Below are positions 1 through 64,000 of a stretch of 64,000 nucleotides of DNA, piece by piece. The notes under the pieces were generated by a model. The model was not told where the DNA came from. It saw only the letters and a list, made by a program, of their open reading frames with translations, and did no database searches. This DNA comes from Naegleria gruberi. Taxonomy: Eukaryota. How positions within the stretch are numbered: position 1 is the first letter of the stretch; every line of letters begins with the position of its first letter. The position numbers and the translations under genes are program-made. The stretch lies in NCBI GenBank assembly GCA_000004985.1, contig GG738915.1; one strand, given 5' to 3'.

Positions 1-286
1 TAGAAATCTCAGAGCCAAGTTGGAATCCTCTCCTAAATATTCAAATCTTAGAGTTTCAGTTCTAGTGCCAGGATGGGTCCATTCAAGTATGTCAAAGGCT
101 TTCCCAGCTAAGGAAATGCAACTTGGAATGATTTCTTCAGAGTTGGCTGCCAAGTTGACTTGGAGTGGAATTGAACGTGATTTTGAAATTATTGATATTA
201 GTGGAGTTTGGGGATTGATCATGCGTGTTTTCCTCAAATTCCCATTCAATCTTAGTTCATCACTTGTGGCTTTACTCGATAGATAA
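1..286 (+). CDS. possible 3'-terminal coding segment of a gene entering from upstream of the window; product unknown
   Basis: Frame is open from nt 2 to TAA at 284-286 with coding-like codon usage. The ORF-track 'M' at nt 20 is a TTG. No recognisable motif. Confidence 0.25.
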   Translation, partial: RNLRAKLESSPKYSNLRVSVLVPGWVHSSMSKAFPAKEMQLGMISSELAAKLTWSGIERDFEIIDISGVWGLIMRVFLKFPFNLSSSLVALLDR

Positions 287-462
287 ACATCGTATTAAAG
301 TAGCTTTTGTAAGTTTTCTTGATTCATGTTCAACAAATAATTTAACCATTCAACAATACAATTCCTCTTAACATCTCACGTTTCAGATCTTTAAATAGAT
401 ATTTGAAACTGCTCACGAACTTTAACAAAAAAAAATATTTAACTTGATAACTTGATCAGAGA

Positions 463-2574
463 ATGGTTAAGACTTCAATTGGAAGAGAAAAACAAAAGGC
501 ATCCATTGTTAATATTGCCACAAGAAGATTACTCAAGGATTTGAAGGAAATTAATGAAAATCCACTGCCTGATATTGTGGCAGCTCCCGTAGATGCAGAG
601 AAAAATCTATTTGAATGGAGAGCCAATTTAAAGGGATTTGGGTCTTATGAAGGAGGAATATTTCACATTAGGCTAACCTTTCCAACTGACTACCCAATCA
701 AACCACCAACTGTTGAATTGTGTACACCAATTGATCATCCAAATATCATTGGCAAATCAATATGTTTAGACATGTTGGGAGATGCATGGTCAACAGCTTA
801 CTCTGTGCAATCAATTTTACTCCAATTACAATCCATATTATTGGATGACGAGAGAGTGGATGAGATGGCAACTATTAACCCAAAGCAATACAAGCAAAAA
901 AAGAAGGAAATAGTTGACGCTTGTAAGTGGGCAGTTGAGCAATCTTTGAGATTTTCAGACCCTTCTGTTGGCCATTTTCCTCCTGCAAAGCCGTTCCCAA
1001 AGTTTCAAACAGCACAGGCAAAAGTTATTGATTTGAATGAGTTTACCAAATCTGAGCTTGTTTGCTATTTCTCCAGAAGTTCCTATGAGGAAGATGTGCT
1101 TGGTTATGGTATCACCTTTACAAAGAATATTAGAACTGGAAGAATTAATTTGATCCAATCAACTCTTGAGTTGTTATCTTTGAGATCATTTATGAATTAT
1201 TCCATTAGAAAAACATCGAATGGTGATGAATTTACTCATTGGATGCCTATTTTCGTTGAGCCAAACCATGGTAAAAAGGCAATGCACTTGGCTAAACGTT
1301 CAATTTCAATGATTTGCACAGGTAATGCAAAGAATTTCAAACCTGAACAAGTTATGGAAGTATTTCCAAAGATTCTGACAACTATTTCTGTTGACATTAT
1401 GACTACACAGAAGAAGCATGGTTCTATCAGAGCATTGAAGATCTATTGTCATTACTATAGAACATTTTTGGAGTTTGTGAAGGAATATCCAGAATTATTG
1501 GTAACAATTAATAATAATGTTAAGAGATTTATTGATTCTGAGGATAACAGACACAAAGACGTGACTCCAAATTTAGGAGAACTATTGGCAATCCTTCCAT
1601 TGAGTGATTACTCTTGGAAGGACATTTCAAGTGCATACATTGAGGAGTCGTTTACTAGAAATGTATTTTGGCTTCTTAATAGATATAAAGAATTAGAAAT
1701 GGAAAATTGCAAAGAATTCGATGACATGGATCGTCTCAAATATTCATTTGAAACAAGTAAGGCCAGTCAGAAATTGTTAATGTTGAACATATTCATTTTA
1801 GAAAACATTGCAAGACCTGAAAGAACTGAAATTGAAGAAATCAGAAATGAGTTTGATAATAGACTTGGTAGATTGAATCCAACAGATGAAGATTCCTGTT
1901 TAGAAACATTGAAAAAAATTAACTGTGTCAAAAACTACTTGGAATTCTTTGAGTTTGTTGGAATGAGTCAGGTCAAGGAAGATCAAATTGTTGAACTATT
2001 GAAGCAATCTATCAAGAAGAGTAAGACTAAGGGATACCATGGATCTACTATCTATGTTATGAGTCCTGAAGAGTTCCAAAGACACACTAAGAAATTGGAC
2101 GAATATCTAATTAATGATGGACAAGGAAATTACATACTCGAAACCAATGAAGAGAAGTGGAAAACAGGCTGTATACAAAGATGGGGTACGGTTAAATATC
2201 CTGACTATTTGGAAAACCTCTCAAATCCTTGGCGAAAACTCTACTTGCAGTACAATTTACAAGACTTGATTTCTTCATTGAATGAATCTTGTGATTTCAA
2301 GTATCTCCATCATGTTTTGGAACTTTGTGTTGAGATTCCAAGATTGGAAATTGTCATGTTTAATCCAGAAAAGTTGAAGAGCAAATACTACTTCCTCACG
2401 CTTGTATTGACTAAACTTGTGAATTTGGACACCTTAACAATTTCAAGAGGTGAAACTGGTTTGGGAACATCAGGTTTCCGTGCTCTTATTAAAGGGCTTT
2501 CTAATAATCAAGCCAAATTAGAGAATTTGATTTTAGACAGTTGTGATATTACAGCTAGTTGTGTTGAGAATTAA
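463..2574 (+). CDS. N-terminal part of a multidomain protein: ubiquitin-conjugating enzyme (UBC/E2) catalytic domain followed by a ~530-aa extension that enters RNI-like leucine-rich repeats
   Basis: ATG at 463 with A at -3. Residues ~15-170 match the UBC fold, including the HPNI..GKSICLDML active-site Cys block and a WST..SILLQLQSILL helix (the WSPA..LLSIQSLL equivalent). The C-terminal part reads as LRRs (LENLILDSCDIT...). Stop TAA at 2572-2574. Probably the same gene as 2568-4400. Confidence 0.85.
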   Translation: MVKTSIGREKQKASIVNIATRRLLKDLKEINENPLPDIVAAPVDAEKNLFEWRANLKGFGSYEGGIFHIRLTFPTDYPIKPPTVELCTPIDHPNIIGKSICLDMLGDAWSTAYSVQSILLQLQSILLDDERVDEMATINPKQYKQKKKEIVDACKWAVEQSLRFSDPSVGHFPPAKPFPKFQTAQAKVIDLNEFTKSELVCYFSRSSYEEDVLGYGITFTKNIRTGRINLIQSTLELLSLRSFMNYSIRKTSNGDEFTHWMPIFVEPNHGKKAMHLAKRSISMICTGNAKNFKPEQVMEVFPKILTTISVDIMTTQKKHGSIRALKIYCHYYRTFLEFVKEYPELLVTINNNVKRFIDSEDNRHKDVTPNLGELLAILPLSDYSWKDISSAYIEESFTRNVFWLLNRYKELEMENCKEFDDMDRLKYSFETSKASQKLLMLNIFILENIARPERTEIEEIRNEFDNRLGRLNPTDEDSCLETLKKINCVKNYLEFFEFVGMSQVKEDQIVELLKQSIKKSKTKGYHGSTIYVMSPEEFQRHTKKLDEYLINDGQGNYILETNEEKWKTGCIQRWGTVKYPDYLENLSNPWRKLYLQYNLQDLISSLNESCDFKYLHHVLELCVEIPRLEIVMFNPEKLKSKYYFLTLVLTKLVNLDTLTISRGETGLGTSGFRALIKGLSNNQAKLENLILDSCDITASCVEN

Positions 2575-4400
2575 CAAAAGGATCTCTGAGCTCTTGTAAC
2601 TTGAAACGTATTGCTCTATGTGGAAATCCACTGGGAGATCAAGGAGCCAATTACCTGTCCAAATTCCTAATGAGACATGAAAATGTTCCCCATCTACGTG
2701 AGTTGGATCTTTCTCGCTGTGGAATTAGACAAAATGGAGCTGAATGTATTGCTGAAGCTTTGCTAGTAAAGAGGGAAATTACATCCTTCAAATTTATTGG
2801 AAATCCATCAGAGCAAGGACTGTATACCATATTGAAACACTTGGGATACTCCTCATGTATTGCGGAGATTGATTTCAGTATGACTAGTTCTATTGTAGCC
2901 AATGGTAATTCTGAAAGTATGGTCAAACTGTTGGATCTTTCCACAACTCTCAAGAAGATTAACTTGTGGAAAGCTAATGGATTCCACATTCTCACCCAAG
3001 AAGTATTCAACAGAATTGGTAAATCAAAGAGTTTGAAAGATATTGATATGGCCGAAACAAAATTCAAAGATATTTCACTATTTGCTTTCGCTTTGAAAGA
3101 TAACTACGTATTGGAAACTTTGAATCTATCAAATAATGATATCAAACTCTCTGAGGTGTATCAATTATATTGTAGATTACTTTTGTTACACTTTGAGAAT
3201 GCTAACAAAACGAGAGAATTCTTGGATGGACCTAATGCTGCTGTCCCACCAAAGCTTGTCCATTTACAAAAGCTAACTCTATCTAAGAATAATTTAACTA
3301 ATCTATTACAGTCAAATATCAAAGAGGCAATTAGTATTGGTCAAATAATGAAAATGTGTACAAATTTGAATTATTTGGATTTATCGGGATGTAAAATTGA
3401 CAAAACTCATATGGAAGGAATTGCAGCAGCTTTGGATCCTAAATTCAACCTTCCTCTCAAAACTCTCAAATTGAATAATAATGAGATTGGCAAAACAGGT
3501 TTGAGACCACTTGCCTCTATAATGAAACTCAATACTACCATTGAAGATTTGGACCTCTCTGGTAATGATTTGGGAGTTACAGGAAGTGTTTCATTAGCTG
3601 AAATCATTACAAATAACTCTTCCATCAAGAAATTGAACATATTCTCATGTTTTGTTCAAATTGAAGGAATTGACATTATTTCCAAAGCATTACAACAAAA
3701 CACATCAATCACAGATTTGGATATTGGTTTGAATTCAGCCAAAGAAAGAGGAGCTCTTTCAATTATTGAAATGCTCAAACAAAATACCACTCTTAAGAGG
3801 CTTGGACTCAAATTGAATCATTTAAGTGACAAGACATGTACACAAATTGCCAATATCATTGCTATTGAAAATCCTAAATCCGCAATTCAATATTTAGCTC
3901 TTTCTGGTAATTCTCTTTCAATTTCAACAAGTTCCAATATTTCCATAGTTCTAAACTCTGTAAAGGATAGAGTAATTGAGTTTGATCTTACCAAATTGGT
4001 TGAAGTGAAAGATACAGAAAAACAAAATAGAACTATTTATCTTTCACCACTTCCAAACTCAATTACAATTCAAGATATCAAGAAATTCTTCTATCAACAC
4101 AAATGTGGAGCTATATTGAATGTCTACATTCACAAACATAAGACTCCCAATAAGAAGACCAGACTCAACAAGTATGCCTTTGTAGAGTTTGCTCATCCAG
4201 ACTCACTTCAATTGGCCATACGTTTGAGATATTCTAATAGACCAGAAAAGAAATCTCCAAATGTTGTAAAGCTTTTGAAGAGAATTCGTGGAAATGATGG
4301 TAAGAAAACTAAAGCAAAATGGTATGAATCCAAGCTCATCATCACCAAATCAGGCAATCAACTTCACAATGAAAGAGCCAAAAAGAAAATCAAACATTAA
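2568..4400 (+). CDS. continuation of the same protein: RNI-like leucine-rich repeats plus a C-terminal RRM (RNA-recognition motif) domain
   Basis: Frame 0 is open from 2568, one nt out of phase with the upstream ORF. The LRR periodicity continues across the junction (..LILDSCDITASCVE|ELTKGSLSSCNLKRIALCGNPLGDQGANYL..). The C-terminus has RNP2-like IYLSPL and RNP1-like KYAFVEFA. Stop TAA at 4398-4400. The ORF-track start at 2601 is a TTG. Confidence 0.8.
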   Translation, partial: ELTKGSLSSCNLKRIALCGNPLGDQGANYLSKFLMRHENVPHLRELDLSRCGIRQNGAECIAEALLVKREITSFKFIGNPSEQGLYTILKHLGYSSCIAEIDFSMTSSIVANGNSESMVKLLDLSTTLKKINLWKANGFHILTQEVFNRIGKSKSLKDIDMAETKFKDISLFAFALKDNYVLETLNLSNNDIKLSEVYQLYCRLLLLHFENANKTREFLDGPNAAVPPKLVHLQKLTLSKNNLTNLLQSNIKEAISIGQIMKMCTNLNYLDLSGCKIDKTHMEGIAAALDPKFNLPLKTLKLNNNEIGKTGLRPLASIMKLNTTIEDLDLSGNDLGVTGSVSLAEIITNNSSIKKLNIFSCFVQIEGIDIISKALQQNTSITDLDIGLNSAKERGALSIIEMLKQNTTLKRLGLKLNHLSDKTCTQIANIIAIENPKSAIQYLALSGNSLSISTSSNISIVLNSVKDRVIEFDLTKLVEVKDTEKQNRTIYLSPLPNSITIQDIKKFFYQHKCGAILNVYIHKHKTPNKKTRLNKYAFVEFAHPDSLQLAIRLRYSNRPEKKSPNVVKLLKRIRGNDGKKTKAKWYESKLIITKSGNQLHNERAKKKIKH

Positions 4401-4714
4401 TCTGTTTTAATCACCAAATTCCCAAATTTCACTAGTAGAATTCTTGACATTGAATCATTTTTTGAATGTATTTTTACTAAGGTTTTGTGAAATTTATTTT
4501 CAATACTTCAGAAAAGGTCGAAATGATAAGGTAAAGATAGTCCTCTAACTAGCTTACTTTAAAATTAGTAAAACTCCTACACCCGTCAAAAGTCCTACCC
4601 GCTGCATTTAAGGATCCAACAAGTGCGGGCTATTTTAATCATCATTGATGCAACTTGATGTAATATGAGTGGCATCAAGTATTTTCAAACAAAACACAAC
4701 AAAACACATAAAAA

Positions 4715-5719
4715 ATGGCAGGAGGAGGTTCAACCTACAAATCGACAGAACCAATCGGAACTGGTAGAATATTCTTTTATTGCATTGTTTGGCTGATATT
4801 GGTGATTGGTCTATCGTTTATGAATAAAGCAGTATTTAAATGGACAGAATTCAAGTATCCAGTGCTGCTGTCGACTGTACATATGATTATAAATTGGTTG
4901 ATGGGAAGTTTTGTGTGGGGAAGGATGAATGGAAAGATAAAGGAGGAAGAGGAAAAGAAGGGTCATGATTTGAGACATTTAATAATGTACTTCTCATTGT
5001 TATTTGTATTGAATATTGCTTTCGGAAATATGAGTGTCAAGGCAGTGAATTTATTGTTGAGTCAAGTTTTCAGATCTTCAATGCCAATATTTATAATGAT
5101 TTGTTCGGTTGTGTTGGGTGTTGGAAGTAGACCTAGTACACGCGTTATTCTCACTGTTTTACCAATTATTATTGGAGTTTATTTGACTTGTAAGAAAGAT
5201 GACAGTAAGGTTAGCTCAAATACTGAAGAAGATTTATTGAATATCAAATCATTGGCTATTTTATTAATTGGAAACATTATGTGTGCTCTCAAAACTACTC
5301 TTACCAATAAGTATCTCAATCAGTACAAGTTCCATCCAATTTATTTATTGAGTAAGCTTTCAATGTGGAGCTCTTTTGGAATGTTTGCTTTTGCTGCAGT
5401 GACTGGAGAAGTTTCAGACCTTTTCAACAATAATTTACATGTTTTATATAATGTCAAGACAGTTGGATTTGTCATTTCTACAGGATTTGTTGCATTCCTA
5501 TTGAACTATTTCAATTTCCTTGCCAATTCCTCTACAAGTCCACTCACAATGGGAATTTGTGGATTGTTACATCAAGTGCTGACAGTCTACCTTTCTACCA
5601 TTGTTTTTGATACATCTTTGAATCAAACTAATGTGATTGGTATTTGTCTTGCAATGATTGGCAGTGCTCTCTATACTTTTGTAAAGTATTTAGAAGCTCA
5701 AAAAGTAAAATCAAACTAA
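4715..5719 (+). CDS. multi-pass membrane transporter, DMT superfamily (triose-phosphate / nucleotide-sugar transporter-like), 334 aa
   Basis: aaaaaATG start. About 10 hydrophobic helices in a ~330-aa protein, the typical size and organisation of TPT/NST carriers. Family assignment rests on topology and length only. Confidence 0.55.
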   Translation: MAGGGSTYKSTEPIGTGRIFFYCIVWLILVIGLSFMNKAVFKWTEFKYPVLLSTVHMIINWLMGSFVWGRMNGKIKEEEEKKGHDLRHLIMYFSLLFVLNIAFGNMSVKAVNLLLSQVFRSSMPIFIMICSVVLGVGSRPSTRVILTVLPIIIGVYLTCKKDDSKVSSNTEEDLLNIKSLAILLIGNIMCALKTTLTNKYLNQYKFHPIYLLSKLSMWSSFGMFAFAAVTGEVSDLFNNNLHVLYNVKTVGFVISTGFVAFLLNYFNFLANSSTSPLTMGICGLLHQVLTVYLSTIVFDTSLNQTNVIGICLAMIGSALYTFVKYLEAQKVKSN

Positions 5720-5769
5720 TTTCTAACAACAACTTTCGTATTGAACTTTCCAATAAATTATATTAAAAA

Positions 5770-6840
5770 ATGGCAGAACAAGTTAGGGTTGAGTTATTCG
5801 ATTTTTCAACAACACCATCACAGCAAGGCTGGGAATTAAATAAATTTCTGCAAGAAAGGTTTCGTAAGAAGAAACCGACCGGAGCTTCATTTGCATATTC
5901 CACCTTTCGTAAAATTAATACTATTAGCACAAGAAGGTGGAAACGACGATTCATTGCCAACTCGTTTGCAATTTGCAAATCTTTAAATTGTATTCTCATG
6001 CTCTCATCAAACAACACGGTCTATGTTTATTCTCTCAAATCTAAAAGGTATCTGAATCGGTTTCCACTCTTTCCCTTTGGATATAATTTGGGAGGACCTC
6101 CACTACATTTTAAAGTGGTAGAACGAGAGCAAGATCCAAATAATCAGGCTCACATTATTGTACTACTTTCGGATAGTTTTAATGGTAAATTGGAAATACA
6201 TAAAATTAATTTGGACACATTGATGAAAGAACGAAGTCGTATGAAGAATAGAAATACCAGGATTTTAGATAGCTATGCTTCTAATTTGGTGTGGAAAATT
6301 GAGAAGAATATACCCAAGACAAATGGAACTGCCACAATGCTATTTGTTCCAAATAGAGAGTTTGAGAATGTTGAAAAGGGTGACGCTGCTATATTGATCT
6401 ATTTCACTAATCAAAAGAATATCCTAGATTGTTTTAGTTACAAGTATGGAAAACAACTGAGTTCTATAACTGTCCCTGATACTATAAGTAGCTCAAGTAC
6501 TGTATTACATTTAGCTGTCAGTGGATCTAATTTAATATTTTACAGGTATAACTCTGCTGATTTTGTGGATCAAAGAATGAATGTAATACAGAGTTTGAAA
6601 ACAAACATTATTTGCATTGGAAGCGCTGTCATCTATGAGCCAAATTCAAATGTGTTTATAACCCAGCAATCATCTAAAATTATGGCATTTCAATATCGCG
6701 ATGATAATCTCAGTGTTGTTGGATCACGCAAGTTGAGAGTAAAAGGTAAAACAATCGATTGGTCAATGATGCATTTCAATGATTCCAATGGAGAGCTATT
6801 GGTTCTGCATCGTAATGAGAAATTATTAACATTCAAGTAA
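5770..6840 (+). CDS. hypothetical protein, 356 aa
   Basis: aaaaaATG start only 50 bp after the stop of the preceding gene. Uninterrupted ORF with coding-like composition. No motif recognised. Confidence 0.5.
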   Translation: MAEQVRVELFDFSTTPSQQGWELNKFLQERFRKKKPTGASFAYSTFRKINTISTRRWKRRFIANSFAICKSLNCILMLSSNNTVYVYSLKSKRYLNRFPLFPFGYNLGGPPLHFKVVEREQDPNNQAHIIVLLSDSFNGKLEIHKINLDTLMKERSRMKNRNTRILDSYASNLVWKIEKNIPKTNGTATMLFVPNREFENVEKGDAAILIYFTNQKNILDCFSYKYGKQLSSITVPDTISSSSTVLHLAVSGSNLIFYRYNSADFVDQRMNVIQSLKTNIICIGSAVIYEPNSNVFITQQSSKIMAFQYRDDNLSVVGSRKLRVKGKTIDWSMMHFNDSNGELLVLHRNEKLLTFK

Positions 6841-7382
6841 AATATTTCAAGGTGTCATTTCTTTAAATTGATTGAGTTAATAGATTAGGATTTCATTAAT
6901 GTATCAAGGTATGGCACGGTGTTGAAAAACTTTGGTATATTGTTAAACAATGGCAATATTAAGCAGTGTTTGACGAGTTATTAATTTTGTGATCAGAAAT
7001 ACAAAGGTATCCAACAGTAGTTTGCATTAAATTAGTAAATTTATTAAATTTATGACACAAAAAGTGGAAAAACAGGAATCATTTTCCCACATTCCATTCT
7101 CCTCATTGGTAGCATAGGTAATGCTTGCTAAAGAGCCACCATCTACACCCTTGGTAGATATTGTAATTCGGAATACATCCATATATAAACCTCCACTCAA
7201 TTTAAAAACAACTGTTTGCGTCTTTGAGTGGCTTGAAAAATTATATAGATTTCGTTTGAGCAACCTATCACCGAATAACCCTCAATAGCATCCATTTTTT
7301 AACAATCAATGAAGAGTTCTTGAATAATTTTTTTTCACACAATCAAATAATGTAATTGAGGTATTATAAGGTTAAAAAATAT

Positions 7383-9155
7383 TTAGTTGTCGTCTACTGT
7401 ACTCTCCTTTAACACAGCATCTTCAAAATTTTGGATTTGATGATCAATAAAGTGTTGAAAACGAGAACAGTCACTAACTTTCCATTCAATTTCATTCCAT
7501 TTCGAAAGTAATTTAAACATCATGCTGGAGAAAGAGGATAGATCTTTAAGAATTTGAACTTTTTTCAATTTTGGTGGTTTAAACTGTTGCAATAACTCAA
7601 TATCTTTGTACGATGAAAATGTACATTCCAATGCAATTAAATTCTCATAGTTTTTACCCAATTCTTCAAAAAATTCTTTTGGAAATTCTCCAATTGTACA
7701 AATAATACTTAAATATTCCAAATTTCTCAGTACATCCAATTTAATAAAATCCATCAATTGCTCCTTTCCACTGATTACCACTGATAATCTCCTTAAATGT
7801 TTTAAATGTTCAATCTTTTCCAAATTTTGAGAGATATCTGAATTTGTAAACAGCGATTCCAAATTATTCAAACATTCATTAGAAAACATATTAAAATCTA
7901 TATCTCCTAGGACTTTGATACGTAAATGCTTCAAATTTTTAACTAAGCTCAAATTACTCAAACTAAATGCCAAATCTTTGGTCGCATATAAATTAAATAC
8001 TAATATTTCTAAATTTCTCAATGTATTATTACTGAAAAATTTTTCAGTGTCCTTAAATACTCTCGAAACTATTTTCAATATTTTCAGATTTGAAAAGTTA
8101 TATTTCCATACATGATTAAGACAATAACTGGCTTGATCAGTGTCTTGTGAATAATCAATCCTTAAGTATTTTAAATTTAGAATCATATCAGTGTCAACAA
8201 CCTCATCATCTTGCTCACTTGCATCTATCATGTATGCTTTTAAAATTTCTAATGTTTTAATATTATTTAGAAGCATTATTAGTTGCTTTTCACCATCGAG
8301 CTGTATATCCAAAACTGAGAGGAGTTTCAAATTTAAAATCCGAGAAATATTACTAAATAGATCATCAATTCTCAATATTCTAAGACAGTCAGTATAATTA
8401 TTGATAATTGGTGATAGTTTTTTCATAATATCATACTCCTCCATTGAAATATCTAAAAGTTTCAAATTATATAAATTTCTGTCTTTTAATTCTATTTTGT
8501 TATAACTAGTTTTAATTTTTATAAATTGTATGGTAGGTTTCTTGAAATGGAATGTGAAAGTTTTATCATTTTCCTCAAATAACCTCTTAATGACAAGGTG
8601 TTTGATGTTTACACATTTGAGAATTAATTTTAATAGAGAATCGGGTTCATACTGAGAAAGTATTTCCAAATTTTCTATTTGAATTAAATCACAGTTAGGT
8701 ATTAGAGTAGATTTCCTTATCAATAAATTTTTAATAGTATTAATAACATTCCTAAATTGTTTTGAAACTGTCAAGTATTTAAAAATCTCAAAATCATAAT
8801 TTAAATATGCAAATATGTTACATAATACATCATCACAAAATAATTCCGAACAGGTTTTGATTTGTTTGGTTTTCAACAGTTTATCGTGATCCATATCTTG
8901 ATCACTAATTTCCTCAAATTTGCGTTTGTTCTTATTTTCATCAGTGCTACTTCCATTTGATTTTAATTTACATAATTCAATTTCCAATTTTAATTCTTCC
9001 TGTCTTGCTTTTGCTTTGGCTTCTTCTTGAGTGAATTGTAATTTCAACTTCCACAATTCAAATATTTGCTCCGAAGAGAGTCCAAGCCTTTGACATTGTT
9101 CAATGAAACCATCAGAGTCCCCACCATCCTTTAACACAGCATTTTGTTGCGGCAT
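7383..9155 (-). CDS. F-box / leucine-rich-repeat protein, 590 aa
   Basis: Reverse-strand ATG in aaaaaATG context. Acidic/coiled N-terminus, then an F-box-like block (CSELFCDDVLCNIFAYLNYDFEIFKYLTVSKQFRNVINTIK), then repeated L-rich ~25-aa units. Confidence 0.7.
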   Translation of the reverse strand: MPQQNAVLKDGGDSDGFIEQCQRLGLSSEQIFELWKLKLQFTQEEAKAKARQEELKLEIELCKLKSNGSSTDENKNKRKFEEISDQDMDHDKLLKTKQIKTCSELFCDDVLCNIFAYLNYDFEIFKYLTVSKQFRNVINTIKNLLIRKSTLIPNCDLIQIENLEILSQYEPDSLLKLILKCVNIKHLVIKRLFEENDKTFTFHFKKPTIQFIKIKTSYNKIELKDRNLYNLKLLDISMEEYDIMKKLSPIINNYTDCLRILRIDDLFSNISRILNLKLLSVLDIQLDGEKQLIMLLNNIKTLEILKAYMIDASEQDDEVVDTDMILNLKYLRIDYSQDTDQASYCLNHVWKYNFSNLKILKIVSRVFKDTEKFFSNNTLRNLEILVFNLYATKDLAFSLSNLSLVKNLKHLRIKVLGDIDFNMFSNECLNNLESLFTNSDISQNLEKIEHLKHLRRLSVVISGKEQLMDFIKLDVLRNLEYLSIICTIGEFPKEFFEELGKNYENLIALECTFSSYKDIELLQQFKPPKLKKVQILKDLSSFSSMMFKLLSKWNEIEWKVSDCSRFQHFIDHQIQNFEDAVLKESTVDDN

Positions 9156-9531
9156 TTTTTGGTATCTTTACGATACTAAAAATTTTCAAGCTTACAGTTT
9201 TGCTTGTGGTAAAACATGTTTTACCTGATGAATGTAGTCTCCAATTTTGAAGGATGATAGAATGGAGAGACATTCAAACAGGTTTCTCTCCGGCTTATTG
9301 ATAAATATCGAGCAAATGAATTAATTAAGGGTTTTACTAAGGCACTTTATGCTCACTTGTTGTAAATTGGACAAGATTGTGGAAAATATCAATGATCAAT
9401 CTCTGAATTGAATGCAACTACCCAGGTTAAAAAATAATATTATTGGGGTAATAAGCTTCCTTCTTAGAAGAATTGGCCCAATAACTTTTCCCACCAAAAT
9501 TAGAGTTTGAAATTGTAATATTTAAAAAAAA

Positions 9532-11513
9532 ATGAAAATAACGCTCGGTTTCAAACCAGGCGTTTTTAATGCTCTTGTTCAAGTGCCTGATCTTTTCAGT
9601 GTTATTCTTCAATATTTGGATTGTTCCTCATTGTTTGCCCTAACGATGGTGAATAAGAAATTATTTGGATTATTTGATGAGAGTAAAATTGATGAATTGG
9701 TTCAATCATCATCGGAAGAGGTGTTGAACGTTGTGACAATTGATCCTAATTTATGGTTGAATTTGGTTTCATACTATGAAGAAAGGTTGAGAAAATTAAA
9801 ATTGGAGTTTAATTCTAACGATTTGTAAGTTGGCTTATCAAGTAGTTGAATATTTACTTGTTTTCTAAAAGCTATCGATACTATCCAATGAACGTAAATT
9901 TTCAAGAATATATTGAGCTTGTGAAGCCAAAAACAACAGAGAAGGAAAATGTAAAAACTAGCAGTATTAGAGAAATACTTGAAATTATTGTTGACTGTAG
10001 GAAAAAATTGAAAAGGTTGTACTCTGATTGTTGGAAACAAAAGAAACCTGAAGAATATGGTGTTGAGTTTTCCAAGAGTGGAAGATCTAGTTGTAAAACT
10101 TGTTTTAAGCCAATTCCATACGGAGTTCTCAGAGGCTATCAGGACAACCACGAAAACTATTACAAAGCTCATGAATGTCACCATTTGACTTGCTTTTATA
10201 AAATACTATTGACTGAAAATGTACGTGAAGAAGATGTGAAATATGAAGAGGAGAAACAAAAAGCAGCCATTTCCAAGCTTTATGAGTTTATAGCAAAGGA
10301 GAAAAAATTAATACAGAAATCAAAGTGGCAATGCACCACTTGTGATGGATGTAATGTACTATTGAATGGAGATGCATACATGTCAGCAGAAAAAGGAAAG
10401 ATGGATCTATGTGCAAAGTGCTATGTCACTAACGATGAGCTGGTTTCTGGAAAAAGTGAGAAGGGGCCTTTTGTCCCTACCCCTCCTTTAAAACCTTTCC
10501 AAAAATGTAGATATTGTAAGGAACAGATCAAAAGGGTCTTATTTAATTGTCATCAATGTAATATTGGCTTTTGTGGAGAGTGTTTAAAATCCTTAAGGTG
10601 GTTTGATCACAAAAAACACTTTATTAATGTAATTGGAAATGCTCTTGATGATGAAATGAAATGTTTAACTGCTGACTTCAAACCTGAAGATGCTAAACCA
10701 TTACCAGTGAGTGCTTATGAAAGGTTTTCTGTTCTGGATTTGATGGAAGAATTTTTAGGAGAATCTAAAAGGGATGCAGGTCAACCAACTCCTTCTGAAA
10801 GATTCACAGCTACCCCCAACAAGAAAACAGATCTATCAGGGATAAAGTCACAAAAAACTGCAACAATTACAAAACCAAGTAATAACGAATCTAACCACTC
10901 TTCTAAAACCAACACTCAACCAAAGAAGCCAGAAAGTACAAAACCAACAACCGAAAAACAAGTTCAAAGCAACTTGAAACTCTCCAAATCGCAACAAGCT
11001 AGTTCCAAGACAATCCCTCAGAAGTCTTCTGTTCAACAAACTCTTTCATCAACAACTTCTAAAAAAAGAGTTTTAATTGAATTGAGCTCTGATGAAGAAT
11101 CAGAAGATGAAATCGATCTAAAGAAATTAGAGGCAACTACAGGATCTAATGAGATTCCAAAATTAAAACCTGAAGTAGTTATTGCCTCAAAAGTTGAACC
11201 AGCCAAGAAGAAATCAAAACAAGAGAAATCCAAGAAGAAAGAAAGCAAGGAAAAAACAAAAAAGAAAAAACCAAAGAAAGAAGAAAACAGTGATGAAGAG
11301 AATGACGAAATCTACCTTGTGGAAAAGCTGTTGGATAGAAAAATAGTGCATGGAAAGCCATACTATCTAGTAAAGTGGGAAGGTTATCCCAACTCAGATA
11401 ACTCGTGGGAACCAAACAACAATATTTCACCAGATCTAATTGAAGATTTTGAGGAGGAATTTGAGAAAAACAAGCCACGAGTAGCAAGCAAGACGAAGAA
11501 GAGAAAAATATAG
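9532..11513 (+). CDS. F-box + ZZ-type zinc fingers + C-terminal chromodomain protein; two exons (9532-9824, 9872-11513)
   Basis: aaaaaaaaATG at 9532. F-box-like VPDLFSVILQYLDCSSLFALTMVNKKLFGL. The upstream ORF ends in ttG|TAAGT (donor 9825). The AG at 9870-71 restores the frame into the long downstream ORF, giving a 47-nt intron. Downstream are C-x2-C...C-x2-C ZZ-like fingers (WQCTTCDGCNV...LCAKCY; CRYCKEQ...CHQCNIGFCGEC), a K/S-rich linker and a canonical chromodomain (EIYLVEKLLDRKIVHGKPYYLVKWEGYPNSDNSWEP). Confidence 0.65.
9825..9871 (+). other. predicted 47-nt spliceosomal intron (GTAAGT...TTTTCTAAAAG)
   Basis: Donor GTAAGT overlaps the in-frame TAA. The acceptor is phase-compatible. Only ~60 nt would otherwise separate the F-box ORF from the next ATG. 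Confidence 0.55.
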
Positions 11514-11726
11514 AGACACCATATTAAGAATAACACCAGGAACATTACAATTTGGAAGTTAAAACTCAGAAAATTTAACCATTACGAAATTAAATTTCAG
11601 GAATGCAGTATTACAAAAGAGTAACTTCAAATTATAGATAATGAAATATTTGAAAACACATACTGTAATTGTAACATGCGCATCAATCTCGAATGAACCC
11701 ACCATTATTGACATTTTACAAAAAAA

Positions 11727-12896
11727 ATGATTCTCTCCTTCCTTCATCTAATCACCTGGTTTACTTTTCGCACATTAGTTCTACTCTTCTCCATCTATCG
11801 TTTCATTATACAACTCTACAGAAAATATTACCATCATAGGGATGAGAAAAATCACCATGATGGAAAAGAAGCATCTAACGAAACAATATTATGGAACAAG
11901 TTGATGAAGGTTGGACTAAAAATTAATCATACTAGCGTGGCCAAGTTTAGAGAGGCTTCTAGAAAGCAAATACCTGTCTTGTATCCTAAATTGGAAGACA
12001 CTTTGTTTGGCTGTGCAACAAAAGTGGAAAAGATTGAAAAATTGAGAGATTCACATTGGATTACAATGAAAGGTTGTAAAGAAATGAAAAAAGTCATGCT
12101 CTTTATTCATGGAGGTGGCTTCATATCTGGCTCTTCTTTAGGACTTGATCTTCAATCAACAGTCTATGGTATTAAAGATTTCAATAAGAAACATAAGAAT
12201 AATGAAAATTTGATTAGCCATGTATTATCTGTTGAATACAGATTGGCAGAGGATCCTAAGTTCTACGAAACCATGGACAAGAGAACACTTACATCGAATC
12301 TCAGTGATCAATTAGAAGACTGCTTTGATTGTTTCAAATATTTAATTGAGGAAAAGAACGTACCAGCTAAGGATATTATAATTTCTGGTTTCTCTGCTGG
12401 TGCATGTCATTCTGCATTGTTGGTTTTGAAAAAATTGATGAACAGCCAGTCTTGGCCCCTTCATTCGGTTGCACTATTTTCAGCTCCTTGTGATTTATCA
12501 AATGCTGTAATTAAAGCTGACAAGTGGAAGGAAGAAAACGTTTTGATCTTGAATCAGGGACTTGTTAATTTGATTAATAGATGTATTCCAATTGAGGAAA
12601 AGAAGAATTATTCAATTCTTCAAACAATGTTGGAAATGGAGAAACAAGATGAATCATTTTATAACAAATTACTTCAAACCAAATGGGTAATCAACTATAG
12701 TAATCACGAAGAGCTAACCCCTGGAAATGAATACTTGTCTCAATTACTAGAATCTAAATCTCATCAAATTAATCCAAGACAAGTGGCTGTTGTTACAGAA
12801 AATCATCAAATGCATTGTTATCCAATTGCACAATATATATTATCTGAAGGAAACCGATCTATGGAAAAGGTATTGTTAGAGGCAATAAATCTCTAA
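11727..12896 (+). CDS. alpha/beta-hydrolase fold esterase/lipase (hormone-sensitive-lipase / arylacetamide-deacetylase-like), 389 aa
   Basis: caaaaaaaATG start. N-terminal hydrophobic anchor. HGGGF oxyanion-hole motif (LFIHGGGFISGS) and GxSxG nucleophile elbow (GFSAG). Confidence 0.75.
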   Translation: MILSFLHLITWFTFRTLVLLFSIYRFIIQLYRKYYHHRDEKNHHDGKEASNETILWNKLMKVGLKINHTSVAKFREASRKQIPVLYPKLEDTLFGCATKVEKIEKLRDSHWITMKGCKEMKKVMLFIHGGGFISGSSLGLDLQSTVYGIKDFNKKHKNNENLISHVLSVEYRLAEDPKFYETMDKRTLTSNLSDQLEDCFDCFKYLIEEKNVPAKDIIISGFSAGACHSALLVLKKLMNSQSWPLHSVALFSAPCDLSNAVIKADKWKEENVLILNQGLVNLINRCIPIEEKKNYSILQTMLEMEKQDESFYNKLLQTKWVINYSNHEELTPGNEYLSQLLESKSHQINPRQVAVVTENHQMHCYPIAQYILSEGNRSMEKVLLEAINL

Positions 12897-12979
12897 CTCT
12901 TTAGTCCAAAACAACATTATCTCCACAAGATTTTGACATTTACCACATCAAGATTGTAACTAACATTGAAAAAAACAGA

Positions 12980-14184
12980 ATGGTGGGATTGAATGGAACG
13001 AATACAACTATTGTAGCCGAAACATCTAGGGAAGAGTTTGGACCATTTCAGTACATGATTTTCGGGGTCAATATTCCCTTTCTGATAATATATTCAATTC
13101 TATTTAGTGCTACCTTGATTAGTTTGATATTTAGTGTAAAGAAACAAGATAAGACGAAACGGAAAACCTTCTACATCCTTATACTTGTTCTGTCCTTGCT
13201 GTTTGCAGTCATTTTGAATTTACTTACAAGAATTGGTTCCGAACTTTGCTATTTCGAAACTGATCCGGATAGACTTGAACGAATATATGGACTGGTAAAG
13301 GCTATTGACAGAACCATGATAGGATTTACAATGTCTATGGAACTTTTATTAATTGATTACATGTCTTTTCTATTGTAAGTACTTAGAATACTTTCCATTT
13401 TATGATGATTAGTTTGGAAACAACTTGGAAAGTGAGCCATTTCATCTAAGCATTTCAAAATTGCTAAGTTTATAACTTTTGGATTGGCTTTGGTTGTTTT
13501 GATTTGTTTAATGTTTCTTCTGAGTGGATTTTTAGTATTAGGAGGTTTCTTTTACGTTTATGGAAATCTTGGGATATTGAATACGATACTGACTTGTCTA
13601 TTTACTGCCTCTGCTATATTGGTAGGGGTTGCTTCCAGTATGCTCCTGATAAACACTCATGTAGGTTTCTAATTATTTAAAATTTGAACAAAATCAATTA
13701 GTATTGTGGGAAATTAATGCTGAAAACACTTGTTAATGGAAGAAAACAAGCCATGACACTTTCCTCATCTCCACCACAATTGAAAGAAAGTTATGATTTG
13801 AAAACAAGAGCCCTCAAGAAAGTGTGGAGTATCATTATTGTAGTTACACTAACTTCTGTTTTTCAGATTATTGGATTTATTTTCACTCCATTATCAATGG
13901 TGGATCATTTTATGATGAGTGGATTTCATATATGTTACAATATATCAATAATGGTCCTTGTAGTTCTGTATTTATATTTATATGGACCTGTGAAGGAATT
14001 TCAACAATTATTCGAAAAGAGAGATTCAAAAGATTTGACAACCATTGTGACTGCATTCGATTCAACAGGATCTGAACGGATTCAGAAAGGATTAACCTTA
14101 TCACATGTTTCGCCTGTGTCTCCTACCGATAGTGAAATAACCTCCAGGCAGGAATTGTTTCAGATAACAAATTCTAGGATATAA
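12980..14184 (+). CDS. seven-transmembrane (GPCR-like) receptor gene, ~3 exons, copy A
   Basis: ATG at 12980 (aaaaacagaATG). N-terminus carries N-glycosylation sites (NGT, NTT). Six to seven hydrophobic helices, short basic intracellular loops, a long K/R-rich third loop and a Ser/Thr-rich C-tail. Intron 13661-13701 (GTAGGT...TTAG, 41 nt) is phase-consistent and identical in copy B. Exon 1 ends in ttG|TAAGT (donor 13375). The phase-compatible acceptor is AG 13523-24 (150-nt intron). The AGs at 13450/13468 would give a cleaner 7TM topology but are 1 nt out of phase, so the first junction is uncertain. An alternative start is ATG 13511. Confidence 0.5.
13661..13701 (+). other. predicted 41-nt intron (GTAGGT...ATTAG) in the 7TM gene
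   Basis: Joins ..LLINTH to YCGKLMLKTLVNGRK.. Without splicing, two tiny ORFs 44 nt apart result. The sequence is identical in copy B (29827-29867). Confidence 0.5.
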
Positions 14185-14444
14185 CAAAATACTTTATTAA
14201 GACATGCTGAATAACTTTAAATCTGAATTATTATTAATATTAATATTCAATTCATTATGTTGCATAACAGTACTTTGCAACATTATGATGGAAACTTAAG
14301 TTGGAGCAGATTACAATAGTGGAATGATAAGACAAGATATCGTACTCAATACGTAAAGCTTCATAAATTAGAAAGGTGAAAATAGACTTCAATTCTTCCA
14401 CTATCCTTCTAATTATCCAATCACGACTTGAAAAAATCAAAAAA

Positions 14445-15631
14445 ATGAAAACACTCATCAAGGTACGATTTTTTCTTTTTCAAAATGATGATTAAATATT
14501 ATCTTTATGTCGGAATGGAAAATTCAAACTCTTATTTTCATAATTTTAATGTATTTAATATATTGATAGATTAAATATTTTCCTCCTGTCATTGTTGTCT
14601 TGACAGCAATTTCTCTCCTATTTTGTATAGTTTTGAGCTTGTTAACAGCACCAGATAGTGTTTCTAAACATTTGCCTGCCCTGAGTGAAACAGGAATATT
14701 TCCTCCGACAAAATATATTTTCACAGCATCCCTTGTGATACCATCCATATGTTTAATAGTTGGAGCAATTTTGCAATTTATTACAACAAAGGAAAAATTA
14801 ACCTCATTGGATCATCAACGACACACTTTAAATTATTGTAATGGATGTTTTAGAATGGGATGGTTGAGTATTGCATCCTGTATTTTTGCTTTGATTTCAG
14901 GATTTTGTTTACTTGGACTTGGAATTGTGCCAATTATGGGAGGAGAAGTTATTGATGATAGTTTACTTTCGAATTCTACTACCTCTACTACTGTATCTTT
15001 TATAACTAGTTCTACTAGTCAACAGTCAGCAGAATCAATTGAAATTCTTCCATATACCATCATTCACTTGATATTTACATTCTTCTTCATGTCAACTGTG
15101 TTTATTCACATGGTACTCAATACCATTTTCAATGTAGTAAGTGCAATTATAGTAATTATTTATTAAGCGGAATGCATCACCAATTCATTTAATATCCAGT
15201 TATATGATAAGAAAATTTCTCCAAAAAAGAAAATTCTCAATCCTTGGGTTATTGTAAAAATTGTCAGTTCATGCTCATTCTTGGTTGTGGGGCCAATCTT
15301 TAGTTTTATTATGGGAATTTTAGTTACAGTCACATGTTCTCAAACTGAGGTTATTAACAAGACTTGTCCACTCATGAATTTATTCCAATTATTCCTTGGA
15401 GCTCTATCTCAATACAGTATTGTTGCCTCAATTTTAGTTTTCATGCTCACTTACATGTATGATTTCAAAGATGCATCCATCAGTATTAATGCTGAAGATC
15501 CAAGAAATGATATTCAAGAGAGGTTATCAGGACTTTCCTTAGAAAAGGATTTTGAATTGGAAGAGGACGATCTTGGAGCAGGAGACACCAACAGATTACA
15601 CACTCTTGAGGATGAAGACGAATTTAATTAA
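14445..15631 (+). CDS. multi-pass membrane protein of unknown family, 3 exons (14445-14462, 14570-15136, 15200-15631), copy A
   Basis: Mini-exon ATGAAAACACTCATCAAG in aaaaaaATG context. 107-nt AT-rich intron GTACGA...TTGATAG, which carries a 10-bp indel in copy B. Exon 2 has no ATG for ~95 codons. GTAAGT at 15137, then AG 15198-99 (or 15228-29) continues the frame into exon 3. At least six TM helices, a Ser/Thr-rich extracellular loop (SNSTTSTTVSFITSSTSQQSAE) and an acidic C-tail. Confidence 0.5.
14463..14569 (+). other. predicted 107-nt intron
   Basis: GT...AG, ~80% AT, phase-consistent. Conserved with an indel in copy B (30726-30841). Confidence 0.55.
15137..15199 (+). other. predicted 63-nt intron (GTAAGT...ATCCAG); alternative acceptor 15228-29
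   Basis: The single in-frame TAA between two same-frame hydrophobic ORFs lies inside a GTAAGT-initiated segment. Confidence 0.45.
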
Positions 15632-16294
15632 GCAATTAATCATTCCATTAAAACGACAAGGAATTATGAAACTGGTTCATTAACATTTTTGGCAACTGAG
15701 AAGACATTATTGGCCACCATAATAATTGTAATCCTTTGTCATTTTAATGAAATTGATGACCAATAGTATGTTTCTATCTTGTTACTTACTAAATTTCCTT
15801 GTTTCTTGTCAATACCTTTCAAATAAAGAACGCAAACGTACAGATCTCATACTTCCAATTCGTTGTAACGTTCATCAGGTGAAGTGATGAACAAGAACAA
15901 CAACAAAATAATCGTTGCAATTACAATTTCAAAAAACAATCCTACACAACTCAACTGAAACCAATTCCTTTTTGATAATTTTATTATTATCACAACAACA
16001 TTAGATTCAGTAGTTTTTGAAGATAATACCTATCCTAAGGAATAGCATCATTCGTTTGAGCGCACAAAACTTCAACCAGTCCATCACTTCTTGTCCGTCT
16101 CACCAATATCTTACTCACCACCTTATCACACAAAATATCGTACTCGACAATACAATAATAACATCCGCACAATAGCAGCGGCTGTTCTTTAGGTGTATAT
16201 TAAAATATTCTTCCTTCATCATTTCTAACGGCCTGATTAACAACAAAACAACATACGAGACAAGTACATCAAGCAAAATTTATTTTAAAAAAAA

Positions 16295-18247
16295 ATGACG
16301 AGTCATCAAACAGGGCAGAGTTCGTCTTTTACGGTTCAGGCGGGCGGCTCATCCTCTTCTTCGACAGTAGTTCCTCCTTCGTCTTCATCATCATCGGGTA
16401 GTGCTGCTGATAGTAACAATAACAATTTGAAGGCAACTAGTGAAAATCATAAAAATGATGATGCCAAATCAACAACAAGTACAAATAGTAGTTTACATCA
16501 ACAACAACAACAACACAGCGAATTAAACATCTCTGGAAATAATTTAAATGTTTTGGTTACACCTGTAGCATTGGATGGAAAGTCTGAGCCATTATCTCCT
16601 ACAGCACACAGAAGAGCAACATCAATTTCATCAAATGGATATCCAGCAAATACACCAGCAACACCTGTCCATCCACAATTTACTTCTCATCCTGAAGATG
16701 ATAATGATTCTGATAATGGAAAATTAAAAGGAAAAAAGAACAAGAAGAAAAAGTGGCATGTCAATGCTATGGGTGAAATTGTTTACAAGGAACACAATTC
16801 ATATAATTTAATGCGTCAAATCCAAATGGGTATTAGATCTGCAATCAGTGAAATAACACCTAAAAAACAAAAAGATGTACTATTACTTAAGGATTTTACT
16901 AATATTAACAAAATGCCGTTTCCAGAAAAGGGATCAACAAGAACACCTCCACACGAATTCCCATTCTTTGATTTTTATGATTACTCACCATTTCCTTTTA
17001 GACATTTGAGAGAACGTTTTGGTATTGATGCTTCCAATTATCTTGTTTGTTTATGTCATGAACTGTCTCTCTCAATTCTTGGCACTCCTGGTAAGAGTGG
17101 TGCTCTCTTCTTTTTCTCTGCTGACATGCAATACATGTTAAAGACTGTAACAAAAAAGGAATCAAAATTCTTGAGAAAAATTTTGCCAGATTACTATAAC
17201 CATGTTATGGCCAATCCAAACACTCTCATTACTCGTTTTTATGGAATGTATAGTATAAAACCTCGAGGAGGTAAAAATGTAAGATTTATTGTCATGAACA
17301 ATGTGTTTGACACAACAATGTATGTTTCTGAGAGATACGATTTAAAGGGTTCAACTGTTGGACGAGAAGCATCAGAGAAAGAAAAAAAGAGAGAAACACC
17401 AATTTATAAGGATTTAGATTTTTTGAGGAGAAGTAGCAAGTTAAAAGTTGGACCTCAAATGAAGAATCTCATTATGAATCAACTTCAAGTTGATGCTACA
17501 TGGTTGGAAAAGATGAAGATCATGGACTATAGTTTACTAGTTGGTGTTCACAGATTGGATCCTGAATTGGATGCAGAAGTATTGAAAGAAGCTCAAAATT
17601 GTAATATCAAATTGTCAGATTCTGACATTCCTTCGGAAGCTTTTACTACTGTATTTAATCATGGCTCAAGTGTGGCTTCAAGTTCAATGACTTCTACATC
17701 ATACTTAAACGGAACCGATCAGGGAACAGGCGCTTCATCTTCTTTAAATACTACAAATCCAATTTCAGATCATCATGACCAAGTTGTAAATAGTACAGAT
17801 ATTGCCATTGAGGTTAGTGATGAATCTCATCCAACATTGAATGGTTCATCAAGCACCAAAACCATAGAAAATACACCATCAACACATCATCCAACAAGTA
17901 TGTCAACTACTACACAGGACAGCAGAAAGAGTAGTGAAAGCACCTCCTCATTCTTTGGAAGATTTATGAATCACAGACTGAGTGTTTCTTTGAAAAAACA
18001 CTACAGAGGTCCACGTGCCTCTCTATTCCAACAATTCCATGGTGGTACACTGTCACTTCCTTTAGAGGATGGTAGCCGTGAAATTTACTACTTTGGTATT
18101 ATTGATTTGTTACAAAAATGGAATAACAAGAAACAAATAGAAAATATTTTCAAGGGCCTTGTAGCTGACAGAAACCAAATTTCTGCAGTCTCACCAAAGA
18201 ATTATGCAATGAGATTTGTAAAATTCTTGGGAGATGGTTTACAATAA
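16295..18247 (+). CDS. phosphatidylinositol-4-phosphate 5-kinase (PIPK family, Mss4-like) with an S/Q-rich N-terminal extension, 650 aa
   Basis: aaaaaaaaATG start. PIPK catalytic-core motifs GKSGALFFFSADMQYMLKTV, RFYGMY, RFIVMNNVF, MDYSLLVGVH and the C-terminal IIDLLQ block. Confidence 0.85.
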   Translation: MTSHQTGQSSSFTVQAGGSSSSSTVVPPSSSSSSGSAADSNNNNLKATSENHKNDDAKSTTSTNSSLHQQQQQHSELNISGNNLNVLVTPVALDGKSEPLSPTAHRRATSISSNGYPANTPATPVHPQFTSHPEDDNDSDNGKLKGKKNKKKKWHVNAMGEIVYKEHNSYNLMRQIQMGIRSAISEITPKKQKDVLLLKDFTNINKMPFPEKGSTRTPPHEFPFFDFYDYSPFPFRHLRERFGIDASNYLVCLCHELSLSILGTPGKSGALFFFSADMQYMLKTVTKKESKFLRKILPDYYNHVMANPNTLITRFYGMYSIKPRGGKNVRFIVMNNVFDTTMYVSERYDLKGSTVGREASEKEKKRETPIYKDLDFLRRSSKLKVGPQMKNLIMNQLQVDATWLEKMKIMDYSLLVGVHRLDPELDAEVLKEAQNCNIKLSDSDIPSEAFTTVFNHGSSVASSSMTSTSYLNGTDQGTGASSSLNTTNPISDHHDQVVNSTDIAIEVSDESHPTLNGSSSTKTIENTPSTHHPTSMSTTTQDSRKSSESTSSFFGRFMNHRLSVSLKKHYRGPRASLFQQFHGGTLSLPLEDGSREIYYFGIIDLLQKWNNKKQIENIFKGLVADRNQISAVSPKNYAMRFVKFLGDGLQ

Positions 18248-18307
18248 TAAATTAATTTATTTTGAATTTCTTACAAATTGTTTATCTCATTCCTAAATGA
18301 AGTTGTT

Positions 18308-20065
18308 CTATTGTACAAGGCATTTACTACCGCTTGGTGTTGGCTTCTTTCCCAAGATATTCATCTTTGTAAATGGAGTCCTGGTTGTTGGACAACTTGC
18401 AATTAAAATATCACCATTTCCATCTCCTCCAATTAAAGCTTCATCATCCATTTCCAAACTCATTACTCCACTTGTAGGAATAAAGTTTACAACTTTCCAA
18501 GGACAGTTCTTAGTATCATTTCCAACCATCACTCCAGATTTGATAAATTTATCAATTTGTGGTGCTTCAGCAAGTTTTGAACCATTCAATGATTGAGCAA
18601 ATTCATCTGTTGTCATAACGACAACTCCAAGCTTGGATCCAACCACAATCTTTTGACCATCAAATTGTAATCCTCTAATAGCTCCCAATCTGAAAACATC
18701 CATATCATATAATATAGAAGGATCTGGATTTTCCTCTTTTGATGAAGAAGATGAAGAAACTTTTCTATAGTCAATAATTTGAATAAATCCTCTATCAGAT
18801 CCAGCTAGGAATAGATATTTTCCTGCCGATGGATCAAAGCATGAAGCATTGACTTCATAGAGATATGCATCAGTAAATACCTCTCCCACAACATTGGAAG
18901 ATCTTGTATCGAAAATCTTGATATACTTATCTGCAGAGGCAGTAAGAAAGAGATCTGAATATCTTCCAGATGGATTACAATCGACATCATAGATTGCACT
19001 CTTGTGAGTGGAAACACCATTCTTATCACAAATCAAAGTTTTCACTTCTTTCATAGTGGAAGCATCGAATATTTTGGCCACACCATCAGCTCCACCAGTT
19101 ACAAAGCTACTTTCATTAATAATTCTCAAATTCCATATACCATTCTTGTGATTGTGGGGAACACGTCCGATATTCTTCATAATTTCCCCATCCTCAGCCT
19201 CTGGATCATAGGAACCATAATTCAATATATTGGAAAATCCTCCAGTCACTAGAAAGTTTGGAATTCTATGTTGTTGAGTATCAATGCACCACAGCAAACT
19301 TCTCTCTTCATAAGTTTCCTTCCATTCATATTTATATTCTACATTGCTTACATATTGAGTTTCATCATCAAATGCAGCTTTTCCATTCACTTCAATATCA
19401 TAAAAATTAACACTGTGAGAACAGGTCATTAAATGAATCTTGTTATGATCACTGGTCGATCTTAGGAATGTCAGATAATTAATTCCAACACCAGGATCTG
19501 GTAATTCAGGTTTCTTCTCACAAGAAGCAAATGTCTTTTTATGATTGATAAAGAAATCATTTTCCATTTGATTTTCCTCTCCTTCTCTATATCCTCTAAA
19601 TTTATACCATCCCTTATAGAGTGTCAAATGTTCATATTTGAAAATTTCATAGAGTGAATGCGCATTTGTATTCTCAAAAACTCGACGTCTTACTATACTT
19701 TTTTGTGAGGGAGGAATTTCAAGGTGGGTTTTTTCATCATTTGTTGAAGATGAATTATTTTCATTTCTAATAAATTGTTTCCACAATGCATCATTCCTCG
19801 ATGTATACAAAAAGGTTGAATTTACCAATGAAATATTTAAAATAATTTCCCTATATTCAAGGAATGAAAATATGAGAATTAAAACATCTTCGGGAACATC
19901 AGTTACATGATCCAATGAAGAATCACCCAATTTAAATGGTCCTATTTCATCTACATTATTAGTAGAAACTACTCTTTCCGAAACATCATTTAAAACATTT
20001 TCATTTGGTTGATCATCAACATCTTCATCAACATGAGAGGATGAACCTGTTGGTTGTTGAAGCAT
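18308..20065 (-). CDS. F-box / WD40-repeat protein, 585 aa
   Basis: Reverse-strand aaaaaaaATG. F-box DVLILIFSFLEYREIILNISLVNSTFLYTSRNDALWKQF. WD-like repeats (GGADGVAKIFD, TASADKYIKIFD). Confidence 0.7.
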   Translation of the reverse strand: MLQQPTGSSSHVDEDVDDQPNENVLNDVSERVVSTNNVDEIGPFKLGDSSLDHVTDVPEDVLILIFSFLEYREIILNISLVNSTFLYTSRNDALWKQFIRNENNSSSTNDEKTHLEIPPSQKSIVRRRVFENTNAHSLYEIFKYEHLTLYKGWYKFRGYREGEENQMENDFFINHKKTFASCEKKPELPDPGVGINYLTFLRSTSDHNKIHLMTCSHSVNFYDIEVNGKAAFDDETQYVSNVEYKYEWKETYEERSLLWCIDTQQHRIPNFLVTGGFSNILNYGSYDPEAEDGEIMKNIGRVPHNHKNGIWNLRIINESSFVTGGADGVAKIFDASTMKEVKTLICDKNGVSTHKSAIYDVDCNPSGRYSDLFLTASADKYIKIFDTRSSNVVGEVFTDAYLYEVNASCFDPSAGKYLFLAGSDRGFIQIIDYRKVSSSSSSKEENPDPSILYDMDVFRLGAIRGLQFDGQKIVVGSKLGVVVMTTDEFAQSLNGSKLAEAPQIDKFIKSGVMVGNDTKNCPWKVVNFIPTSGVMSLEMDDEALIGGDGNGDILIASCPTTRTPFTKMNILGKKPTPSGSKCLVQ

Positions 20066-20584
20066 TTTTTTTCTACTATTAAAACAACACTACGAGAAAG
20101 AACATTGAACAAGCAAGTTGGTAAGAGATGTTTTCGTATGACGTACTCAGGACGTCAGCAGAACATTGTAAGTGAGGGAATTTTTCAAATTCATTCATCA
20201 TTCTAAAGCAATTCACAGAAGAGTGTTACAAGTTTCTCAATTACAAATTCAAACAACCATTTCTTGGAAATGTTCCCTTCTTTTTCGTCATTTACAAGGG
20301 AAACTCAAGAACATTTCTGTCAGAATAATCTGCTGGTATGCAATGTGGCAACTGGTTTCTGCCATCTCCCAATCAAATAGTAAACAAGACATGAGAATAT
20401 TAAAATCCCGACCACCTAAACCTGTTGAATATCTTCTATCTCTTCTTTTTGGGGTTGCCGTCAAGAAAACCGGTTATGCTCTGACCAATCTGAAAGCCAA
20501 GCTGATTGTATATTGGATAGTGGTGCGGCTTAAAGATGAAAGTAAGGCAACAGACATAAATGATTACATTGTCTTTCACAATTG

Positions 20585-21397
20585 TTATAATTTATTTCTC
20601 GAATTAATGAATTGTTTCTTTTTGAGTTCGTAACAATCCATCCAACTATTGAAGAAAATATTAATTTCGTCATCAGTGTAATTTTCAGATGGATGGCACG
20701 AAGACAAAGGAGAGGAAGGAGAAGAAAGGGAATCGAATTGGGAGGTTATGGAGCAAGTTGTTGTGGAGGAGTATGGTGTAATTGTCGAACTAGTTAATGG
20801 AATGACTGGTGTGGAAACTTCAGAAGAAGTTTGAACAATATTAGAATTAGAACGGTGTCTAGTGTTTTGAGTCGTACGGGAATCAACAGTAGCAACAGAT
20901 GACGGCTCTTCTGAATCGCTTTGAGAGAATTCATCACAACTAGCACTTATTTCAGAGGAACTCTTTGGAGTAATAGGCATACCAGAGATTTCTGTGGTAA
21001 TATCATTCAAATTGCTGGTGCATGGAGTAATGATGATTGGTGAGTAAATTGAATCTTGTGATTGAAGATTGAAAGAGGAGCAAACTGGAGTTAAAACAAG
21101 AGGAAAGTCTTCCAAGTGACGACGTTTGGATTTTTGAGTTTCCTCCAATCTGTTGGATGGTCGTTTTGTGGACTTGTTTTCCCTCTTCCTCATTGAATAC
21201 TCCTTACCATTCTTACACACAGTTAGGATGAGAGAAGGTTTTGGACTCGAATTACTCTGCAGACAGGACTGCAGAGTTTTGGTAGTTGATGATTTTTCAG
21301 TTTCTTCACAACTGATGAGTGAAGAACATGAAACTTTACATTGTTGTTGAACATCAATAACATTCTGTTCAACTTGGCATAATCTTGCATGAGCCAT
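20585..21397 (-). CDS. Ser/Thr-rich hypothetical protein (~271 aa)
   Basis: Reverse-strand ATG at 21395-97 in aaaaaaacaacaATG context. The frame stays open up to the 154-N gap, so the true N-terminus could lie in the gap. Low-complexity S/T/P-rich sequence. Confidence 0.45.
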   Translation of the reverse strand: MAHARLCQVEQNVIDVQQQCKVSCSSLISCEETEKSSTTKTLQSCLQSNSSPKPSLILTVCKNGKEYSMRKRENKSTKRPSNRLEETQKSKRRHLEDFPLVLTPVCSSFNLQSQDSIYSPIIITPCTSNLNDITTEISGMPITPKSSSEISASCDEFSQSDSEEPSSVATVDSRTTQNTRHRSNSNIVQTSSEVSTPVIPLTSSTITPYSSTTTCSITSQFDSLSSPSSPLSSCHPSENYTDDEINIFFNSWMDCYELKKKQFINSRNKL

Positions 21398-21416
21398 TGT
21401 TGTTTTTTTCAATGGG

Positions 21417-21570
21417 NNNNNNNNNNNNNNNNNNNNNNNNNNNNNNNNNNNNNNNNNNNNNNNNNNNNNNNNNNNNNNNNNNNNNNNNNNNNNNNNNNNN
21501 NNNNNNNNNNNNNNNNNNNNNNNNNNNNNNNNNNNNNNNNNNNNNNNNNNNNNNNNNNNNNNNNNNNNNN
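21417..21570. other. assembly gap (154 N)
   Basis: Run of n. Truncates the Ykt6 gene and possibly the 5' end of the gene at 20585-21397. Confidence 0.99.
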
Positions 21571-21918
21571 TAATGTATATGTTGACTTTGGATATTTCTT
21601 TTCATACTCAACAAGTACTTTATAGAGTAATGAAAAAGCAACTCTAGCTGGATAATCACTATCTGTAACAATAACAGCACTTAATTGACTATCCACTCTT
21701 GTTTGTACATAACAAGTGTATTCATCCTTGACAATTTGTTGTCTTGTTCCTGGAGGATTTTTATCCGATAATAATCTAGTAATAAATACAACATATTCAC
21801 GAACAGTACCACGTTGAAAGAATCCGAATGAAGATAATTCATCATAGCCGGCCAAAATAACTGATTTGCTATTTGCTGTTGTTGGCTTGTAGAGAACGTG
21901 AATGGCCAATAATTTCAT
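21571..21918 (-). CDS. YKT6: Ykt6-type longin-domain SNARE, 5' part only (3' end lost in the assembly gap)
   Basis: Reverse-strand ATG at 21916-18. MKLLAIHVLYK...SSFGFFQRGTVREY...YPARVAFSLLYKVLVEYEKK closely parallels the Ykt6 longin domain (MKLYSLSVLYK..SSFSFFQRSSVQEF..YPSRVAFTLLEKVLDEF). The SNARE motif and CCAIM tail are missing because the ORF runs into the N-run at 21570. Confidence 0.8.
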
Positions 21919-22278
21919 TTTTTATTATTAGAGTTTTAAATTAATTGAATACCGACAGCATCATCATGCTACAACAATACATATTCTAAGTTTATGTTTG
22001 CCTCAAATGGAAAGAACATGTCTTTCCAATTAATATCTTTCTTCATCATCATCATGATTATCAATATGAATTAATCTCAAATAATAATATATATTTCAAT
22101 TTCACCCTTAACAAAGAATTCATACTCAAAGCTCCACATAATAATATTAATATTCTCAATACCTCACATTAATCTCTAATGTGAATGCAACTTTCATGTT
22201 TGCATCTCATCTCAATCCAAAAAAATCACTGACGATAAACTATTCAGGAATTTCTAAATCAAAAAAAAGGCCTCACTT

Positions 22279-22416
22279 CCCGTACGAGGCTTTATTAGCT
22301 GACTTGTTAAAGTACGAACCAAAGTAACCTCTCCACACTAACTTTATAGTTTAGTTGAACAAGTACGCTGTGATGATCATCTATTTATGTATTGGCAATT
22401 TGAAAAACCATTCTTG
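22279..22416. promoter_or_regulatory. conserved non-coding block set P (CCCGTACGAGGC ... GTTAAAGT-n7-AAAGTAACCTC ... AACCATTCTTG)
   Basis: Shares three short blocks with 27674-27803. It lies between the Ykt6 start and the 3' end of the gene at 22838. Function unknown. Confidence 0.25.
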
Positions 22417-22669
22417 TCAATCTCAATATGTATTATTCAATCAAAAATCCAAAAATGAGTATTGGCATTTGAATTTTACAAATATGTGATTCCGTAAATT
22501 GATAAATACACTTTATTATACAAATAACAGTTTACAAAGAGAATATTCTTCAGTCGTGTGATTCACAACTTGAAAAAAATATCGGCACACATCTTACCAT
22601 CATCATTGTGTCTTGGTCGCGACCACACAGAACAAACAGAGGATTGTGATGATCACAATAATATACAGT

Positions 22670-22795
22670 ACTAATAATGATAATAATAATAGTGATAAAA
22701 TAGATAATAATAATATGCTGAATAATAGTGATAAAATAGATAATAATAATTAATAATAATAATAATAATAATATACAGTGAATAATATATAGTAG
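22670..22795. repeat. (TAA/ATA)n microsatellite with a ~44-bp unit (aatagtgataaaatagataataataat) repeated twice
   Basis: Directly visible tandem structure in the 3' flank of the gene at 22838-24499. Confidence 0.8.
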
Positions 22796-22837
22796 TAGTC
22801 AGTTGGTAATTAATAATATCCAAGAACAGTGATCCTG

Positions 22838-24499
22838 TTATTTAAGCAGCGGAATGATATCAAATTCATCATCAGCAGTTCCAACTTGTTGAACATCTCT
22901 CTTTTGATTGTCTCTGAAATTTTCCCATTGATCATCTGTCTTGACAACTTTAAAACAGTAATGGTCGAGAATATGTTCAAAATCTTCTTTCCACGCATTC
23001 TTAACTCTGGTTATGTTGAATTGTTTACAAATGAATCGTATTGCAACTCCAGGTTGCCTGGTTTTGGCTAGGAATCCCATTTGTTCGGAAGTGAAAAGAA
23101 CTCTTCTTCCTGCCAATCTAATTTCAGCTGGTTGAGATATTATTTTGTACTCTTTCTTGACCTTATCTACATAATTTGTAAAAAGCTTGTAGAAAAGCTT
23201 GTGAATTTTCTTTTCAGCCTTCAATTCTACCTGTAATTGCTTAATTTCTGCATCCTTCTCTGCTAGTTGCTGCAAAAGATAACTATTAACAAACATTGGT
23301 TGACTATTGAACATTGGTTGGTTAAATGATTGGCTAGTTTCAGGATTATTCATCAAGCCAAGGAAACTAACTTGATTTTCATCAACAAATGAACTACCAC
23401 TAATGTTATCACCGACAGTAATACTACTACTACTACTACTACTACTACTGCTACTGCCAGCACTACCAGCACTACCAGCACTACCAGTACTGCCAACACT
23501 ACCAGTAGAAAAAATTGGTTGCTCTCTATTATTGGTCTGTTGTGAAATCAAAGGTTGAGGACAAGTAACATCTTTTGGAGTTGTGGAATTATTCAACATT
23601 GATGGATTCACATTGGATGATGATGAACTTAAATGAGGAACTATGGAAGTGGTAACCTTATTTTCAAATATGACACTATTGTCAACTTCATCACTTTCAT
23701 TTTGAAACTTGTTTTGGAATTGAGTAAAGGTCATTCTATTGGTGGCTGCCTCATAATTAACACTCATGCAGGACAGGTTCCAATCTTCTATTTGATTGGG
23801 AAGCAATTCATCACTGTAGTACTTGTTACAATCTGGTACCAGTGATGTAATTACCACTCTAACTTTGCCAGATTCATCACACCCAGTCATAGTGTAGCCA
23901 TTAGCAATATGAACGAGTTGTTTATCCAATTCTATACCCAAACATACATTGGTACCAAAGGAAGGGGTTGAAGTGAGCTGATTTCTTGTCATTAAGTTTG
24001 CTTTGACAAAGGAGTCCTTATCCAAAAAGCTTTTCAATTCATCCTTATGACTGAGGATTGTACTCTTGTGTTCTAGAATGGTGGTTAACAGAGCTGTCTT
24101 GTTGCCAGAGTATGACAAACTAGTAGAGCTGTATTTACTACATGATATGATGAAAGCCTTCAAAAAGTCACTTTTAAATTTCAATTCTTCCAACAATTTA
24201 ACAGTACAATTAGTGTGCTCTAGATTTGCAATTAATTTGGTGAAGGATTGATTATCACTTGCTTTCAGACCATCTTTCCATGGTAATGGTTTAGCCTTTT
24301 TTAAAGGTTGTACAACTTGAATTTGTTGATCAACAGTGGATGATGATGTAATAGTTTGTGATGTTTGTGTAGGAGGATGGAATTGAAATTGTTGAGATGA
24401 TGATATTGTGGCAGGTGTAGGAAGGCTAGCCTTTCTCTTCTTACCTCTCTTTGTTTTAGTTTGGTTCGGATCGAACTGAACGAAATGCAGTGAAGACAT
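22838..24499 (-). CDS. low-complexity hypothetical protein, 553 aa, probably nuclear
   Basis: Reverse-strand aaaaaATG. KRGKKRK basic NLS-like cluster. Poly-Ser and GSAGSAGSAGS tract encoded by (AGT/ACT)n repeats at ~23400-23500. Coiled-coil-like segment. No family recognised. Confidence 0.55.
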   Translation of the reverse strand: MSSLHFVQFDPNQTKTKRGKKRKASLPTPATISSSQQFQFHPPTQTSQTITSSSTVDQQIQVVQPLKKAKPLPWKDGLKASDNQSFTKLIANLEHTNCTVKLLEELKFKSDFLKAFIISCSKYSSTSLSYSGNKTALLTTILEHKSTILSHKDELKSFLDKDSFVKANLMTRNQLTSTPSFGTNVCLGIELDKQLVHIANGYTMTGCDESGKVRVVITSLVPDCNKYYSDELLPNQIEDWNLSCMSVNYEAATNRMTFTQFQNKFQNESDEVDNSVIFENKVTTSIVPHLSSSSSNVNPSMLNNSTTPKDVTCPQPLISQQTNNREQPIFSTGSVGSTGSAGSAGSAGSSSSSSSSSSSITVGDNISGSSFVDENQVSFLGLMNNPETSQSFNQPMFNSQPMFVNSYLLQQLAEKDAEIKQLQVELKAEKKIHKLFYKLFTNYVDKVKKEYKIISQPAEIRLAGRRVLFTSEQMGFLAKTRQPGVAIRFICKQFNITRVKNAWKEDFEHILDHYCFKVVKTDDQWENFRDNQKRDVQQVGTADDEFDIIPLLK

Positions 24500-24546
24500 T
24501 TTTTAAAAAAAACACCAACTCCACAACAAGTGACACTTTCACCATA

Positions 24547-27019
24547 ATGAAAGAGAAGAGCAATCATTCTAAGGCTTGGTCTGAATCAACTTCATACAAC
24601 GTTTACAAGAGGAGTAGTACGAATAAGCAACAACAGCCGAATCGTGATGGCCCCAACCATATGAATATTTCTTCTTTTAATATCATCAATGGAGAGTGCA
24701 ATGCTCAACCCTGCAGATTGTTTGATAGGCATCAAGAACAGATTACCAAAGACTATCTTCCAACTTTCATTAGGGATCTGAATGCTTATATGCAAGCAAA
24801 CTCTATCAATTACCAACTCAATTGTCCTCAACAACAACAACAACAGCCTCAACAGCCTCAACAACAACAACCATCATTACCTCAACAAATACCCATTCAT
24901 CCAATAGATAATTCATCACTACCTGCTTCTCCATCATCATCACCAGCATCAACACCATCATCATCAATATCAAATGGAGAATTAGGAGGACTGGACATTA
25001 TGCATGACGATGAATTATTAGATAATCTTGATTTCATGGAAGTTTGGAGAGAGAATTCACTGAAAACACTAAGAAAGCAACTAACAAAGAAAAAGGATTG
25101 CTCTATTGGCAATAATAACCAGCTATCCGATCTATTGTTCGATTTATTATCATTCTATACCGATTCCAACATTTCAAAGGTTAACATGAGACGAATAGTT
25201 GATCTCTTTAACAAGTACTCGGCGATTGGAAAAAAGATTCCAACCCTAGATACTCTCATCAGTAGAATTCACAATGTCAACAATGAGTATGAAAAGGTGT
25301 TTTATTGTTCAAAGCATTTGACAATTATTAAAGGTGAAACTCTGAAGGCTTGTTCCTGCGAGCAGTGTAGTGTTGAGGGTGTATTGAACAAGGAGAATAT
25401 TCAACACTTTTGGACTAAAAGTATTGCCTCGTGCATATCGAATATGGTTGATAGGGTAGGCTTGAGAAGATTCCAATCACACCTATCTGCAGCTACTGAT
25501 ACGAACATTCCTACAGTGGGCCAGAAACATTTCATTAAGGACTGTGTTGATGGGGTCGAGTATAAGAGAATTACAGACAAGTGGGTCATTCGAGATGATC
25601 CCAACACTATTTGCCTCACCATTAGTGCTGGCACTGATGGTGGCTCTGTCAACAAGTCCAACTCTAAATCCATCAATCCTCTCTTCTTTTGGATAAATGA
25701 GATTGGATTGAAACACAGATTTTCCTATCCATTGACTTCATTGGCAGCATATGCAAACCACAAAATACCCTATCAAATACTCTTGTCCAAATTTATAGAT
25801 GAACTCAATGAATTGGACAAGGGTTTGACTATTGTTACCAAGGGAGGATGTAAATTCTTTCTAAAAGTAAGTTGATTGTGTGATTCATTGGACAACAAGC
25901 CAATTATTATTATTATATACATGTGAAACAAATAATTGGATTTGTTACTAGGTTCGCCTCTTTCAAATGATTGTCGATTTGGTTGCTGCAAAAGATCTCT
26001 TGCAAATCAATGGTCACTCGGGCCTGTGTGGTTGTAGATGGTGTCTACATACAGGAGAAAAGAAGGGAGAAAACACTGGTGTATTGTATTGTGTAGGAAA
26101 TTCGAGTTGTAATAGTGGAGTCAATAGAGTTTGGAATAACATGATGCCACAGTTTTGCAAGTTGCAAAAAAATGAGATTTCTTCCTTCGATGGTGTGATT
26201 GGCATTTCAATTCTCCTCAAGCTCAGCTATTTTAGATGGACTACTCAGGTAGCCTGTGATATTTTGCACAATCTTTTAGAGGGTCTTTGTAAAAAGATTT
26301 TGAAGAATATTTGTTCATTGTACAAGACTTTAATTCCCAGCATTGATGGTAAGTATTGTGGTGAAGGAAAAATATGAACTCAACCCCTTGGTGTTTAACA
26401 ATTGAAAGAACGCATCAAACTTATTGAAACTCCATCCATGTATCACAGAGAGATTCGTTCCTTGAATGAGGCTGCAAAGTTCAAAGCTATTGAATACTAC
26501 ATGTTGTTTGCCTATTGTAAGGATGTTTTCAAGAATATTATTTCTGAAAACCACTTTAACATTTTAAAAAGTGTCGAAACTTTTATAGGACTCATCATGA
26601 ATCCTAGTGAGAAGAGTGAGCAAGCCAAGGCAAGTCTATTGCAAATGGCATTCAACTTGCTGCGAAGTGTGGAAATTGAATTTGGTGAGGAGGATATTAC
26701 AATGGCCTCTCATACTGTTCTTCACTTTCCATTGTAAGTACTCTACTAGTTATTCAGAATGCAACAATTTCATATAATATTGATTGTTTTAAAACAAGAT
26801 CGATATGGAATTTGGGCCCTCTCTATACCAAACTCTACGTTCATGTTGGAGGATTTGATGGGCTCTCTTACTTCCTCCATCTATGGAGGAAAGGCCAACA
26901 TGGATCATAAGGCTTTGGAGAATTGGTCCATTCATCAAATGACCAGTTTGAAAAGGGTGAGACAATTCACACTTCCAATACGAACATGGTTTGTATCTTT
27001 TTTTTTCAAAGGTTGCTGA
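24547..27019 (+). CDS. transposase-derived protein, Transposase_21 + DUF4218-like (CACTA/EnSpm - KDZ superfamily); 4 exons (24547-25866, 25952-26348, 26409-26733, 26758-27019)
   Basis: Poly-Q/S N-terminal region, then CxxC clusters. The SAGTDGG...S.WP...INE...P block, and FFLK|VRLFQMIVDLVAAKDLLQINGHSGLCGCRWC (parallel to the EnSpm TnpD motif F.LRA.L.W.I.D.PA..L.G....G..C..C), are restored only after removing an 85-nt GTAAGT...TACTAG intron. Further GTAAGT introns of 60 and 24 nt keep the frame into a DUF4218-like tail (YGIWALSIPNSTFMLEDLMG). The assignment is from remembered family motifs, not a database search. Confidence 0.55.
25867..25951 (+). other. predicted 85-nt intron
   Basis: GTAAGT donor overlapping the ORF end. 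TTGTTACTAG acceptor. Splicing restores a conserved transposase motif. Confidence 0.6.
26349..26408 (+). other. predicted 60-nt intron
   Basis: GTAAGT...TTAAC...GAAAG, phase-consistent (phase 1). Confidence 0.5.
26734..26757 (+). other. predicted very short (24-nt) intron
   Basis: GTAAGTACTCTACTAGTTATTCAG. Phase-consistent and needed to continue into the DUF4218-like region. The length is unusually short, so it could instead be a disabling lesion. Confidence 0.35.
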
Positions 27020-27116
27020 CACTCATAATGTTTAGATATTGTTAAATTTTCCAAGGGTATTTTTCAAATTGTTAAACGGTAAGTAGTTTCATGTCATGAT
27101 AATGATTAATGATTGT

Positions 27117-27240
27117 ATCACTATCACCACCACCACCACCACCACCACCACATGAATATATTATTATCAATAATTCGTCGTCTCATCATCAACATCATCA
27201 TCTCATCATCATCTCATCAACATCATCATCATCAAATAGA
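27117..27240. repeat. (CCA)n followed by (CAT/ATC)n trinucleotide microsatellites
   Basis: caccaccaccaccaccaccacca, then runs of catcat/atcatc. These generate the poly-P/H/S low-complexity ORF 27109-27408. Confidence 0.8.
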
Positions 27241-27673
27241 CAAAAGGAAGGAGGATGGAAATTATTAAACTTGTTGGATAATTCAATCATGATTCAGGAT
27301 CATCTTTCCACTATTGATGCCATTCCTTGCTTTGCTGTTACTGGTGGTTCTTCTAGTGGTTCTCCTCAATACCTTCCTGTACACAGAAATGACATGTTTC
27401 TATTGTAATGTGTTGAATAATAAATTTAATGAAATATTTATTGTAATATTATATTTAATTATTACATTGTAATGACAATTGAATATTTATTGAAAACATT
27501 GTAATAACATTCCAAGTTGAATCCACTTTAATCTTTACATTTTGGGTTTTATTCAAGTCCAAATTGGTCAATTGAAAAAGTATAATAGGCAATGATTAAT
27601 TGGGATTCAGAATCGATAGAGTGTACAATAAGCTTACTTTTCAAAGAACGCAAGCGACCTCTCTTCCTGTACT

Positions 27674-27803
27674 CGTTAAAGTTAGGGTGAAAGTAACCTC
27701 CCAACGTACTTTCAAAAAAGCCTCGTACGGGTTCCTTCACCATCAAACCACATACAGAGAAAATTTACAGTAATTTTTAAGGATATTAGGTTGAACCATT
27801 CTT
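27674..27803. promoter_or_regulatory. conserved non-coding block set Q (GTTAAAGT-n7-AAAGTAACCTC ... GCCTCGTACGGG ... AACCATTCTTG), 135-265 bp upstream of ATG 27939
   Basis: Same blocks as 22279-22416. The GTACG palindrome block is in inverted orientation. Spacing between block 1 and block 3 is ~100 versus ~119 bp. Confidence 0.25.
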
Positions 27804-27938
27804 GATCGGGCACTTCTTAAGGAAACTCTGAGAGTATATCATTGTGAATTATTGAAGATTGTTTAAATTATTAACTACATCCCGAAGAAGGAGTGTAGAA
27901 ATTGTATCATATTGTATAGATAGCTAAACATAAGAAGG

Positions 27939-29631
27939 ATGAGGAATTTTCGACAATACAAATCATCGACTGTACAGGTATCTCCACGAAATGGTGGGTA
28001 CGTTCATCATCCTCATCCTCCATCAACAGTGAAACATTCAGCTGCTGATGGAATGAATGCATCTCCCAACAAGGGAGAGAAAAAGACATTTTCTGAAACA
28101 ATGAGTGACAACTCTTCACAGCCCAACACTAGTGCTGTTGAACCATTGTGGCTGTATGGATATGCATACTTTTCATTGGATAAAACTATATGGGGATTGT
28201 TATTGGATTTGGAGAAAAAGTTTGATGCTGGTCAAATTGACAAGATTCAATCACTTCCTTCACCTTCATCCTCTCTTAATAGTGGTACTTTCACTTTTCA
28301 ACCTCCAAAACCAAGTGTGAGGATAAAACAATTGAAACCAACAAATATTGAGCTTCTGAATCAATCATTTATGGATTATTCTAATGCCAACTTTAAAGAG
28401 TGTTTGAAGAATATTCAAATTTTGATAGAACGAAAGATTTCCATGTTTACCGACACAACAGAGGACAGATATGAACTGAATTTATCTTTATCTCTATTTT
28501 CAATTATCATTCTGAATTATTCAACTGTTTTGTCAACTCAATACCAGAGCTTTCACAACAGCATGGAACTATTGAAAGTTGGAGAAATGATGCTGAAACA
28601 CTTCAAGAGCGACCAATTGAAAGATTATTTCACATCTCTATTCAGCAGTGCCATGTGTAATTATTACAAAAAAAGAAAAAAATATAACATGATGTACAAA
28701 TATTCCAAACAAGCCTATGAAATGTACAGTCAAACAGGAACAAGCATTTATGCTCAATATATTTTGCAAACGTATGCCACTAGTTGTCTCTTTCGCAAGA
28801 AGTATGAGGAAGCAATTGAGTGCTTTGAAAATAACATTTTTTTGTACAAAAACCAAATTCCAAGCACTTCTGTACAAACAAGCTTGCTAGATTATTTCAA
28901 TAGAATTTTGACATTCATTTGCGACAATGAGTATTTCATAATTATTAATAAGTGCTTTAATACCTTCAATTATGGTGTGGCACTATTTGAGACGAAACAG
29001 ATGGTTCCTAGTCGATACTACCTCTTTCAAGCTATTGATATAATGAATCACCACCTCAGTTCCCACCACGATATAATTATAGAGAAACGATGGCTCAAGT
29101 CCATGATTAAGGTGTATAGAATTGTGACCTCTATTTGTGAAAACCAACCATACAATGATTGCAACATTTCCATGCATGCAATTTTTAATAAGGGAAAACC
29201 AATGGTGGATCCACTCGAGCCAGCATTTAAAAACGAAAGGTACTATATTACCACACTGAACAAGGCAATACACTATGTCATTCTAGAAAATGAAAGACAA
29301 GAAGTTATGGCAAGAGCAGAGATTGACGCCGAGGAATATAGGAGAGTGAAGAAACTGGTTAGCATACTCCCCCTTTTGAAAGTGGATCCATATTTTGGTA
29401 AAATTATGAGCATTGAAAAATCAGTTAAGGAGAAGAAACAAACCATTCCACAGGCCATGTCCTTTGCTAAGAAAGCACTCAAATCTTCGAAAATATTTCT
29501 CACTCCTCTAAAAAGACCTGAAGAAACAACATTGGATGAAAGTAATAATATCCTCAATAATTCATTTCTACTCGATGATTATGGATATATTTCAAAGACA
29601 CCTTCAGAATCACCAAGATCTGCTATCATTA
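27939..29631 (+). CDS. hypothetical protein, >564 aa, 3' end lost in a 50-N gap
   Basis: ATG at 27939. Long uninterrupted ORF running into the N-run at 29632. S-rich N-terminus. No family recognised. Confidence 0.55.
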
Positions 29632-29681
29632 NNNNNNNNNNNNNNNNNNNNNNNNNNNNNNNNNNNNNNNNNNNNNNNNNN
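29632..29681. other. assembly gap (50 N)
   Basis: Run of n separating the gene at 27939 from repeat copy B. Confidence 0.99.
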
Positions 29682-30350
29682 TCTTCTGAGTGGATTTTTA
29701 GTATTAGGAGGTTTCTTTTACGTTTATGGAAATCTTGGTATATTGAATACCATACTGACTTGTCTATTTACTGCCTCTGCTATATTGGTAGGAGTTGCTT
29801 CCAGTATGCTCCTGATAAACACTCATGTAGGTTTCTAATTATTTAAAATTTGAACAAAATCAATTAGTATTGTGGGAAATTAATGCTGCAAACACTTGTT
29901 AATGGAAGAAAACAAGCCATGACACTTTCCTCATCTCCACCACAATTGAAAGAAAGTTATGATTTGAAAACAAGAGCCCTCAAGAAAGTGTGGAGTATCA
30001 TTATTGTAGTTACACTAACTTCTGTTTTTCAGATTATTGGATTTATTTTCACTCCATTATCAATGGTGGATCATTTTATGATGAGTGGATTTCATATATG
30101 TTACAATATATCAATAATGGTCCTTGTAGTTCTGTATTTATATTTATATGGACCTGTGAAGGAATTTCAACAATTATTCGAAAAGAGAGATTCAAAAGAT
30201 TTGACAACCATTGTGACTGCATTCGATTCAACAGGATCTGAACGGATTCAGAAAGGATTAACCTTATCACATGTTTCGCCTGTGTCTCCTACCGATAGTG
30301 AAATAACCTCCAGACAGGAATTGTTTCAGATAAAAAATTCTAGGATTTAA
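29682..30350 (+). CDS. 7TM GPCR-like gene, copy B (5' part lost in gap); exons 29682-29826 and 29868-30350
   Basis: About 99% identical to 13516-14184. Differences in the coding part are 5 synonymous and 2 nonsynonymous (K/Q, T/K). Same 41-nt intron. Confidence 0.5.
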
Positions 30351-30707
30351 CAAAATACTTTATTAAGACATGTTGAATAACTTTAAATCTGAATTATTAC
30401 TAATATTAATATTCAATTCATTATGTTGCATAACAGTACTTTGCAACATTATGATGGAAACTTAAGTTGGAGCAGATTACAACAGTGGAATGATAAGACA
30501 AGATATCGTACTCAATTGATTTCTTACTAATTACACTAATTGGTAATTATGCTTGATTCCAGTTCTACAGTATTGTATGGATTCAAAGATTGTAAAGTTT
30601 CATTTCTATTTACTAGTATCAAACAATTAGAAAGTTGAAAATAGACTTTCAATTCTTCCACTATCCTTCTAATTATCCTTTGAATCACGACTGAAAAAAT
30701 CAAAAAA

Positions 30708-31267
30708 ATGAAAACACTCATCAAGGTACGATTTTTTCTTGTTCAAAATGATGATTAAATATTATCTTTGTGTCGGAATGGAAAATTCAACTCTTATTTT
30801 CATAATTTTAATGTATTATCATGTATTTAATATATTGATAGATTAAATATTTTCCTCCTGTCATTGTTGTCTTGACAGCAATTTCTCTCCTATTTTGTAT
30901 AGTTTTGAGCTTGTTAACAGCACCAGATAGTGTTTCTAAACATTTGCCTGCCCTGAGTGAAACAGGAATATTTCCTCCTACAAAATATATTTTCACAGCA
31001 TCCCTTGTGATACCATCCATATGTTTAATAGTTGGAGCAATTTTGCAATTTATTACAACAAAGGAAAAATTAACCTCATTGGATCATCAACGACACACTT
31101 TAAATTATTGTAATGGATGTTTTAGAATGGGATGGTTGAGTATTGCATCCTGTATTTTTGCTTTGATTTCAGGATTTTGTTTACTTGGACTTGGAATTGT
31201 GCCAATTATGGGAGGAGAAGTTATTGATGATAGTTTACTTTCGAATTCTACTACCTCTACTACTGTA
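30708..31267 (+). CDS. multi-pass membrane gene, copy B (3' part lost in the 31-kb gap); exon 1 30708-30725, exon 2 30842-31267
   Basis: Identical mini-exon MKTLIK. The intron carries a 10-bp insertion relative to copy A. Exon 2 shows one synonymous difference. Confidence 0.5.
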
Positions 31268-34200
31268 NNNNNNNNNNNNNNNNNNNNNNNNNNNNNNNNN
31301 NNNNNNNNNNNNNNNNNNNNNNNNNNNNNNNNNNNNNNNNNNNNNNNNNNNNNNNNNNNNNNNNNNNNNNNNNNNNNNNNNNNNNNNNNNNNNNNNNNNN
31401 NNNNNNNNNNNNNNNNNNNNNNNNNNNNNNNNNNNNNNNNNNNNNNNNNNNNNNNNNNNNNNNNNNNNNNNNNNNNNNNNNNNNNNNNNNNNNNNNNNNN
31501 NNNNNNNNNNNNNNNNNNNNNNNNNNNNNNNNNNNNNNNNNNNNNNNNNNNNNNNNNNNNNNNNNNNNNNNNNNNNNNNNNNNNNNNNNNNNNNNNNNNN
31601 NNNNNNNNNNNNNNNNNNNNNNNNNNNNNNNNNNNNNNNNNNNNNNNNNNNNNNNNNNNNNNNNNNNNNNNNNNNNNNNNNNNNNNNNNNNNNNNNNNNN
31701 NNNNNNNNNNNNNNNNNNNNNNNNNNNNNNNNNNNNNNNNNNNNNNNNNNNNNNNNNNNNNNNNNNNNNNNNNNNNNNNNNNNNNNNNNNNNNNNNNNNN
31801 NNNNNNNNNNNNNNNNNNNNNNNNNNNNNNNNNNNNNNNNNNNNNNNNNNNNNNNNNNNNNNNNNNNNNNNNNNNNNNNNNNNNNNNNNNNNNNNNNNNN
31901 NNNNNNNNNNNNNNNNNNNNNNNNNNNNNNNNNNNNNNNNNNNNNNNNNNNNNNNNNNNNNNNNNNNNNNNNNNNNNNNNNNNNNNNNNNNNNNNNNNNN
32001 NNNNNNNNNNNNNNNNNNNNNNNNNNNNNNNNNNNNNNNNNNNNNNNNNNNNNNNNNNNNNNNNNNNNNNNNNNNNNNNNNNNNNNNNNNNNNNNNNNNN
32101 NNNNNNNNNNNNNNNNNNNNNNNNNNNNNNNNNNNNNNNNNNNNNNNNNNNNNNNNNNNNNNNNNNNNNNNNNNNNNNNNNNNNNNNNNNNNNNNNNNNN
32201 NNNNNNNNNNNNNNNNNNNNNNNNNNNNNNNNNNNNNNNNNNNNNNNNNNNNNNNNNNNNNNNNNNNNNNNNNNNNNNNNNNNNNNNNNNNNNNNNNNNN
32301 NNNNNNNNNNNNNNNNNNNNNNNNNNNNNNNNNNNNNNNNNNNNNNNNNNNNNNNNNNNNNNNNNNNNNNNNNNNNNNNNNNNNNNNNNNNNNNNNNNNN
32401 NNNNNNNNNNNNNNNNNNNNNNNNNNNNNNNNNNNNNNNNNNNNNNNNNNNNNNNNNNNNNNNNNNNNNNNNNNNNNNNNNNNNNNNNNNNNNNNNNNNN
32501 NNNNNNNNNNNNNNNNNNNNNNNNNNNNNNNNNNNNNNNNNNNNNNNNNNNNNNNNNNNNNNNNNNNNNNNNNNNNNNNNNNNNNNNNNNNNNNNNNNNN
32601 NNNNNNNNNNNNNNNNNNNNNNNNNNNNNNNNNNNNNNNNNNNNNNNNNNNNNNNNNNNNNNNNNNNNNNNNNNNNNNNNNNNNNNNNNNNNNNNNNNNN
32701 NNNNNNNNNNNNNNNNNNNNNNNNNNNNNNNNNNNNNNNNNNNNNNNNNNNNNNNNNNNNNNNNNNNNNNNNNNNNNNNNNNNNNNNNNNNNNNNNNNNN
32801 NNNNNNNNNNNNNNNNNNNNNNNNNNNNNNNNNNNNNNNNNNNNNNNNNNNNNNNNNNNNNNNNNNNNNNNNNNNNNNNNNNNNNNNNNNNNNNNNNNNN
32901 NNNNNNNNNNNNNNNNNNNNNNNNNNNNNNNNNNNNNNNNNNNNNNNNNNNNNNNNNNNNNNNNNNNNNNNNNNNNNNNNNNNNNNNNNNNNNNNNNNNN
33001 NNNNNNNNNNNNNNNNNNNNNNNNNNNNNNNNNNNNNNNNNNNNNNNNNNNNNNNNNNNNNNNNNNNNNNNNNNNNNNNNNNNNNNNNNNNNNNNNNNNN
33101 NNNNNNNNNNNNNNNNNNNNNNNNNNNNNNNNNNNNNNNNNNNNNNNNNNNNNNNNNNNNNNNNNNNNNNNNNNNNNNNNNNNNNNNNNNNNNNNNNNNN
33201 NNNNNNNNNNNNNNNNNNNNNNNNNNNNNNNNNNNNNNNNNNNNNNNNNNNNNNNNNNNNNNNNNNNNNNNNNNNNNNNNNNNNNNNNNNNNNNNNNNNN
33301 NNNNNNNNNNNNNNNNNNNNNNNNNNNNNNNNNNNNNNNNNNNNNNNNNNNNNNNNNNNNNNNNNNNNNNNNNNNNNNNNNNNNNNNNNNNNNNNNNNNN
33401 NNNNNNNNNNNNNNNNNNNNNNNNNNNNNNNNNNNNNNNNNNNNNNNNNNNNNNNNNNNNNNNNNNNNNNNNNNNNNNNNNNNNNNNNNNNNNNNNNNNN
33501 NNNNNNNNNNNNNNNNNNNNNNNNNNNNNNNNNNNNNNNNNNNNNNNNNNNNNNNNNNNNNNNNNNNNNNNNNNNNNNNNNNNNNNNNNNNNNNNNNNNN
33601 NNNNNNNNNNNNNNNNNNNNNNNNNNNNNNNNNNNNNNNNNNNNNNNNNNNNNNNNNNNNNNNNNNNNNNNNNNNNNNNNNNNNNNNNNNNNNNNNNNNN
33701 NNNNNNNNNNNNNNNNNNNNNNNNNNNNNNNNNNNNNNNNNNNNNNNNNNNNNNNNNNNNNNNNNNNNNNNNNNNNNNNNNNNNNNNNNNNNNNNNNNNN
33801 NNNNNNNNNNNNNNNNNNNNNNNNNNNNNNNNNNNNNNNNNNNNNNNNNNNNNNNNNNNNNNNNNNNNNNNNNNNNNNNNNNNNNNNNNNNNNNNNNNNN
33901 NNNNNNNNNNNNNNNNNNNNNNNNNNNNNNNNNNNNNNNNNNNNNNNNNNNNNNNNNNNNNNNNNNNNNNNNNNNNNNNNNNNNNNNNNNNNNNNNNNNN
34001 NNNNNNNNNNNNNNNNNNNNNNNNNNNNNNNNNNNNNNNNNNNNNNNNNNNNNNNNNNNNNNNNNNNNNNNNNNNNNNNNNNNNNNNNNNNNNNNNNNNN
34101 NNNNNNNNNNNNNNNNNNNNNNNNNNNNNNNNNNNNNNNNNNNNNNNNNNNNNNNNNNNNNNNNNNNNNNNNNNNNNNNNNNNNNNNNNNNNNNNNNNNN

Positions 34201-37200
34201 NNNNNNNNNNNNNNNNNNNNNNNNNNNNNNNNNNNNNNNNNNNNNNNNNNNNNNNNNNNNNNNNNNNNNNNNNNNNNNNNNNNNNNNNNNNNNNNNNNNN
34301 NNNNNNNNNNNNNNNNNNNNNNNNNNNNNNNNNNNNNNNNNNNNNNNNNNNNNNNNNNNNNNNNNNNNNNNNNNNNNNNNNNNNNNNNNNNNNNNNNNNN
34401 NNNNNNNNNNNNNNNNNNNNNNNNNNNNNNNNNNNNNNNNNNNNNNNNNNNNNNNNNNNNNNNNNNNNNNNNNNNNNNNNNNNNNNNNNNNNNNNNNNNN
34501 NNNNNNNNNNNNNNNNNNNNNNNNNNNNNNNNNNNNNNNNNNNNNNNNNNNNNNNNNNNNNNNNNNNNNNNNNNNNNNNNNNNNNNNNNNNNNNNNNNNN
34601 NNNNNNNNNNNNNNNNNNNNNNNNNNNNNNNNNNNNNNNNNNNNNNNNNNNNNNNNNNNNNNNNNNNNNNNNNNNNNNNNNNNNNNNNNNNNNNNNNNNN
34701 NNNNNNNNNNNNNNNNNNNNNNNNNNNNNNNNNNNNNNNNNNNNNNNNNNNNNNNNNNNNNNNNNNNNNNNNNNNNNNNNNNNNNNNNNNNNNNNNNNNN
34801 NNNNNNNNNNNNNNNNNNNNNNNNNNNNNNNNNNNNNNNNNNNNNNNNNNNNNNNNNNNNNNNNNNNNNNNNNNNNNNNNNNNNNNNNNNNNNNNNNNNN
34901 NNNNNNNNNNNNNNNNNNNNNNNNNNNNNNNNNNNNNNNNNNNNNNNNNNNNNNNNNNNNNNNNNNNNNNNNNNNNNNNNNNNNNNNNNNNNNNNNNNNN
35001 NNNNNNNNNNNNNNNNNNNNNNNNNNNNNNNNNNNNNNNNNNNNNNNNNNNNNNNNNNNNNNNNNNNNNNNNNNNNNNNNNNNNNNNNNNNNNNNNNNNN
35101 NNNNNNNNNNNNNNNNNNNNNNNNNNNNNNNNNNNNNNNNNNNNNNNNNNNNNNNNNNNNNNNNNNNNNNNNNNNNNNNNNNNNNNNNNNNNNNNNNNNN
35201 NNNNNNNNNNNNNNNNNNNNNNNNNNNNNNNNNNNNNNNNNNNNNNNNNNNNNNNNNNNNNNNNNNNNNNNNNNNNNNNNNNNNNNNNNNNNNNNNNNNN
35301 NNNNNNNNNNNNNNNNNNNNNNNNNNNNNNNNNNNNNNNNNNNNNNNNNNNNNNNNNNNNNNNNNNNNNNNNNNNNNNNNNNNNNNNNNNNNNNNNNNNN
35401 NNNNNNNNNNNNNNNNNNNNNNNNNNNNNNNNNNNNNNNNNNNNNNNNNNNNNNNNNNNNNNNNNNNNNNNNNNNNNNNNNNNNNNNNNNNNNNNNNNNN
35501 NNNNNNNNNNNNNNNNNNNNNNNNNNNNNNNNNNNNNNNNNNNNNNNNNNNNNNNNNNNNNNNNNNNNNNNNNNNNNNNNNNNNNNNNNNNNNNNNNNNN
35601 NNNNNNNNNNNNNNNNNNNNNNNNNNNNNNNNNNNNNNNNNNNNNNNNNNNNNNNNNNNNNNNNNNNNNNNNNNNNNNNNNNNNNNNNNNNNNNNNNNNN
35701 NNNNNNNNNNNNNNNNNNNNNNNNNNNNNNNNNNNNNNNNNNNNNNNNNNNNNNNNNNNNNNNNNNNNNNNNNNNNNNNNNNNNNNNNNNNNNNNNNNNN
35801 NNNNNNNNNNNNNNNNNNNNNNNNNNNNNNNNNNNNNNNNNNNNNNNNNNNNNNNNNNNNNNNNNNNNNNNNNNNNNNNNNNNNNNNNNNNNNNNNNNNN
35901 NNNNNNNNNNNNNNNNNNNNNNNNNNNNNNNNNNNNNNNNNNNNNNNNNNNNNNNNNNNNNNNNNNNNNNNNNNNNNNNNNNNNNNNNNNNNNNNNNNNN
36001 NNNNNNNNNNNNNNNNNNNNNNNNNNNNNNNNNNNNNNNNNNNNNNNNNNNNNNNNNNNNNNNNNNNNNNNNNNNNNNNNNNNNNNNNNNNNNNNNNNNN
36101 NNNNNNNNNNNNNNNNNNNNNNNNNNNNNNNNNNNNNNNNNNNNNNNNNNNNNNNNNNNNNNNNNNNNNNNNNNNNNNNNNNNNNNNNNNNNNNNNNNNN
36201 NNNNNNNNNNNNNNNNNNNNNNNNNNNNNNNNNNNNNNNNNNNNNNNNNNNNNNNNNNNNNNNNNNNNNNNNNNNNNNNNNNNNNNNNNNNNNNNNNNNN
36301 NNNNNNNNNNNNNNNNNNNNNNNNNNNNNNNNNNNNNNNNNNNNNNNNNNNNNNNNNNNNNNNNNNNNNNNNNNNNNNNNNNNNNNNNNNNNNNNNNNNN
36401 NNNNNNNNNNNNNNNNNNNNNNNNNNNNNNNNNNNNNNNNNNNNNNNNNNNNNNNNNNNNNNNNNNNNNNNNNNNNNNNNNNNNNNNNNNNNNNNNNNNN
36501 NNNNNNNNNNNNNNNNNNNNNNNNNNNNNNNNNNNNNNNNNNNNNNNNNNNNNNNNNNNNNNNNNNNNNNNNNNNNNNNNNNNNNNNNNNNNNNNNNNNN
36601 NNNNNNNNNNNNNNNNNNNNNNNNNNNNNNNNNNNNNNNNNNNNNNNNNNNNNNNNNNNNNNNNNNNNNNNNNNNNNNNNNNNNNNNNNNNNNNNNNNNN
36701 NNNNNNNNNNNNNNNNNNNNNNNNNNNNNNNNNNNNNNNNNNNNNNNNNNNNNNNNNNNNNNNNNNNNNNNNNNNNNNNNNNNNNNNNNNNNNNNNNNNN
36801 NNNNNNNNNNNNNNNNNNNNNNNNNNNNNNNNNNNNNNNNNNNNNNNNNNNNNNNNNNNNNNNNNNNNNNNNNNNNNNNNNNNNNNNNNNNNNNNNNNNN
36901 NNNNNNNNNNNNNNNNNNNNNNNNNNNNNNNNNNNNNNNNNNNNNNNNNNNNNNNNNNNNNNNNNNNNNNNNNNNNNNNNNNNNNNNNNNNNNNNNNNNN
37001 NNNNNNNNNNNNNNNNNNNNNNNNNNNNNNNNNNNNNNNNNNNNNNNNNNNNNNNNNNNNNNNNNNNNNNNNNNNNNNNNNNNNNNNNNNNNNNNNNNNN
37101 NNNNNNNNNNNNNNNNNNNNNNNNNNNNNNNNNNNNNNNNNNNNNNNNNNNNNNNNNNNNNNNNNNNNNNNNNNNNNNNNNNNNNNNNNNNNNNNNNNNN

Positions 37201-40200
37201 NNNNNNNNNNNNNNNNNNNNNNNNNNNNNNNNNNNNNNNNNNNNNNNNNNNNNNNNNNNNNNNNNNNNNNNNNNNNNNNNNNNNNNNNNNNNNNNNNNNN
37301 NNNNNNNNNNNNNNNNNNNNNNNNNNNNNNNNNNNNNNNNNNNNNNNNNNNNNNNNNNNNNNNNNNNNNNNNNNNNNNNNNNNNNNNNNNNNNNNNNNNN
37401 NNNNNNNNNNNNNNNNNNNNNNNNNNNNNNNNNNNNNNNNNNNNNNNNNNNNNNNNNNNNNNNNNNNNNNNNNNNNNNNNNNNNNNNNNNNNNNNNNNNN
37501 NNNNNNNNNNNNNNNNNNNNNNNNNNNNNNNNNNNNNNNNNNNNNNNNNNNNNNNNNNNNNNNNNNNNNNNNNNNNNNNNNNNNNNNNNNNNNNNNNNNN
37601 NNNNNNNNNNNNNNNNNNNNNNNNNNNNNNNNNNNNNNNNNNNNNNNNNNNNNNNNNNNNNNNNNNNNNNNNNNNNNNNNNNNNNNNNNNNNNNNNNNNN
37701 NNNNNNNNNNNNNNNNNNNNNNNNNNNNNNNNNNNNNNNNNNNNNNNNNNNNNNNNNNNNNNNNNNNNNNNNNNNNNNNNNNNNNNNNNNNNNNNNNNNN
37801 NNNNNNNNNNNNNNNNNNNNNNNNNNNNNNNNNNNNNNNNNNNNNNNNNNNNNNNNNNNNNNNNNNNNNNNNNNNNNNNNNNNNNNNNNNNNNNNNNNNN
37901 NNNNNNNNNNNNNNNNNNNNNNNNNNNNNNNNNNNNNNNNNNNNNNNNNNNNNNNNNNNNNNNNNNNNNNNNNNNNNNNNNNNNNNNNNNNNNNNNNNNN
38001 NNNNNNNNNNNNNNNNNNNNNNNNNNNNNNNNNNNNNNNNNNNNNNNNNNNNNNNNNNNNNNNNNNNNNNNNNNNNNNNNNNNNNNNNNNNNNNNNNNNN
38101 NNNNNNNNNNNNNNNNNNNNNNNNNNNNNNNNNNNNNNNNNNNNNNNNNNNNNNNNNNNNNNNNNNNNNNNNNNNNNNNNNNNNNNNNNNNNNNNNNNNN
38201 NNNNNNNNNNNNNNNNNNNNNNNNNNNNNNNNNNNNNNNNNNNNNNNNNNNNNNNNNNNNNNNNNNNNNNNNNNNNNNNNNNNNNNNNNNNNNNNNNNNN
38301 NNNNNNNNNNNNNNNNNNNNNNNNNNNNNNNNNNNNNNNNNNNNNNNNNNNNNNNNNNNNNNNNNNNNNNNNNNNNNNNNNNNNNNNNNNNNNNNNNNNN
38401 NNNNNNNNNNNNNNNNNNNNNNNNNNNNNNNNNNNNNNNNNNNNNNNNNNNNNNNNNNNNNNNNNNNNNNNNNNNNNNNNNNNNNNNNNNNNNNNNNNNN
38501 NNNNNNNNNNNNNNNNNNNNNNNNNNNNNNNNNNNNNNNNNNNNNNNNNNNNNNNNNNNNNNNNNNNNNNNNNNNNNNNNNNNNNNNNNNNNNNNNNNNN
38601 NNNNNNNNNNNNNNNNNNNNNNNNNNNNNNNNNNNNNNNNNNNNNNNNNNNNNNNNNNNNNNNNNNNNNNNNNNNNNNNNNNNNNNNNNNNNNNNNNNNN
38701 NNNNNNNNNNNNNNNNNNNNNNNNNNNNNNNNNNNNNNNNNNNNNNNNNNNNNNNNNNNNNNNNNNNNNNNNNNNNNNNNNNNNNNNNNNNNNNNNNNNN
38801 NNNNNNNNNNNNNNNNNNNNNNNNNNNNNNNNNNNNNNNNNNNNNNNNNNNNNNNNNNNNNNNNNNNNNNNNNNNNNNNNNNNNNNNNNNNNNNNNNNNN
38901 NNNNNNNNNNNNNNNNNNNNNNNNNNNNNNNNNNNNNNNNNNNNNNNNNNNNNNNNNNNNNNNNNNNNNNNNNNNNNNNNNNNNNNNNNNNNNNNNNNNN
39001 NNNNNNNNNNNNNNNNNNNNNNNNNNNNNNNNNNNNNNNNNNNNNNNNNNNNNNNNNNNNNNNNNNNNNNNNNNNNNNNNNNNNNNNNNNNNNNNNNNNN
39101 NNNNNNNNNNNNNNNNNNNNNNNNNNNNNNNNNNNNNNNNNNNNNNNNNNNNNNNNNNNNNNNNNNNNNNNNNNNNNNNNNNNNNNNNNNNNNNNNNNNN
39201 NNNNNNNNNNNNNNNNNNNNNNNNNNNNNNNNNNNNNNNNNNNNNNNNNNNNNNNNNNNNNNNNNNNNNNNNNNNNNNNNNNNNNNNNNNNNNNNNNNNN
39301 NNNNNNNNNNNNNNNNNNNNNNNNNNNNNNNNNNNNNNNNNNNNNNNNNNNNNNNNNNNNNNNNNNNNNNNNNNNNNNNNNNNNNNNNNNNNNNNNNNNN
39401 NNNNNNNNNNNNNNNNNNNNNNNNNNNNNNNNNNNNNNNNNNNNNNNNNNNNNNNNNNNNNNNNNNNNNNNNNNNNNNNNNNNNNNNNNNNNNNNNNNNN
39501 NNNNNNNNNNNNNNNNNNNNNNNNNNNNNNNNNNNNNNNNNNNNNNNNNNNNNNNNNNNNNNNNNNNNNNNNNNNNNNNNNNNNNNNNNNNNNNNNNNNN
39601 NNNNNNNNNNNNNNNNNNNNNNNNNNNNNNNNNNNNNNNNNNNNNNNNNNNNNNNNNNNNNNNNNNNNNNNNNNNNNNNNNNNNNNNNNNNNNNNNNNNN
39701 NNNNNNNNNNNNNNNNNNNNNNNNNNNNNNNNNNNNNNNNNNNNNNNNNNNNNNNNNNNNNNNNNNNNNNNNNNNNNNNNNNNNNNNNNNNNNNNNNNNN
39801 NNNNNNNNNNNNNNNNNNNNNNNNNNNNNNNNNNNNNNNNNNNNNNNNNNNNNNNNNNNNNNNNNNNNNNNNNNNNNNNNNNNNNNNNNNNNNNNNNNNN
39901 NNNNNNNNNNNNNNNNNNNNNNNNNNNNNNNNNNNNNNNNNNNNNNNNNNNNNNNNNNNNNNNNNNNNNNNNNNNNNNNNNNNNNNNNNNNNNNNNNNNN
40001 NNNNNNNNNNNNNNNNNNNNNNNNNNNNNNNNNNNNNNNNNNNNNNNNNNNNNNNNNNNNNNNNNNNNNNNNNNNNNNNNNNNNNNNNNNNNNNNNNNNN
40101 NNNNNNNNNNNNNNNNNNNNNNNNNNNNNNNNNNNNNNNNNNNNNNNNNNNNNNNNNNNNNNNNNNNNNNNNNNNNNNNNNNNNNNNNNNNNNNNNNNNN

Positions 40201-43200
40201 NNNNNNNNNNNNNNNNNNNNNNNNNNNNNNNNNNNNNNNNNNNNNNNNNNNNNNNNNNNNNNNNNNNNNNNNNNNNNNNNNNNNNNNNNNNNNNNNNNNN
40301 NNNNNNNNNNNNNNNNNNNNNNNNNNNNNNNNNNNNNNNNNNNNNNNNNNNNNNNNNNNNNNNNNNNNNNNNNNNNNNNNNNNNNNNNNNNNNNNNNNNN
40401 NNNNNNNNNNNNNNNNNNNNNNNNNNNNNNNNNNNNNNNNNNNNNNNNNNNNNNNNNNNNNNNNNNNNNNNNNNNNNNNNNNNNNNNNNNNNNNNNNNNN
40501 NNNNNNNNNNNNNNNNNNNNNNNNNNNNNNNNNNNNNNNNNNNNNNNNNNNNNNNNNNNNNNNNNNNNNNNNNNNNNNNNNNNNNNNNNNNNNNNNNNNN
40601 NNNNNNNNNNNNNNNNNNNNNNNNNNNNNNNNNNNNNNNNNNNNNNNNNNNNNNNNNNNNNNNNNNNNNNNNNNNNNNNNNNNNNNNNNNNNNNNNNNNN
40701 NNNNNNNNNNNNNNNNNNNNNNNNNNNNNNNNNNNNNNNNNNNNNNNNNNNNNNNNNNNNNNNNNNNNNNNNNNNNNNNNNNNNNNNNNNNNNNNNNNNN
40801 NNNNNNNNNNNNNNNNNNNNNNNNNNNNNNNNNNNNNNNNNNNNNNNNNNNNNNNNNNNNNNNNNNNNNNNNNNNNNNNNNNNNNNNNNNNNNNNNNNNN
40901 NNNNNNNNNNNNNNNNNNNNNNNNNNNNNNNNNNNNNNNNNNNNNNNNNNNNNNNNNNNNNNNNNNNNNNNNNNNNNNNNNNNNNNNNNNNNNNNNNNNN
41001 NNNNNNNNNNNNNNNNNNNNNNNNNNNNNNNNNNNNNNNNNNNNNNNNNNNNNNNNNNNNNNNNNNNNNNNNNNNNNNNNNNNNNNNNNNNNNNNNNNNN
41101 NNNNNNNNNNNNNNNNNNNNNNNNNNNNNNNNNNNNNNNNNNNNNNNNNNNNNNNNNNNNNNNNNNNNNNNNNNNNNNNNNNNNNNNNNNNNNNNNNNNN
41201 NNNNNNNNNNNNNNNNNNNNNNNNNNNNNNNNNNNNNNNNNNNNNNNNNNNNNNNNNNNNNNNNNNNNNNNNNNNNNNNNNNNNNNNNNNNNNNNNNNNN
41301 NNNNNNNNNNNNNNNNNNNNNNNNNNNNNNNNNNNNNNNNNNNNNNNNNNNNNNNNNNNNNNNNNNNNNNNNNNNNNNNNNNNNNNNNNNNNNNNNNNNN
41401 NNNNNNNNNNNNNNNNNNNNNNNNNNNNNNNNNNNNNNNNNNNNNNNNNNNNNNNNNNNNNNNNNNNNNNNNNNNNNNNNNNNNNNNNNNNNNNNNNNNN
41501 NNNNNNNNNNNNNNNNNNNNNNNNNNNNNNNNNNNNNNNNNNNNNNNNNNNNNNNNNNNNNNNNNNNNNNNNNNNNNNNNNNNNNNNNNNNNNNNNNNNN
41601 NNNNNNNNNNNNNNNNNNNNNNNNNNNNNNNNNNNNNNNNNNNNNNNNNNNNNNNNNNNNNNNNNNNNNNNNNNNNNNNNNNNNNNNNNNNNNNNNNNNN
41701 NNNNNNNNNNNNNNNNNNNNNNNNNNNNNNNNNNNNNNNNNNNNNNNNNNNNNNNNNNNNNNNNNNNNNNNNNNNNNNNNNNNNNNNNNNNNNNNNNNNN
41801 NNNNNNNNNNNNNNNNNNNNNNNNNNNNNNNNNNNNNNNNNNNNNNNNNNNNNNNNNNNNNNNNNNNNNNNNNNNNNNNNNNNNNNNNNNNNNNNNNNNN
41901 NNNNNNNNNNNNNNNNNNNNNNNNNNNNNNNNNNNNNNNNNNNNNNNNNNNNNNNNNNNNNNNNNNNNNNNNNNNNNNNNNNNNNNNNNNNNNNNNNNNN
42001 NNNNNNNNNNNNNNNNNNNNNNNNNNNNNNNNNNNNNNNNNNNNNNNNNNNNNNNNNNNNNNNNNNNNNNNNNNNNNNNNNNNNNNNNNNNNNNNNNNNN
42101 NNNNNNNNNNNNNNNNNNNNNNNNNNNNNNNNNNNNNNNNNNNNNNNNNNNNNNNNNNNNNNNNNNNNNNNNNNNNNNNNNNNNNNNNNNNNNNNNNNNN
42201 NNNNNNNNNNNNNNNNNNNNNNNNNNNNNNNNNNNNNNNNNNNNNNNNNNNNNNNNNNNNNNNNNNNNNNNNNNNNNNNNNNNNNNNNNNNNNNNNNNNN
42301 NNNNNNNNNNNNNNNNNNNNNNNNNNNNNNNNNNNNNNNNNNNNNNNNNNNNNNNNNNNNNNNNNNNNNNNNNNNNNNNNNNNNNNNNNNNNNNNNNNNN
42401 NNNNNNNNNNNNNNNNNNNNNNNNNNNNNNNNNNNNNNNNNNNNNNNNNNNNNNNNNNNNNNNNNNNNNNNNNNNNNNNNNNNNNNNNNNNNNNNNNNNN
42501 NNNNNNNNNNNNNNNNNNNNNNNNNNNNNNNNNNNNNNNNNNNNNNNNNNNNNNNNNNNNNNNNNNNNNNNNNNNNNNNNNNNNNNNNNNNNNNNNNNNN
42601 NNNNNNNNNNNNNNNNNNNNNNNNNNNNNNNNNNNNNNNNNNNNNNNNNNNNNNNNNNNNNNNNNNNNNNNNNNNNNNNNNNNNNNNNNNNNNNNNNNNN
42701 NNNNNNNNNNNNNNNNNNNNNNNNNNNNNNNNNNNNNNNNNNNNNNNNNNNNNNNNNNNNNNNNNNNNNNNNNNNNNNNNNNNNNNNNNNNNNNNNNNNN
42801 NNNNNNNNNNNNNNNNNNNNNNNNNNNNNNNNNNNNNNNNNNNNNNNNNNNNNNNNNNNNNNNNNNNNNNNNNNNNNNNNNNNNNNNNNNNNNNNNNNNN
42901 NNNNNNNNNNNNNNNNNNNNNNNNNNNNNNNNNNNNNNNNNNNNNNNNNNNNNNNNNNNNNNNNNNNNNNNNNNNNNNNNNNNNNNNNNNNNNNNNNNNN
43001 NNNNNNNNNNNNNNNNNNNNNNNNNNNNNNNNNNNNNNNNNNNNNNNNNNNNNNNNNNNNNNNNNNNNNNNNNNNNNNNNNNNNNNNNNNNNNNNNNNNN
43101 NNNNNNNNNNNNNNNNNNNNNNNNNNNNNNNNNNNNNNNNNNNNNNNNNNNNNNNNNNNNNNNNNNNNNNNNNNNNNNNNNNNNNNNNNNNNNNNNNNNN

Positions 43201-46200
43201 NNNNNNNNNNNNNNNNNNNNNNNNNNNNNNNNNNNNNNNNNNNNNNNNNNNNNNNNNNNNNNNNNNNNNNNNNNNNNNNNNNNNNNNNNNNNNNNNNNNN
43301 NNNNNNNNNNNNNNNNNNNNNNNNNNNNNNNNNNNNNNNNNNNNNNNNNNNNNNNNNNNNNNNNNNNNNNNNNNNNNNNNNNNNNNNNNNNNNNNNNNNN
43401 NNNNNNNNNNNNNNNNNNNNNNNNNNNNNNNNNNNNNNNNNNNNNNNNNNNNNNNNNNNNNNNNNNNNNNNNNNNNNNNNNNNNNNNNNNNNNNNNNNNN
43501 NNNNNNNNNNNNNNNNNNNNNNNNNNNNNNNNNNNNNNNNNNNNNNNNNNNNNNNNNNNNNNNNNNNNNNNNNNNNNNNNNNNNNNNNNNNNNNNNNNNN
43601 NNNNNNNNNNNNNNNNNNNNNNNNNNNNNNNNNNNNNNNNNNNNNNNNNNNNNNNNNNNNNNNNNNNNNNNNNNNNNNNNNNNNNNNNNNNNNNNNNNNN
43701 NNNNNNNNNNNNNNNNNNNNNNNNNNNNNNNNNNNNNNNNNNNNNNNNNNNNNNNNNNNNNNNNNNNNNNNNNNNNNNNNNNNNNNNNNNNNNNNNNNNN
43801 NNNNNNNNNNNNNNNNNNNNNNNNNNNNNNNNNNNNNNNNNNNNNNNNNNNNNNNNNNNNNNNNNNNNNNNNNNNNNNNNNNNNNNNNNNNNNNNNNNNN
43901 NNNNNNNNNNNNNNNNNNNNNNNNNNNNNNNNNNNNNNNNNNNNNNNNNNNNNNNNNNNNNNNNNNNNNNNNNNNNNNNNNNNNNNNNNNNNNNNNNNNN
44001 NNNNNNNNNNNNNNNNNNNNNNNNNNNNNNNNNNNNNNNNNNNNNNNNNNNNNNNNNNNNNNNNNNNNNNNNNNNNNNNNNNNNNNNNNNNNNNNNNNNN
44101 NNNNNNNNNNNNNNNNNNNNNNNNNNNNNNNNNNNNNNNNNNNNNNNNNNNNNNNNNNNNNNNNNNNNNNNNNNNNNNNNNNNNNNNNNNNNNNNNNNNN
44201 NNNNNNNNNNNNNNNNNNNNNNNNNNNNNNNNNNNNNNNNNNNNNNNNNNNNNNNNNNNNNNNNNNNNNNNNNNNNNNNNNNNNNNNNNNNNNNNNNNNN
44301 NNNNNNNNNNNNNNNNNNNNNNNNNNNNNNNNNNNNNNNNNNNNNNNNNNNNNNNNNNNNNNNNNNNNNNNNNNNNNNNNNNNNNNNNNNNNNNNNNNNN
44401 NNNNNNNNNNNNNNNNNNNNNNNNNNNNNNNNNNNNNNNNNNNNNNNNNNNNNNNNNNNNNNNNNNNNNNNNNNNNNNNNNNNNNNNNNNNNNNNNNNNN
44501 NNNNNNNNNNNNNNNNNNNNNNNNNNNNNNNNNNNNNNNNNNNNNNNNNNNNNNNNNNNNNNNNNNNNNNNNNNNNNNNNNNNNNNNNNNNNNNNNNNNN
44601 NNNNNNNNNNNNNNNNNNNNNNNNNNNNNNNNNNNNNNNNNNNNNNNNNNNNNNNNNNNNNNNNNNNNNNNNNNNNNNNNNNNNNNNNNNNNNNNNNNNN
44701 NNNNNNNNNNNNNNNNNNNNNNNNNNNNNNNNNNNNNNNNNNNNNNNNNNNNNNNNNNNNNNNNNNNNNNNNNNNNNNNNNNNNNNNNNNNNNNNNNNNN
44801 NNNNNNNNNNNNNNNNNNNNNNNNNNNNNNNNNNNNNNNNNNNNNNNNNNNNNNNNNNNNNNNNNNNNNNNNNNNNNNNNNNNNNNNNNNNNNNNNNNNN
44901 NNNNNNNNNNNNNNNNNNNNNNNNNNNNNNNNNNNNNNNNNNNNNNNNNNNNNNNNNNNNNNNNNNNNNNNNNNNNNNNNNNNNNNNNNNNNNNNNNNNN
45001 NNNNNNNNNNNNNNNNNNNNNNNNNNNNNNNNNNNNNNNNNNNNNNNNNNNNNNNNNNNNNNNNNNNNNNNNNNNNNNNNNNNNNNNNNNNNNNNNNNNN
45101 NNNNNNNNNNNNNNNNNNNNNNNNNNNNNNNNNNNNNNNNNNNNNNNNNNNNNNNNNNNNNNNNNNNNNNNNNNNNNNNNNNNNNNNNNNNNNNNNNNNN
45201 NNNNNNNNNNNNNNNNNNNNNNNNNNNNNNNNNNNNNNNNNNNNNNNNNNNNNNNNNNNNNNNNNNNNNNNNNNNNNNNNNNNNNNNNNNNNNNNNNNNN
45301 NNNNNNNNNNNNNNNNNNNNNNNNNNNNNNNNNNNNNNNNNNNNNNNNNNNNNNNNNNNNNNNNNNNNNNNNNNNNNNNNNNNNNNNNNNNNNNNNNNNN
45401 NNNNNNNNNNNNNNNNNNNNNNNNNNNNNNNNNNNNNNNNNNNNNNNNNNNNNNNNNNNNNNNNNNNNNNNNNNNNNNNNNNNNNNNNNNNNNNNNNNNN
45501 NNNNNNNNNNNNNNNNNNNNNNNNNNNNNNNNNNNNNNNNNNNNNNNNNNNNNNNNNNNNNNNNNNNNNNNNNNNNNNNNNNNNNNNNNNNNNNNNNNNN
45601 NNNNNNNNNNNNNNNNNNNNNNNNNNNNNNNNNNNNNNNNNNNNNNNNNNNNNNNNNNNNNNNNNNNNNNNNNNNNNNNNNNNNNNNNNNNNNNNNNNNN
45701 NNNNNNNNNNNNNNNNNNNNNNNNNNNNNNNNNNNNNNNNNNNNNNNNNNNNNNNNNNNNNNNNNNNNNNNNNNNNNNNNNNNNNNNNNNNNNNNNNNNN
45801 NNNNNNNNNNNNNNNNNNNNNNNNNNNNNNNNNNNNNNNNNNNNNNNNNNNNNNNNNNNNNNNNNNNNNNNNNNNNNNNNNNNNNNNNNNNNNNNNNNNN
45901 NNNNNNNNNNNNNNNNNNNNNNNNNNNNNNNNNNNNNNNNNNNNNNNNNNNNNNNNNNNNNNNNNNNNNNNNNNNNNNNNNNNNNNNNNNNNNNNNNNNN
46001 NNNNNNNNNNNNNNNNNNNNNNNNNNNNNNNNNNNNNNNNNNNNNNNNNNNNNNNNNNNNNNNNNNNNNNNNNNNNNNNNNNNNNNNNNNNNNNNNNNNN
46101 NNNNNNNNNNNNNNNNNNNNNNNNNNNNNNNNNNNNNNNNNNNNNNNNNNNNNNNNNNNNNNNNNNNNNNNNNNNNNNNNNNNNNNNNNNNNNNNNNNNN

Positions 46201-49200
46201 NNNNNNNNNNNNNNNNNNNNNNNNNNNNNNNNNNNNNNNNNNNNNNNNNNNNNNNNNNNNNNNNNNNNNNNNNNNNNNNNNNNNNNNNNNNNNNNNNNNN
46301 NNNNNNNNNNNNNNNNNNNNNNNNNNNNNNNNNNNNNNNNNNNNNNNNNNNNNNNNNNNNNNNNNNNNNNNNNNNNNNNNNNNNNNNNNNNNNNNNNNNN
46401 NNNNNNNNNNNNNNNNNNNNNNNNNNNNNNNNNNNNNNNNNNNNNNNNNNNNNNNNNNNNNNNNNNNNNNNNNNNNNNNNNNNNNNNNNNNNNNNNNNNN
46501 NNNNNNNNNNNNNNNNNNNNNNNNNNNNNNNNNNNNNNNNNNNNNNNNNNNNNNNNNNNNNNNNNNNNNNNNNNNNNNNNNNNNNNNNNNNNNNNNNNNN
46601 NNNNNNNNNNNNNNNNNNNNNNNNNNNNNNNNNNNNNNNNNNNNNNNNNNNNNNNNNNNNNNNNNNNNNNNNNNNNNNNNNNNNNNNNNNNNNNNNNNNN
46701 NNNNNNNNNNNNNNNNNNNNNNNNNNNNNNNNNNNNNNNNNNNNNNNNNNNNNNNNNNNNNNNNNNNNNNNNNNNNNNNNNNNNNNNNNNNNNNNNNNNN
46801 NNNNNNNNNNNNNNNNNNNNNNNNNNNNNNNNNNNNNNNNNNNNNNNNNNNNNNNNNNNNNNNNNNNNNNNNNNNNNNNNNNNNNNNNNNNNNNNNNNNN
46901 NNNNNNNNNNNNNNNNNNNNNNNNNNNNNNNNNNNNNNNNNNNNNNNNNNNNNNNNNNNNNNNNNNNNNNNNNNNNNNNNNNNNNNNNNNNNNNNNNNNN
47001 NNNNNNNNNNNNNNNNNNNNNNNNNNNNNNNNNNNNNNNNNNNNNNNNNNNNNNNNNNNNNNNNNNNNNNNNNNNNNNNNNNNNNNNNNNNNNNNNNNNN
47101 NNNNNNNNNNNNNNNNNNNNNNNNNNNNNNNNNNNNNNNNNNNNNNNNNNNNNNNNNNNNNNNNNNNNNNNNNNNNNNNNNNNNNNNNNNNNNNNNNNNN
47201 NNNNNNNNNNNNNNNNNNNNNNNNNNNNNNNNNNNNNNNNNNNNNNNNNNNNNNNNNNNNNNNNNNNNNNNNNNNNNNNNNNNNNNNNNNNNNNNNNNNN
47301 NNNNNNNNNNNNNNNNNNNNNNNNNNNNNNNNNNNNNNNNNNNNNNNNNNNNNNNNNNNNNNNNNNNNNNNNNNNNNNNNNNNNNNNNNNNNNNNNNNNN
47401 NNNNNNNNNNNNNNNNNNNNNNNNNNNNNNNNNNNNNNNNNNNNNNNNNNNNNNNNNNNNNNNNNNNNNNNNNNNNNNNNNNNNNNNNNNNNNNNNNNNN
47501 NNNNNNNNNNNNNNNNNNNNNNNNNNNNNNNNNNNNNNNNNNNNNNNNNNNNNNNNNNNNNNNNNNNNNNNNNNNNNNNNNNNNNNNNNNNNNNNNNNNN
47601 NNNNNNNNNNNNNNNNNNNNNNNNNNNNNNNNNNNNNNNNNNNNNNNNNNNNNNNNNNNNNNNNNNNNNNNNNNNNNNNNNNNNNNNNNNNNNNNNNNNN
47701 NNNNNNNNNNNNNNNNNNNNNNNNNNNNNNNNNNNNNNNNNNNNNNNNNNNNNNNNNNNNNNNNNNNNNNNNNNNNNNNNNNNNNNNNNNNNNNNNNNNN
47801 NNNNNNNNNNNNNNNNNNNNNNNNNNNNNNNNNNNNNNNNNNNNNNNNNNNNNNNNNNNNNNNNNNNNNNNNNNNNNNNNNNNNNNNNNNNNNNNNNNNN
47901 NNNNNNNNNNNNNNNNNNNNNNNNNNNNNNNNNNNNNNNNNNNNNNNNNNNNNNNNNNNNNNNNNNNNNNNNNNNNNNNNNNNNNNNNNNNNNNNNNNNN
48001 NNNNNNNNNNNNNNNNNNNNNNNNNNNNNNNNNNNNNNNNNNNNNNNNNNNNNNNNNNNNNNNNNNNNNNNNNNNNNNNNNNNNNNNNNNNNNNNNNNNN
48101 NNNNNNNNNNNNNNNNNNNNNNNNNNNNNNNNNNNNNNNNNNNNNNNNNNNNNNNNNNNNNNNNNNNNNNNNNNNNNNNNNNNNNNNNNNNNNNNNNNNN
48201 NNNNNNNNNNNNNNNNNNNNNNNNNNNNNNNNNNNNNNNNNNNNNNNNNNNNNNNNNNNNNNNNNNNNNNNNNNNNNNNNNNNNNNNNNNNNNNNNNNNN
48301 NNNNNNNNNNNNNNNNNNNNNNNNNNNNNNNNNNNNNNNNNNNNNNNNNNNNNNNNNNNNNNNNNNNNNNNNNNNNNNNNNNNNNNNNNNNNNNNNNNNN
48401 NNNNNNNNNNNNNNNNNNNNNNNNNNNNNNNNNNNNNNNNNNNNNNNNNNNNNNNNNNNNNNNNNNNNNNNNNNNNNNNNNNNNNNNNNNNNNNNNNNNN
48501 NNNNNNNNNNNNNNNNNNNNNNNNNNNNNNNNNNNNNNNNNNNNNNNNNNNNNNNNNNNNNNNNNNNNNNNNNNNNNNNNNNNNNNNNNNNNNNNNNNNN
48601 NNNNNNNNNNNNNNNNNNNNNNNNNNNNNNNNNNNNNNNNNNNNNNNNNNNNNNNNNNNNNNNNNNNNNNNNNNNNNNNNNNNNNNNNNNNNNNNNNNNN
48701 NNNNNNNNNNNNNNNNNNNNNNNNNNNNNNNNNNNNNNNNNNNNNNNNNNNNNNNNNNNNNNNNNNNNNNNNNNNNNNNNNNNNNNNNNNNNNNNNNNNN
48801 NNNNNNNNNNNNNNNNNNNNNNNNNNNNNNNNNNNNNNNNNNNNNNNNNNNNNNNNNNNNNNNNNNNNNNNNNNNNNNNNNNNNNNNNNNNNNNNNNNNN
48901 NNNNNNNNNNNNNNNNNNNNNNNNNNNNNNNNNNNNNNNNNNNNNNNNNNNNNNNNNNNNNNNNNNNNNNNNNNNNNNNNNNNNNNNNNNNNNNNNNNNN
49001 NNNNNNNNNNNNNNNNNNNNNNNNNNNNNNNNNNNNNNNNNNNNNNNNNNNNNNNNNNNNNNNNNNNNNNNNNNNNNNNNNNNNNNNNNNNNNNNNNNNN
49101 NNNNNNNNNNNNNNNNNNNNNNNNNNNNNNNNNNNNNNNNNNNNNNNNNNNNNNNNNNNNNNNNNNNNNNNNNNNNNNNNNNNNNNNNNNNNNNNNNNNN

Positions 49201-52200
49201 NNNNNNNNNNNNNNNNNNNNNNNNNNNNNNNNNNNNNNNNNNNNNNNNNNNNNNNNNNNNNNNNNNNNNNNNNNNNNNNNNNNNNNNNNNNNNNNNNNNN
49301 NNNNNNNNNNNNNNNNNNNNNNNNNNNNNNNNNNNNNNNNNNNNNNNNNNNNNNNNNNNNNNNNNNNNNNNNNNNNNNNNNNNNNNNNNNNNNNNNNNNN
49401 NNNNNNNNNNNNNNNNNNNNNNNNNNNNNNNNNNNNNNNNNNNNNNNNNNNNNNNNNNNNNNNNNNNNNNNNNNNNNNNNNNNNNNNNNNNNNNNNNNNN
49501 NNNNNNNNNNNNNNNNNNNNNNNNNNNNNNNNNNNNNNNNNNNNNNNNNNNNNNNNNNNNNNNNNNNNNNNNNNNNNNNNNNNNNNNNNNNNNNNNNNNN
49601 NNNNNNNNNNNNNNNNNNNNNNNNNNNNNNNNNNNNNNNNNNNNNNNNNNNNNNNNNNNNNNNNNNNNNNNNNNNNNNNNNNNNNNNNNNNNNNNNNNNN
49701 NNNNNNNNNNNNNNNNNNNNNNNNNNNNNNNNNNNNNNNNNNNNNNNNNNNNNNNNNNNNNNNNNNNNNNNNNNNNNNNNNNNNNNNNNNNNNNNNNNNN
49801 NNNNNNNNNNNNNNNNNNNNNNNNNNNNNNNNNNNNNNNNNNNNNNNNNNNNNNNNNNNNNNNNNNNNNNNNNNNNNNNNNNNNNNNNNNNNNNNNNNNN
49901 NNNNNNNNNNNNNNNNNNNNNNNNNNNNNNNNNNNNNNNNNNNNNNNNNNNNNNNNNNNNNNNNNNNNNNNNNNNNNNNNNNNNNNNNNNNNNNNNNNNN
50001 NNNNNNNNNNNNNNNNNNNNNNNNNNNNNNNNNNNNNNNNNNNNNNNNNNNNNNNNNNNNNNNNNNNNNNNNNNNNNNNNNNNNNNNNNNNNNNNNNNNN
50101 NNNNNNNNNNNNNNNNNNNNNNNNNNNNNNNNNNNNNNNNNNNNNNNNNNNNNNNNNNNNNNNNNNNNNNNNNNNNNNNNNNNNNNNNNNNNNNNNNNNN
50201 NNNNNNNNNNNNNNNNNNNNNNNNNNNNNNNNNNNNNNNNNNNNNNNNNNNNNNNNNNNNNNNNNNNNNNNNNNNNNNNNNNNNNNNNNNNNNNNNNNNN
50301 NNNNNNNNNNNNNNNNNNNNNNNNNNNNNNNNNNNNNNNNNNNNNNNNNNNNNNNNNNNNNNNNNNNNNNNNNNNNNNNNNNNNNNNNNNNNNNNNNNNN
50401 NNNNNNNNNNNNNNNNNNNNNNNNNNNNNNNNNNNNNNNNNNNNNNNNNNNNNNNNNNNNNNNNNNNNNNNNNNNNNNNNNNNNNNNNNNNNNNNNNNNN
50501 NNNNNNNNNNNNNNNNNNNNNNNNNNNNNNNNNNNNNNNNNNNNNNNNNNNNNNNNNNNNNNNNNNNNNNNNNNNNNNNNNNNNNNNNNNNNNNNNNNNN
50601 NNNNNNNNNNNNNNNNNNNNNNNNNNNNNNNNNNNNNNNNNNNNNNNNNNNNNNNNNNNNNNNNNNNNNNNNNNNNNNNNNNNNNNNNNNNNNNNNNNNN
50701 NNNNNNNNNNNNNNNNNNNNNNNNNNNNNNNNNNNNNNNNNNNNNNNNNNNNNNNNNNNNNNNNNNNNNNNNNNNNNNNNNNNNNNNNNNNNNNNNNNNN
50801 NNNNNNNNNNNNNNNNNNNNNNNNNNNNNNNNNNNNNNNNNNNNNNNNNNNNNNNNNNNNNNNNNNNNNNNNNNNNNNNNNNNNNNNNNNNNNNNNNNNN
50901 NNNNNNNNNNNNNNNNNNNNNNNNNNNNNNNNNNNNNNNNNNNNNNNNNNNNNNNNNNNNNNNNNNNNNNNNNNNNNNNNNNNNNNNNNNNNNNNNNNNN
51001 NNNNNNNNNNNNNNNNNNNNNNNNNNNNNNNNNNNNNNNNNNNNNNNNNNNNNNNNNNNNNNNNNNNNNNNNNNNNNNNNNNNNNNNNNNNNNNNNNNNN
51101 NNNNNNNNNNNNNNNNNNNNNNNNNNNNNNNNNNNNNNNNNNNNNNNNNNNNNNNNNNNNNNNNNNNNNNNNNNNNNNNNNNNNNNNNNNNNNNNNNNNN
51201 NNNNNNNNNNNNNNNNNNNNNNNNNNNNNNNNNNNNNNNNNNNNNNNNNNNNNNNNNNNNNNNNNNNNNNNNNNNNNNNNNNNNNNNNNNNNNNNNNNNN
51301 NNNNNNNNNNNNNNNNNNNNNNNNNNNNNNNNNNNNNNNNNNNNNNNNNNNNNNNNNNNNNNNNNNNNNNNNNNNNNNNNNNNNNNNNNNNNNNNNNNNN
51401 NNNNNNNNNNNNNNNNNNNNNNNNNNNNNNNNNNNNNNNNNNNNNNNNNNNNNNNNNNNNNNNNNNNNNNNNNNNNNNNNNNNNNNNNNNNNNNNNNNNN
51501 NNNNNNNNNNNNNNNNNNNNNNNNNNNNNNNNNNNNNNNNNNNNNNNNNNNNNNNNNNNNNNNNNNNNNNNNNNNNNNNNNNNNNNNNNNNNNNNNNNNN
51601 NNNNNNNNNNNNNNNNNNNNNNNNNNNNNNNNNNNNNNNNNNNNNNNNNNNNNNNNNNNNNNNNNNNNNNNNNNNNNNNNNNNNNNNNNNNNNNNNNNNN
51701 NNNNNNNNNNNNNNNNNNNNNNNNNNNNNNNNNNNNNNNNNNNNNNNNNNNNNNNNNNNNNNNNNNNNNNNNNNNNNNNNNNNNNNNNNNNNNNNNNNNN
51801 NNNNNNNNNNNNNNNNNNNNNNNNNNNNNNNNNNNNNNNNNNNNNNNNNNNNNNNNNNNNNNNNNNNNNNNNNNNNNNNNNNNNNNNNNNNNNNNNNNNN
51901 NNNNNNNNNNNNNNNNNNNNNNNNNNNNNNNNNNNNNNNNNNNNNNNNNNNNNNNNNNNNNNNNNNNNNNNNNNNNNNNNNNNNNNNNNNNNNNNNNNNN
52001 NNNNNNNNNNNNNNNNNNNNNNNNNNNNNNNNNNNNNNNNNNNNNNNNNNNNNNNNNNNNNNNNNNNNNNNNNNNNNNNNNNNNNNNNNNNNNNNNNNNN
52101 NNNNNNNNNNNNNNNNNNNNNNNNNNNNNNNNNNNNNNNNNNNNNNNNNNNNNNNNNNNNNNNNNNNNNNNNNNNNNNNNNNNNNNNNNNNNNNNNNNNN

Positions 52201-55200
52201 NNNNNNNNNNNNNNNNNNNNNNNNNNNNNNNNNNNNNNNNNNNNNNNNNNNNNNNNNNNNNNNNNNNNNNNNNNNNNNNNNNNNNNNNNNNNNNNNNNNN
52301 NNNNNNNNNNNNNNNNNNNNNNNNNNNNNNNNNNNNNNNNNNNNNNNNNNNNNNNNNNNNNNNNNNNNNNNNNNNNNNNNNNNNNNNNNNNNNNNNNNNN
52401 NNNNNNNNNNNNNNNNNNNNNNNNNNNNNNNNNNNNNNNNNNNNNNNNNNNNNNNNNNNNNNNNNNNNNNNNNNNNNNNNNNNNNNNNNNNNNNNNNNNN
52501 NNNNNNNNNNNNNNNNNNNNNNNNNNNNNNNNNNNNNNNNNNNNNNNNNNNNNNNNNNNNNNNNNNNNNNNNNNNNNNNNNNNNNNNNNNNNNNNNNNNN
52601 NNNNNNNNNNNNNNNNNNNNNNNNNNNNNNNNNNNNNNNNNNNNNNNNNNNNNNNNNNNNNNNNNNNNNNNNNNNNNNNNNNNNNNNNNNNNNNNNNNNN
52701 NNNNNNNNNNNNNNNNNNNNNNNNNNNNNNNNNNNNNNNNNNNNNNNNNNNNNNNNNNNNNNNNNNNNNNNNNNNNNNNNNNNNNNNNNNNNNNNNNNNN
52801 NNNNNNNNNNNNNNNNNNNNNNNNNNNNNNNNNNNNNNNNNNNNNNNNNNNNNNNNNNNNNNNNNNNNNNNNNNNNNNNNNNNNNNNNNNNNNNNNNNNN
52901 NNNNNNNNNNNNNNNNNNNNNNNNNNNNNNNNNNNNNNNNNNNNNNNNNNNNNNNNNNNNNNNNNNNNNNNNNNNNNNNNNNNNNNNNNNNNNNNNNNNN
53001 NNNNNNNNNNNNNNNNNNNNNNNNNNNNNNNNNNNNNNNNNNNNNNNNNNNNNNNNNNNNNNNNNNNNNNNNNNNNNNNNNNNNNNNNNNNNNNNNNNNN
53101 NNNNNNNNNNNNNNNNNNNNNNNNNNNNNNNNNNNNNNNNNNNNNNNNNNNNNNNNNNNNNNNNNNNNNNNNNNNNNNNNNNNNNNNNNNNNNNNNNNNN
53201 NNNNNNNNNNNNNNNNNNNNNNNNNNNNNNNNNNNNNNNNNNNNNNNNNNNNNNNNNNNNNNNNNNNNNNNNNNNNNNNNNNNNNNNNNNNNNNNNNNNN
53301 NNNNNNNNNNNNNNNNNNNNNNNNNNNNNNNNNNNNNNNNNNNNNNNNNNNNNNNNNNNNNNNNNNNNNNNNNNNNNNNNNNNNNNNNNNNNNNNNNNNN
53401 NNNNNNNNNNNNNNNNNNNNNNNNNNNNNNNNNNNNNNNNNNNNNNNNNNNNNNNNNNNNNNNNNNNNNNNNNNNNNNNNNNNNNNNNNNNNNNNNNNNN
53501 NNNNNNNNNNNNNNNNNNNNNNNNNNNNNNNNNNNNNNNNNNNNNNNNNNNNNNNNNNNNNNNNNNNNNNNNNNNNNNNNNNNNNNNNNNNNNNNNNNNN
53601 NNNNNNNNNNNNNNNNNNNNNNNNNNNNNNNNNNNNNNNNNNNNNNNNNNNNNNNNNNNNNNNNNNNNNNNNNNNNNNNNNNNNNNNNNNNNNNNNNNNN
53701 NNNNNNNNNNNNNNNNNNNNNNNNNNNNNNNNNNNNNNNNNNNNNNNNNNNNNNNNNNNNNNNNNNNNNNNNNNNNNNNNNNNNNNNNNNNNNNNNNNNN
53801 NNNNNNNNNNNNNNNNNNNNNNNNNNNNNNNNNNNNNNNNNNNNNNNNNNNNNNNNNNNNNNNNNNNNNNNNNNNNNNNNNNNNNNNNNNNNNNNNNNNN
53901 NNNNNNNNNNNNNNNNNNNNNNNNNNNNNNNNNNNNNNNNNNNNNNNNNNNNNNNNNNNNNNNNNNNNNNNNNNNNNNNNNNNNNNNNNNNNNNNNNNNN
54001 NNNNNNNNNNNNNNNNNNNNNNNNNNNNNNNNNNNNNNNNNNNNNNNNNNNNNNNNNNNNNNNNNNNNNNNNNNNNNNNNNNNNNNNNNNNNNNNNNNNN
54101 NNNNNNNNNNNNNNNNNNNNNNNNNNNNNNNNNNNNNNNNNNNNNNNNNNNNNNNNNNNNNNNNNNNNNNNNNNNNNNNNNNNNNNNNNNNNNNNNNNNN
54201 NNNNNNNNNNNNNNNNNNNNNNNNNNNNNNNNNNNNNNNNNNNNNNNNNNNNNNNNNNNNNNNNNNNNNNNNNNNNNNNNNNNNNNNNNNNNNNNNNNNN
54301 NNNNNNNNNNNNNNNNNNNNNNNNNNNNNNNNNNNNNNNNNNNNNNNNNNNNNNNNNNNNNNNNNNNNNNNNNNNNNNNNNNNNNNNNNNNNNNNNNNNN
54401 NNNNNNNNNNNNNNNNNNNNNNNNNNNNNNNNNNNNNNNNNNNNNNNNNNNNNNNNNNNNNNNNNNNNNNNNNNNNNNNNNNNNNNNNNNNNNNNNNNNN
54501 NNNNNNNNNNNNNNNNNNNNNNNNNNNNNNNNNNNNNNNNNNNNNNNNNNNNNNNNNNNNNNNNNNNNNNNNNNNNNNNNNNNNNNNNNNNNNNNNNNNN
54601 NNNNNNNNNNNNNNNNNNNNNNNNNNNNNNNNNNNNNNNNNNNNNNNNNNNNNNNNNNNNNNNNNNNNNNNNNNNNNNNNNNNNNNNNNNNNNNNNNNNN
54701 NNNNNNNNNNNNNNNNNNNNNNNNNNNNNNNNNNNNNNNNNNNNNNNNNNNNNNNNNNNNNNNNNNNNNNNNNNNNNNNNNNNNNNNNNNNNNNNNNNNN
54801 NNNNNNNNNNNNNNNNNNNNNNNNNNNNNNNNNNNNNNNNNNNNNNNNNNNNNNNNNNNNNNNNNNNNNNNNNNNNNNNNNNNNNNNNNNNNNNNNNNNN
54901 NNNNNNNNNNNNNNNNNNNNNNNNNNNNNNNNNNNNNNNNNNNNNNNNNNNNNNNNNNNNNNNNNNNNNNNNNNNNNNNNNNNNNNNNNNNNNNNNNNNN
55001 NNNNNNNNNNNNNNNNNNNNNNNNNNNNNNNNNNNNNNNNNNNNNNNNNNNNNNNNNNNNNNNNNNNNNNNNNNNNNNNNNNNNNNNNNNNNNNNNNNNN
55101 NNNNNNNNNNNNNNNNNNNNNNNNNNNNNNNNNNNNNNNNNNNNNNNNNNNNNNNNNNNNNNNNNNNNNNNNNNNNNNNNNNNNNNNNNNNNNNNNNNNN

Positions 55201-58200
55201 NNNNNNNNNNNNNNNNNNNNNNNNNNNNNNNNNNNNNNNNNNNNNNNNNNNNNNNNNNNNNNNNNNNNNNNNNNNNNNNNNNNNNNNNNNNNNNNNNNNN
55301 NNNNNNNNNNNNNNNNNNNNNNNNNNNNNNNNNNNNNNNNNNNNNNNNNNNNNNNNNNNNNNNNNNNNNNNNNNNNNNNNNNNNNNNNNNNNNNNNNNNN
55401 NNNNNNNNNNNNNNNNNNNNNNNNNNNNNNNNNNNNNNNNNNNNNNNNNNNNNNNNNNNNNNNNNNNNNNNNNNNNNNNNNNNNNNNNNNNNNNNNNNNN
55501 NNNNNNNNNNNNNNNNNNNNNNNNNNNNNNNNNNNNNNNNNNNNNNNNNNNNNNNNNNNNNNNNNNNNNNNNNNNNNNNNNNNNNNNNNNNNNNNNNNNN
55601 NNNNNNNNNNNNNNNNNNNNNNNNNNNNNNNNNNNNNNNNNNNNNNNNNNNNNNNNNNNNNNNNNNNNNNNNNNNNNNNNNNNNNNNNNNNNNNNNNNNN
55701 NNNNNNNNNNNNNNNNNNNNNNNNNNNNNNNNNNNNNNNNNNNNNNNNNNNNNNNNNNNNNNNNNNNNNNNNNNNNNNNNNNNNNNNNNNNNNNNNNNNN
55801 NNNNNNNNNNNNNNNNNNNNNNNNNNNNNNNNNNNNNNNNNNNNNNNNNNNNNNNNNNNNNNNNNNNNNNNNNNNNNNNNNNNNNNNNNNNNNNNNNNNN
55901 NNNNNNNNNNNNNNNNNNNNNNNNNNNNNNNNNNNNNNNNNNNNNNNNNNNNNNNNNNNNNNNNNNNNNNNNNNNNNNNNNNNNNNNNNNNNNNNNNNNN
56001 NNNNNNNNNNNNNNNNNNNNNNNNNNNNNNNNNNNNNNNNNNNNNNNNNNNNNNNNNNNNNNNNNNNNNNNNNNNNNNNNNNNNNNNNNNNNNNNNNNNN
56101 NNNNNNNNNNNNNNNNNNNNNNNNNNNNNNNNNNNNNNNNNNNNNNNNNNNNNNNNNNNNNNNNNNNNNNNNNNNNNNNNNNNNNNNNNNNNNNNNNNNN
56201 NNNNNNNNNNNNNNNNNNNNNNNNNNNNNNNNNNNNNNNNNNNNNNNNNNNNNNNNNNNNNNNNNNNNNNNNNNNNNNNNNNNNNNNNNNNNNNNNNNNN
56301 NNNNNNNNNNNNNNNNNNNNNNNNNNNNNNNNNNNNNNNNNNNNNNNNNNNNNNNNNNNNNNNNNNNNNNNNNNNNNNNNNNNNNNNNNNNNNNNNNNNN
56401 NNNNNNNNNNNNNNNNNNNNNNNNNNNNNNNNNNNNNNNNNNNNNNNNNNNNNNNNNNNNNNNNNNNNNNNNNNNNNNNNNNNNNNNNNNNNNNNNNNNN
56501 NNNNNNNNNNNNNNNNNNNNNNNNNNNNNNNNNNNNNNNNNNNNNNNNNNNNNNNNNNNNNNNNNNNNNNNNNNNNNNNNNNNNNNNNNNNNNNNNNNNN
56601 NNNNNNNNNNNNNNNNNNNNNNNNNNNNNNNNNNNNNNNNNNNNNNNNNNNNNNNNNNNNNNNNNNNNNNNNNNNNNNNNNNNNNNNNNNNNNNNNNNNN
56701 NNNNNNNNNNNNNNNNNNNNNNNNNNNNNNNNNNNNNNNNNNNNNNNNNNNNNNNNNNNNNNNNNNNNNNNNNNNNNNNNNNNNNNNNNNNNNNNNNNNN
56801 NNNNNNNNNNNNNNNNNNNNNNNNNNNNNNNNNNNNNNNNNNNNNNNNNNNNNNNNNNNNNNNNNNNNNNNNNNNNNNNNNNNNNNNNNNNNNNNNNNNN
56901 NNNNNNNNNNNNNNNNNNNNNNNNNNNNNNNNNNNNNNNNNNNNNNNNNNNNNNNNNNNNNNNNNNNNNNNNNNNNNNNNNNNNNNNNNNNNNNNNNNNN
57001 NNNNNNNNNNNNNNNNNNNNNNNNNNNNNNNNNNNNNNNNNNNNNNNNNNNNNNNNNNNNNNNNNNNNNNNNNNNNNNNNNNNNNNNNNNNNNNNNNNNN
57101 NNNNNNNNNNNNNNNNNNNNNNNNNNNNNNNNNNNNNNNNNNNNNNNNNNNNNNNNNNNNNNNNNNNNNNNNNNNNNNNNNNNNNNNNNNNNNNNNNNNN
57201 NNNNNNNNNNNNNNNNNNNNNNNNNNNNNNNNNNNNNNNNNNNNNNNNNNNNNNNNNNNNNNNNNNNNNNNNNNNNNNNNNNNNNNNNNNNNNNNNNNNN
57301 NNNNNNNNNNNNNNNNNNNNNNNNNNNNNNNNNNNNNNNNNNNNNNNNNNNNNNNNNNNNNNNNNNNNNNNNNNNNNNNNNNNNNNNNNNNNNNNNNNNN
57401 NNNNNNNNNNNNNNNNNNNNNNNNNNNNNNNNNNNNNNNNNNNNNNNNNNNNNNNNNNNNNNNNNNNNNNNNNNNNNNNNNNNNNNNNNNNNNNNNNNNN
57501 NNNNNNNNNNNNNNNNNNNNNNNNNNNNNNNNNNNNNNNNNNNNNNNNNNNNNNNNNNNNNNNNNNNNNNNNNNNNNNNNNNNNNNNNNNNNNNNNNNNN
57601 NNNNNNNNNNNNNNNNNNNNNNNNNNNNNNNNNNNNNNNNNNNNNNNNNNNNNNNNNNNNNNNNNNNNNNNNNNNNNNNNNNNNNNNNNNNNNNNNNNNN
57701 NNNNNNNNNNNNNNNNNNNNNNNNNNNNNNNNNNNNNNNNNNNNNNNNNNNNNNNNNNNNNNNNNNNNNNNNNNNNNNNNNNNNNNNNNNNNNNNNNNNN
57801 NNNNNNNNNNNNNNNNNNNNNNNNNNNNNNNNNNNNNNNNNNNNNNNNNNNNNNNNNNNNNNNNNNNNNNNNNNNNNNNNNNNNNNNNNNNNNNNNNNNN
57901 NNNNNNNNNNNNNNNNNNNNNNNNNNNNNNNNNNNNNNNNNNNNNNNNNNNNNNNNNNNNNNNNNNNNNNNNNNNNNNNNNNNNNNNNNNNNNNNNNNNN
58001 NNNNNNNNNNNNNNNNNNNNNNNNNNNNNNNNNNNNNNNNNNNNNNNNNNNNNNNNNNNNNNNNNNNNNNNNNNNNNNNNNNNNNNNNNNNNNNNNNNNN
58101 NNNNNNNNNNNNNNNNNNNNNNNNNNNNNNNNNNNNNNNNNNNNNNNNNNNNNNNNNNNNNNNNNNNNNNNNNNNNNNNNNNNNNNNNNNNNNNNNNNNN

Positions 58201-61200
58201 NNNNNNNNNNNNNNNNNNNNNNNNNNNNNNNNNNNNNNNNNNNNNNNNNNNNNNNNNNNNNNNNNNNNNNNNNNNNNNNNNNNNNNNNNNNNNNNNNNNN
58301 NNNNNNNNNNNNNNNNNNNNNNNNNNNNNNNNNNNNNNNNNNNNNNNNNNNNNNNNNNNNNNNNNNNNNNNNNNNNNNNNNNNNNNNNNNNNNNNNNNNN
58401 NNNNNNNNNNNNNNNNNNNNNNNNNNNNNNNNNNNNNNNNNNNNNNNNNNNNNNNNNNNNNNNNNNNNNNNNNNNNNNNNNNNNNNNNNNNNNNNNNNNN
58501 NNNNNNNNNNNNNNNNNNNNNNNNNNNNNNNNNNNNNNNNNNNNNNNNNNNNNNNNNNNNNNNNNNNNNNNNNNNNNNNNNNNNNNNNNNNNNNNNNNNN
58601 NNNNNNNNNNNNNNNNNNNNNNNNNNNNNNNNNNNNNNNNNNNNNNNNNNNNNNNNNNNNNNNNNNNNNNNNNNNNNNNNNNNNNNNNNNNNNNNNNNNN
58701 NNNNNNNNNNNNNNNNNNNNNNNNNNNNNNNNNNNNNNNNNNNNNNNNNNNNNNNNNNNNNNNNNNNNNNNNNNNNNNNNNNNNNNNNNNNNNNNNNNNN
58801 NNNNNNNNNNNNNNNNNNNNNNNNNNNNNNNNNNNNNNNNNNNNNNNNNNNNNNNNNNNNNNNNNNNNNNNNNNNNNNNNNNNNNNNNNNNNNNNNNNNN
58901 NNNNNNNNNNNNNNNNNNNNNNNNNNNNNNNNNNNNNNNNNNNNNNNNNNNNNNNNNNNNNNNNNNNNNNNNNNNNNNNNNNNNNNNNNNNNNNNNNNNN
59001 NNNNNNNNNNNNNNNNNNNNNNNNNNNNNNNNNNNNNNNNNNNNNNNNNNNNNNNNNNNNNNNNNNNNNNNNNNNNNNNNNNNNNNNNNNNNNNNNNNNN
59101 NNNNNNNNNNNNNNNNNNNNNNNNNNNNNNNNNNNNNNNNNNNNNNNNNNNNNNNNNNNNNNNNNNNNNNNNNNNNNNNNNNNNNNNNNNNNNNNNNNNN
59201 NNNNNNNNNNNNNNNNNNNNNNNNNNNNNNNNNNNNNNNNNNNNNNNNNNNNNNNNNNNNNNNNNNNNNNNNNNNNNNNNNNNNNNNNNNNNNNNNNNNN
59301 NNNNNNNNNNNNNNNNNNNNNNNNNNNNNNNNNNNNNNNNNNNNNNNNNNNNNNNNNNNNNNNNNNNNNNNNNNNNNNNNNNNNNNNNNNNNNNNNNNNN
59401 NNNNNNNNNNNNNNNNNNNNNNNNNNNNNNNNNNNNNNNNNNNNNNNNNNNNNNNNNNNNNNNNNNNNNNNNNNNNNNNNNNNNNNNNNNNNNNNNNNNN
59501 NNNNNNNNNNNNNNNNNNNNNNNNNNNNNNNNNNNNNNNNNNNNNNNNNNNNNNNNNNNNNNNNNNNNNNNNNNNNNNNNNNNNNNNNNNNNNNNNNNNN
59601 NNNNNNNNNNNNNNNNNNNNNNNNNNNNNNNNNNNNNNNNNNNNNNNNNNNNNNNNNNNNNNNNNNNNNNNNNNNNNNNNNNNNNNNNNNNNNNNNNNNN
59701 NNNNNNNNNNNNNNNNNNNNNNNNNNNNNNNNNNNNNNNNNNNNNNNNNNNNNNNNNNNNNNNNNNNNNNNNNNNNNNNNNNNNNNNNNNNNNNNNNNNN
59801 NNNNNNNNNNNNNNNNNNNNNNNNNNNNNNNNNNNNNNNNNNNNNNNNNNNNNNNNNNNNNNNNNNNNNNNNNNNNNNNNNNNNNNNNNNNNNNNNNNNN
59901 NNNNNNNNNNNNNNNNNNNNNNNNNNNNNNNNNNNNNNNNNNNNNNNNNNNNNNNNNNNNNNNNNNNNNNNNNNNNNNNNNNNNNNNNNNNNNNNNNNNN
60001 NNNNNNNNNNNNNNNNNNNNNNNNNNNNNNNNNNNNNNNNNNNNNNNNNNNNNNNNNNNNNNNNNNNNNNNNNNNNNNNNNNNNNNNNNNNNNNNNNNNN
60101 NNNNNNNNNNNNNNNNNNNNNNNNNNNNNNNNNNNNNNNNNNNNNNNNNNNNNNNNNNNNNNNNNNNNNNNNNNNNNNNNNNNNNNNNNNNNNNNNNNNN
60201 NNNNNNNNNNNNNNNNNNNNNNNNNNNNNNNNNNNNNNNNNNNNNNNNNNNNNNNNNNNNNNNNNNNNNNNNNNNNNNNNNNNNNNNNNNNNNNNNNNNN
60301 NNNNNNNNNNNNNNNNNNNNNNNNNNNNNNNNNNNNNNNNNNNNNNNNNNNNNNNNNNNNNNNNNNNNNNNNNNNNNNNNNNNNNNNNNNNNNNNNNNNN
60401 NNNNNNNNNNNNNNNNNNNNNNNNNNNNNNNNNNNNNNNNNNNNNNNNNNNNNNNNNNNNNNNNNNNNNNNNNNNNNNNNNNNNNNNNNNNNNNNNNNNN
60501 NNNNNNNNNNNNNNNNNNNNNNNNNNNNNNNNNNNNNNNNNNNNNNNNNNNNNNNNNNNNNNNNNNNNNNNNNNNNNNNNNNNNNNNNNNNNNNNNNNNN
60601 NNNNNNNNNNNNNNNNNNNNNNNNNNNNNNNNNNNNNNNNNNNNNNNNNNNNNNNNNNNNNNNNNNNNNNNNNNNNNNNNNNNNNNNNNNNNNNNNNNNN
60701 NNNNNNNNNNNNNNNNNNNNNNNNNNNNNNNNNNNNNNNNNNNNNNNNNNNNNNNNNNNNNNNNNNNNNNNNNNNNNNNNNNNNNNNNNNNNNNNNNNNN
60801 NNNNNNNNNNNNNNNNNNNNNNNNNNNNNNNNNNNNNNNNNNNNNNNNNNNNNNNNNNNNNNNNNNNNNNNNNNNNNNNNNNNNNNNNNNNNNNNNNNNN
60901 NNNNNNNNNNNNNNNNNNNNNNNNNNNNNNNNNNNNNNNNNNNNNNNNNNNNNNNNNNNNNNNNNNNNNNNNNNNNNNNNNNNNNNNNNNNNNNNNNNNN
61001 NNNNNNNNNNNNNNNNNNNNNNNNNNNNNNNNNNNNNNNNNNNNNNNNNNNNNNNNNNNNNNNNNNNNNNNNNNNNNNNNNNNNNNNNNNNNNNNNNNNN
61101 NNNNNNNNNNNNNNNNNNNNNNNNNNNNNNNNNNNNNNNNNNNNNNNNNNNNNNNNNNNNNNNNNNNNNNNNNNNNNNNNNNNNNNNNNNNNNNNNNNNN

Positions 61201-62617
61201 NNNNNNNNNNNNNNNNNNNNNNNNNNNNNNNNNNNNNNNNNNNNNNNNNNNNNNNNNNNNNNNNNNNNNNNNNNNNNNNNNNNNNNNNNNNNNNNNNNNN
61301 NNNNNNNNNNNNNNNNNNNNNNNNNNNNNNNNNNNNNNNNNNNNNNNNNNNNNNNNNNNNNNNNNNNNNNNNNNNNNNNNNNNNNNNNNNNNNNNNNNNN
61401 NNNNNNNNNNNNNNNNNNNNNNNNNNNNNNNNNNNNNNNNNNNNNNNNNNNNNNNNNNNNNNNNNNNNNNNNNNNNNNNNNNNNNNNNNNNNNNNNNNNN
61501 NNNNNNNNNNNNNNNNNNNNNNNNNNNNNNNNNNNNNNNNNNNNNNNNNNNNNNNNNNNNNNNNNNNNNNNNNNNNNNNNNNNNNNNNNNNNNNNNNNNN
61601 NNNNNNNNNNNNNNNNNNNNNNNNNNNNNNNNNNNNNNNNNNNNNNNNNNNNNNNNNNNNNNNNNNNNNNNNNNNNNNNNNNNNNNNNNNNNNNNNNNNN
61701 NNNNNNNNNNNNNNNNNNNNNNNNNNNNNNNNNNNNNNNNNNNNNNNNNNNNNNNNNNNNNNNNNNNNNNNNNNNNNNNNNNNNNNNNNNNNNNNNNNNN
61801 NNNNNNNNNNNNNNNNNNNNNNNNNNNNNNNNNNNNNNNNNNNNNNNNNNNNNNNNNNNNNNNNNNNNNNNNNNNNNNNNNNNNNNNNNNNNNNNNNNNN
61901 NNNNNNNNNNNNNNNNNNNNNNNNNNNNNNNNNNNNNNNNNNNNNNNNNNNNNNNNNNNNNNNNNNNNNNNNNNNNNNNNNNNNNNNNNNNNNNNNNNNN
62001 NNNNNNNNNNNNNNNNNNNNNNNNNNNNNNNNNNNNNNNNNNNNNNNNNNNNNNNNNNNNNNNNNNNNNNNNNNNNNNNNNNNNNNNNNNNNNNNNNNNN
62101 NNNNNNNNNNNNNNNNNNNNNNNNNNNNNNNNNNNNNNNNNNNNNNNNNNNNNNNNNNNNNNNNNNNNNNNNNNNNNNNNNNNNNNNNNNNNNNNNNNNN
62201 NNNNNNNNNNNNNNNNNNNNNNNNNNNNNNNNNNNNNNNNNNNNNNNNNNNNNNNNNNNNNNNNNNNNNNNNNNNNNNNNNNNNNNNNNNNNNNNNNNNN
62301 NNNNNNNNNNNNNNNNNNNNNNNNNNNNNNNNNNNNNNNNNNNNNNNNNNNNNNNNNNNNNNNNNNNNNNNNNNNNNNNNNNNNNNNNNNNNNNNNNNNN
62401 NNNNNNNNNNNNNNNNNNNNNNNNNNNNNNNNNNNNNNNNNNNNNNNNNNNNNNNNNNNNNNNNNNNNNNNNNNNNNNNNNNNNNNNNNNNNNNNNNNNN
62501 NNNNNNNNNNNNNNNNNNNNNNNNNNNNNNNNNNNNNNNNNNNNNNNNNNNNNNNNNNNNNNNNNNNNNNNNNNNNNNNNNNNNNNNNNNNNNNNNNNNN
62601 NNNNNNNNNNNNNNNNN
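31268..62617. other. assembly gap (31,350 N)
   Basis: Run of n covering half the window. It begins inside repeat copy B and ends inside the reverse-strand gene fragment at 62618-63257. Confidence 0.99.
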
Positions 62618-63257
62618 TGGATGCAACTACTTGAGGCATACTGACAGTACCTGGGCTAATAACATCATTAATTAAATTCCAAATTGAGAAAAATAATCCT
62701 GTCTTTTTCATACTCATTAATTCCTTCCATAATTTGTCTTGTCTCTGTTTTCTCTTCAATTTTCGAGCTTCCTTTTCCTCATCAGGTAAATTTTCATTTG
62801 AAGTATTAATTGAATTTACATTTTCCAAACTATTAGTTGATTTCTTTTTTGGTACAAAATAATCATGATTCATATCATTTACTACAAGAGTAGAACCTTC
62901 ATCAGTTCTCCTTGTTGTATCTATTGGAACTCGTTGACCAGTTGAATCAAAGAAGACAACTTCTTCTTCTTGGTCTTCATGATTTTTCTTATTGAATATC
63001 TTACTAAACAATGACTTCTTTTTAGATTTTGGTGGATATGATCCTGCTTGAATATCATCATAATTAGGAGCAGAATAATACATTCCATTTTGTTCTACAC
63101 TATTACCATGGTGATTACTACTATTATTATTAATTAATATTCCTGCAGATGGTTGATATGAAAAGGCTTGGTCAAATGTTGGTGAAACAATAATTGATGA
63201 GCCTGTAGTAGTTTCGGACGAATCCATCGTATTGAAATGATATTGATGCGGAGCCAT
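62618..63257 (-). CDS. N-terminal ~213 aa of a gene whose remainder lies in the 31-kb gap; product unknown
   Basis: Reverse-strand ATG at 63255-57. Hydrophilic S/N-rich N-terminus with a KRKQRQDK basic stretch, then a hydrophobic segment (LFFSIWNLINDVI) just before the gap. Confidence 0.5.
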
Positions 63258-64000
63258 TTCAAACCTCTAAAATGTATATATATTTATCTATGATAACAAA
63301 ATTATAATAATAATAATAAATAAATATTTCAAAACAAGATAATTTTCTCTCTCTTCAAAAATTTAATATTGTGTTGTGATGTGATGATGGAAGGTTTTGT
63401 TTTCAACTCGCTTCTATAACTAGGAGAAAGAGAATTGATGATGAGCGAGTGTGTGAAACGTTTTTTTCTTCTTCGATCCTCGCCGATTGTTTTGTGAAAA
63501 CTCCGAGGAGAGTTTTGCAAAGGATGAACAAGTTTGGGTGTGAGACCAATTTGAAATAAACAAGAAAGTGCAGAAGTTTTCAATTCCAATTCAATTAAAT
63601 AAATTGAAGTATTTTCTTTCTCAGAAACATGAAATATAGAGTTTTTCAATATTTTCATTTAAATTCATCGCAAACATGGTATTATGGCATTGTTTCCTTT
63701 GATATTAAGTATTCCCAATGAAACTATTTGAAAAGAATAGACTAATTGGATCAGTAAATAGTTCAATAATCTTTTCTTTTTCGAATAGAAACTCAACATT
63801 ACCAGATATTACAAATTTTCGAGAAATTCCTTACATCACTTCTCAACAACAACAAATGTAACTGAACGATTTATTGAATTAACCAATAACGTTCTTTTGA
63901 AAATCATCATGAGACTAATAAGGATCGGAAATAGATGGAGGACATTCTTATTGTAAACTTCTAAAACAATGATGTATTACTAATATAAAAAAATGCGTCG

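Follow-up and report, generated by a model that had tools for sequence, protein, structure and literature searches.

The window analyzed here, a 64,000-nucleotide stretch of Naegleria gruberi DNA, contains two long reading frames on the same strand that are the two halves of one gene (Table 1). The first, taken from the ORF list, lies in frame 1 and extends from 463 to 2574 (703 amino acids); the second is free of stops for 610 codons from 2568 to the stop at 4398-4400, a run expected by chance with a probability of ∼7e-22 given the base composition, and the other two frames of the same stretch contain 38 and 59 stops. That the locus is one gene broken by a single -1 phase change had been proposed in the original prediction, and it is borne out by these 610 open codons together with the ortholog alignment and an intact allele from a second strain, both described below.

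The locus lies on a reference scaffold of strain NEG-M. The ORFs adjoining it are exact matches to proteins of N. gruberi NEG-M (EFC37707, EFC37708, and others), and the annotated product of the gene itself, D2VZS0, starts at an internal methionine inside a leucine-rich repeat (LRR); the 34 codons 5' of that methionine are open and conserved. For this 576-aa product, the NCBI reference protein is the only entry, and no contig is listed that encodes it. Searches by exact sequence with the 703-aa, 599-aa, and repaired 1,312-aa products matched nothing in public records, and the E2-containing half was not found as an exact sequence in the N. gruberi reference proteome. The scaffold around the locus has three N gaps within 31 kb, which indicates that the assembly is weak in this region.

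Table 1. Features of the interrupted gene, with positions in the window
Feature	Position	Strand	Extent or basis
Upstream coding half, frame 1	463..2568	+	aa 1-702 of the repaired 1,312-aa protein; ORF list
UBC (E2) catalytic domain	526..912	+	Pfam UQ_con, E = 6.1e-27
Conserved domain, ~340 aa (aa 198-541)	1054..2085	+	Predicted fold like the UBR4 hemiRING-UZI E3 module; no sequence-level annotation
Leucine-rich repeats, ribonuclease-inhibitor/RanGAP-like, units of 28-31 residues	2383..3971	+	Pfam LRR_6, LRR_1, LRR_4; repeat register
Break, one G of GG absent	2566..2571	+	DNA alignment with L001, difference list, ortholog protein alignment
Downstream coding half, frame 3	2568..4400	+	aa 703-1312 plus stop at 4398-4400
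Premature TAA, frame 1	2572..2574	+	Product of the missing base; read from the sequence
Reference gene model EFC37706.1 / XP_002670450.1 / D2VZS0, 576 aa, "predicted protein"	2670..4400	+	Exact-sequence look-up
RRM	4035..4223	+	Pfam RRM_1, 32.3 bits versus cutoff of 20.7

Annotated domains of the repaired protein

Domain HMM searches of the repaired protein, a check that the original prediction had proposed, recovered UQ_con, LRR_6, and RRM_1 in Pfam. The UBC domain matched UQ_con over aa 22-150 with 94.4 bits against a cutoff of 27, and its best match among solved structures was 5v0r_A (E = 4.9e-26, query residues 17-152); 278 distinct PDB sequences matched it at E ≤ 0.001, and the 60 listed among these are E2 enzymes. 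Both catalytic motifs are present, the HPN as H92-P93-N94 (codons 736-744) and the catalytic cysteine as Cys101 within SICLDML (codon 763-765), in agreement with the earlier expectation of an E2 domain with an intact active site. The domain is not specifically RAD6/UBE2A-like, with UBE2D and UBE2E scoring slightly better. Across the wider family to which the protein belongs, the catalytic cysteine is present in 127 of 139 members and the histidine in 122 of the 139.

In UBE2O and BIRC6, one large polypeptide carries both a UBC domain and substrate-binding regions, and these enzymes can act without a separate E3. The Naegleria protein resembles them in that its UBC domain is likewise joined to other regions in one large polypeptide. 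The UBC domain of UBE2O and BIRC6 is C-terminal or central, however, these proteins have no UZI-like module, LRRs, or RRM, and our Pfam and PDB-sequence searches found no homology to them outside the UBC domain.

The LRR region (LRR_6, 65.8 bits) spans the break, and the repeat periodicity runs across it as had been predicted: in the repaired protein, aa 686-713 make up an LRR of exactly 28 residues, and the next repeat starts at 714. Consecutive cores lie 28 to 31 residues apart at aa 686-745 and 969-1055, with the repeated LxxLxLxx(N/C)xL cores that mark ribonuclease-inhibitor-like LRRs. Proteins of the ribonuclease-inhibitor/RanGAP type have 28- to 29-residue repeats matching LRR_6, as here, and one relative carries a RanGAP-like automatic annotation from JGI; unlike in those proteins, the LRRs here serve as an accessory module in a protein with an E2 domain. 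The orthologs have a precomputed match to PF27087 (LRR_TMOD-LMOD). The RRM foreseen at the C terminus scored above the Pfam cutoff (Table 1), and its RNP2-like TIYLSPLP from 4032 and RNP1-like KYAFVEFA from 4170 mark it as a putative RNA-binding domain.

Site and origin of the frame break

The lesion is one missing G, and its site is fixed by alignment to L001, an N. gruberi-type contig from an independent metagenome that is 98.96% identical to the window over 4.3 kb. Where the window has GAG-AAT, this near-identical strain has GAG GAA T; one G of the GG at 2567/2568 is lost, GAGGAA is read as GAGAA, and the resulting frame change is -1 and confined to 2566-2571. The reference form lacking the G is GAGAATTA, and the form with the G at 2566-2572 is GAGGAATTA. 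Across the site L001 reads GTTGAGGAATTA, with a frame that is open for 666 codons and ends at the same stop as in the window; this 99%-identical strain carries an intact allele. In the repaired protein the peptide spanning the junction is ..SCVEELTKGSLSSCNLK.., in which the ..CVE of the first ORF and the ELTKG.. of the second each align to conserved ortholog residues. A single Logan contig was found, and since it derives from the run that also yielded L001, it is not an independent copy. An exact-pattern scan of JGI metagenomes for either variant of the break region gave 0 matches, a protein-seeded scan for further copies of the region found no relatives, and no paper mentioning the source project (PRJEB11402) was found in the literature searched.

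Full-length orthologs are continuous at the break position. They occur in N. fowleri (FDP41_004051, "UBC core domain-containing protein," 1,349 aa, 55% identity), Willaertia magna, and Acrasis kona, are about 1,300 to 1,380 aa long, and share 45 to 55% identity with the repaired protein over 96 to 98% of its length, collinear across the break and, for the upstream half, from ortholog residue 4-5 on. Their domain order is the same (UQ_con, conserved mid domain, LRR_6/LRR_TMOD-LMOD, RRM_1), so that the same-architecture orthologs sought by the original prediction exist; the architecture is not unique to this locus, since these uninterrupted orthologs were already public as uncharacterized proteins. 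Where the window is interrupted, they read ..SIQELTKG.., following the pattern ..[SC][IV][QE]ELTKG... In the N. fowleri genome, one open frame covers aa 60-1349 and so the break site; near aa 60 that gene is interrupted by an intron, which is absent from the N. gruberi gene. Of the full-length relatives returned by a first homology search, 22 are collinear with 88 to 98% of the repaired protein; the search missed the window's own annotated downstream half, which is known to be in the collection, and absence from this list is therefore not evidence of absence. Judged by these alignments, the gene is conserved across Heterolobosea.

The break is not programmed; it reflects either a consensus error, in a part of the draft rich in gaps, or a lesion that arose very recently and is specific to the strain. 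We favor, with moderate confidence, one gene encoding a 1,312-aa protein (UBC, UBR4-like domain, LRRs, and RRM) in which the loss of the G is confined to this reference sequence and is most likely a consensus or base-calling error. We infer that NEG-M itself carries the G and that its absence here is an error, and if so, the organism would make the full-length protein by ordinary translation.

A credible second possibility, to which we give less weight, is that the missing G is real in NEG-M, as a very recent frameshift fixed in this long-cultured axenic strain or carried on one haplotype of a heterozygous diploid; the product would then be truncated after the first LRR (703 aa, with the E2 and the UBR4-like domain), and the LRR-RRM half would go untranslated. 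The window and L001 are different strains, ∼1% divergent and separated over 4.3 kb by 29 substitutions and 8 indel events, and a real polymorphic indel between them could thus be the cause. The missing base also lies in a dinucleotide and not in a long homopolymer, a context that speaks against an error and for a real lesion; N. gruberi is reported to be heterozygous in a passage of PMC9928731 that cites Fritz-Laylin 2010; and the repaired 1,312-aa protein is on record in no public assembly of NEG-M. Yet apart from the break, all 7 of the indels between the two strains are intergenic, and the downstream 610 codons show no decay, with 7 synonymous to 2 nonsynonymous substitutions (9 to 2 in the whole gene) and products that differ by 2 amino acids in the downstream half. 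The conservation of the gene across Heterolobosea and its location in a gap-rich draft region likewise argue against a real lesion.

Base-calling indel and recent mutation, two of the three causes named in the original prediction, are both retained here. The third, programmed ribosomal frameshifting (-1, or +2 at the TAA) that would join the frames in translation, is very improbable. The frames do overlap at the stop (AAT TAA), with the downstream one intact, and the locus shares with canonical viral or dnaX-type sites the two overlapping frames at a -1 offset, but the slippery heptamer, the stimulatory structure, and the conservation of the shift that characterize those sites are all absent. 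No X XXY YYZ heptamer occurs at GTTGAGAATTAAC, where the site reads GTT GAG AAT TAA C, and the predicted fold of the next 141 nt is no more stable than that of shuffled sequence (-27.5 versus a mean of -26.3 kcal/mol; z = -0.34). Moreover, L001, with its extra G, needs only one frame to encode the same protein, and neither the genomic ORF of N. fowleri nor the predicted proteins of the orthologs show an interruption at the site, so a shift is not conserved.

It is also highly unlikely that the locus holds two independent genes, an E2-containing gene that stops at 2574 and an LRR-RRM gene of its own from 2670. The reference proteome does list the downstream product as a protein of its own, but that model begins inside an LRR with open and conserved codons upstream of it, 22 full-length relatives match the repaired protein collinearly, and L001 has one ORF across the junction. 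We give almost no credence to the splicing of a 23-nt GT..AG intron (2558-2580), which with a 20-nt candidate (2561-2580) is the only GT..AG pair at the break. Its removal leaves an open frame reading ..DITARSLSS.., but it would delete SCVEELTKG, which is conserved in the orthologs, and cut a regular 28-residue LRR to 20 residues, and the same bases are coding in L001; the 20-nt candidate creates an in-frame TGA, and the earlier judgment that no acceptable intron exists here stands. An alternative genetic code of the ciliate or Euplotes type was rejected, the long ORFs being open under the standard code throughout the window and the organism being Naegleria.

The importance of the break as such is limited to curation: with the truncated 576-aa D2VZS0 in the N. 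gruberi reference proteome, comparative studies drawing on that proteome would mis-score the gene.

The middle domain and the wider family

Between the UBC domain and the LRRs lies a domain of ∼340 aa that the original prediction missed and that is the most interesting part of the protein. An AlphaFold2 (AF2) model of aa 1-646 forms a confident single unit that includes the linker (pLDDT 88.7, pTM 0.78; linker pLDDT 80-94), and in a predicted model, on which the match rests, the fold of the middle domain fits that of the UBR4 module, with a RING-like subdomain rich in beta structure that packs against a UZI bundle of 11 helices. Recognition of the UBR4 E3 module reportedly dates only from 2024, when it was described as a new fold. 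In human UBR4, the hemiRING-UZI E3 module acts with UBE2A/UBE2B (PDB 8BTL/8B5W; PMC10873205), so that the E2 is recruited in trans as a protein of its own, whereas in the Naegleria protein the E2 is fused in cis.

Similarity between UBR4 and the Naegleria middle domain is not detectable in sequence: Pfam gave no UBR4-family match at E ≤ 1 and no link to any Pfam family for this domain, and a profile of 21 family members searched against PDB sequences did not find 8btl even at E ≤ 10. The UBR4 hemiRING carries a C2HC zinc site, CxxC ... HxxC (PMC10873205), whereas the Naegleria protein lacks these ligands; neither CxxC nor HxxC was found in aa 180-300, and only Cys201 is invariant. Among 139 members of the wider family, 64 have a CxxCxH after the UBC domain and 79 have a C-[FY]-H at the start of the middle domain, and the Naegleria clade has lost both motifs.

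At least 1,100 sequence clusters match the middle domain at E ≤ 1e-30, and the UBC domain lies N-terminal to it in 100 of 141 further top-scoring family representatives; a profile search of the named protein database with the family found 5 proteins. The UBC and middle domains together define a large family with variable partner domains, of which no earlier description was found in our literature searches (for a Naegleria E2-LRR-RRM protein, for "hemiRING," and for Naegleria UBC architectures).

From the predicted model, the N. gruberi protein is plausibly a single-chain E2-E3 ligase, and we infer a self-contained ligase function in which the fused UBR4-like module would position or activate the in-cis E2~ubiquitin while the LRRs and the RRM would select protein or RNP targets. 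More tentatively, the whole group may be a protist family of natural single-chain E2-E3 ubiquitin ligases, in which a competent UBC domain is fused to an activating module of UBR4 type (hemiRING/UZI fold) and specificity domains are swapped (F-box-like, TerD, VWA, and LRR and, repeatedly, the RNA-binding RRM, S1, CCCH, and LigT). The zinc-free RING-like subdomain would then stand to the hemiRING as the U-box does to the RING, and the Naegleria LRR-RRM member would be directed to RNA-protein complexes. If a UBR4 fold is indeed fused to an E2, the gene fusion would be evidence that partnering an E2 is the ancestral job of the module, and the family would provide compact E2-E3 enzymes, fused by nature, for studies of structure and mechanism. 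The recurrence of RNA-binding partner domains, taken with the modeled fold, would point to the ubiquitination of RNA-protein complexes.

A gene split between two reading frames

The original prediction described two open reading frames (ORFs) offset by −1, with a canonical E2 (UBC) domain and intact catalytic cysteine in the first and leucine-rich repeats (LRRs) and an RRM in the second, and this layout was recovered in full (see table). A Pfam HMM search placed UQ_con (94.4 bits) at amino acids (aa) 22 to 150 of ORF1, which carries both the HPN motif (aa 92 to 94) and catalytic Cys101, and identified LRR_6, LRR_1, LRR_4, and RRM_1 (32.3 bits) in the second frame. The 610-codon open run of that frame has a probability of ∼7e-22 given the base composition, and the two other frames contain 38 and 59 stop codons over that length. 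LRR periodicity also continues across the break as proposed; in the repaired protein, the LRR at aa 686 to 713 is exactly 28 residues long and the following repeat starts at aa 714.

Orthologs of like architecture were sought with the conceptually repaired protein as the query, which recovered full-length relatives of 1,300 to 1,380 aa in Naegleria fowleri, Willaertia magna (two paralogs), Acrasis kona, and environmental eukaryotes. These are collinear with 88 to 98% of the query and have the same UQ_con, LRR, and RRM matches; the N. fowleri ortholog is 55% identical, and its genomic ORF is unbroken for aa 60 to 1349, with a sole intron near aa 60. The homology list omits D2VZS0 (100% identical, 576 aa) although this protein is in the collection, and absences there should not be over-read. 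In the protein alignment, the closer orthologs read ..DSCDITAQ-SIQELTKGRLVSSNLKRIALNGN.. across the break, while the window gives ..DSCDITASCVE in frame 1 and then ELTKGSLSSCNLKRIALCGN in frame 3. Because residues are conserved on either side, the frame switch must fall within 2566 to 2571, and the alignment predicts that exactly one base is missing, bearing out the proposed −1 phase change. The two halves are one gene, and the E2-LRR-RRM architecture is real, conserved, and uncharacterized.

Coordinates of features in the window (aa positions refer to the repaired protein)
Feature	Position	Length	Source or remark
ORF1	463-2574	703 aa	ORF listing
Second frame, −1 offset relative to ORF1	open from 2568 to stop at 4398-4400		ORF listing
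Mid domain	aa 198-541	about 340 aa	conserved region between UBC domain and LRRs
EFC37706.1/XP_002670450.1/D2VZS0, "predicted protein"	2670-4400	576 aa	reference proteome
EFC37708	5770-6840		no Pfam match
F-box protein	7383-9155 (-)
zf-PARP and chromo domain ORF	9846-11513
F-box protein	18308-20065 (-)
N run	21417-21570	154
N run	29632-29681	50
N run	31268-62617	31,350 bases

Cause of the frame break

An intact allele is present in L001, a metagenome contig (k127_490272; run ERR1078381, assembly ERZ929261, project PRJEB11402) that was found through an identical neighboring transporter protein and is independent of the window's assembly. It aligns to window 2401 to 6735 with 98.96% identity and reads GTTGAGGAATTAACA at the break site, versus GTTGAGAATTAACA in the window; its ORF, open for 666 codons, runs in from the contig edge, passes through the site uninterrupted, and ends at the window's own stop, reading ..SCVEELTKGSL... 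No more copies of the break region were found by metagenome pattern and protein scans or exact protein look-ups.

We lean, if only slightly, toward a consensus error in the reference as the source of the missing base. A genuine, very recent lesion in NEG-M is less probable yet a serious candidate: the 29 substitutions and 8 indel events between L001 and the window indicate different N. gruberi-type strains, but the remaining 7 indel events fall exclusively in intergenic spacers (window 4401 to 4714 and 5720 to 5769), substitutions across the whole gene are 9 synonymous versus 2 nonsynonymous, the downstream half has no sign of decay, and the locus lies in a gap-rich part of the scaffold. Splicing was rejected, in agreement with the original prediction that no sensible intron exists here; a 23-nt GT..AG intron at 2558 to 2580 restores the frame but deletes the conserved SCVEELTKG and cuts the repeat to 20 residues, and the 20-nt version gives TGA. 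Programmed frameshifting, one of the three causes originally proposed, can be dismissed, as the break lacks an X XXY YYZ heptamer, the RNA fold of the 141 nt from the site on (2560 to 2700) is at the level of shuffled sequence (z = −0.34), and the shift is found in none of the relatives examined. This leaves the other two proposals, a reference consensus error or a true recent NEG-M lesion; in either case the break reflects nothing more than a routine one-base fault in the reference sequence or the strain, not a biological mechanism.

The same comparison gave an indel density of ∼1 per 50 nt of spacer and 1 in the ∼3.9 kb of coding sequence compared, and the E2 gene and transporter pooled have 12 synonymous and 2 nonsynonymous changes. 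EFC37708 has 4 nonsynonymous and 3 synonymous changes, and from its sequence looks fast-evolving or weakly constrained.

The mid domain and its wider family

While the UBC-LRR-RRM order was read correctly in the original prediction, a UBR4-like module lying after the UBC domain and before the LRRs was overlooked. This mid domain has no match in Pfam or among PDB sequences. An AlphaFold2 model of aa 180 to 646 (27 homologs) is confident (pLDDT 87.7, pTM 0.71), and its sole Foldseek match at an E value of ≤0.001 was 8btl_A (1.5e-5, probability 1.00, TM score 0.58 on the target). In structure 8BTL, the E3 module of UBR4 forms a complex with UBE2A; the module comprises a "hemiRING" zinc finger and a helical UZI subdomain and was reported in 2024 as a new fold, with the predicted RING-UZI modules of UBR1-3 as its closest relatives (PMC10873205). 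The UBR4 zinc ligands (CxxC...HxxC) are absent from the Naegleria protein, where Cys201 is the only invariant Cys of the mid domain's N-terminal subdomain; given this absence and the lack of a link to UBR4 in Pfam or PDB sequences, the likeness extends to the predicted fold but not to the zinc site. By analogy with the U-box, we infer that a RING-like domain without zinc could still bind an E2. A model of aa 1 to 646 is confident as a single unit including the linker (pLDDT 88.7, pTM 0.78), and this modeling suggests that the UBC domain is held in a fixed arrangement on the mid domain.

When 1.84 billion cluster representatives were searched with a mid-domain profile, 3,152 matched at E ≤ 1e-3, and 1,110 passed the stricter limit of E ≤ 1e-30. 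Among 141 top representatives that were new, 100 carry a UBC domain, in every case on the N-terminal side of the mid domain; 24 of the 41 that lack it have their start within 120 residues of the mid domain, which probably reflects truncated gene calls. Among 139 members, 127 retain the catalytic Cys and 122 the HPN His; CxxCxH directly follows the UBC domain in 64 (in P0011 to P0191; the equivalent window region is about 895 to 1075), and C-[FY]-H occurs at the mid-domain start in 79. These two motifs could be what remains of a RING-type zinc site interrupted by domain insertions; the Naegleria/Willaertia/Acrasis clade has neither, having lost all these residues but one Cys. Partner domains in 49 sampled members were F-box-like (13), LRR_6 (10), TerD (7), RRM (5), S1 (3), VWA (3), LigT/2'-5' RNA ligase (1), ankyrin (1), and zf-CCCH (1). 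Modular ligases usually keep the catalytic pair constant, with interchangeable binding domains.

The protein unites a canonical E2 active site with a predicted UBR4-like fold, and co-occurrence of the two domains is conserved. The UBC domain would be charged by an E1, the fused mid domain would hold or activate E2~Ub in cis, the way UBR4 acts on UBE2A in trans, and the LRRs and RRM would deliver protein or RNA-protein targets. With its UBR4-like module, the architecture is a new variation on the E2/E3-hybrid theme that merits specialist follow-up. In the literature searched, whose coverage was incomplete and which gives absence of evidence only, neither the UBC plus mid-domain family nor any fusion of an E2 to a UZI-type module is described.

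Reference annotation and gene neighborhood

At about 33% GC, the window is AT-rich; it is draft scaffold sequence, and a scaffold gap makes up half of it. ORFs called over the N runs, some of >10,000 aa, are artifacts. Six neighboring ORFs match proteins of Naegleria gruberi strain NEG-M exactly, including EFC37707/XP_002670451, EFC37708, and the PIP5K EFC37710, in one 260,018-bp record. D2VZS0 represents only the 3' half of the E2 gene, begun at an internal Met mid-LRR, and the ORF1 product with the E2 domain has no exact-sequence record in the protein collection; the reference annotation therefore appears split or incomplete here.

Two F-box proteins are encoded near the E2 gene, and an F-box-like gene (L002 3719-5561) lies directly upstream of the N. 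fowleri ortholog; the remaining flanking genes are not alike in the two species, and since Naegleria has many F-box genes, this proximity may be coincidence. One neighboring ORF carries a PARP-type zinc finger (zf-PARP, 29 bits, under the Pfam cutoff) and, at its C terminus, a chromo domain (56 bits), an unusual pairing. Finally, a 111-nt stretch of a metagenome contig (L003 841-951) is 97 to 98% identical to window 29682-29792, which adjoins an N gap, and to 13517-13627; it looks like a short dispersed repeat and, judging from sequence, may have caused that gap.

Follow-up and report, generated by a model that had tools for sequence, protein, structure and literature searches.

A predicted two-exon gene of Naegleria gruberi links an F-box-like segment and PARP-type and ZZ zinc fingers to an HP1-like chromodomain

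Introduction

KDM2A/FBXL11 and KDM2B/FBXL10 are F-box proteins that also carry JmjC, CXXC, PHD and LRR domains; to our knowledge, the KDM2 proteins have no chromodomain, PARP-type finger or ZZ fingers. UHRF1, a RING ligase, has tandem Tudor, PHD and SRA domains and reads H3K9 methylation and a DNA feature through separate modules. Protists commonly have F-box proteins that carry lineage-specific binding domains.

We analysed a 64,000-nucleotide stretch of Naegleria gruberi DNA (contig GG738915.1, hereafter the window) in which two adjoining open reading frames very probably constitute one gene joined by a 47-nt intron. The predicted product resembles KDM2A and KDM2B in combining a putative F-box with zinc modules of types that bind chromatin or DNA and, like them, could bring the SCF scaffold to chromatin, but it differs in that its F-box is N-terminal and scores below threshold. 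UHRF1 is a functional analogue only, and is not homologous to the Naegleria protein.

Results

Two open reading frames and a candidate 47-nt intron

The upstream frame (ORF1) opens at ATG 9532 and closes at TAA 9826–9828 after 98 codons, and the downstream frame (ORF2) spans 9846–11513, with its first ATG at 9888. A preliminary description of this DNA had pointed out that ORF1 ends in TTG-TAAGT and that an AG 47 nt downstream would continue into ORF2, and both readings hold: the TAA stop sits inside a perfect donor hexamer because GTAAGT occupies 9825–9830, and the AG at 9870–9871 leads in phase into the ORF2 frame. Splicing at these positions would create a Phe codon at the junction ('TT' from exon 1 and 'C' at 9872) and a coding sequence of 644 codons plus a stop, with a predicted product of 644 aa (Table 1). 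The spliced frame is free of stops except for the terminal one, in a genome of 33% GC.

Table 1. Features of the predicted gene, with residue numbers in the 644-aa product and positions in the window
Feature	Residues	Window position	Strand	Basis or remark
Exon 1		9532..9824	+	293 nt = 97 codons + 2 bases
Predicted phase-2 spliceosomal intron		9825..9871	+	47 nt, GTAAGT...TTTACTTGTTTTCTAAAAG
Exon 2		9872..11513	+	546 codons + TAG stop (11511-11513), frame uninterrupted
F-box-like segment	15-60	9574..9711	+	Pfam F-box, sub-threshold
PARP-type (CCHC) zinc finger	163-246	10065..10316	+	Pfam, phmmer, alignment
ZZ-like finger 1	250-285	10326..10433	+	degenerate, without middle Cys pair
ZZ finger 2	308-350	10500..10628	+	complete ligand set
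Low-complexity K/S/E/T-rich linker	376-575	10704..11303	+	composition
HP1-class chromodomain	579-626	11313..11456	+	Pfam, solved structures
Basic C-terminal tail (…KNKPRVASKTKKRKI)		11457..11510	+	sequence

Stops are present in all three frames between 9826 and 9871, and a single-base assembly or indel error would therefore be unable to fuse the two ORFs; the frame of ORF2 is also stopped at 9810, 9816 and 9843. The 47-nt segment is rich in T (43% T, 28% GC), in contrast to exons rich in A (39% A, 35% GC). It includes a pyrimidine tract and a TTTAC motif 15–19 nt (A at 16) upstream of the exon 2 start, and its acceptor is AAG, not YAG. The GT...AG boundaries are in phase and the GTAAGT donor is typical for the genus, consistent with a predicted U2-type intron. 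As a reference set we took annotated genes of N. fowleri and N. lovaniensis at the fetched loci that could be solved with a single intron. The introns reconstructed in this way measure 56–111 nt and start with GTAAGT in five of seven cases; the predicted intron is shorter than every one of them. The literature searched gave no intron figures for N. gruberi. A neighbouring F-box/WD40 gene has no intron in N. gruberi but one of 56–58 nt in its orthologues, and introns therefore come and go among these Naegleria.

Several other splice sites were considered and set aside. Acceptors at 9961, 9964 and 9970 (giving introns of 137–146 nt) are in phase, but less parsimonious than the first in-phase AG, and two further in-phase donors, at 9766 and 9807, are weaker and less parsimonious than GTAAGT. 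The AGs at 9841–9842 and 9844–9845 would define introns of 18 and 21 nt, which are too short, and the second meets a stop. Elsewhere in the window, no assembly of a TM-protein gene (12980–14184) was achieved using a donor at 13375.

The ATG of ORF1 sits in a TTTAAAAAAAA-ATG context. There are 15 copies of the A-run start context AAAAAATG in 31 kb; nine of them open ORFs of at least 98 codons, and the context is found at all six annotated gene starts checked. ATG 9888, the first of ORF2, is without it. From the ORF1 stop at 9828 to ATG 9888 there are 59 nt, in agreement with the spacing of about 60 nt noted previously, but this is weak as an argument for a single gene: NAEGRDRAFT_74596 (4715–5719) and NAEGRDRAFT_53577 (5770–6840) are annotated separately with only 50 nt from stop to ATG, and tight spacing alone thus leaves two genes possible.

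Uninterrupted homologues span both reading frames

Two proteins, each encoded by one uninterrupted ORF, match both halves of the locus. P0136 is a hypothetical protein of N. lovaniensis (410 aa), and P0133 (359 aa) is encoded on a metagenome eukaryote contig. ORF1 aligns with residues 1–80 of P0136 (35% identity, E 6e-11) and ORF2 with residues 79–318 (E 1e-13), and the two ORFs are likewise collinear and back to back on P0133. Both homologues have the F-box/zf-PARP/ZZ/ZZ core in a single polypeptide, and the collinearity of both ORFs with uninterrupted homologue ORFs supports the earlier proposal of a single intron-joined gene with F-box, ZZ fingers and chromodomain. The N-terminus MKITLGFKP... 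pairs from residue 1 with MKIPLTYRP... of P0136, and a three-way alignment is collinear across the F-box, the zf-PARP and both ZZ segments, with the zinc ligands all invariant. Identity to the homologues is 21–35%, indicating that the family is very divergent; the neighbouring PIP5K gene is 72% identical between species. The PIP5K ORF of the window matches an N. gruberi protein at 100% identity, in agreement with the assignment of the DNA to this organism. The splice junction falls within a stretch of about 18 residues that has no counterpart in the homologues in this alignment, and a 24-mer of the spliced junction has no matches in metagenome contigs.

Like the N. gruberi protein, P0136 and P0133 have the module order F-box-like, zf-PARP, ZZ-like, ZZ; unlike it, they are intronless, end before the linker and have no chromodomain. 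Only the N. gruberi copy was seen to carry the chromodomain tail, apparently a late acquisition by an F-box/zf-PARP/ZZ gene of older origin. P0136 and P0133 are the only architectural homologues that we found. The only additions from a profile search with the three sequences were two double zf-PARP proteins that look bacterial, a metagenome scan found no relatives of the zinc-finger region, and no other F-box–chromodomain fusion was seen in approximately 15 billion predicted proteins queried with the zinc-finger core. The homologue loci (L004 and L005) have no neighbours in common with the window, and the gene was not found at the PIP5K orthologue loci of N. fowleri and N. lovaniensis.

None of the protein collections searched, the N. 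gruberi proteome included, contains the N. gruberi gene or any fragment of it. Exact look-ups of the spliced product, of ORF1 and of ORF2 from ATG 9888 found none of them in the protein collection, and in a word-index homology search the 644-aa product matched nothing at E ≤ 1e-3, itself included. The predicted gene is therefore unannotated. A hydrolase ORF and spliced Frag1-like models elsewhere in the window look real and are likewise not in the protein collection.

The N-terminal F-box-like segment

We took as an F-box a motif of about 40–50 aa that scores at or above the gathering score of PF00646 or PF12937. The Pfam F-box match covers residues 20–52 (window 9589–9687) and scores 15.2 bits (E 0.02) against a cut-off of 20.5. 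The family consensus gives 21.3 bits for F-box-like (cut-off 24.3) and 18.0 bits for F-box (cut-off 20.5), and matches no other family. At the N-terminus of P0133 the F-box-like score is 26.5 bits, above the cut-off of 24.3, and that of P0136 gives an F-box match below the cut-off (E 0.08). When the family profile was compared with solved structures, the best match was to the F-box helices of beta-TrCP1 (E 0.023). The F-box assigned by the preliminary description is the sole family matched, with one homologue passing the cut-off, but the N. gruberi segment itself falls short of it. Read directly, the sequence has Leu in place of the consensus F-box Trp, and Val-Pro in place of the leading Leu-Pro. 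The neighbouring Naegleria F-box gene likewise has no F-box Trp. Provided that the intron is spliced, the zf-PARP, the two ZZ fingers and the chromodomain all lie C-terminal to the F-box motif.

A PARP-type finger and two ZZ-like fingers

The first zinc module after the F-box-like segment is a PARP-type finger. Pfam zf-PARP (PF00645) scores 28.8 bits (E 2e-6), below the cut-off of 39.3; the zf-PARP of P0133 passes the same cut-off with 56.5 bits, and phmmer against solved structures identifies PARP1 Zn1 (E 5e-8). All three homologues keep its ligands C172, C175, H202 and C205, which align with those of PARP1 Zn1. The segment shares the KSGRSSCKxC...LR...HxxCF signature and the four conserved ligands with the fingers of PARP1 Zn1, DNA ligase III and the plant 3'-phosphatase ZDP, but the Naegleria protein has a single finger and no catalytic PARP, ligase or phosphatase domain. 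This third zinc module had gone unnamed in the preliminary description, and adds a predicted DNA-binding module to the protein.

Two ZZ-like Cys clusters had also been proposed, and these are borne out at the level of family profiles, which match the ZZ domains of HERC2, p300/CBP, p62 and PRT1. Finger 1 scores 18.1 bits with Pfam ZZ (E 0.0024; cut-off 21.4), and its family profile matches the ZZ domains of PRT1 (E 7e-5) and HERC2. Its invariant ligands are C255, C258, C278 and C281; it differs from the matched ZZ domains in having no middle Cys pair, and does not show the two-site cross-brace pattern. Finger 2 does show this pattern (C-x2-C ... C-x2-C + C-x2-C ... H-x3-H), with C310, C313, C324, C327, C332, C335 and H344 invariant, followed by H348. 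By itself, finger 2 gives a weak ZZ_ADA2 match (16 bits against 27.5, E 0.014), and its family profile matches the ZZ of HERC2 (E 1.6e-5) as well as those of dystrobrevin, p62 and p300/CBP. In P0133, Pfam ZZ (PF00569) matches in two stretches with 24.0 bits, above the cut-off of 21.4. The matched ZZ structures were solved with N-terminal peptides, named as histone H3, SUMO1 and N-degrons. AlphaFold2 models built from the three-sequence alignments give no structural support because they are of low confidence (pLDDT 47 for the zinc-finger region and 50 for ORF1).

The linker, the chromodomain and the C-terminal tail

The lysine-rich linker described previously is confirmed by its composition (K 19%, S 15% and E 12% of 200 residues); it contains an acidic patch, and a KKK-rich stretch precedes the chromodomain. 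It has no Pfam match and no counterpart in P0136 or P0133, both of which end near its start.

The chromodomain had been called a textbook example, and the profile search agrees: Pfam Chromo (PF00385) scores 56.1 bits against a cut-off of 25.1 (E 3.5e-15) and covers profile positions 1–52 of 53. The best matches among solved structures are to HP1beta/CBX1 (E 7e-16), CBX5, Drosophila HP1 and Rhino, with E values to 5e-14. Y579, W600 and Y603 align with the Tyr of EEYVVEK and with the Trp and Phe of KWKGF in HP1beta (1ap0/1guw), residues that we take to be the aromatic cage Y21, W42 and F45. The alignments thus make a solid prediction of an HP1-like chromodomain with an intact aromatic cage. As in the HP1/CBX proteins (CBX1, CBX5, Drosophila HP1 and Rhino), an acidic stretch stands before the domain and a basic stretch after it. 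In the Naegleria protein, however, the chromodomain is C-terminal, after a 575-residue F-box/zinc-finger part, and there is no chromoshadow domain: Chromo_shadow is not matched, and only 18 residues follow the chromodomain. The protein has an HP1-like chromodomain but is not an HP1 proper. Its basic tail may possibly act as a nuclear localisation signal.

Discussion

We consider the locus to be probably a two-exon, unannotated gene, whose 644-aa product would carry a divergent F-box, zf-PARP, a degenerate ZZ, a complete ZZ, a disordered linker of roughly 200 aa, chromodomain and tail in that order and would serve in an SCF ligase. The layout could also reflect two genes, with a 98-aa F-box-only protein (9532–9828), a 541-aa zinc-finger/chromodomain protein starting at ATG 9888, and a GTAAGT that is there by coincidence. 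NAEGRDRAFT_74596 and NAEGRDRAFT_53577 provide a precedent for separate genes at 50 nt, and the window as a whole shows no enrichment of GTAAGT (14 occurrences against about 12 expected). Yet the chance of finding G before and GT after a TAA stop is only about 1%, by our own estimate from base composition, and 59 nt is too small for a promoter and poly(A) region unless the transcripts overlap. ATG 9888 is without the A-run context of the six annotated starts, and both halves are collinear and adjoining on single ORFs of two other organisms. Taken together, these make two genes quite improbable.

Very improbable, in our judgement, is a silent or decaying copy, in which a once-continuous F-box/zinc-finger gene has been interrupted in N. 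gruberi and no longer gives a functional protein. It would account for the absence of the gene from the N. gruberi proteome and all collections searched, and it fits with homologues that have no intron here, with a junction segment that they do not share, and with an identity of 21–35% where the neighbouring PIP5K retains 72%. Decay is hard to reconcile, however, with 644 codons that hold only a terminal stop at 33% GC, with zinc ligands and three aromatic-cage residues that are all intact, with a canonical start context that is retained, and with an interruption shaped exactly like a spliceable intron and not like a random lesion; furthermore, the hydrolase ORF and Frag1-like models of the window are also unannotated. 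A reading that keeps the gene structure, and that we regard as unlikely but less so than the previous two, is that the N-terminal helical segment is no working F-box, and that the protein is a multivalent chromatin/DNA reader or scaffold with no link to SCF. The Pfam score (15.2 bits against 20.5), the E values of 0.08 for P0136 and 0.023 for the structure match, the changes of Trp to Leu and of Leu-Pro to Val-Pro, and the uninformative AlphaFold model of ORF1 are all consistent with this. Against it, F-box and F-box-like are the sole Pfam families for ORF1, the consensus and the P0133 N-terminus, which itself scores above the curated cut-off; the solved-structure matches fall exactly on the beta-TrCP F-box helices, an N-terminal motif followed by binding domains is the standard layout of an F-box protein, and the missing Trp is shared with the neighbouring Naegleria F-box gene.

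For the preferred two-exon gene with an F-box, we infer a role as a chromatin-reading SCF receptor from the domains only. The F-box would dock the protein on Skp1-Cul1, so that it acts as substrate receptor for an SCF ubiquitin ligase. H3K9me3 or H3K27me3 would be the ligand of the chromodomain, and both forms of heterochromatin are reported in N. gruberi, where H3K9me3, H3K27me3 and 5mC heterochromatin has been mapped only recently (PMC12344493). The ligands of the ZZ fingers would be N-terminal peptides, for example the tail of histone H3, and the PARP-type finger would bind DNA, possibly at nicks or breaks. Jointly, the modules could hold the ligase at marked or damaged chromatin, where a chromatin-bound substrate would be ubiquitylated. 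We put forward only tentatively, as possible rather than probable, that gain of the chromodomain produced a lineage-specific SCF receptor that is recruited to sites combining H3K9me3 or H3K27me3 with a free H3 tail and a DNA lesion.

The pairing of F-box, zinc fingers and chromodomain is unusual, but it is not revolutionary and introduces no new principle. Should the splicing be as predicted, a 644-aa chromatin protein is missing from the reference annotation of a model heterolobosean. On the same condition, the gene would tie the ubiquitin system directly to the reading of methyl-lysine, in a lineage distant from animals, fungi and plants, and the locus would present a clean and datable case of domain accretion, with a core common to N. 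lovaniensis and an uncultured eukaryote and a chromodomain seen in N. gruberi only.

Homologues of the two reading frames

Residues 1-276 of the long zinc-finger and chromodomain frame (ORF2) were searched exhaustively with phmmer against 1.84 billion cluster representatives. This gave 23 matches, mostly plant-type proteins with repeated PARP-type fingers. Two of these cover the whole query region, the N. lovaniensis hypothetical protein P0136 and the metagenome protein P0133, and the N-termini of both are homologous to the F-box frame (ORF1). ORF1 aligns with residues 1-80 of P0136 (35% identity, E 6e-11; starts MKITLGFKP and MKIPLTYRP) and with P0133 (E 4e-6), and ORF2 aligns with residues 79-318 of P0136 (E 1e-13); the three-sequence alignment is collinear and its zinc ligands are all invariant. 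The main argument for the proposal in the preliminary description, that a 47-nt intron joins the two frames, is that both map back to back onto a single polypeptide elsewhere, and from these alignments we consider it likely that the two ORFs are exons of one gene. Against this, P0136 and P0133 are highly divergent, and their loci lack synteny with the N. gruberi locus. Nor does any of the protein collections searched contain the gene, so its expression is predicted only.

The close spacing of the two ORFs had also been offered in support. This argument fails, as the annotation treats NAEGRDRAFT_74596 and NAEGRDRAFT_53577 as two genes although only 50 nt lie between the stop of one and the ATG of the next. 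GT...AG pairs in phase, with weak donors (e.g. GTAAAA 5705 to AG 5793 or 5823), would fuse these two genes, so their annotated separation may deserve a check.

Coordinates of the features discussed (window positions unless a locus is named)
Feature	Location	Strand	Size	Remarks
E2 ORF	463-2574		703 aa	ubiquitin-conjugating E2 domain, then LRR-like sequence
LRR_6/RRM ORF	2601-4400			LRR_6 repeats and RRM; frame differs from adjoining E2 ORF
NAEGRDRAFT_74596	4715-5719			triose-phosphate-transporter-family
NAEGRDRAFT_53577	5770-6840			no Pfam domain
NAEGRDRAFT_53578	7383-9155	minus		F-box/LRR; annotated N. gruberi gene
ORF1	9532-9828	plus	98 codons	ATG 9532, TAA 9826-9828; predicted exon 1 9532-9824
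Predicted intron	9825-9871	plus	47 nt	GTAAGT 9825-9830, AG 9870-9871
ORF2	ends 11513	plus		first ATG 9888
Membrane-protein gene	12980-14184			multi-pass; donor 13375
Segmental duplication	13516-14995, 29682-31267			blocks of 835 and 645 nt
Duplicated ORF	13717-14184, 29883-30350		155 aa	
Kinase ORF	16295-18247			phosphatidylinositol-4-phosphate 5-kinase
NAEGRDRAFT_53581	18308-20065	minus		F-box/WD40; annotated N. gruberi gene; 0 introns
Candidate four-exon gene	24547-26910		~717 aa	GTAAGT donors 25867 and 26349; third junction after 26733
N runs	29632-29681, 31268-62617		50 nt, 31 kb	
F-box/WD40 orthologue	N. fowleri, L001 17790-19599			intron 58 nt
F-box/WD40 orthologue	N. lovaniensis, L003 17453-19239			intron 56 nt
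P0136	N. lovaniensis, L004 4001-5233		410 aa	single ORF, no interruption
P0133	L005 4001-5080, 20-kb eukaryotic metagenome contig		359 aa	single ORF, no interruption

The predicted splice junction

Checked against the sequence, the junction had been described exactly to the base: the ORF1 stop is contained in a perfect donor, and the 47-nt interval is closed by an in-phase AG. Exon 1 is 293 nt long, and its last two bases form with base 9872 a Phe codon in the ORF2 frame; the product after splicing is 644 aa. A one-base assembly error cannot account for the two ORFs, because all frames contain stops within the 47 nt and the ORF2 frame is additionally closed at 9810, 9816 and 9843. T predominates in the interval (43% T, 28% GC), whereas the exons are A-rich (39% A). 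GTAAGT occurs 14 times in the whole window against about 12 expected and is not over-represented. Taken by itself the hexamer says little; that it should coincide exactly with the stop has an estimated chance of about 1%, from base composition.

For comparison, single-intron solutions were reconstructed at the fetched loci for genes annotated in N. fowleri and N. lovaniensis. These introns are 56-111 nt long and five of seven start with GTAAGT, which favours the predicted intron; against it, the predicted intron is shorter than all of them, its acceptor is AAG, and about 18 residues around the junction lack a counterpart in P0136 or P0133 in the three-way alignment. A further point in favour is that the F-box/WD40 gene, which has no intron in N. 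gruberi, has one in each of two orthologues, at nearly equal CDS offsets (1271 and 1250), showing that introns vary among orthologues within Naegleria; as judged from these gene sequences, this intron is a gain or loss within the genus.

The start-codon context also supports ORF1 and ORF2 as one gene. AAAAAATG is present at 9532 and at all six annotated starts checked, and nine of its 15 occurrences in 31 kb start ORFs of at least 98 codons; the context of ATG 9888 differs (ACTATCCA-ATG). AAAAAATG is a strong translation-start context and a useful, cheap gene-start signal in the N. gruberi genome.

Domain composition

The chromodomain that had been claimed is unambiguous (Pfam 56.1 bits; cut-off 25.1), with HP1beta/CBX1 (E 7e-16), CBX5, Drosophila HP1 and Rhino as its best solved-structure matches. 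Y579, W600 and Y603 pair in the printed alignment with HP1beta residues that we take to be the three aromatic-cage residues. No chromoshadow domain follows the chromodomain of the 644-aa product, which is therefore not an HP1.

The two ZZ-like clusters were borne out by three-sequence profiles of the N. gruberi product, P0136 and P0133. Single-sequence scores are sub-threshold (ZZ 18.1 bits against 21.4; ZZ_ADA2 E 0.014), and the profiles match known ZZ domains, one those of PRT1 and HERC2 (E 7e-5) and the other those of HERC2, dystrobrevin, p62 and p300/CBP (E 1.6e-5). ZZ finger 2 keeps the full set of eight zinc ligands and ZZ finger 1 keeps four. The first Cys cluster was rejected as a ZZ finger; it matches Pfam zf-PARP (28.8 bits, E 2e-6, under the 39.3 cut-off, which P0133 exceeds with 56.5 bits) and PARP1 Zn1 (E 5e-8), with KSGRSSCKTC...LR...HHLTCF aligned with the CCHC ligands.

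The putative F-box is the weakest of the domain assignments. ORF1 itself is under the Pfam cut-off (15.2 bits against 20.5), but F-box is the sole Pfam family seen for the family consensus (F-box-like 21.3 bits, F-box 18.0 bits), and the P0133 N-terminus passes (F-box-like 26.5 bits; cut-off 24.3). Among solved structures the beta-TrCP1 F-box is the best match to the family profile (E 0.023). AlphaFold models were too poor for use (pLDDT 47 and 50).

Every module of the 644-aa protein is well known singly, and protists commonly have F-box proteins with lineage-specific binding domains. The combination of the four modules is unusual, and so, should the intron be real, is the presence of an F-box on the same chain as a chromodomain; we found no second such protein in the searches here, including the zinc-finger-core query against the cluster representatives.

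Proposed function and origin

With its predicted F-box at the N-terminus and four ligand-binding modules after it, the protein would have the domain order of SCF substrate receptors. The HP1-class chromodomain, as a putative methyl-lysine reader, would point to chromatin, as would the ZZ fingers, which have relatives solved in complex with the histone H3 N-terminus, with SUMO1 or with N-degrons (from structure molecule names), and the PARP-type finger by precedent of PARP1, in which it recognises DNA breaks. H3K9me3/H3K27me3 heterochromatin occurs in N. gruberi (PMC12344493), so the chromodomain has a candidate ligand in this organism. Taking layout, modules and ligand together, we propose that the protein would act as a chromatin-tethered SCF receptor. 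P0136 and P0133 stop just short of the linker; the linker and chromodomain thus look like an addition on the N. gruberi side to an older F-box/zf-PARP/ZZ gene.

Other loci in the window

The window consists of eukaryotic DNA with a low GC content (about 33%). Its kinase ORF is 100% identical to the N. gruberi protein, the next best matches being those of N. lovaniensis and N. fowleri (72%). Within 11 kb there are three genes of F-box type (NAEGRDRAFT_53578, the gene starting with ORF1, and NAEGRDRAFT_53581), and a 376-nt spacer separates ORF1 from the divergently transcribed NAEGRDRAFT_53578.

The copies of the segmental duplication are 97-99% identical, and the second begins directly after the 50-nt N run and ends in the 31-kb gap; instead of a true duplication, this may be an artefact of assembly, with alleles or haplotigs placed as separate copies. 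The 703-aa E2 ORF as such has no entry in the protein collection. At the break that follows it (~2572-2600), LRR-type sequence lies to both sides without GTAAGT, and the break reflects either an atypical intron or an error (a frameshift or a fault of assembly). The candidate four-exon product has a Q-rich N-terminus, carries the Cys-rich motif 'CGCRWCLHTGE' and has no Pfam match; it may resemble transposase-derived (KDZ-like) proteins. The first ORF of the membrane-protein gene likewise ends TTG|TAAGT, and no in-phase acceptor into its next open segment was found within the gene. The 132-aa ORF of this gene occurs unchanged in a contig from Logan (ERR1078381). With 98% identity to the genome and the same order throughout, that contig is unspliced DNA of a related strain.

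Follow-up and report, generated by a model that had tools for sequence, protein, structure and literature searches.

The window analysed here is a stretch of 64,000 nucleotides from the Naegleria gruberi NEG-M assembly (contig GG738915.1 of GCA_000004985.1). It contains two neighbouring membrane-protein genes, parts of which recur on the same strand about 14.7–16 kb downstream in a small contig that lies between two runs of N. The features are as follows:

12980–14184, + strand: 7TM-family gene, copy A (exons 12980–13374, 13413–13660 and 13702–14184; introns 38 and 41 nt long; without a Pfam family)
13432–13437, + strand: 2-bp frameshift of the 7TM gene in the reference (GTGAGCC in the window versus GTGAGAGCC in the N. 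gruberi-like contig L006)
13516–14995, + strand: copy A, the counterpart of the island within contig 1 (21.4 kb; self-BLASTN and alignments)
14351–14365, + strand: large spacer indel, copy A side (15 bp; alignments)
14445–15631, + strand: Frag1/DRAM/Sfk1-family gene, copy A, intact (exons 14445–14462, 14570–15136 and 15200–15631; Pfam PF10277)
27924–29630, + strand: open reading frame of 569 codons, still open at the 50-N gap, without a Pfam match; an unrelated gene cut exactly where the island is inserted
29632–29681: 50-N gap separating contig 2 from the island
29682–31267, + strand: copy B, which makes up the whole island contig (1,586 bp) and is collinear with copy A throughout
29682–30350, + strand: 7TM gene fragment, copy B (end of exon 2 29682–29826, intron 29827–29867, exon 3 29868–30350; without start codon and without exon 1)
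30517–30624, + strand: large spacer indel, copy B side (108 bp; its sequence does not recur elsewhere in the window)
30708–31267, + strand: Frag1-family fragment, copy B (exon 1 30708–30725, intron 30726–30841, exon 2 from 30842, ended by the gap)
31268–62617: 31,350-N gap directly 3' of the island

A third run of N (154 N) is found at 21417–21570. The unique neighbours of copy A are an abhydrolase gene upstream and PIP5K downstream, and the PIP5K protein is 100% identical to the one recorded at NCBI for N. gruberi on a scaffold of 260,018 bp. An Rfam scan of positions 1–31267 gave no matches, and a reading of the ORFs at 24460–26734 as transposases was rejected, as they have no Pfam match even at E≤10.

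In the reference, the 7TM gene carries the 2-bp frameshift listed above, whereas the L006 version of positions 13432–13437 holds the reading frame (…LETTWKVRAISSKHFK…). Splice models with canonical GT-AG introns were rejected, as every combination lost conserved sequence; they failed because of this frameshift. It is only after correction of the frame that the 375-aa protein fits its family, with homology along the full length, shared motifs, and about seven hydrophobic segments (six clear ones by Kyte-Doolittle hydropathy and a weaker one at about residues 112–133). On these comparisons the gene belongs to a multigene family specific to Naegleria and Willaertia. An exhaustive search with exon 1 alone as the query gave 18 relatives at E≤1e-3, and at least four paralogues exist in N. 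lovaniensis. The family consists of uncharacterised multi-pass membrane proteins, among them C9374_009517, C9374_005944, C9374_010845 and C9374_004508 in N. lovaniensis and ABK040_002571 and ABK040_003444 in Willaertia. The 7TM protein is collinear with them at 23–28% identity, with a similar length and pattern of hydrophobic segments, and shares with them the motifs PF, TRIGAE, K..DR, F.ETTRK..A.S, K..ALKK and Q.IGF; the reference copy differs from the family in its frameshift. No Pfam family was matched, and no evidence was found that the protein is a G-protein-coupled receptor. It is worth noting that a word-indexed search with the 7TM protein returned no matches at all, missing even ORF P0124, which is 100% identical and was later recovered by the exhaustive search, so that word-indexed negatives are unreliable for queries rich in transmembrane segments.

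The second gene encodes a multi-pass membrane protein of the Frag1/DRAM/Sfk1 family. It matches PF10277 over its N-terminal half with 55 bits against a cut-off of 30.3 (E=1.1e-14), although, as a difference from that family, strong matching ends at about position 113 of the 220 in the profile. Orthologues are found in N. lovaniensis (51%), N. fowleri (52%) and Willaertia magna (38%), and the N. lovaniensis orthologue, P0121, matches PF10277 as well. In N. lovaniensis a single orthologue exists, at the syntenic TPT-Frag1 locus. An annotated N. gruberi protein for this gene was absent from the collection searched.

Copies A and B form the only repeat pair that self-BLASTN finds in the window. 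Positions 13516–14350 match 29682–30516 with 98.8% identity (10 mismatches, no gaps, E=0) and positions 14366–14995 match 30625–31267 with 96.7% identity (E=0), which is far beyond chance. An earlier note, made by reading the letters alone, had described a collinear duplicate at these places, carrying part of a 7TM-type gene, the intergenic spacer and the 5' part of a multi-TM gene, and both self-BLASTN and a global alignment bear this out. The share of the 7TM gene was given as the 3' two-thirds; it is indeed the 3' part, but amounts to 56% of the protein (residues 167–375 of 375). Of the Frag1-family protein, copy B holds the 5' part, 148 of 338 residues (44%).

In the global alignment the copies differ by 18 substitutions and seven indels, and all seven indels are non-coding. 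The spacer and intron indels noted earlier resolve into five in the spacer (+73, +20, +1, +4 and −1) and two in the Frag1 intron (−1 and +10). The largest had been read as 19 versus about 113 bp; the event is the same, but the alignments place it as 15 bp in A against 108 bp in B, which leaves arms of copy B of 835 bp to the left and 643 bp to the right. The count of about six synonymous and two nonsynonymous coding changes proved exact. The two amino-acid changes (K to Q at 13723, T to K at 14168) both sit in variable columns of the 7TM family alignment, and the splice sites are intact in copy B. Synonymous differences stand at a pS of 0.025 and nonsynonymous ones at a pN of 0.0025, with non-coding substitutions at about 2.4%. 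The coding differences show purifying selection, with a dN/dS of about 0.10 and a synonymous bias of p=0.003, in tests that have only eight coding substitutions to work on. A truncated, dead partial copy would rarely show a nonsynonymous to synonymous ratio of 2:6 (p=0.027), a ratio that agrees with constraint on both sequences.

How large this divergence is can be judged against independent N. gruberi-like contigs, L001 and L006, from run ERR1078381 (PRJEB11402), which represent wild N. gruberi-like DNA. The window differs from L001 by a pS of 0.016, a pN of 0.002, 12 of 537 non-coding positions and seven indels, again all seven non-coding, and from L006 by about 1.5%. By this comparison the divergence between A and B matches that between the window and independent contigs of its kind, lies inside the range of within-species polymorphism and is indistinguishable from allelic or between-strain variation. 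In its first 114 bp, copy B has private alleles at two of three variant sites relative to both A and L006, which fits either an allele or a duplicate. Exact-product look-ups returned no contig on record for 7TM exon 3 (in its A and B versions), Frag1 exon 2 or Frag1 exon 3, in an index that does not contain the N. gruberi scaffold; JGI metagenome scans gave no relatives of Frag1 exon 2 or 7TM exon 3, and neither exact-protein look-ups nor metagenome scans found a contig spanning the spacer.

Copy B had been described as an island of about 1.6 kb between a 50-N gap and a 31-kb run of N, and this is what is found (1,586 bp, 50 N and 31,350 N). Homology to A spans all of it, with about 100% identity at either end, and it has no unique flank. 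Being bounded by gaps on both sides, it lacks the unique flanking sequence within contiguous assembly that a segmental duplication should have, and low-stringency BLASTN of the adjoining contigs against the flanks of copy A gave only chance matches. Contig 1 runs without any break through the supposed repeat boundaries of copy A. The first base of copy B corresponds to a point 536 bp past the 7TM start codon, and a full 7TM copy would require at least that much additional sequence. Because of this, and because the 569-codon ORF is still open as it enters the 50-N gap, a complete second gene pair would have no room there, an argument that depends on a gap size which is possibly a nominal or floor value, not a measured one.

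Taken as a whole, the island is most likely an ordinary assembly artefact and not a new gene copy. Copy B probably represents the other allele of a single heterozygous 7TM-Frag1 locus at 13.5–15.0 kb, as a haplotig that was scaffolded in by mistake. Young paralogues, or a repeat at which the assembly broke, and diverged haplotypes, including a mis-scaffolded haplotig, had been set side by side in the earlier note without a choice between them. That pair of readings is well founded, and the choice narrows towards the haplotig because the source is Sanger-sequenced and reported to be heterozygous, the divergence is at within-species level, unique flanks are missing and there is apparently no room beside the truncated gene. 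In the literature, the NEG-M assembly is described as a 2010 Sanger whole-genome shotgun draft with 1,977 contigs in 784 scaffolds, and N. gruberi is reported as heterozygous within a genus of mainly heterozygous diploids. The Sanger technology and the heterozygosity are taken from this literature; the assembly is one without phasing or purging of haplotypes. As is usual for haplotigs in heterozygous drafts, copy B is a small contig whose whole length is represented at a second locus of the assembly; it has no unique flanks and lies beside gaps, and it diverges to an allelic degree, chiefly through non-coding indels. Unlike the usual case, where haplotigs end up as separate small scaffolds, it is threaded into the scaffold of its partner about 15 kb away.

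Such an arrangement could have come about in the following way. Sanger reads from the second haplotype that crossed the spacer and intron indels (93 bp, 10 bp and smaller) would not have been mergeable with the consensus of haplotype A, and would have been left to form a small contig of their own that extends about one read length beyond the indels in each direction. Where the second haplotype differed from A only by about 1% SNPs, its reads would have been absorbed into contig 1. With its true position occupied, the orphan contig may then have been moved by the scaffolder to the nearest gap that was large enough, and placed there flush left behind a nominal 50-N spacer. Both arms of copy B are indeed short enough for a single Sanger read to reach the indel cluster. 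There are also points that speak against a haplotig: that copy B was placed downstream of A, and not left unplaced, means that some clone links backed that neighbourhood, and a collapsed true repeat would yield the same geometry of a read-length island.

The strongest competitor is a genuine young segmental duplication, which we regard as unlikely. Here, a second 7TM-Frag1 segment would exist about 16 kb downstream, its more similar parts collapsed into contig 1 and its indel core surviving as the island. Two collinear copies on the same strand, about 99% identical, within 16 kb and with mostly synonymous coding differences are what such a duplication looks like; contigs commonly break at repeat boundaries during assembly, and the scaffold assigns copy B a definite position, 14.7 kb from A. 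The 7TM gene is moreover a member of a multigene family that has several paralogues in N. lovaniensis, and a synonymous bias would suit two functional paralogues. On the most far-reaching version, the duplicate would be very young (dS about 0.025), both copies would still be under purifying selection and the rest of the second copy would be hidden in the gaps, a combination to which we give an equally small chance. A full copy would not fit a gap of 50 N, in which the missing 5' sequence of the 7TM gene and the 3' end of the 27924–29630 gene would both have to be accommodated, and a partial, dead copy agrees poorly with the substitution pattern. Also against a duplication are that copy B has nothing outside the homology, that contig A is unbroken at the supposed boundaries, that the divergence is not separable from the allelic or between-strain level, and that the syntenic locus of the sister species N. 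lovaniensis holds a single Frag1 orthologue. Heterozygous indels are far commoner than duplications this young.

A further source of copy B could be a second genotype in the sequenced DNA, whether from a sub-population of the culture, from contamination by another strain or from an additional homologue if the line is polyploid or aneuploid. Copy B is as far from A as the window is from the wild N. gruberi-like DNA of ERR1078381, and aneuploidy and ploidy variation have been reported for the genus Naegleria. The window itself gives no sign of contamination. NEG-M is a clonal axenic laboratory strain, and we consider this origin highly improbable; its practical outcome would in any case equal that of the haplotig reading, i.e. 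one locus without a paralogue. That copy B was built out of copy A reads that were chimeric or of poor quality, with no real sequence difference behind it, might be suggested by its tiny size and its gaps on both sides, but is effectively refuted, since sequencing errors do not respect reading frames, and here the indels of 73, 20 and 10 bp are clean and avoid coding sequence, the splice sites are kept and the bias is synonymous.

For users of the genome, the significance is mainly one of assembly and annotation hygiene, with no bearing on an open biological question. Counting the island as a paralogue would inflate gene-family and duplication statistics for N. gruberi. If an allele has been placed in the scaffold beside the 31-kb gap, the size and content of that gap become suspect as well. 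A Nanopore/Flye re-assembly of N. gruberi exists (PMC12695648), and Nanopore reads of Romero Charria et al. are deposited as BioStudies S-BSST1363. Were copy B a true duplicate after all, it would show a heterolobosean-specific membrane-protein family in the act of gaining a new member. As a haplotig, the contig would be a clean local sample of NEG-M heterozygosity, with about 1% SNPs and intergenic indels, filtered by purifying selection. By-products of the analysis are two apparently unannotated genes and the frameshift in one of them.

Within the window, self-BLASTN finds a single repeat pair, which is located among the genes and assembly gaps as follows:

13516-14350 against 29682-30516, first repeat block, 98.8% identical and gap-free
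14366-14995 against 30625-31267, second repeat block, 96.7% identical
12980-14184, + strand, 7TM-family gene, introns of 38 and 41 nt
14445-15631, + strand, Frag1/DRAM/Sfk1-family gene, three exons, intact (Pfam PF10277, 55 bits, cut-off 30.3)
21417-21570, run of 154 N
29632-29681, run of 50 N
31268-62617, run of 31,350 N

With N-runs on both sides, 29682-31267 (copy B) is an isolated contig of 1,586 bp, and the whole of this island, end to end, aligns with copy A (13516-14995). Of the 7TM protein the island encodes residues 167-375, and of the 338-residue Frag1-family protein residues 1-148. A global alignment of the two copies gives 18 substitutions and seven indels, five of them in the intergenic spacer (+73, +20, +1, +4 and -1 in B), two in an intron (-1 and +10) and none in coding sequence. 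The 1,056 aligned coding sites differ by 6 synonymous and 2 nonsynonymous changes (pS 0.0246, pN 0.0025, dN/dS ~0.10). The earlier note, which had described collinear near-identical copies, the second stranded between assembly gaps, with about six synonymous and two nonsynonymous changes and with indels in spacer and intron, is thus correct in all material respects.

The amount of divergence to be expected within the species can be taken from an independent source. An exact-protein look-up with the TPT transporter (4715-5716) led to the ENA metagenome contig L001 (ERZ929261, run ERR1078381; 4,340 bp), which is 98.96% identical to window 2401-6735, with pS 0.016, pN 0.002, 12 substitutions in 537 non-coding bases and seven indels, all non-coding. 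A second contig, L006 (Logan ERR1078381_72756, 952 bp), corresponds to 12678-13629 at ~1.5% divergence. Between A and B the non-coding divergence is ~2.4%, again with seven non-coding indels, and the profile is indistinguishable from that of the window against these two contigs. L006 covers three of the A/B variant sites; it has the A allele at two of them and a third allele at the remaining one, so these sites are polymorphic within the species. An Illumina adapter remnant, AGACGTGTGCTCTTCCGATCT, stands at the start of L006. The run (PRJEB11402) is labelled as a metagenome; it contains DNA that matches N. gruberi NEG-M at 98.5-99% identity, pointing to a close relative of that strain, wild or from the laboratory.

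In our view contig B is likely to represent the other haplotype of the 13.5-15.0 kb locus. Heterozygous indels would have caused the assembler to split it off, and it would then have been wrongly placed in the scaffold, flush with the left end of the closest large gap. The NEG-M assembly is Sanger-based (1,977 contigs in 784 scaffolds); heterozygosity is cited for N. gruberi, and the genus is described as "mainly a heterozygous diploid". The island has a left arm of 835 bp and a right arm of 643 bp around a 108-bp indel zone, and neither arm reaches further than one Sanger read from the indel cluster; this layout is expected if the reads crossing the indels were the only ones not to merge with the other haplotype. 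The B-specific insert was not found as a repeat elsewhere in the window. Both ends of B are still essentially identical to A, so the homology extends into the gaps, and even a low-stringency comparison shows no resemblance to A's flanks at the end of the preceding contig or at the start of the one after the large gap. These neighbouring contigs carry:

24460-25872, 25952-26374 and 26399-26734, + strand, three consecutive ORFs, no Pfam match even at E<=10
27924-29630, + strand, 569-codon ORF, open into the 50-N gap, no Pfam hit
62619-63266, - strand, ORF open into the 31,350-N gap, no Pfam hit

Since the last two run open, both gaps cut genes, and the size of the 31-kb gap therefore rests on clone links only. 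The three consecutive ORFs, one of which contains a Cys-rich motif, GLCGCRWCLHTG, lie in the contig just before the island and could represent one gene that is split or degenerate.

A real young duplication is improbable, although a collapsed true repeat would yield the same island geometry. Counted from the start codon, B starts 536 bp into the 7TM gene; for the whole gene pair to be present a second time, the gap, scored at 50 bp, would have to hold well over 600 bp, and its scored length may itself be nominal. A truncated partial copy, on the other hand, would be expected to evolve neutrally, and if omega is set to 1 for the B branch and to 0.1 for A, two or fewer nonsynonymous changes among eight has p=0.027; the value is p=0.68 if both copies are constrained. 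Synteny also speaks against a duplicate. In N. lovaniensis TPT adjoins the Frag1 orthologue (contig L005, 8800-11369), each being single-copy, and the 10 kb on either side contain neither a 7TM relative nor a second Frag1 gene, so the ancestral state here is one Frag1 gene. The same contig carries PIP5K and the F-box/WD40 gene at a distance of ~30 kb. In the window, TPT and Frag1 are ~8.7 kb apart, separated by five genes (unknown, F-box, chromo/zf-PARP, alpha/beta-hydrolase and 7TM); this difference reflects a local insertion or loss after the two species split. The window's PIP5K (16295-18244) is 100% identical to an NCBI Naegleria gruberi protein, and ~72% to those of N. lovaniensis and N. 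fowleri. Haplotig or duplication, the finding is an ordinary one. Sequencing errors are rejected as the source of the A/B differences by the synonymous bias (binomial p = 0.0027 against neutrality); these are real evolutionary changes filtered by selection, both amino-acid changes falling in variable columns of the family alignment. N. gruberi has also been sequenced with Nanopore reads and re-assembled with Flye.

The 7TM gene matched no family in a Pfam search. When exon 1 was searched exhaustively, a family of hypothetical proteins of 360-470 aa was recovered, at least four in N. lovaniensis and two in Willaertia. Frag1 orthologues are 51% (N. lovaniensis), 52% (N. fowleri) and 38% (Willaertia magna) identical. 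Relatives are annotated in N. lovaniensis, N. fowleri and Willaertia, and no annotated N. gruberi protein for either was present in the collection searched, a negative that is weak for 7TM. The word-indexed protein search was blank for the 7TM query in collections containing a 100% identical 131-aa ORF, and it also missed several Naegleria paralogues (30-36% identical), so its negatives are untrustworthy for TM-rich queries. Both genes are probably absent from the 2010 gene set. Splice sites of the 7TM gene are canonical and kept in both copies; our initial splice models were unworkable because the reference has a 2-bp deletion in exon 2 (GTGAGCC at ~13432-13437 against GTGAGAGCC in L006; that is, GAG in the window and GAGAG in the independent N. 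gruberi-like contig). Copy B does not extend as far as this site. The deletion frameshifts an otherwise full-length, family-conserved membrane protein of 375 aa, which aligns with the family over its full length, conserved motifs included, once the two bases are restored. Either a pseudogenised allele or a consensus error could account for it, and the frameshift may explain the missing annotation.

Follow-up and report, generated by a model that had tools for sequence, protein, structure and literature searches.

Positions 12980–15631 of the 64 000-nucleotide stretch of Naegleria gruberi DNA analysed here (contig GG738915.1; the whole stretch is referred to below as the window) probably contain two independent, genuine, spliced genes, neither of which is annotated. 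Gene 1 (12980–14184) would encode an orphan seven-transmembrane (7TM) protein and carries a 2-nt deletion in its assembled copy, and gene 2 (14445–15631) would be an ordinary member of the Frag1/DRAM/Sfk1 family. The first-pass annotation of this region, made without database searches, had proposed two spliced genes, each coding for a multi-pass membrane protein, and this proposal is borne out by the homologs of each, by introns that gene 1 shares with its relatives and by the junctions of the gene 2 orthologs. The homolog matches, together with the mostly synonymous change between copies of the region, indicate that the ORFs of the two genes are not chance occurrences. The exons and introns described below, and the second copy of the region, lie on the + strand, and the splice junctions of both genes were placed by homology and consensus alone. 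The introns had been described as very short throughout, which holds for gene 1 (38 and 41 nt) but not for gene 2 (107 and 63 nt).

Gene 2 and the Frag1/DRAM/Sfk1 family

Gene 2 begins with an exon of six codons (14445–14462; MKTLIK), followed by a 107-nt intron (14463–14569; GTACGA...ATAG) which shows indels and substitutions between the two copies of this region in the window. The second exon (14570–15136) encodes TM1–TM4, the motif LPALSETGIxPPTKY and a Ser/Thr-rich loop, and is separated by a 63-nt phase 0 intron (15137–15199; GTAAGT...CCAG) from a third exon (15200–15631) that encodes TM5–TM6, an NKT/Cys loop and an acidic C-terminal tail and ends with the stop codon. That such a short first exon and two introns would be needed to make a continuous protein of at least six TM helices had been anticipated, and the spliced model is indeed open over 338 aa, with at least six hydrophobic helices predicted (six hydrophobic segments were counted). 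Both junctions agree with the annotated orthologs of N. lovaniensis and N. fowleri: MKTLIK aligns with MAFTLK in the two species, in N. lovaniensis one intron likewise follows the opening few codons of the gene and another lies at the place of our second intron, and across the latter junction NV|LYDKKISP corresponds to HVMYDKKIS of the orthologs. These orthologs were found at E 1e-110 and are 51–57% identical to gene 2 (57% over the full-length alignment); for exon 2 taken separately, tblastn gave 54% identity with N. lovaniensis. Judged from these alignments, gene 2 is orthologous to C9374_004625 of N. lovaniensis, which carries the UniRef name 'CWH43-like N-terminal domain-containing protein'.

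Membership of the Frag1/DRAM/Sfk1 family had been offered as a guess, and the profile search supports it, with a match to Pfam PF10277 (Frag1) over residues 8–126 at 55 bits against a cut-off of 30.3 (E 1.1e-14); the same family is precomputed for the orthologs. Members of PF10277 are PGAP2/Frag1, the N-domain of Cwh43, DRAM1-5, TMEM150A-C and yeast Sfk1. The family resembles gene 2 in having six helices and a first-loop motif, LPxxSxTG..P....F, and in four heterolobosean sequences LPALSETGIxPPTKY is invariant, whereas this lineage has in addition a Ser/Thr-rich TM3–TM4 loop and an acidic tail. No other part of the ortholog alignment varies as much or has as many indels as the Ser/Thr-rich stretch (14960–15037; 26 residues, 62% Ser/Thr), in which a single sequon, N141-S-T, is conserved. 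That this loop is mucin-like and the product a glycosylated surface protein, as the first-pass annotation suggested, is at most a possibility. On this evidence from sequence, the gene 2 product belongs to the Frag1/DRAM/Sfk1 family and has six helices and a putatively extracytoplasmic loop that is variable and rich in Ser and Thr. A PDB sequence search with gene 2 returned noise only, with no solved structure matching. Sfk1 has been described as a conserved plasma-membrane protein of the TMEM150/FRAG1/DRAM family that affects phospholipid asymmetry (PMC5935070), and by family the gene 2 product would be a membrane-lipid or organelle homeostasis factor and not a receptor.

Gene 1 and the frameshift in its second exon

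Gene 1 consists of three exons between an ATG at 12980 and a TAA stop at 14182–14184. Exon 1 (12980–13374) encodes an N-terminus with NGT and NTT sequons, followed by TM1–TM3, and ends in phase 2 (..TT|GTAAGT). Intron 1 (13375–13412; 38 nt, GTAAGT...TTAG) precedes exon 2 (13413–13660), which encodes intracellular loop 2 (FLETTWKV[R]AISSKHFKIAK), TM4 and TM5 and within which the frame switches in the assembled copy. Intron 2 (13661–13701; 41 nt, GTAGGT...TTAG, phase 0) leads to exon 3 (13702–14184), with a K/R-rich intracellular loop 3, TM6, TM7 and a Ser/Thr-rich tail. Once the two introns are removed the product would be about 375 aa. The sequence features singled out by the first-pass annotation were all found where it had placed them, namely the two sequons, a basic intracellular loop 1 (KKQDKTKRK), a TM5–TM6 loop of 43 residues (9 K/R) and a C-terminal tail of 56 residues (30% Ser/Thr).

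A search among 1.84 billion proteins with exon 1 found 18 relatives (E 9e-15 to 6e-4), these family representatives being 26–37% identical to it; exon 3 separately matched the same family proteins (E 3e-8 to 4e-4), and exon 2 was crossed end to end by tblastn HSPs of two paralogs, P0012 and P0018. The spliced protein gave no match in a word-indexed protein search, and the family profile, with the candidate filter of that search saturated, brought up P0022 alone. The intron positions are supported in the same way: the exon 1 donor is the endpoint of 11 of 12 fragment ORFs from other genomes, both introns have the same position and phase in the N. lovaniensis paralog C9374_004508, and full-length homologs are colinear with exon 1 and a continuous exon 2 when the 38-nt intron is taken out.

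The first intron had been considered ambiguous, the in-phase acceptor giving an intron of 150 nt and other acceptors being 1 nt out of phase. The conflict of phase is real, in that the sole in-phase open acceptor for the GTAAGT donor at 13375 is at 13524 and the acceptors at 13450 and 13468 are each 1 nt out of phase with it, but the 150-nt intron did not stand, the true intron being the 38 nt at 13375–13412. We attribute the conflict to a 2-nt deletion in the assembled exon 2 rather than to an odd intron. At approximately 13432–13437 the window reads GTGAGCC and the metagenome contig L003 reads GTGAGAGCC, the 2 nt GA being absent from the window. This contig is 98.2% identical to the window, contains the additional GA and has a reading frame that continues across the site (by blastn and spliced translation), removal of the 38-nt intron from it giving an open frame; by blastn, three of its three exon substitutions relative to the window are synonymous. 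On the 3' side of the frameshift, the encoded segment of gene 1 is identical to P0012 at 8 of 13 residues and to P0018 at 7 of 13. Metagenome scans for further alleles of the frameshift site or for close relatives found none.

Two splicing models were weighed against the deletion. A single 150-nt first intron (13375–13524), as the first-pass annotation had it, would use the only in-phase, stop-free partner of the strong GTAAGT donor in the assembled sequence, yet the protein would then lack intracellular loop 2 and the conserved FLETTRK motif, and TM4 would lose its first half and be joined to TM3, so that six helices are left; such an intron would also have about four times the length of those conserved in the gene 1 family and be superfluous in the intact allele, and we consider this model extremely improbable. 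Our own first idea was that splicing restores the frame by means of a 19-nt micro-exon (13413–13431) and a 37-nt intron (13432–13468; GTGAGC...CTAAG). Such a gene has an uninterrupted reading frame, its product retains seven hydrophobic helices and the additional intron is similar in size to the other two of gene 1, and the same splice is in frame in the intact allele too. This model was demoted because the homologs and contig L003 show the supposed intron to be conserved coding sequence: the excised AISSKHFKIAK is homologous to coding sequence of the two paralogs, at the identities given above. In addition, neither the GTGAGC donor nor the AAG acceptor is as strong as those of the four other introns (GTA[ACG]G; TAG/CAG), and no member of the family has an intron at that position. 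Restoration of the frame in this way is, in our judgement, very unlikely, and so too is the product it would yield, a 362-aa 7TM protein with an intracellular loop 2 shorter by 13 residues.

If the 2-nt deletion is true, the gene 1 allele in the assembly is broken, and gene 1 of the NEG-M reference would be a recent pseudogene or null allele, with an intact copy perhaps on the other haplotype. We put this forward tentatively. The lost GA is one unit of a GAGA repeat and could plausibly have been lost by slippage, N. gruberi is reported to be heterozygous (PMC9928731), a divergent second haplotype contig of the locus lies within the same scaffold, and gene 1 is missing from the annotation. Against a true deletion, the rest of gene 1 differs from L003 and from the second copy only by synonymous or conservative changes and contains no other stops or shifts, and an assembly or base-calling error would give an identical picture; the second copy begins 80 nt downstream of the site and so cannot discriminate between the two.

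Second copy, annotation and gene neighbourhood

The second copy, at 29682–31267, corresponds to 13516–14995, is 97–99% identical to it and is flanked by two runs of N. Gene 1 is represented in it by its 3' two-thirds and gene 2 by its 5' part, with the spacer in between. Between the two copies in the window there are six synonymous and two non-synonymous coding substitutions, and indels are confined to non-coding DNA. The second copy is probably an allelic contig, which the scaffold would thus include as a false duplication.

The window is N. gruberi NEG-M, six of its ORFs being exact matches to NEG-M proteins (including XP_002670451/2/4). Protein searches with gene 1 and gene 2 gave no self-hit, neither being in the N. 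gruberi reference protein set, and an exact look-up of ten possible products (two contiguous ORFs as checks and eight others chosen so as to detect transcript assemblies or gene models) in a collection of 15 billion proteins found none of them. At least two genes within a 3-kb stretch would therefore have been missed by the reference annotation, one of them probably because of the 2-nt frameshift. Frameshift and false duplication aside, both are ordinary eukaryotic membrane-protein genes.

The adjacency of gene 1 and gene 2 is a matter of chance and is not conserved. In N. lovaniensis the Frag1 ortholog directly follows a TPT transporter gene, the N. gruberi ortholog of which is at 4715–5719, about 8.7 kb upstream of gene 2, and in neither N. 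lovaniensis nor Willaertia was a relative of gene 1 found beside the Frag1 ortholog. We also considered whether gene 1, gene 2 and the PIP5K gene downstream might be functionally linked, on the theme of a GPCR-PIPK or of Sfk1 and a PI-kinase, and rejected the idea, since the PIP5K has no TM domain and these genes are not neighbours in N. lovaniensis and Willaertia. A scan for bacterial promoters and terminators, irrelevant to a eukaryote, returned counts at chance level.

Gene 1 and known seven-helix proteins

Full-length similarity, motifs and intron positions place gene 1 in an orphan heterolobosean 7TM family that includes C9374_004508. The homologs (C9374_004508, _009517, _005944 and _010845 of N. 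lovaniensis; ABK040_002571 and _003444 of Willaertia magna) are 23–28% identical to gene 1 over their full length and have the seven-helix architecture in common with it, as well as the motifs N.PF before TM1, KRNQ, TRIxAE, KxxDR, FLETTRK, KxxALKK, QxIGF and YxP after TM7. They are paralogs and not clear orthologs, differing in the lengths of the tail and of intracellular loop 3; none is syntenic, and all are uncharacterised, with no function to transfer. The family appears to be multi-copy and has so far been seen only in Heterolobosea (Naegleria and Willaertia) and on metagenome contigs. In N. gruberi gene 1 the Arg of FLETTRK, in intracellular loop 2, is replaced by Trp. A conserved cluster of charged residues (R84, E88, K107, D110 and R111) lies in the outward extensions of TM2 and TM3; E121 in TM3, some ten residues further along that helix than the cluster, and Q270 in TM6 are invariant.

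[quoted passage not shown] The hydropathy of the window protein is consistent with seven helices, K/R residues in the family number 19–28 in cytoplasmic zones against 2–6 in outer zones, and nearly all members have between one and six N-terminal sequons. Seven long helices are also present in each of two AlphaFold models (pLDDT 75 and 83; pTM 0.73 and 0.79), which are models of homologs 23–28% identical to gene 1 and not of the window protein itself. When a homolog model was compared with the PDB by Foldseek, GPCRs made up 50 of the 50 matches listed, every E-value being above 1e-3.

The extracellular N-terminus of the gene 1 protein is probably N-glycosylated, and the seven helices are predicted to form a GPCR-like bundle. 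Our working hypothesis is that the protein may act as a cell-surface sensor, binding a small or charged ligand on its outer side. It would signal by way of its cytoplasmic loops, perhaps to one of the many G-alpha subunits of Naegleria, and the Ser/Thr-rich tail may be a site of phosphorylation. Naegleria has many G-alpha subunits, some of them slow-exchanging, and a single recognisable cAR-like GPCR; arrestin-like genes also belong to its large G-protein toolkit, as do, in N. fowleri, 28 7TM-RGS proteins (PMC9283941). The gene 1 family, expanded, confined to this lineage and predicted to share the GPCR topology and fold, supplies candidates for the receptors still missing from Naegleria. It is tempting to go further and to see in the family a new, Heterolobosea-specific class of true GPCRs, the missing exchange factors for the slow-exchanging G-alpha subunits, with a ligand site in the conserved, charged outer hairpin of TM2/TM3, although we regard this full proposal as speculative and rather unlikely. 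The family has no human homologs by sequence and could therefore interest work on the pathogen N. fowleri.

It had been stated that gene 1 could not be placed in a known GPCR class, and the profile search upholds this: GPCR Pfam families (7tm_1/2/3, Frizzled, Dicty_CAR, STE2, STE3, Git3 and others) gave no match at E ≤1 to gene 1 or to seven members of its family. A family profile run against PDB sequences found no GPCR, and PDB sequence searches with gene 1 were without matches. A different possibility, which we consider less likely than not, is that these are seven-helix proteins without G-protein coupling, such as a PAQR-like hydrolase or receptor, a trafficking protein of the GOST/TMEM87 type, a transporter or a channel. 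The N-out topology, the N-terminal sequons and the strong positive-inside bias argue against this, as do the Foldseek matches given above, and a GOLD or other luminal domain is absent from the family. TM7 of gene 1 and its homologs is without the Lys that binds retinal in microbial rhodopsins. PAQRs have an N-in/C-out topology and a His3-Asp zinc site. The gene 1 family, in contrast to the PAQR/adiponectin receptors (AdipoR2, 5lx9), is predicted to be N-out, has no His among its invariant columns and offers no invariant His/Asp set that would suit the zinc site. The GPCRs named for comparison with gene 1 were fungal Ste2 (class D), TAS2R (class T), GPR156/GABA-B (class C) and class A. The class A motifs D/ERY at the end of TM3, CWxP in TM6 and NPxxY in TM7 are absent from the gene 1 alignment; in their place stand FLETTRK at the end of TM3, QxIGFxFIP in TM6 and (I/L)YxP(L/V/M) after TM7.

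Two genes missing from the reference annotation

With a GC content of about 33%, the window is AT-rich DNA of a eukaryote, interrupted by a 31-kb run of N (31268–62617) and by two short N runs, one of 50 N (29632–29681). Six of its long ORFs match annotated N. gruberi NEG-M proteins of a 260-kb scaffold exactly, including XP_002670451, XP_002670452 and the PIP5K XP_002670454 (16295–18247). Between 9155 and 16295, judged by the order of GenBank and UniProt accessions, there is a single plus-strand gene model (EFC37709 / D2VZS4), whereas four genes are backed by ORFs or homology, among them those for a chromo + zf-PARP protein (9846–11513) and an alpha/beta-hydrolase (11727–12896). The reference annotation is incomplete in this interval, and both the 7TM gene (12980–14184, plus strand) and the Frag1/DRAM/Sfk1-family gene (14445–15631, plus strand) are missing from it. 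All the features that the first-pass annotation described for these two genes were found in the window, and homologs, coding-sequence constraint and shared splice positions indicate that both are real; its interpretation stood as regards the two genes, their topology and the Frag1 family, and failed over a 150-nt intron in the 7TM gene; GPCR function of the 7TM protein is putative. Two F-box domain proteins of similar size are encoded on the minus strand at both sides of the region (7383–9155, 590 aa; 18308–20065, 585 aa), and an expanded family may include both.

The Frag1/DRAM/Sfk1-family gene model (14445–14462, 14570–15136 and 15200–15631) is open and encodes 338 aa with at least six hydrophobic helices. 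The Frag1 assignment, at first a guess, is borne out by a profile match to Pfam Frag1/DRAM/Sfk1 (PF10277; E 1.1e-14, 55 bits, the cut-off being 30.3). Top-ranking among its relatives are N. lovaniensis C9374_004625 and an N. fowleri protein (E 1e-110), followed by a Willaertia protein (E 2e-73); all contain PF10277, and in full-length alignment both Naegleria orthologs are 57% identical to the N. gruberi protein, the Willaertia ortholog 43%. This alignment also confirms the start (MKTLIKIKYFPP versus MAFTLKIRYFPP) and the second junction (NV/LYDKKISP versus HVMYDKKIS), and tblastn places introns at both positions in the N. lovaniensis ortholog. A 26-residue loop is 62% Ser/Thr; this stretch lies within the TM3–TM4 loop, which would face away from the cytoplasm if the protein has the N-in six-helix topology usual in the family. 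The loop varies more than any other part of the ortholog alignment and is rich in indels; its sequon at N141 alone is invariant, and mucin-like glycosylation here is putative. Missing from the annotation, the gene belongs to a well-known family, with PGAP2/Frag1, the Cwh43 N-domain, DRAMs, TMEM150s and yeast Sfk1 among its members; the last of these is a plasma-membrane protein that regulates phospholipid asymmetry (PMC5935070).

Exon structure of the 7TM gene

The 7TM gene starts at 12980 and its stop codon ends at 14184. The product carries two N-terminal sequons, NGT (residue 5) and NTT (residue 8), a basic first cytoplasmic loop, 9 K/R in the 43 residues of the TM5–TM6 loop and a 56-residue tail that is 30% Ser/Thr. 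The phase conflict recognized earlier at the first intron is real: for the GTAAGT donor at 13375 the sole stop-free, in-phase acceptor is at 13524 (150 nt), and the acceptors at 13450 and 13468 have an open frame downstream, yet are 1 nt out of phase with this donor. The proposed 150-nt intron restores the frame on paper only, at the cost of conserved coding sequence. A 19-nt micro-exon followed by a 37-nt intron also rescues the frame on paper only, with conserved coding sequence lost.

A word-indexed protein search with the spliced protein returned no relatives. Exon 1 alone retrieved itself and 18 relatives (E 9e-15 to 6e-4), namely six full-length proteins (361–466 aa) and 12 partial ORFs on contigs without annotation. 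Of these partial ORFs, 11 end exactly at the end of exon 1, at the TAA within the GTAAGT donor, so that the intron position is a property of the whole family. Full-length relatives are uninterrupted across the junction (P0018, ...HLFLVTTRKVGAISEKKFKLLRFLV...; P0012, ...MVFVRSSKDIGAISEKRFKIARYCIV...), and the window without a 38-nt intron (13375–13412) reads ...FLFLETTWKV and then, one frame over, AISSKHFKIAKFITFG, identical at 8 of 13 residues to P0012 and at 7 of 13 to P0018. L003, an independent 952-nt contig from metagenome-labelled run ERR1078381, is 98.2% identical to window 12700–13627 and has GTGAGAGCC for the window's GTGAGCC; without the 38-nt intron it is open to the contig end, with the same amino acids and WKV-R-AISS. 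The N. lovaniensis paralog C9374_004508 has two introns at the same positions and in the same phases (TT/GTAAGT...CAG/T and AAC/GTAAGT...TAG/ATC). The uninterrupted homologs, the open frame of L003 and the matching introns of the paralog support a gene of three exons (12980–13374, 13413–13660 and 13702–14184), separated by introns of 38 and 41 nt. Its reference copy lacks 2 nt at about 13432–13437. The deletion may be an assembly error, or it may be a true null allele.

Constraint, second copy and neighbourhood

L003 differs from the window by three exon substitutions, all synonymous, and by 13 substitutions and one indel in the flanks and intron 1 of the 7TM gene. DNA 98% identical to NEG-M at this locus in run ERR1078381 (L003 and L005, project PRJEB11402) indicates that the sample contains a strain of N. 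gruberi or a wild amoeba closely related to it. A second copy of 13516–14995, 97–99% identical, lies at 29682–31267, on a 1.6-kb contig between two N runs. Between the copies there are five synonymous and two non-synonymous changes in the 7TM coding sequence and one synonymous change in that of the Frag1-family gene; the 260-nt spacer and intron 1 of the latter account for 10 substitutions and for every one of the 110 indel columns. Both genes are, judging from these substitution patterns, under constraint. In view of the heterozygosity reported for N. gruberi (PMC9928731), 29682–31267 most probably represents an allelic haplotype contig misplaced in the NEG-M scaffold and not a true duplication. 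The listed ORF 27939–29846 spans the 50-N gap and is artefactual in part.

In N. lovaniensis the Frag1 ortholog has a TPT transporter gene immediately upstream and an RGS gene downstream. The N. gruberi ortholog of this TPT-family transporter is at 4715–5719 (60–74% identity to the N. lovaniensis gene, L001 8800–9910), and thus five genes, including the 7TM gene, separate TPT from Frag1 in N. gruberi only; this extra interval of about 8.7 kb is a lineage-specific insertion or rearrangement. No 7TM-gene relatives were found within 10 kb of the Frag1 orthologs of N. lovaniensis or Willaertia, and the adjacency of the two genes is not meaningful. The PIP5K gene directly follows the Frag1-family gene, and its product is without a TM domain. 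Yeast Sfk1 has ties to PI 4-kinase function, as does human TMEM150A; the pairing nonetheless looks coincidental, because N. lovaniensis has the RGS gene at that position. GPCR–PIPK fusions are known in Naegleria (PMC5784254), and no link of XP_002670454 to either gene was found.

Predicted fold and topology of the 7TM family

The named relatives of the 7TM protein, all 'hypothetical proteins', are from Naegleria lovaniensis (n=4) and Willaertia magna (n=2), the remainder coming from ENA, JGI and Logan assemblies. Pfam searches with seven family members gave no GPCR family and no credible other family, even at E <= 1, and PDB chains gave no match to the single sequence or to the family profile. 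The earlier statement that the protein cannot be placed in a known GPCR class thus holds, and the family has, at the level of these searches, no sequence link to any such class.

AlphaFold models of two homologs, built on 18–21 aligned family sequences, were those of P0022 (N. lovaniensis; pLDDT 74.9, pTM 0.73) and P0007 (W. magna; pLDDT 83.2, pTM 0.79). Each consists of seven long helices with very short loops on the outer side, TM5 and TM6 reaching into the cytoplasm. Foldseek against the PDB gave GPCRs only among the 50 matches listed, all weak (E 6e-3 to 0.08, TM-scores 0.26–0.53). The comparison figures for the P0022 and P0007 models, respectively, are those for Ste2 (18.5, 17.6), TAS2R (17.5, 16.8), GPR156 (17.3, 16.6), AdipoR2 (17.2, 17.6), TMEM87A (15.8, 15.5) and microbial rhodopsins (about 15 for each); they indicate a generic seven-helix bundle and single out no GPCR class.

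Every full-length family member has 19–28 K/R in cytoplasmic zones versus 2–6 in outer zones, and nearly all carry 1–6 N-x-S/T sequons at the N-terminus, so that the family is predicted to be N-out/C-in; together with the seven helices of the homolog models, this agrees with the GPCR-type topology first proposed. PAQRs have the opposite topology, and the family alignment contains no invariant His suiting a PAQR zinc site, no TM7 Lys for retinal and no DRY, CWxP or NPxxY motif. Its invariant residues (R84, E88, K107, D110, R111, E121, K249, A252, L253 and Q270) form a charged cluster on outward TM2/TM3 extensions and, immediately ahead of TM6, a basic patch. On these grounds we propose that the protein may be a sensor at the cell surface, binding a ligand on its outer side and signalling through its cytoplasmic face. 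An N. fowleri G-protein study notes one cAR-like candidate GPCR (PMC9283941), and the family fits the description given there. The 7TM gene belongs to an uncharacterised family, seen so far only in Heterolobosea, that is GPCR-like in predicted fold and topology; with the same predicted N-out/C-in arrangement as known GPCRs, the family is a candidate source of the missing GPCRs of Naegleria.
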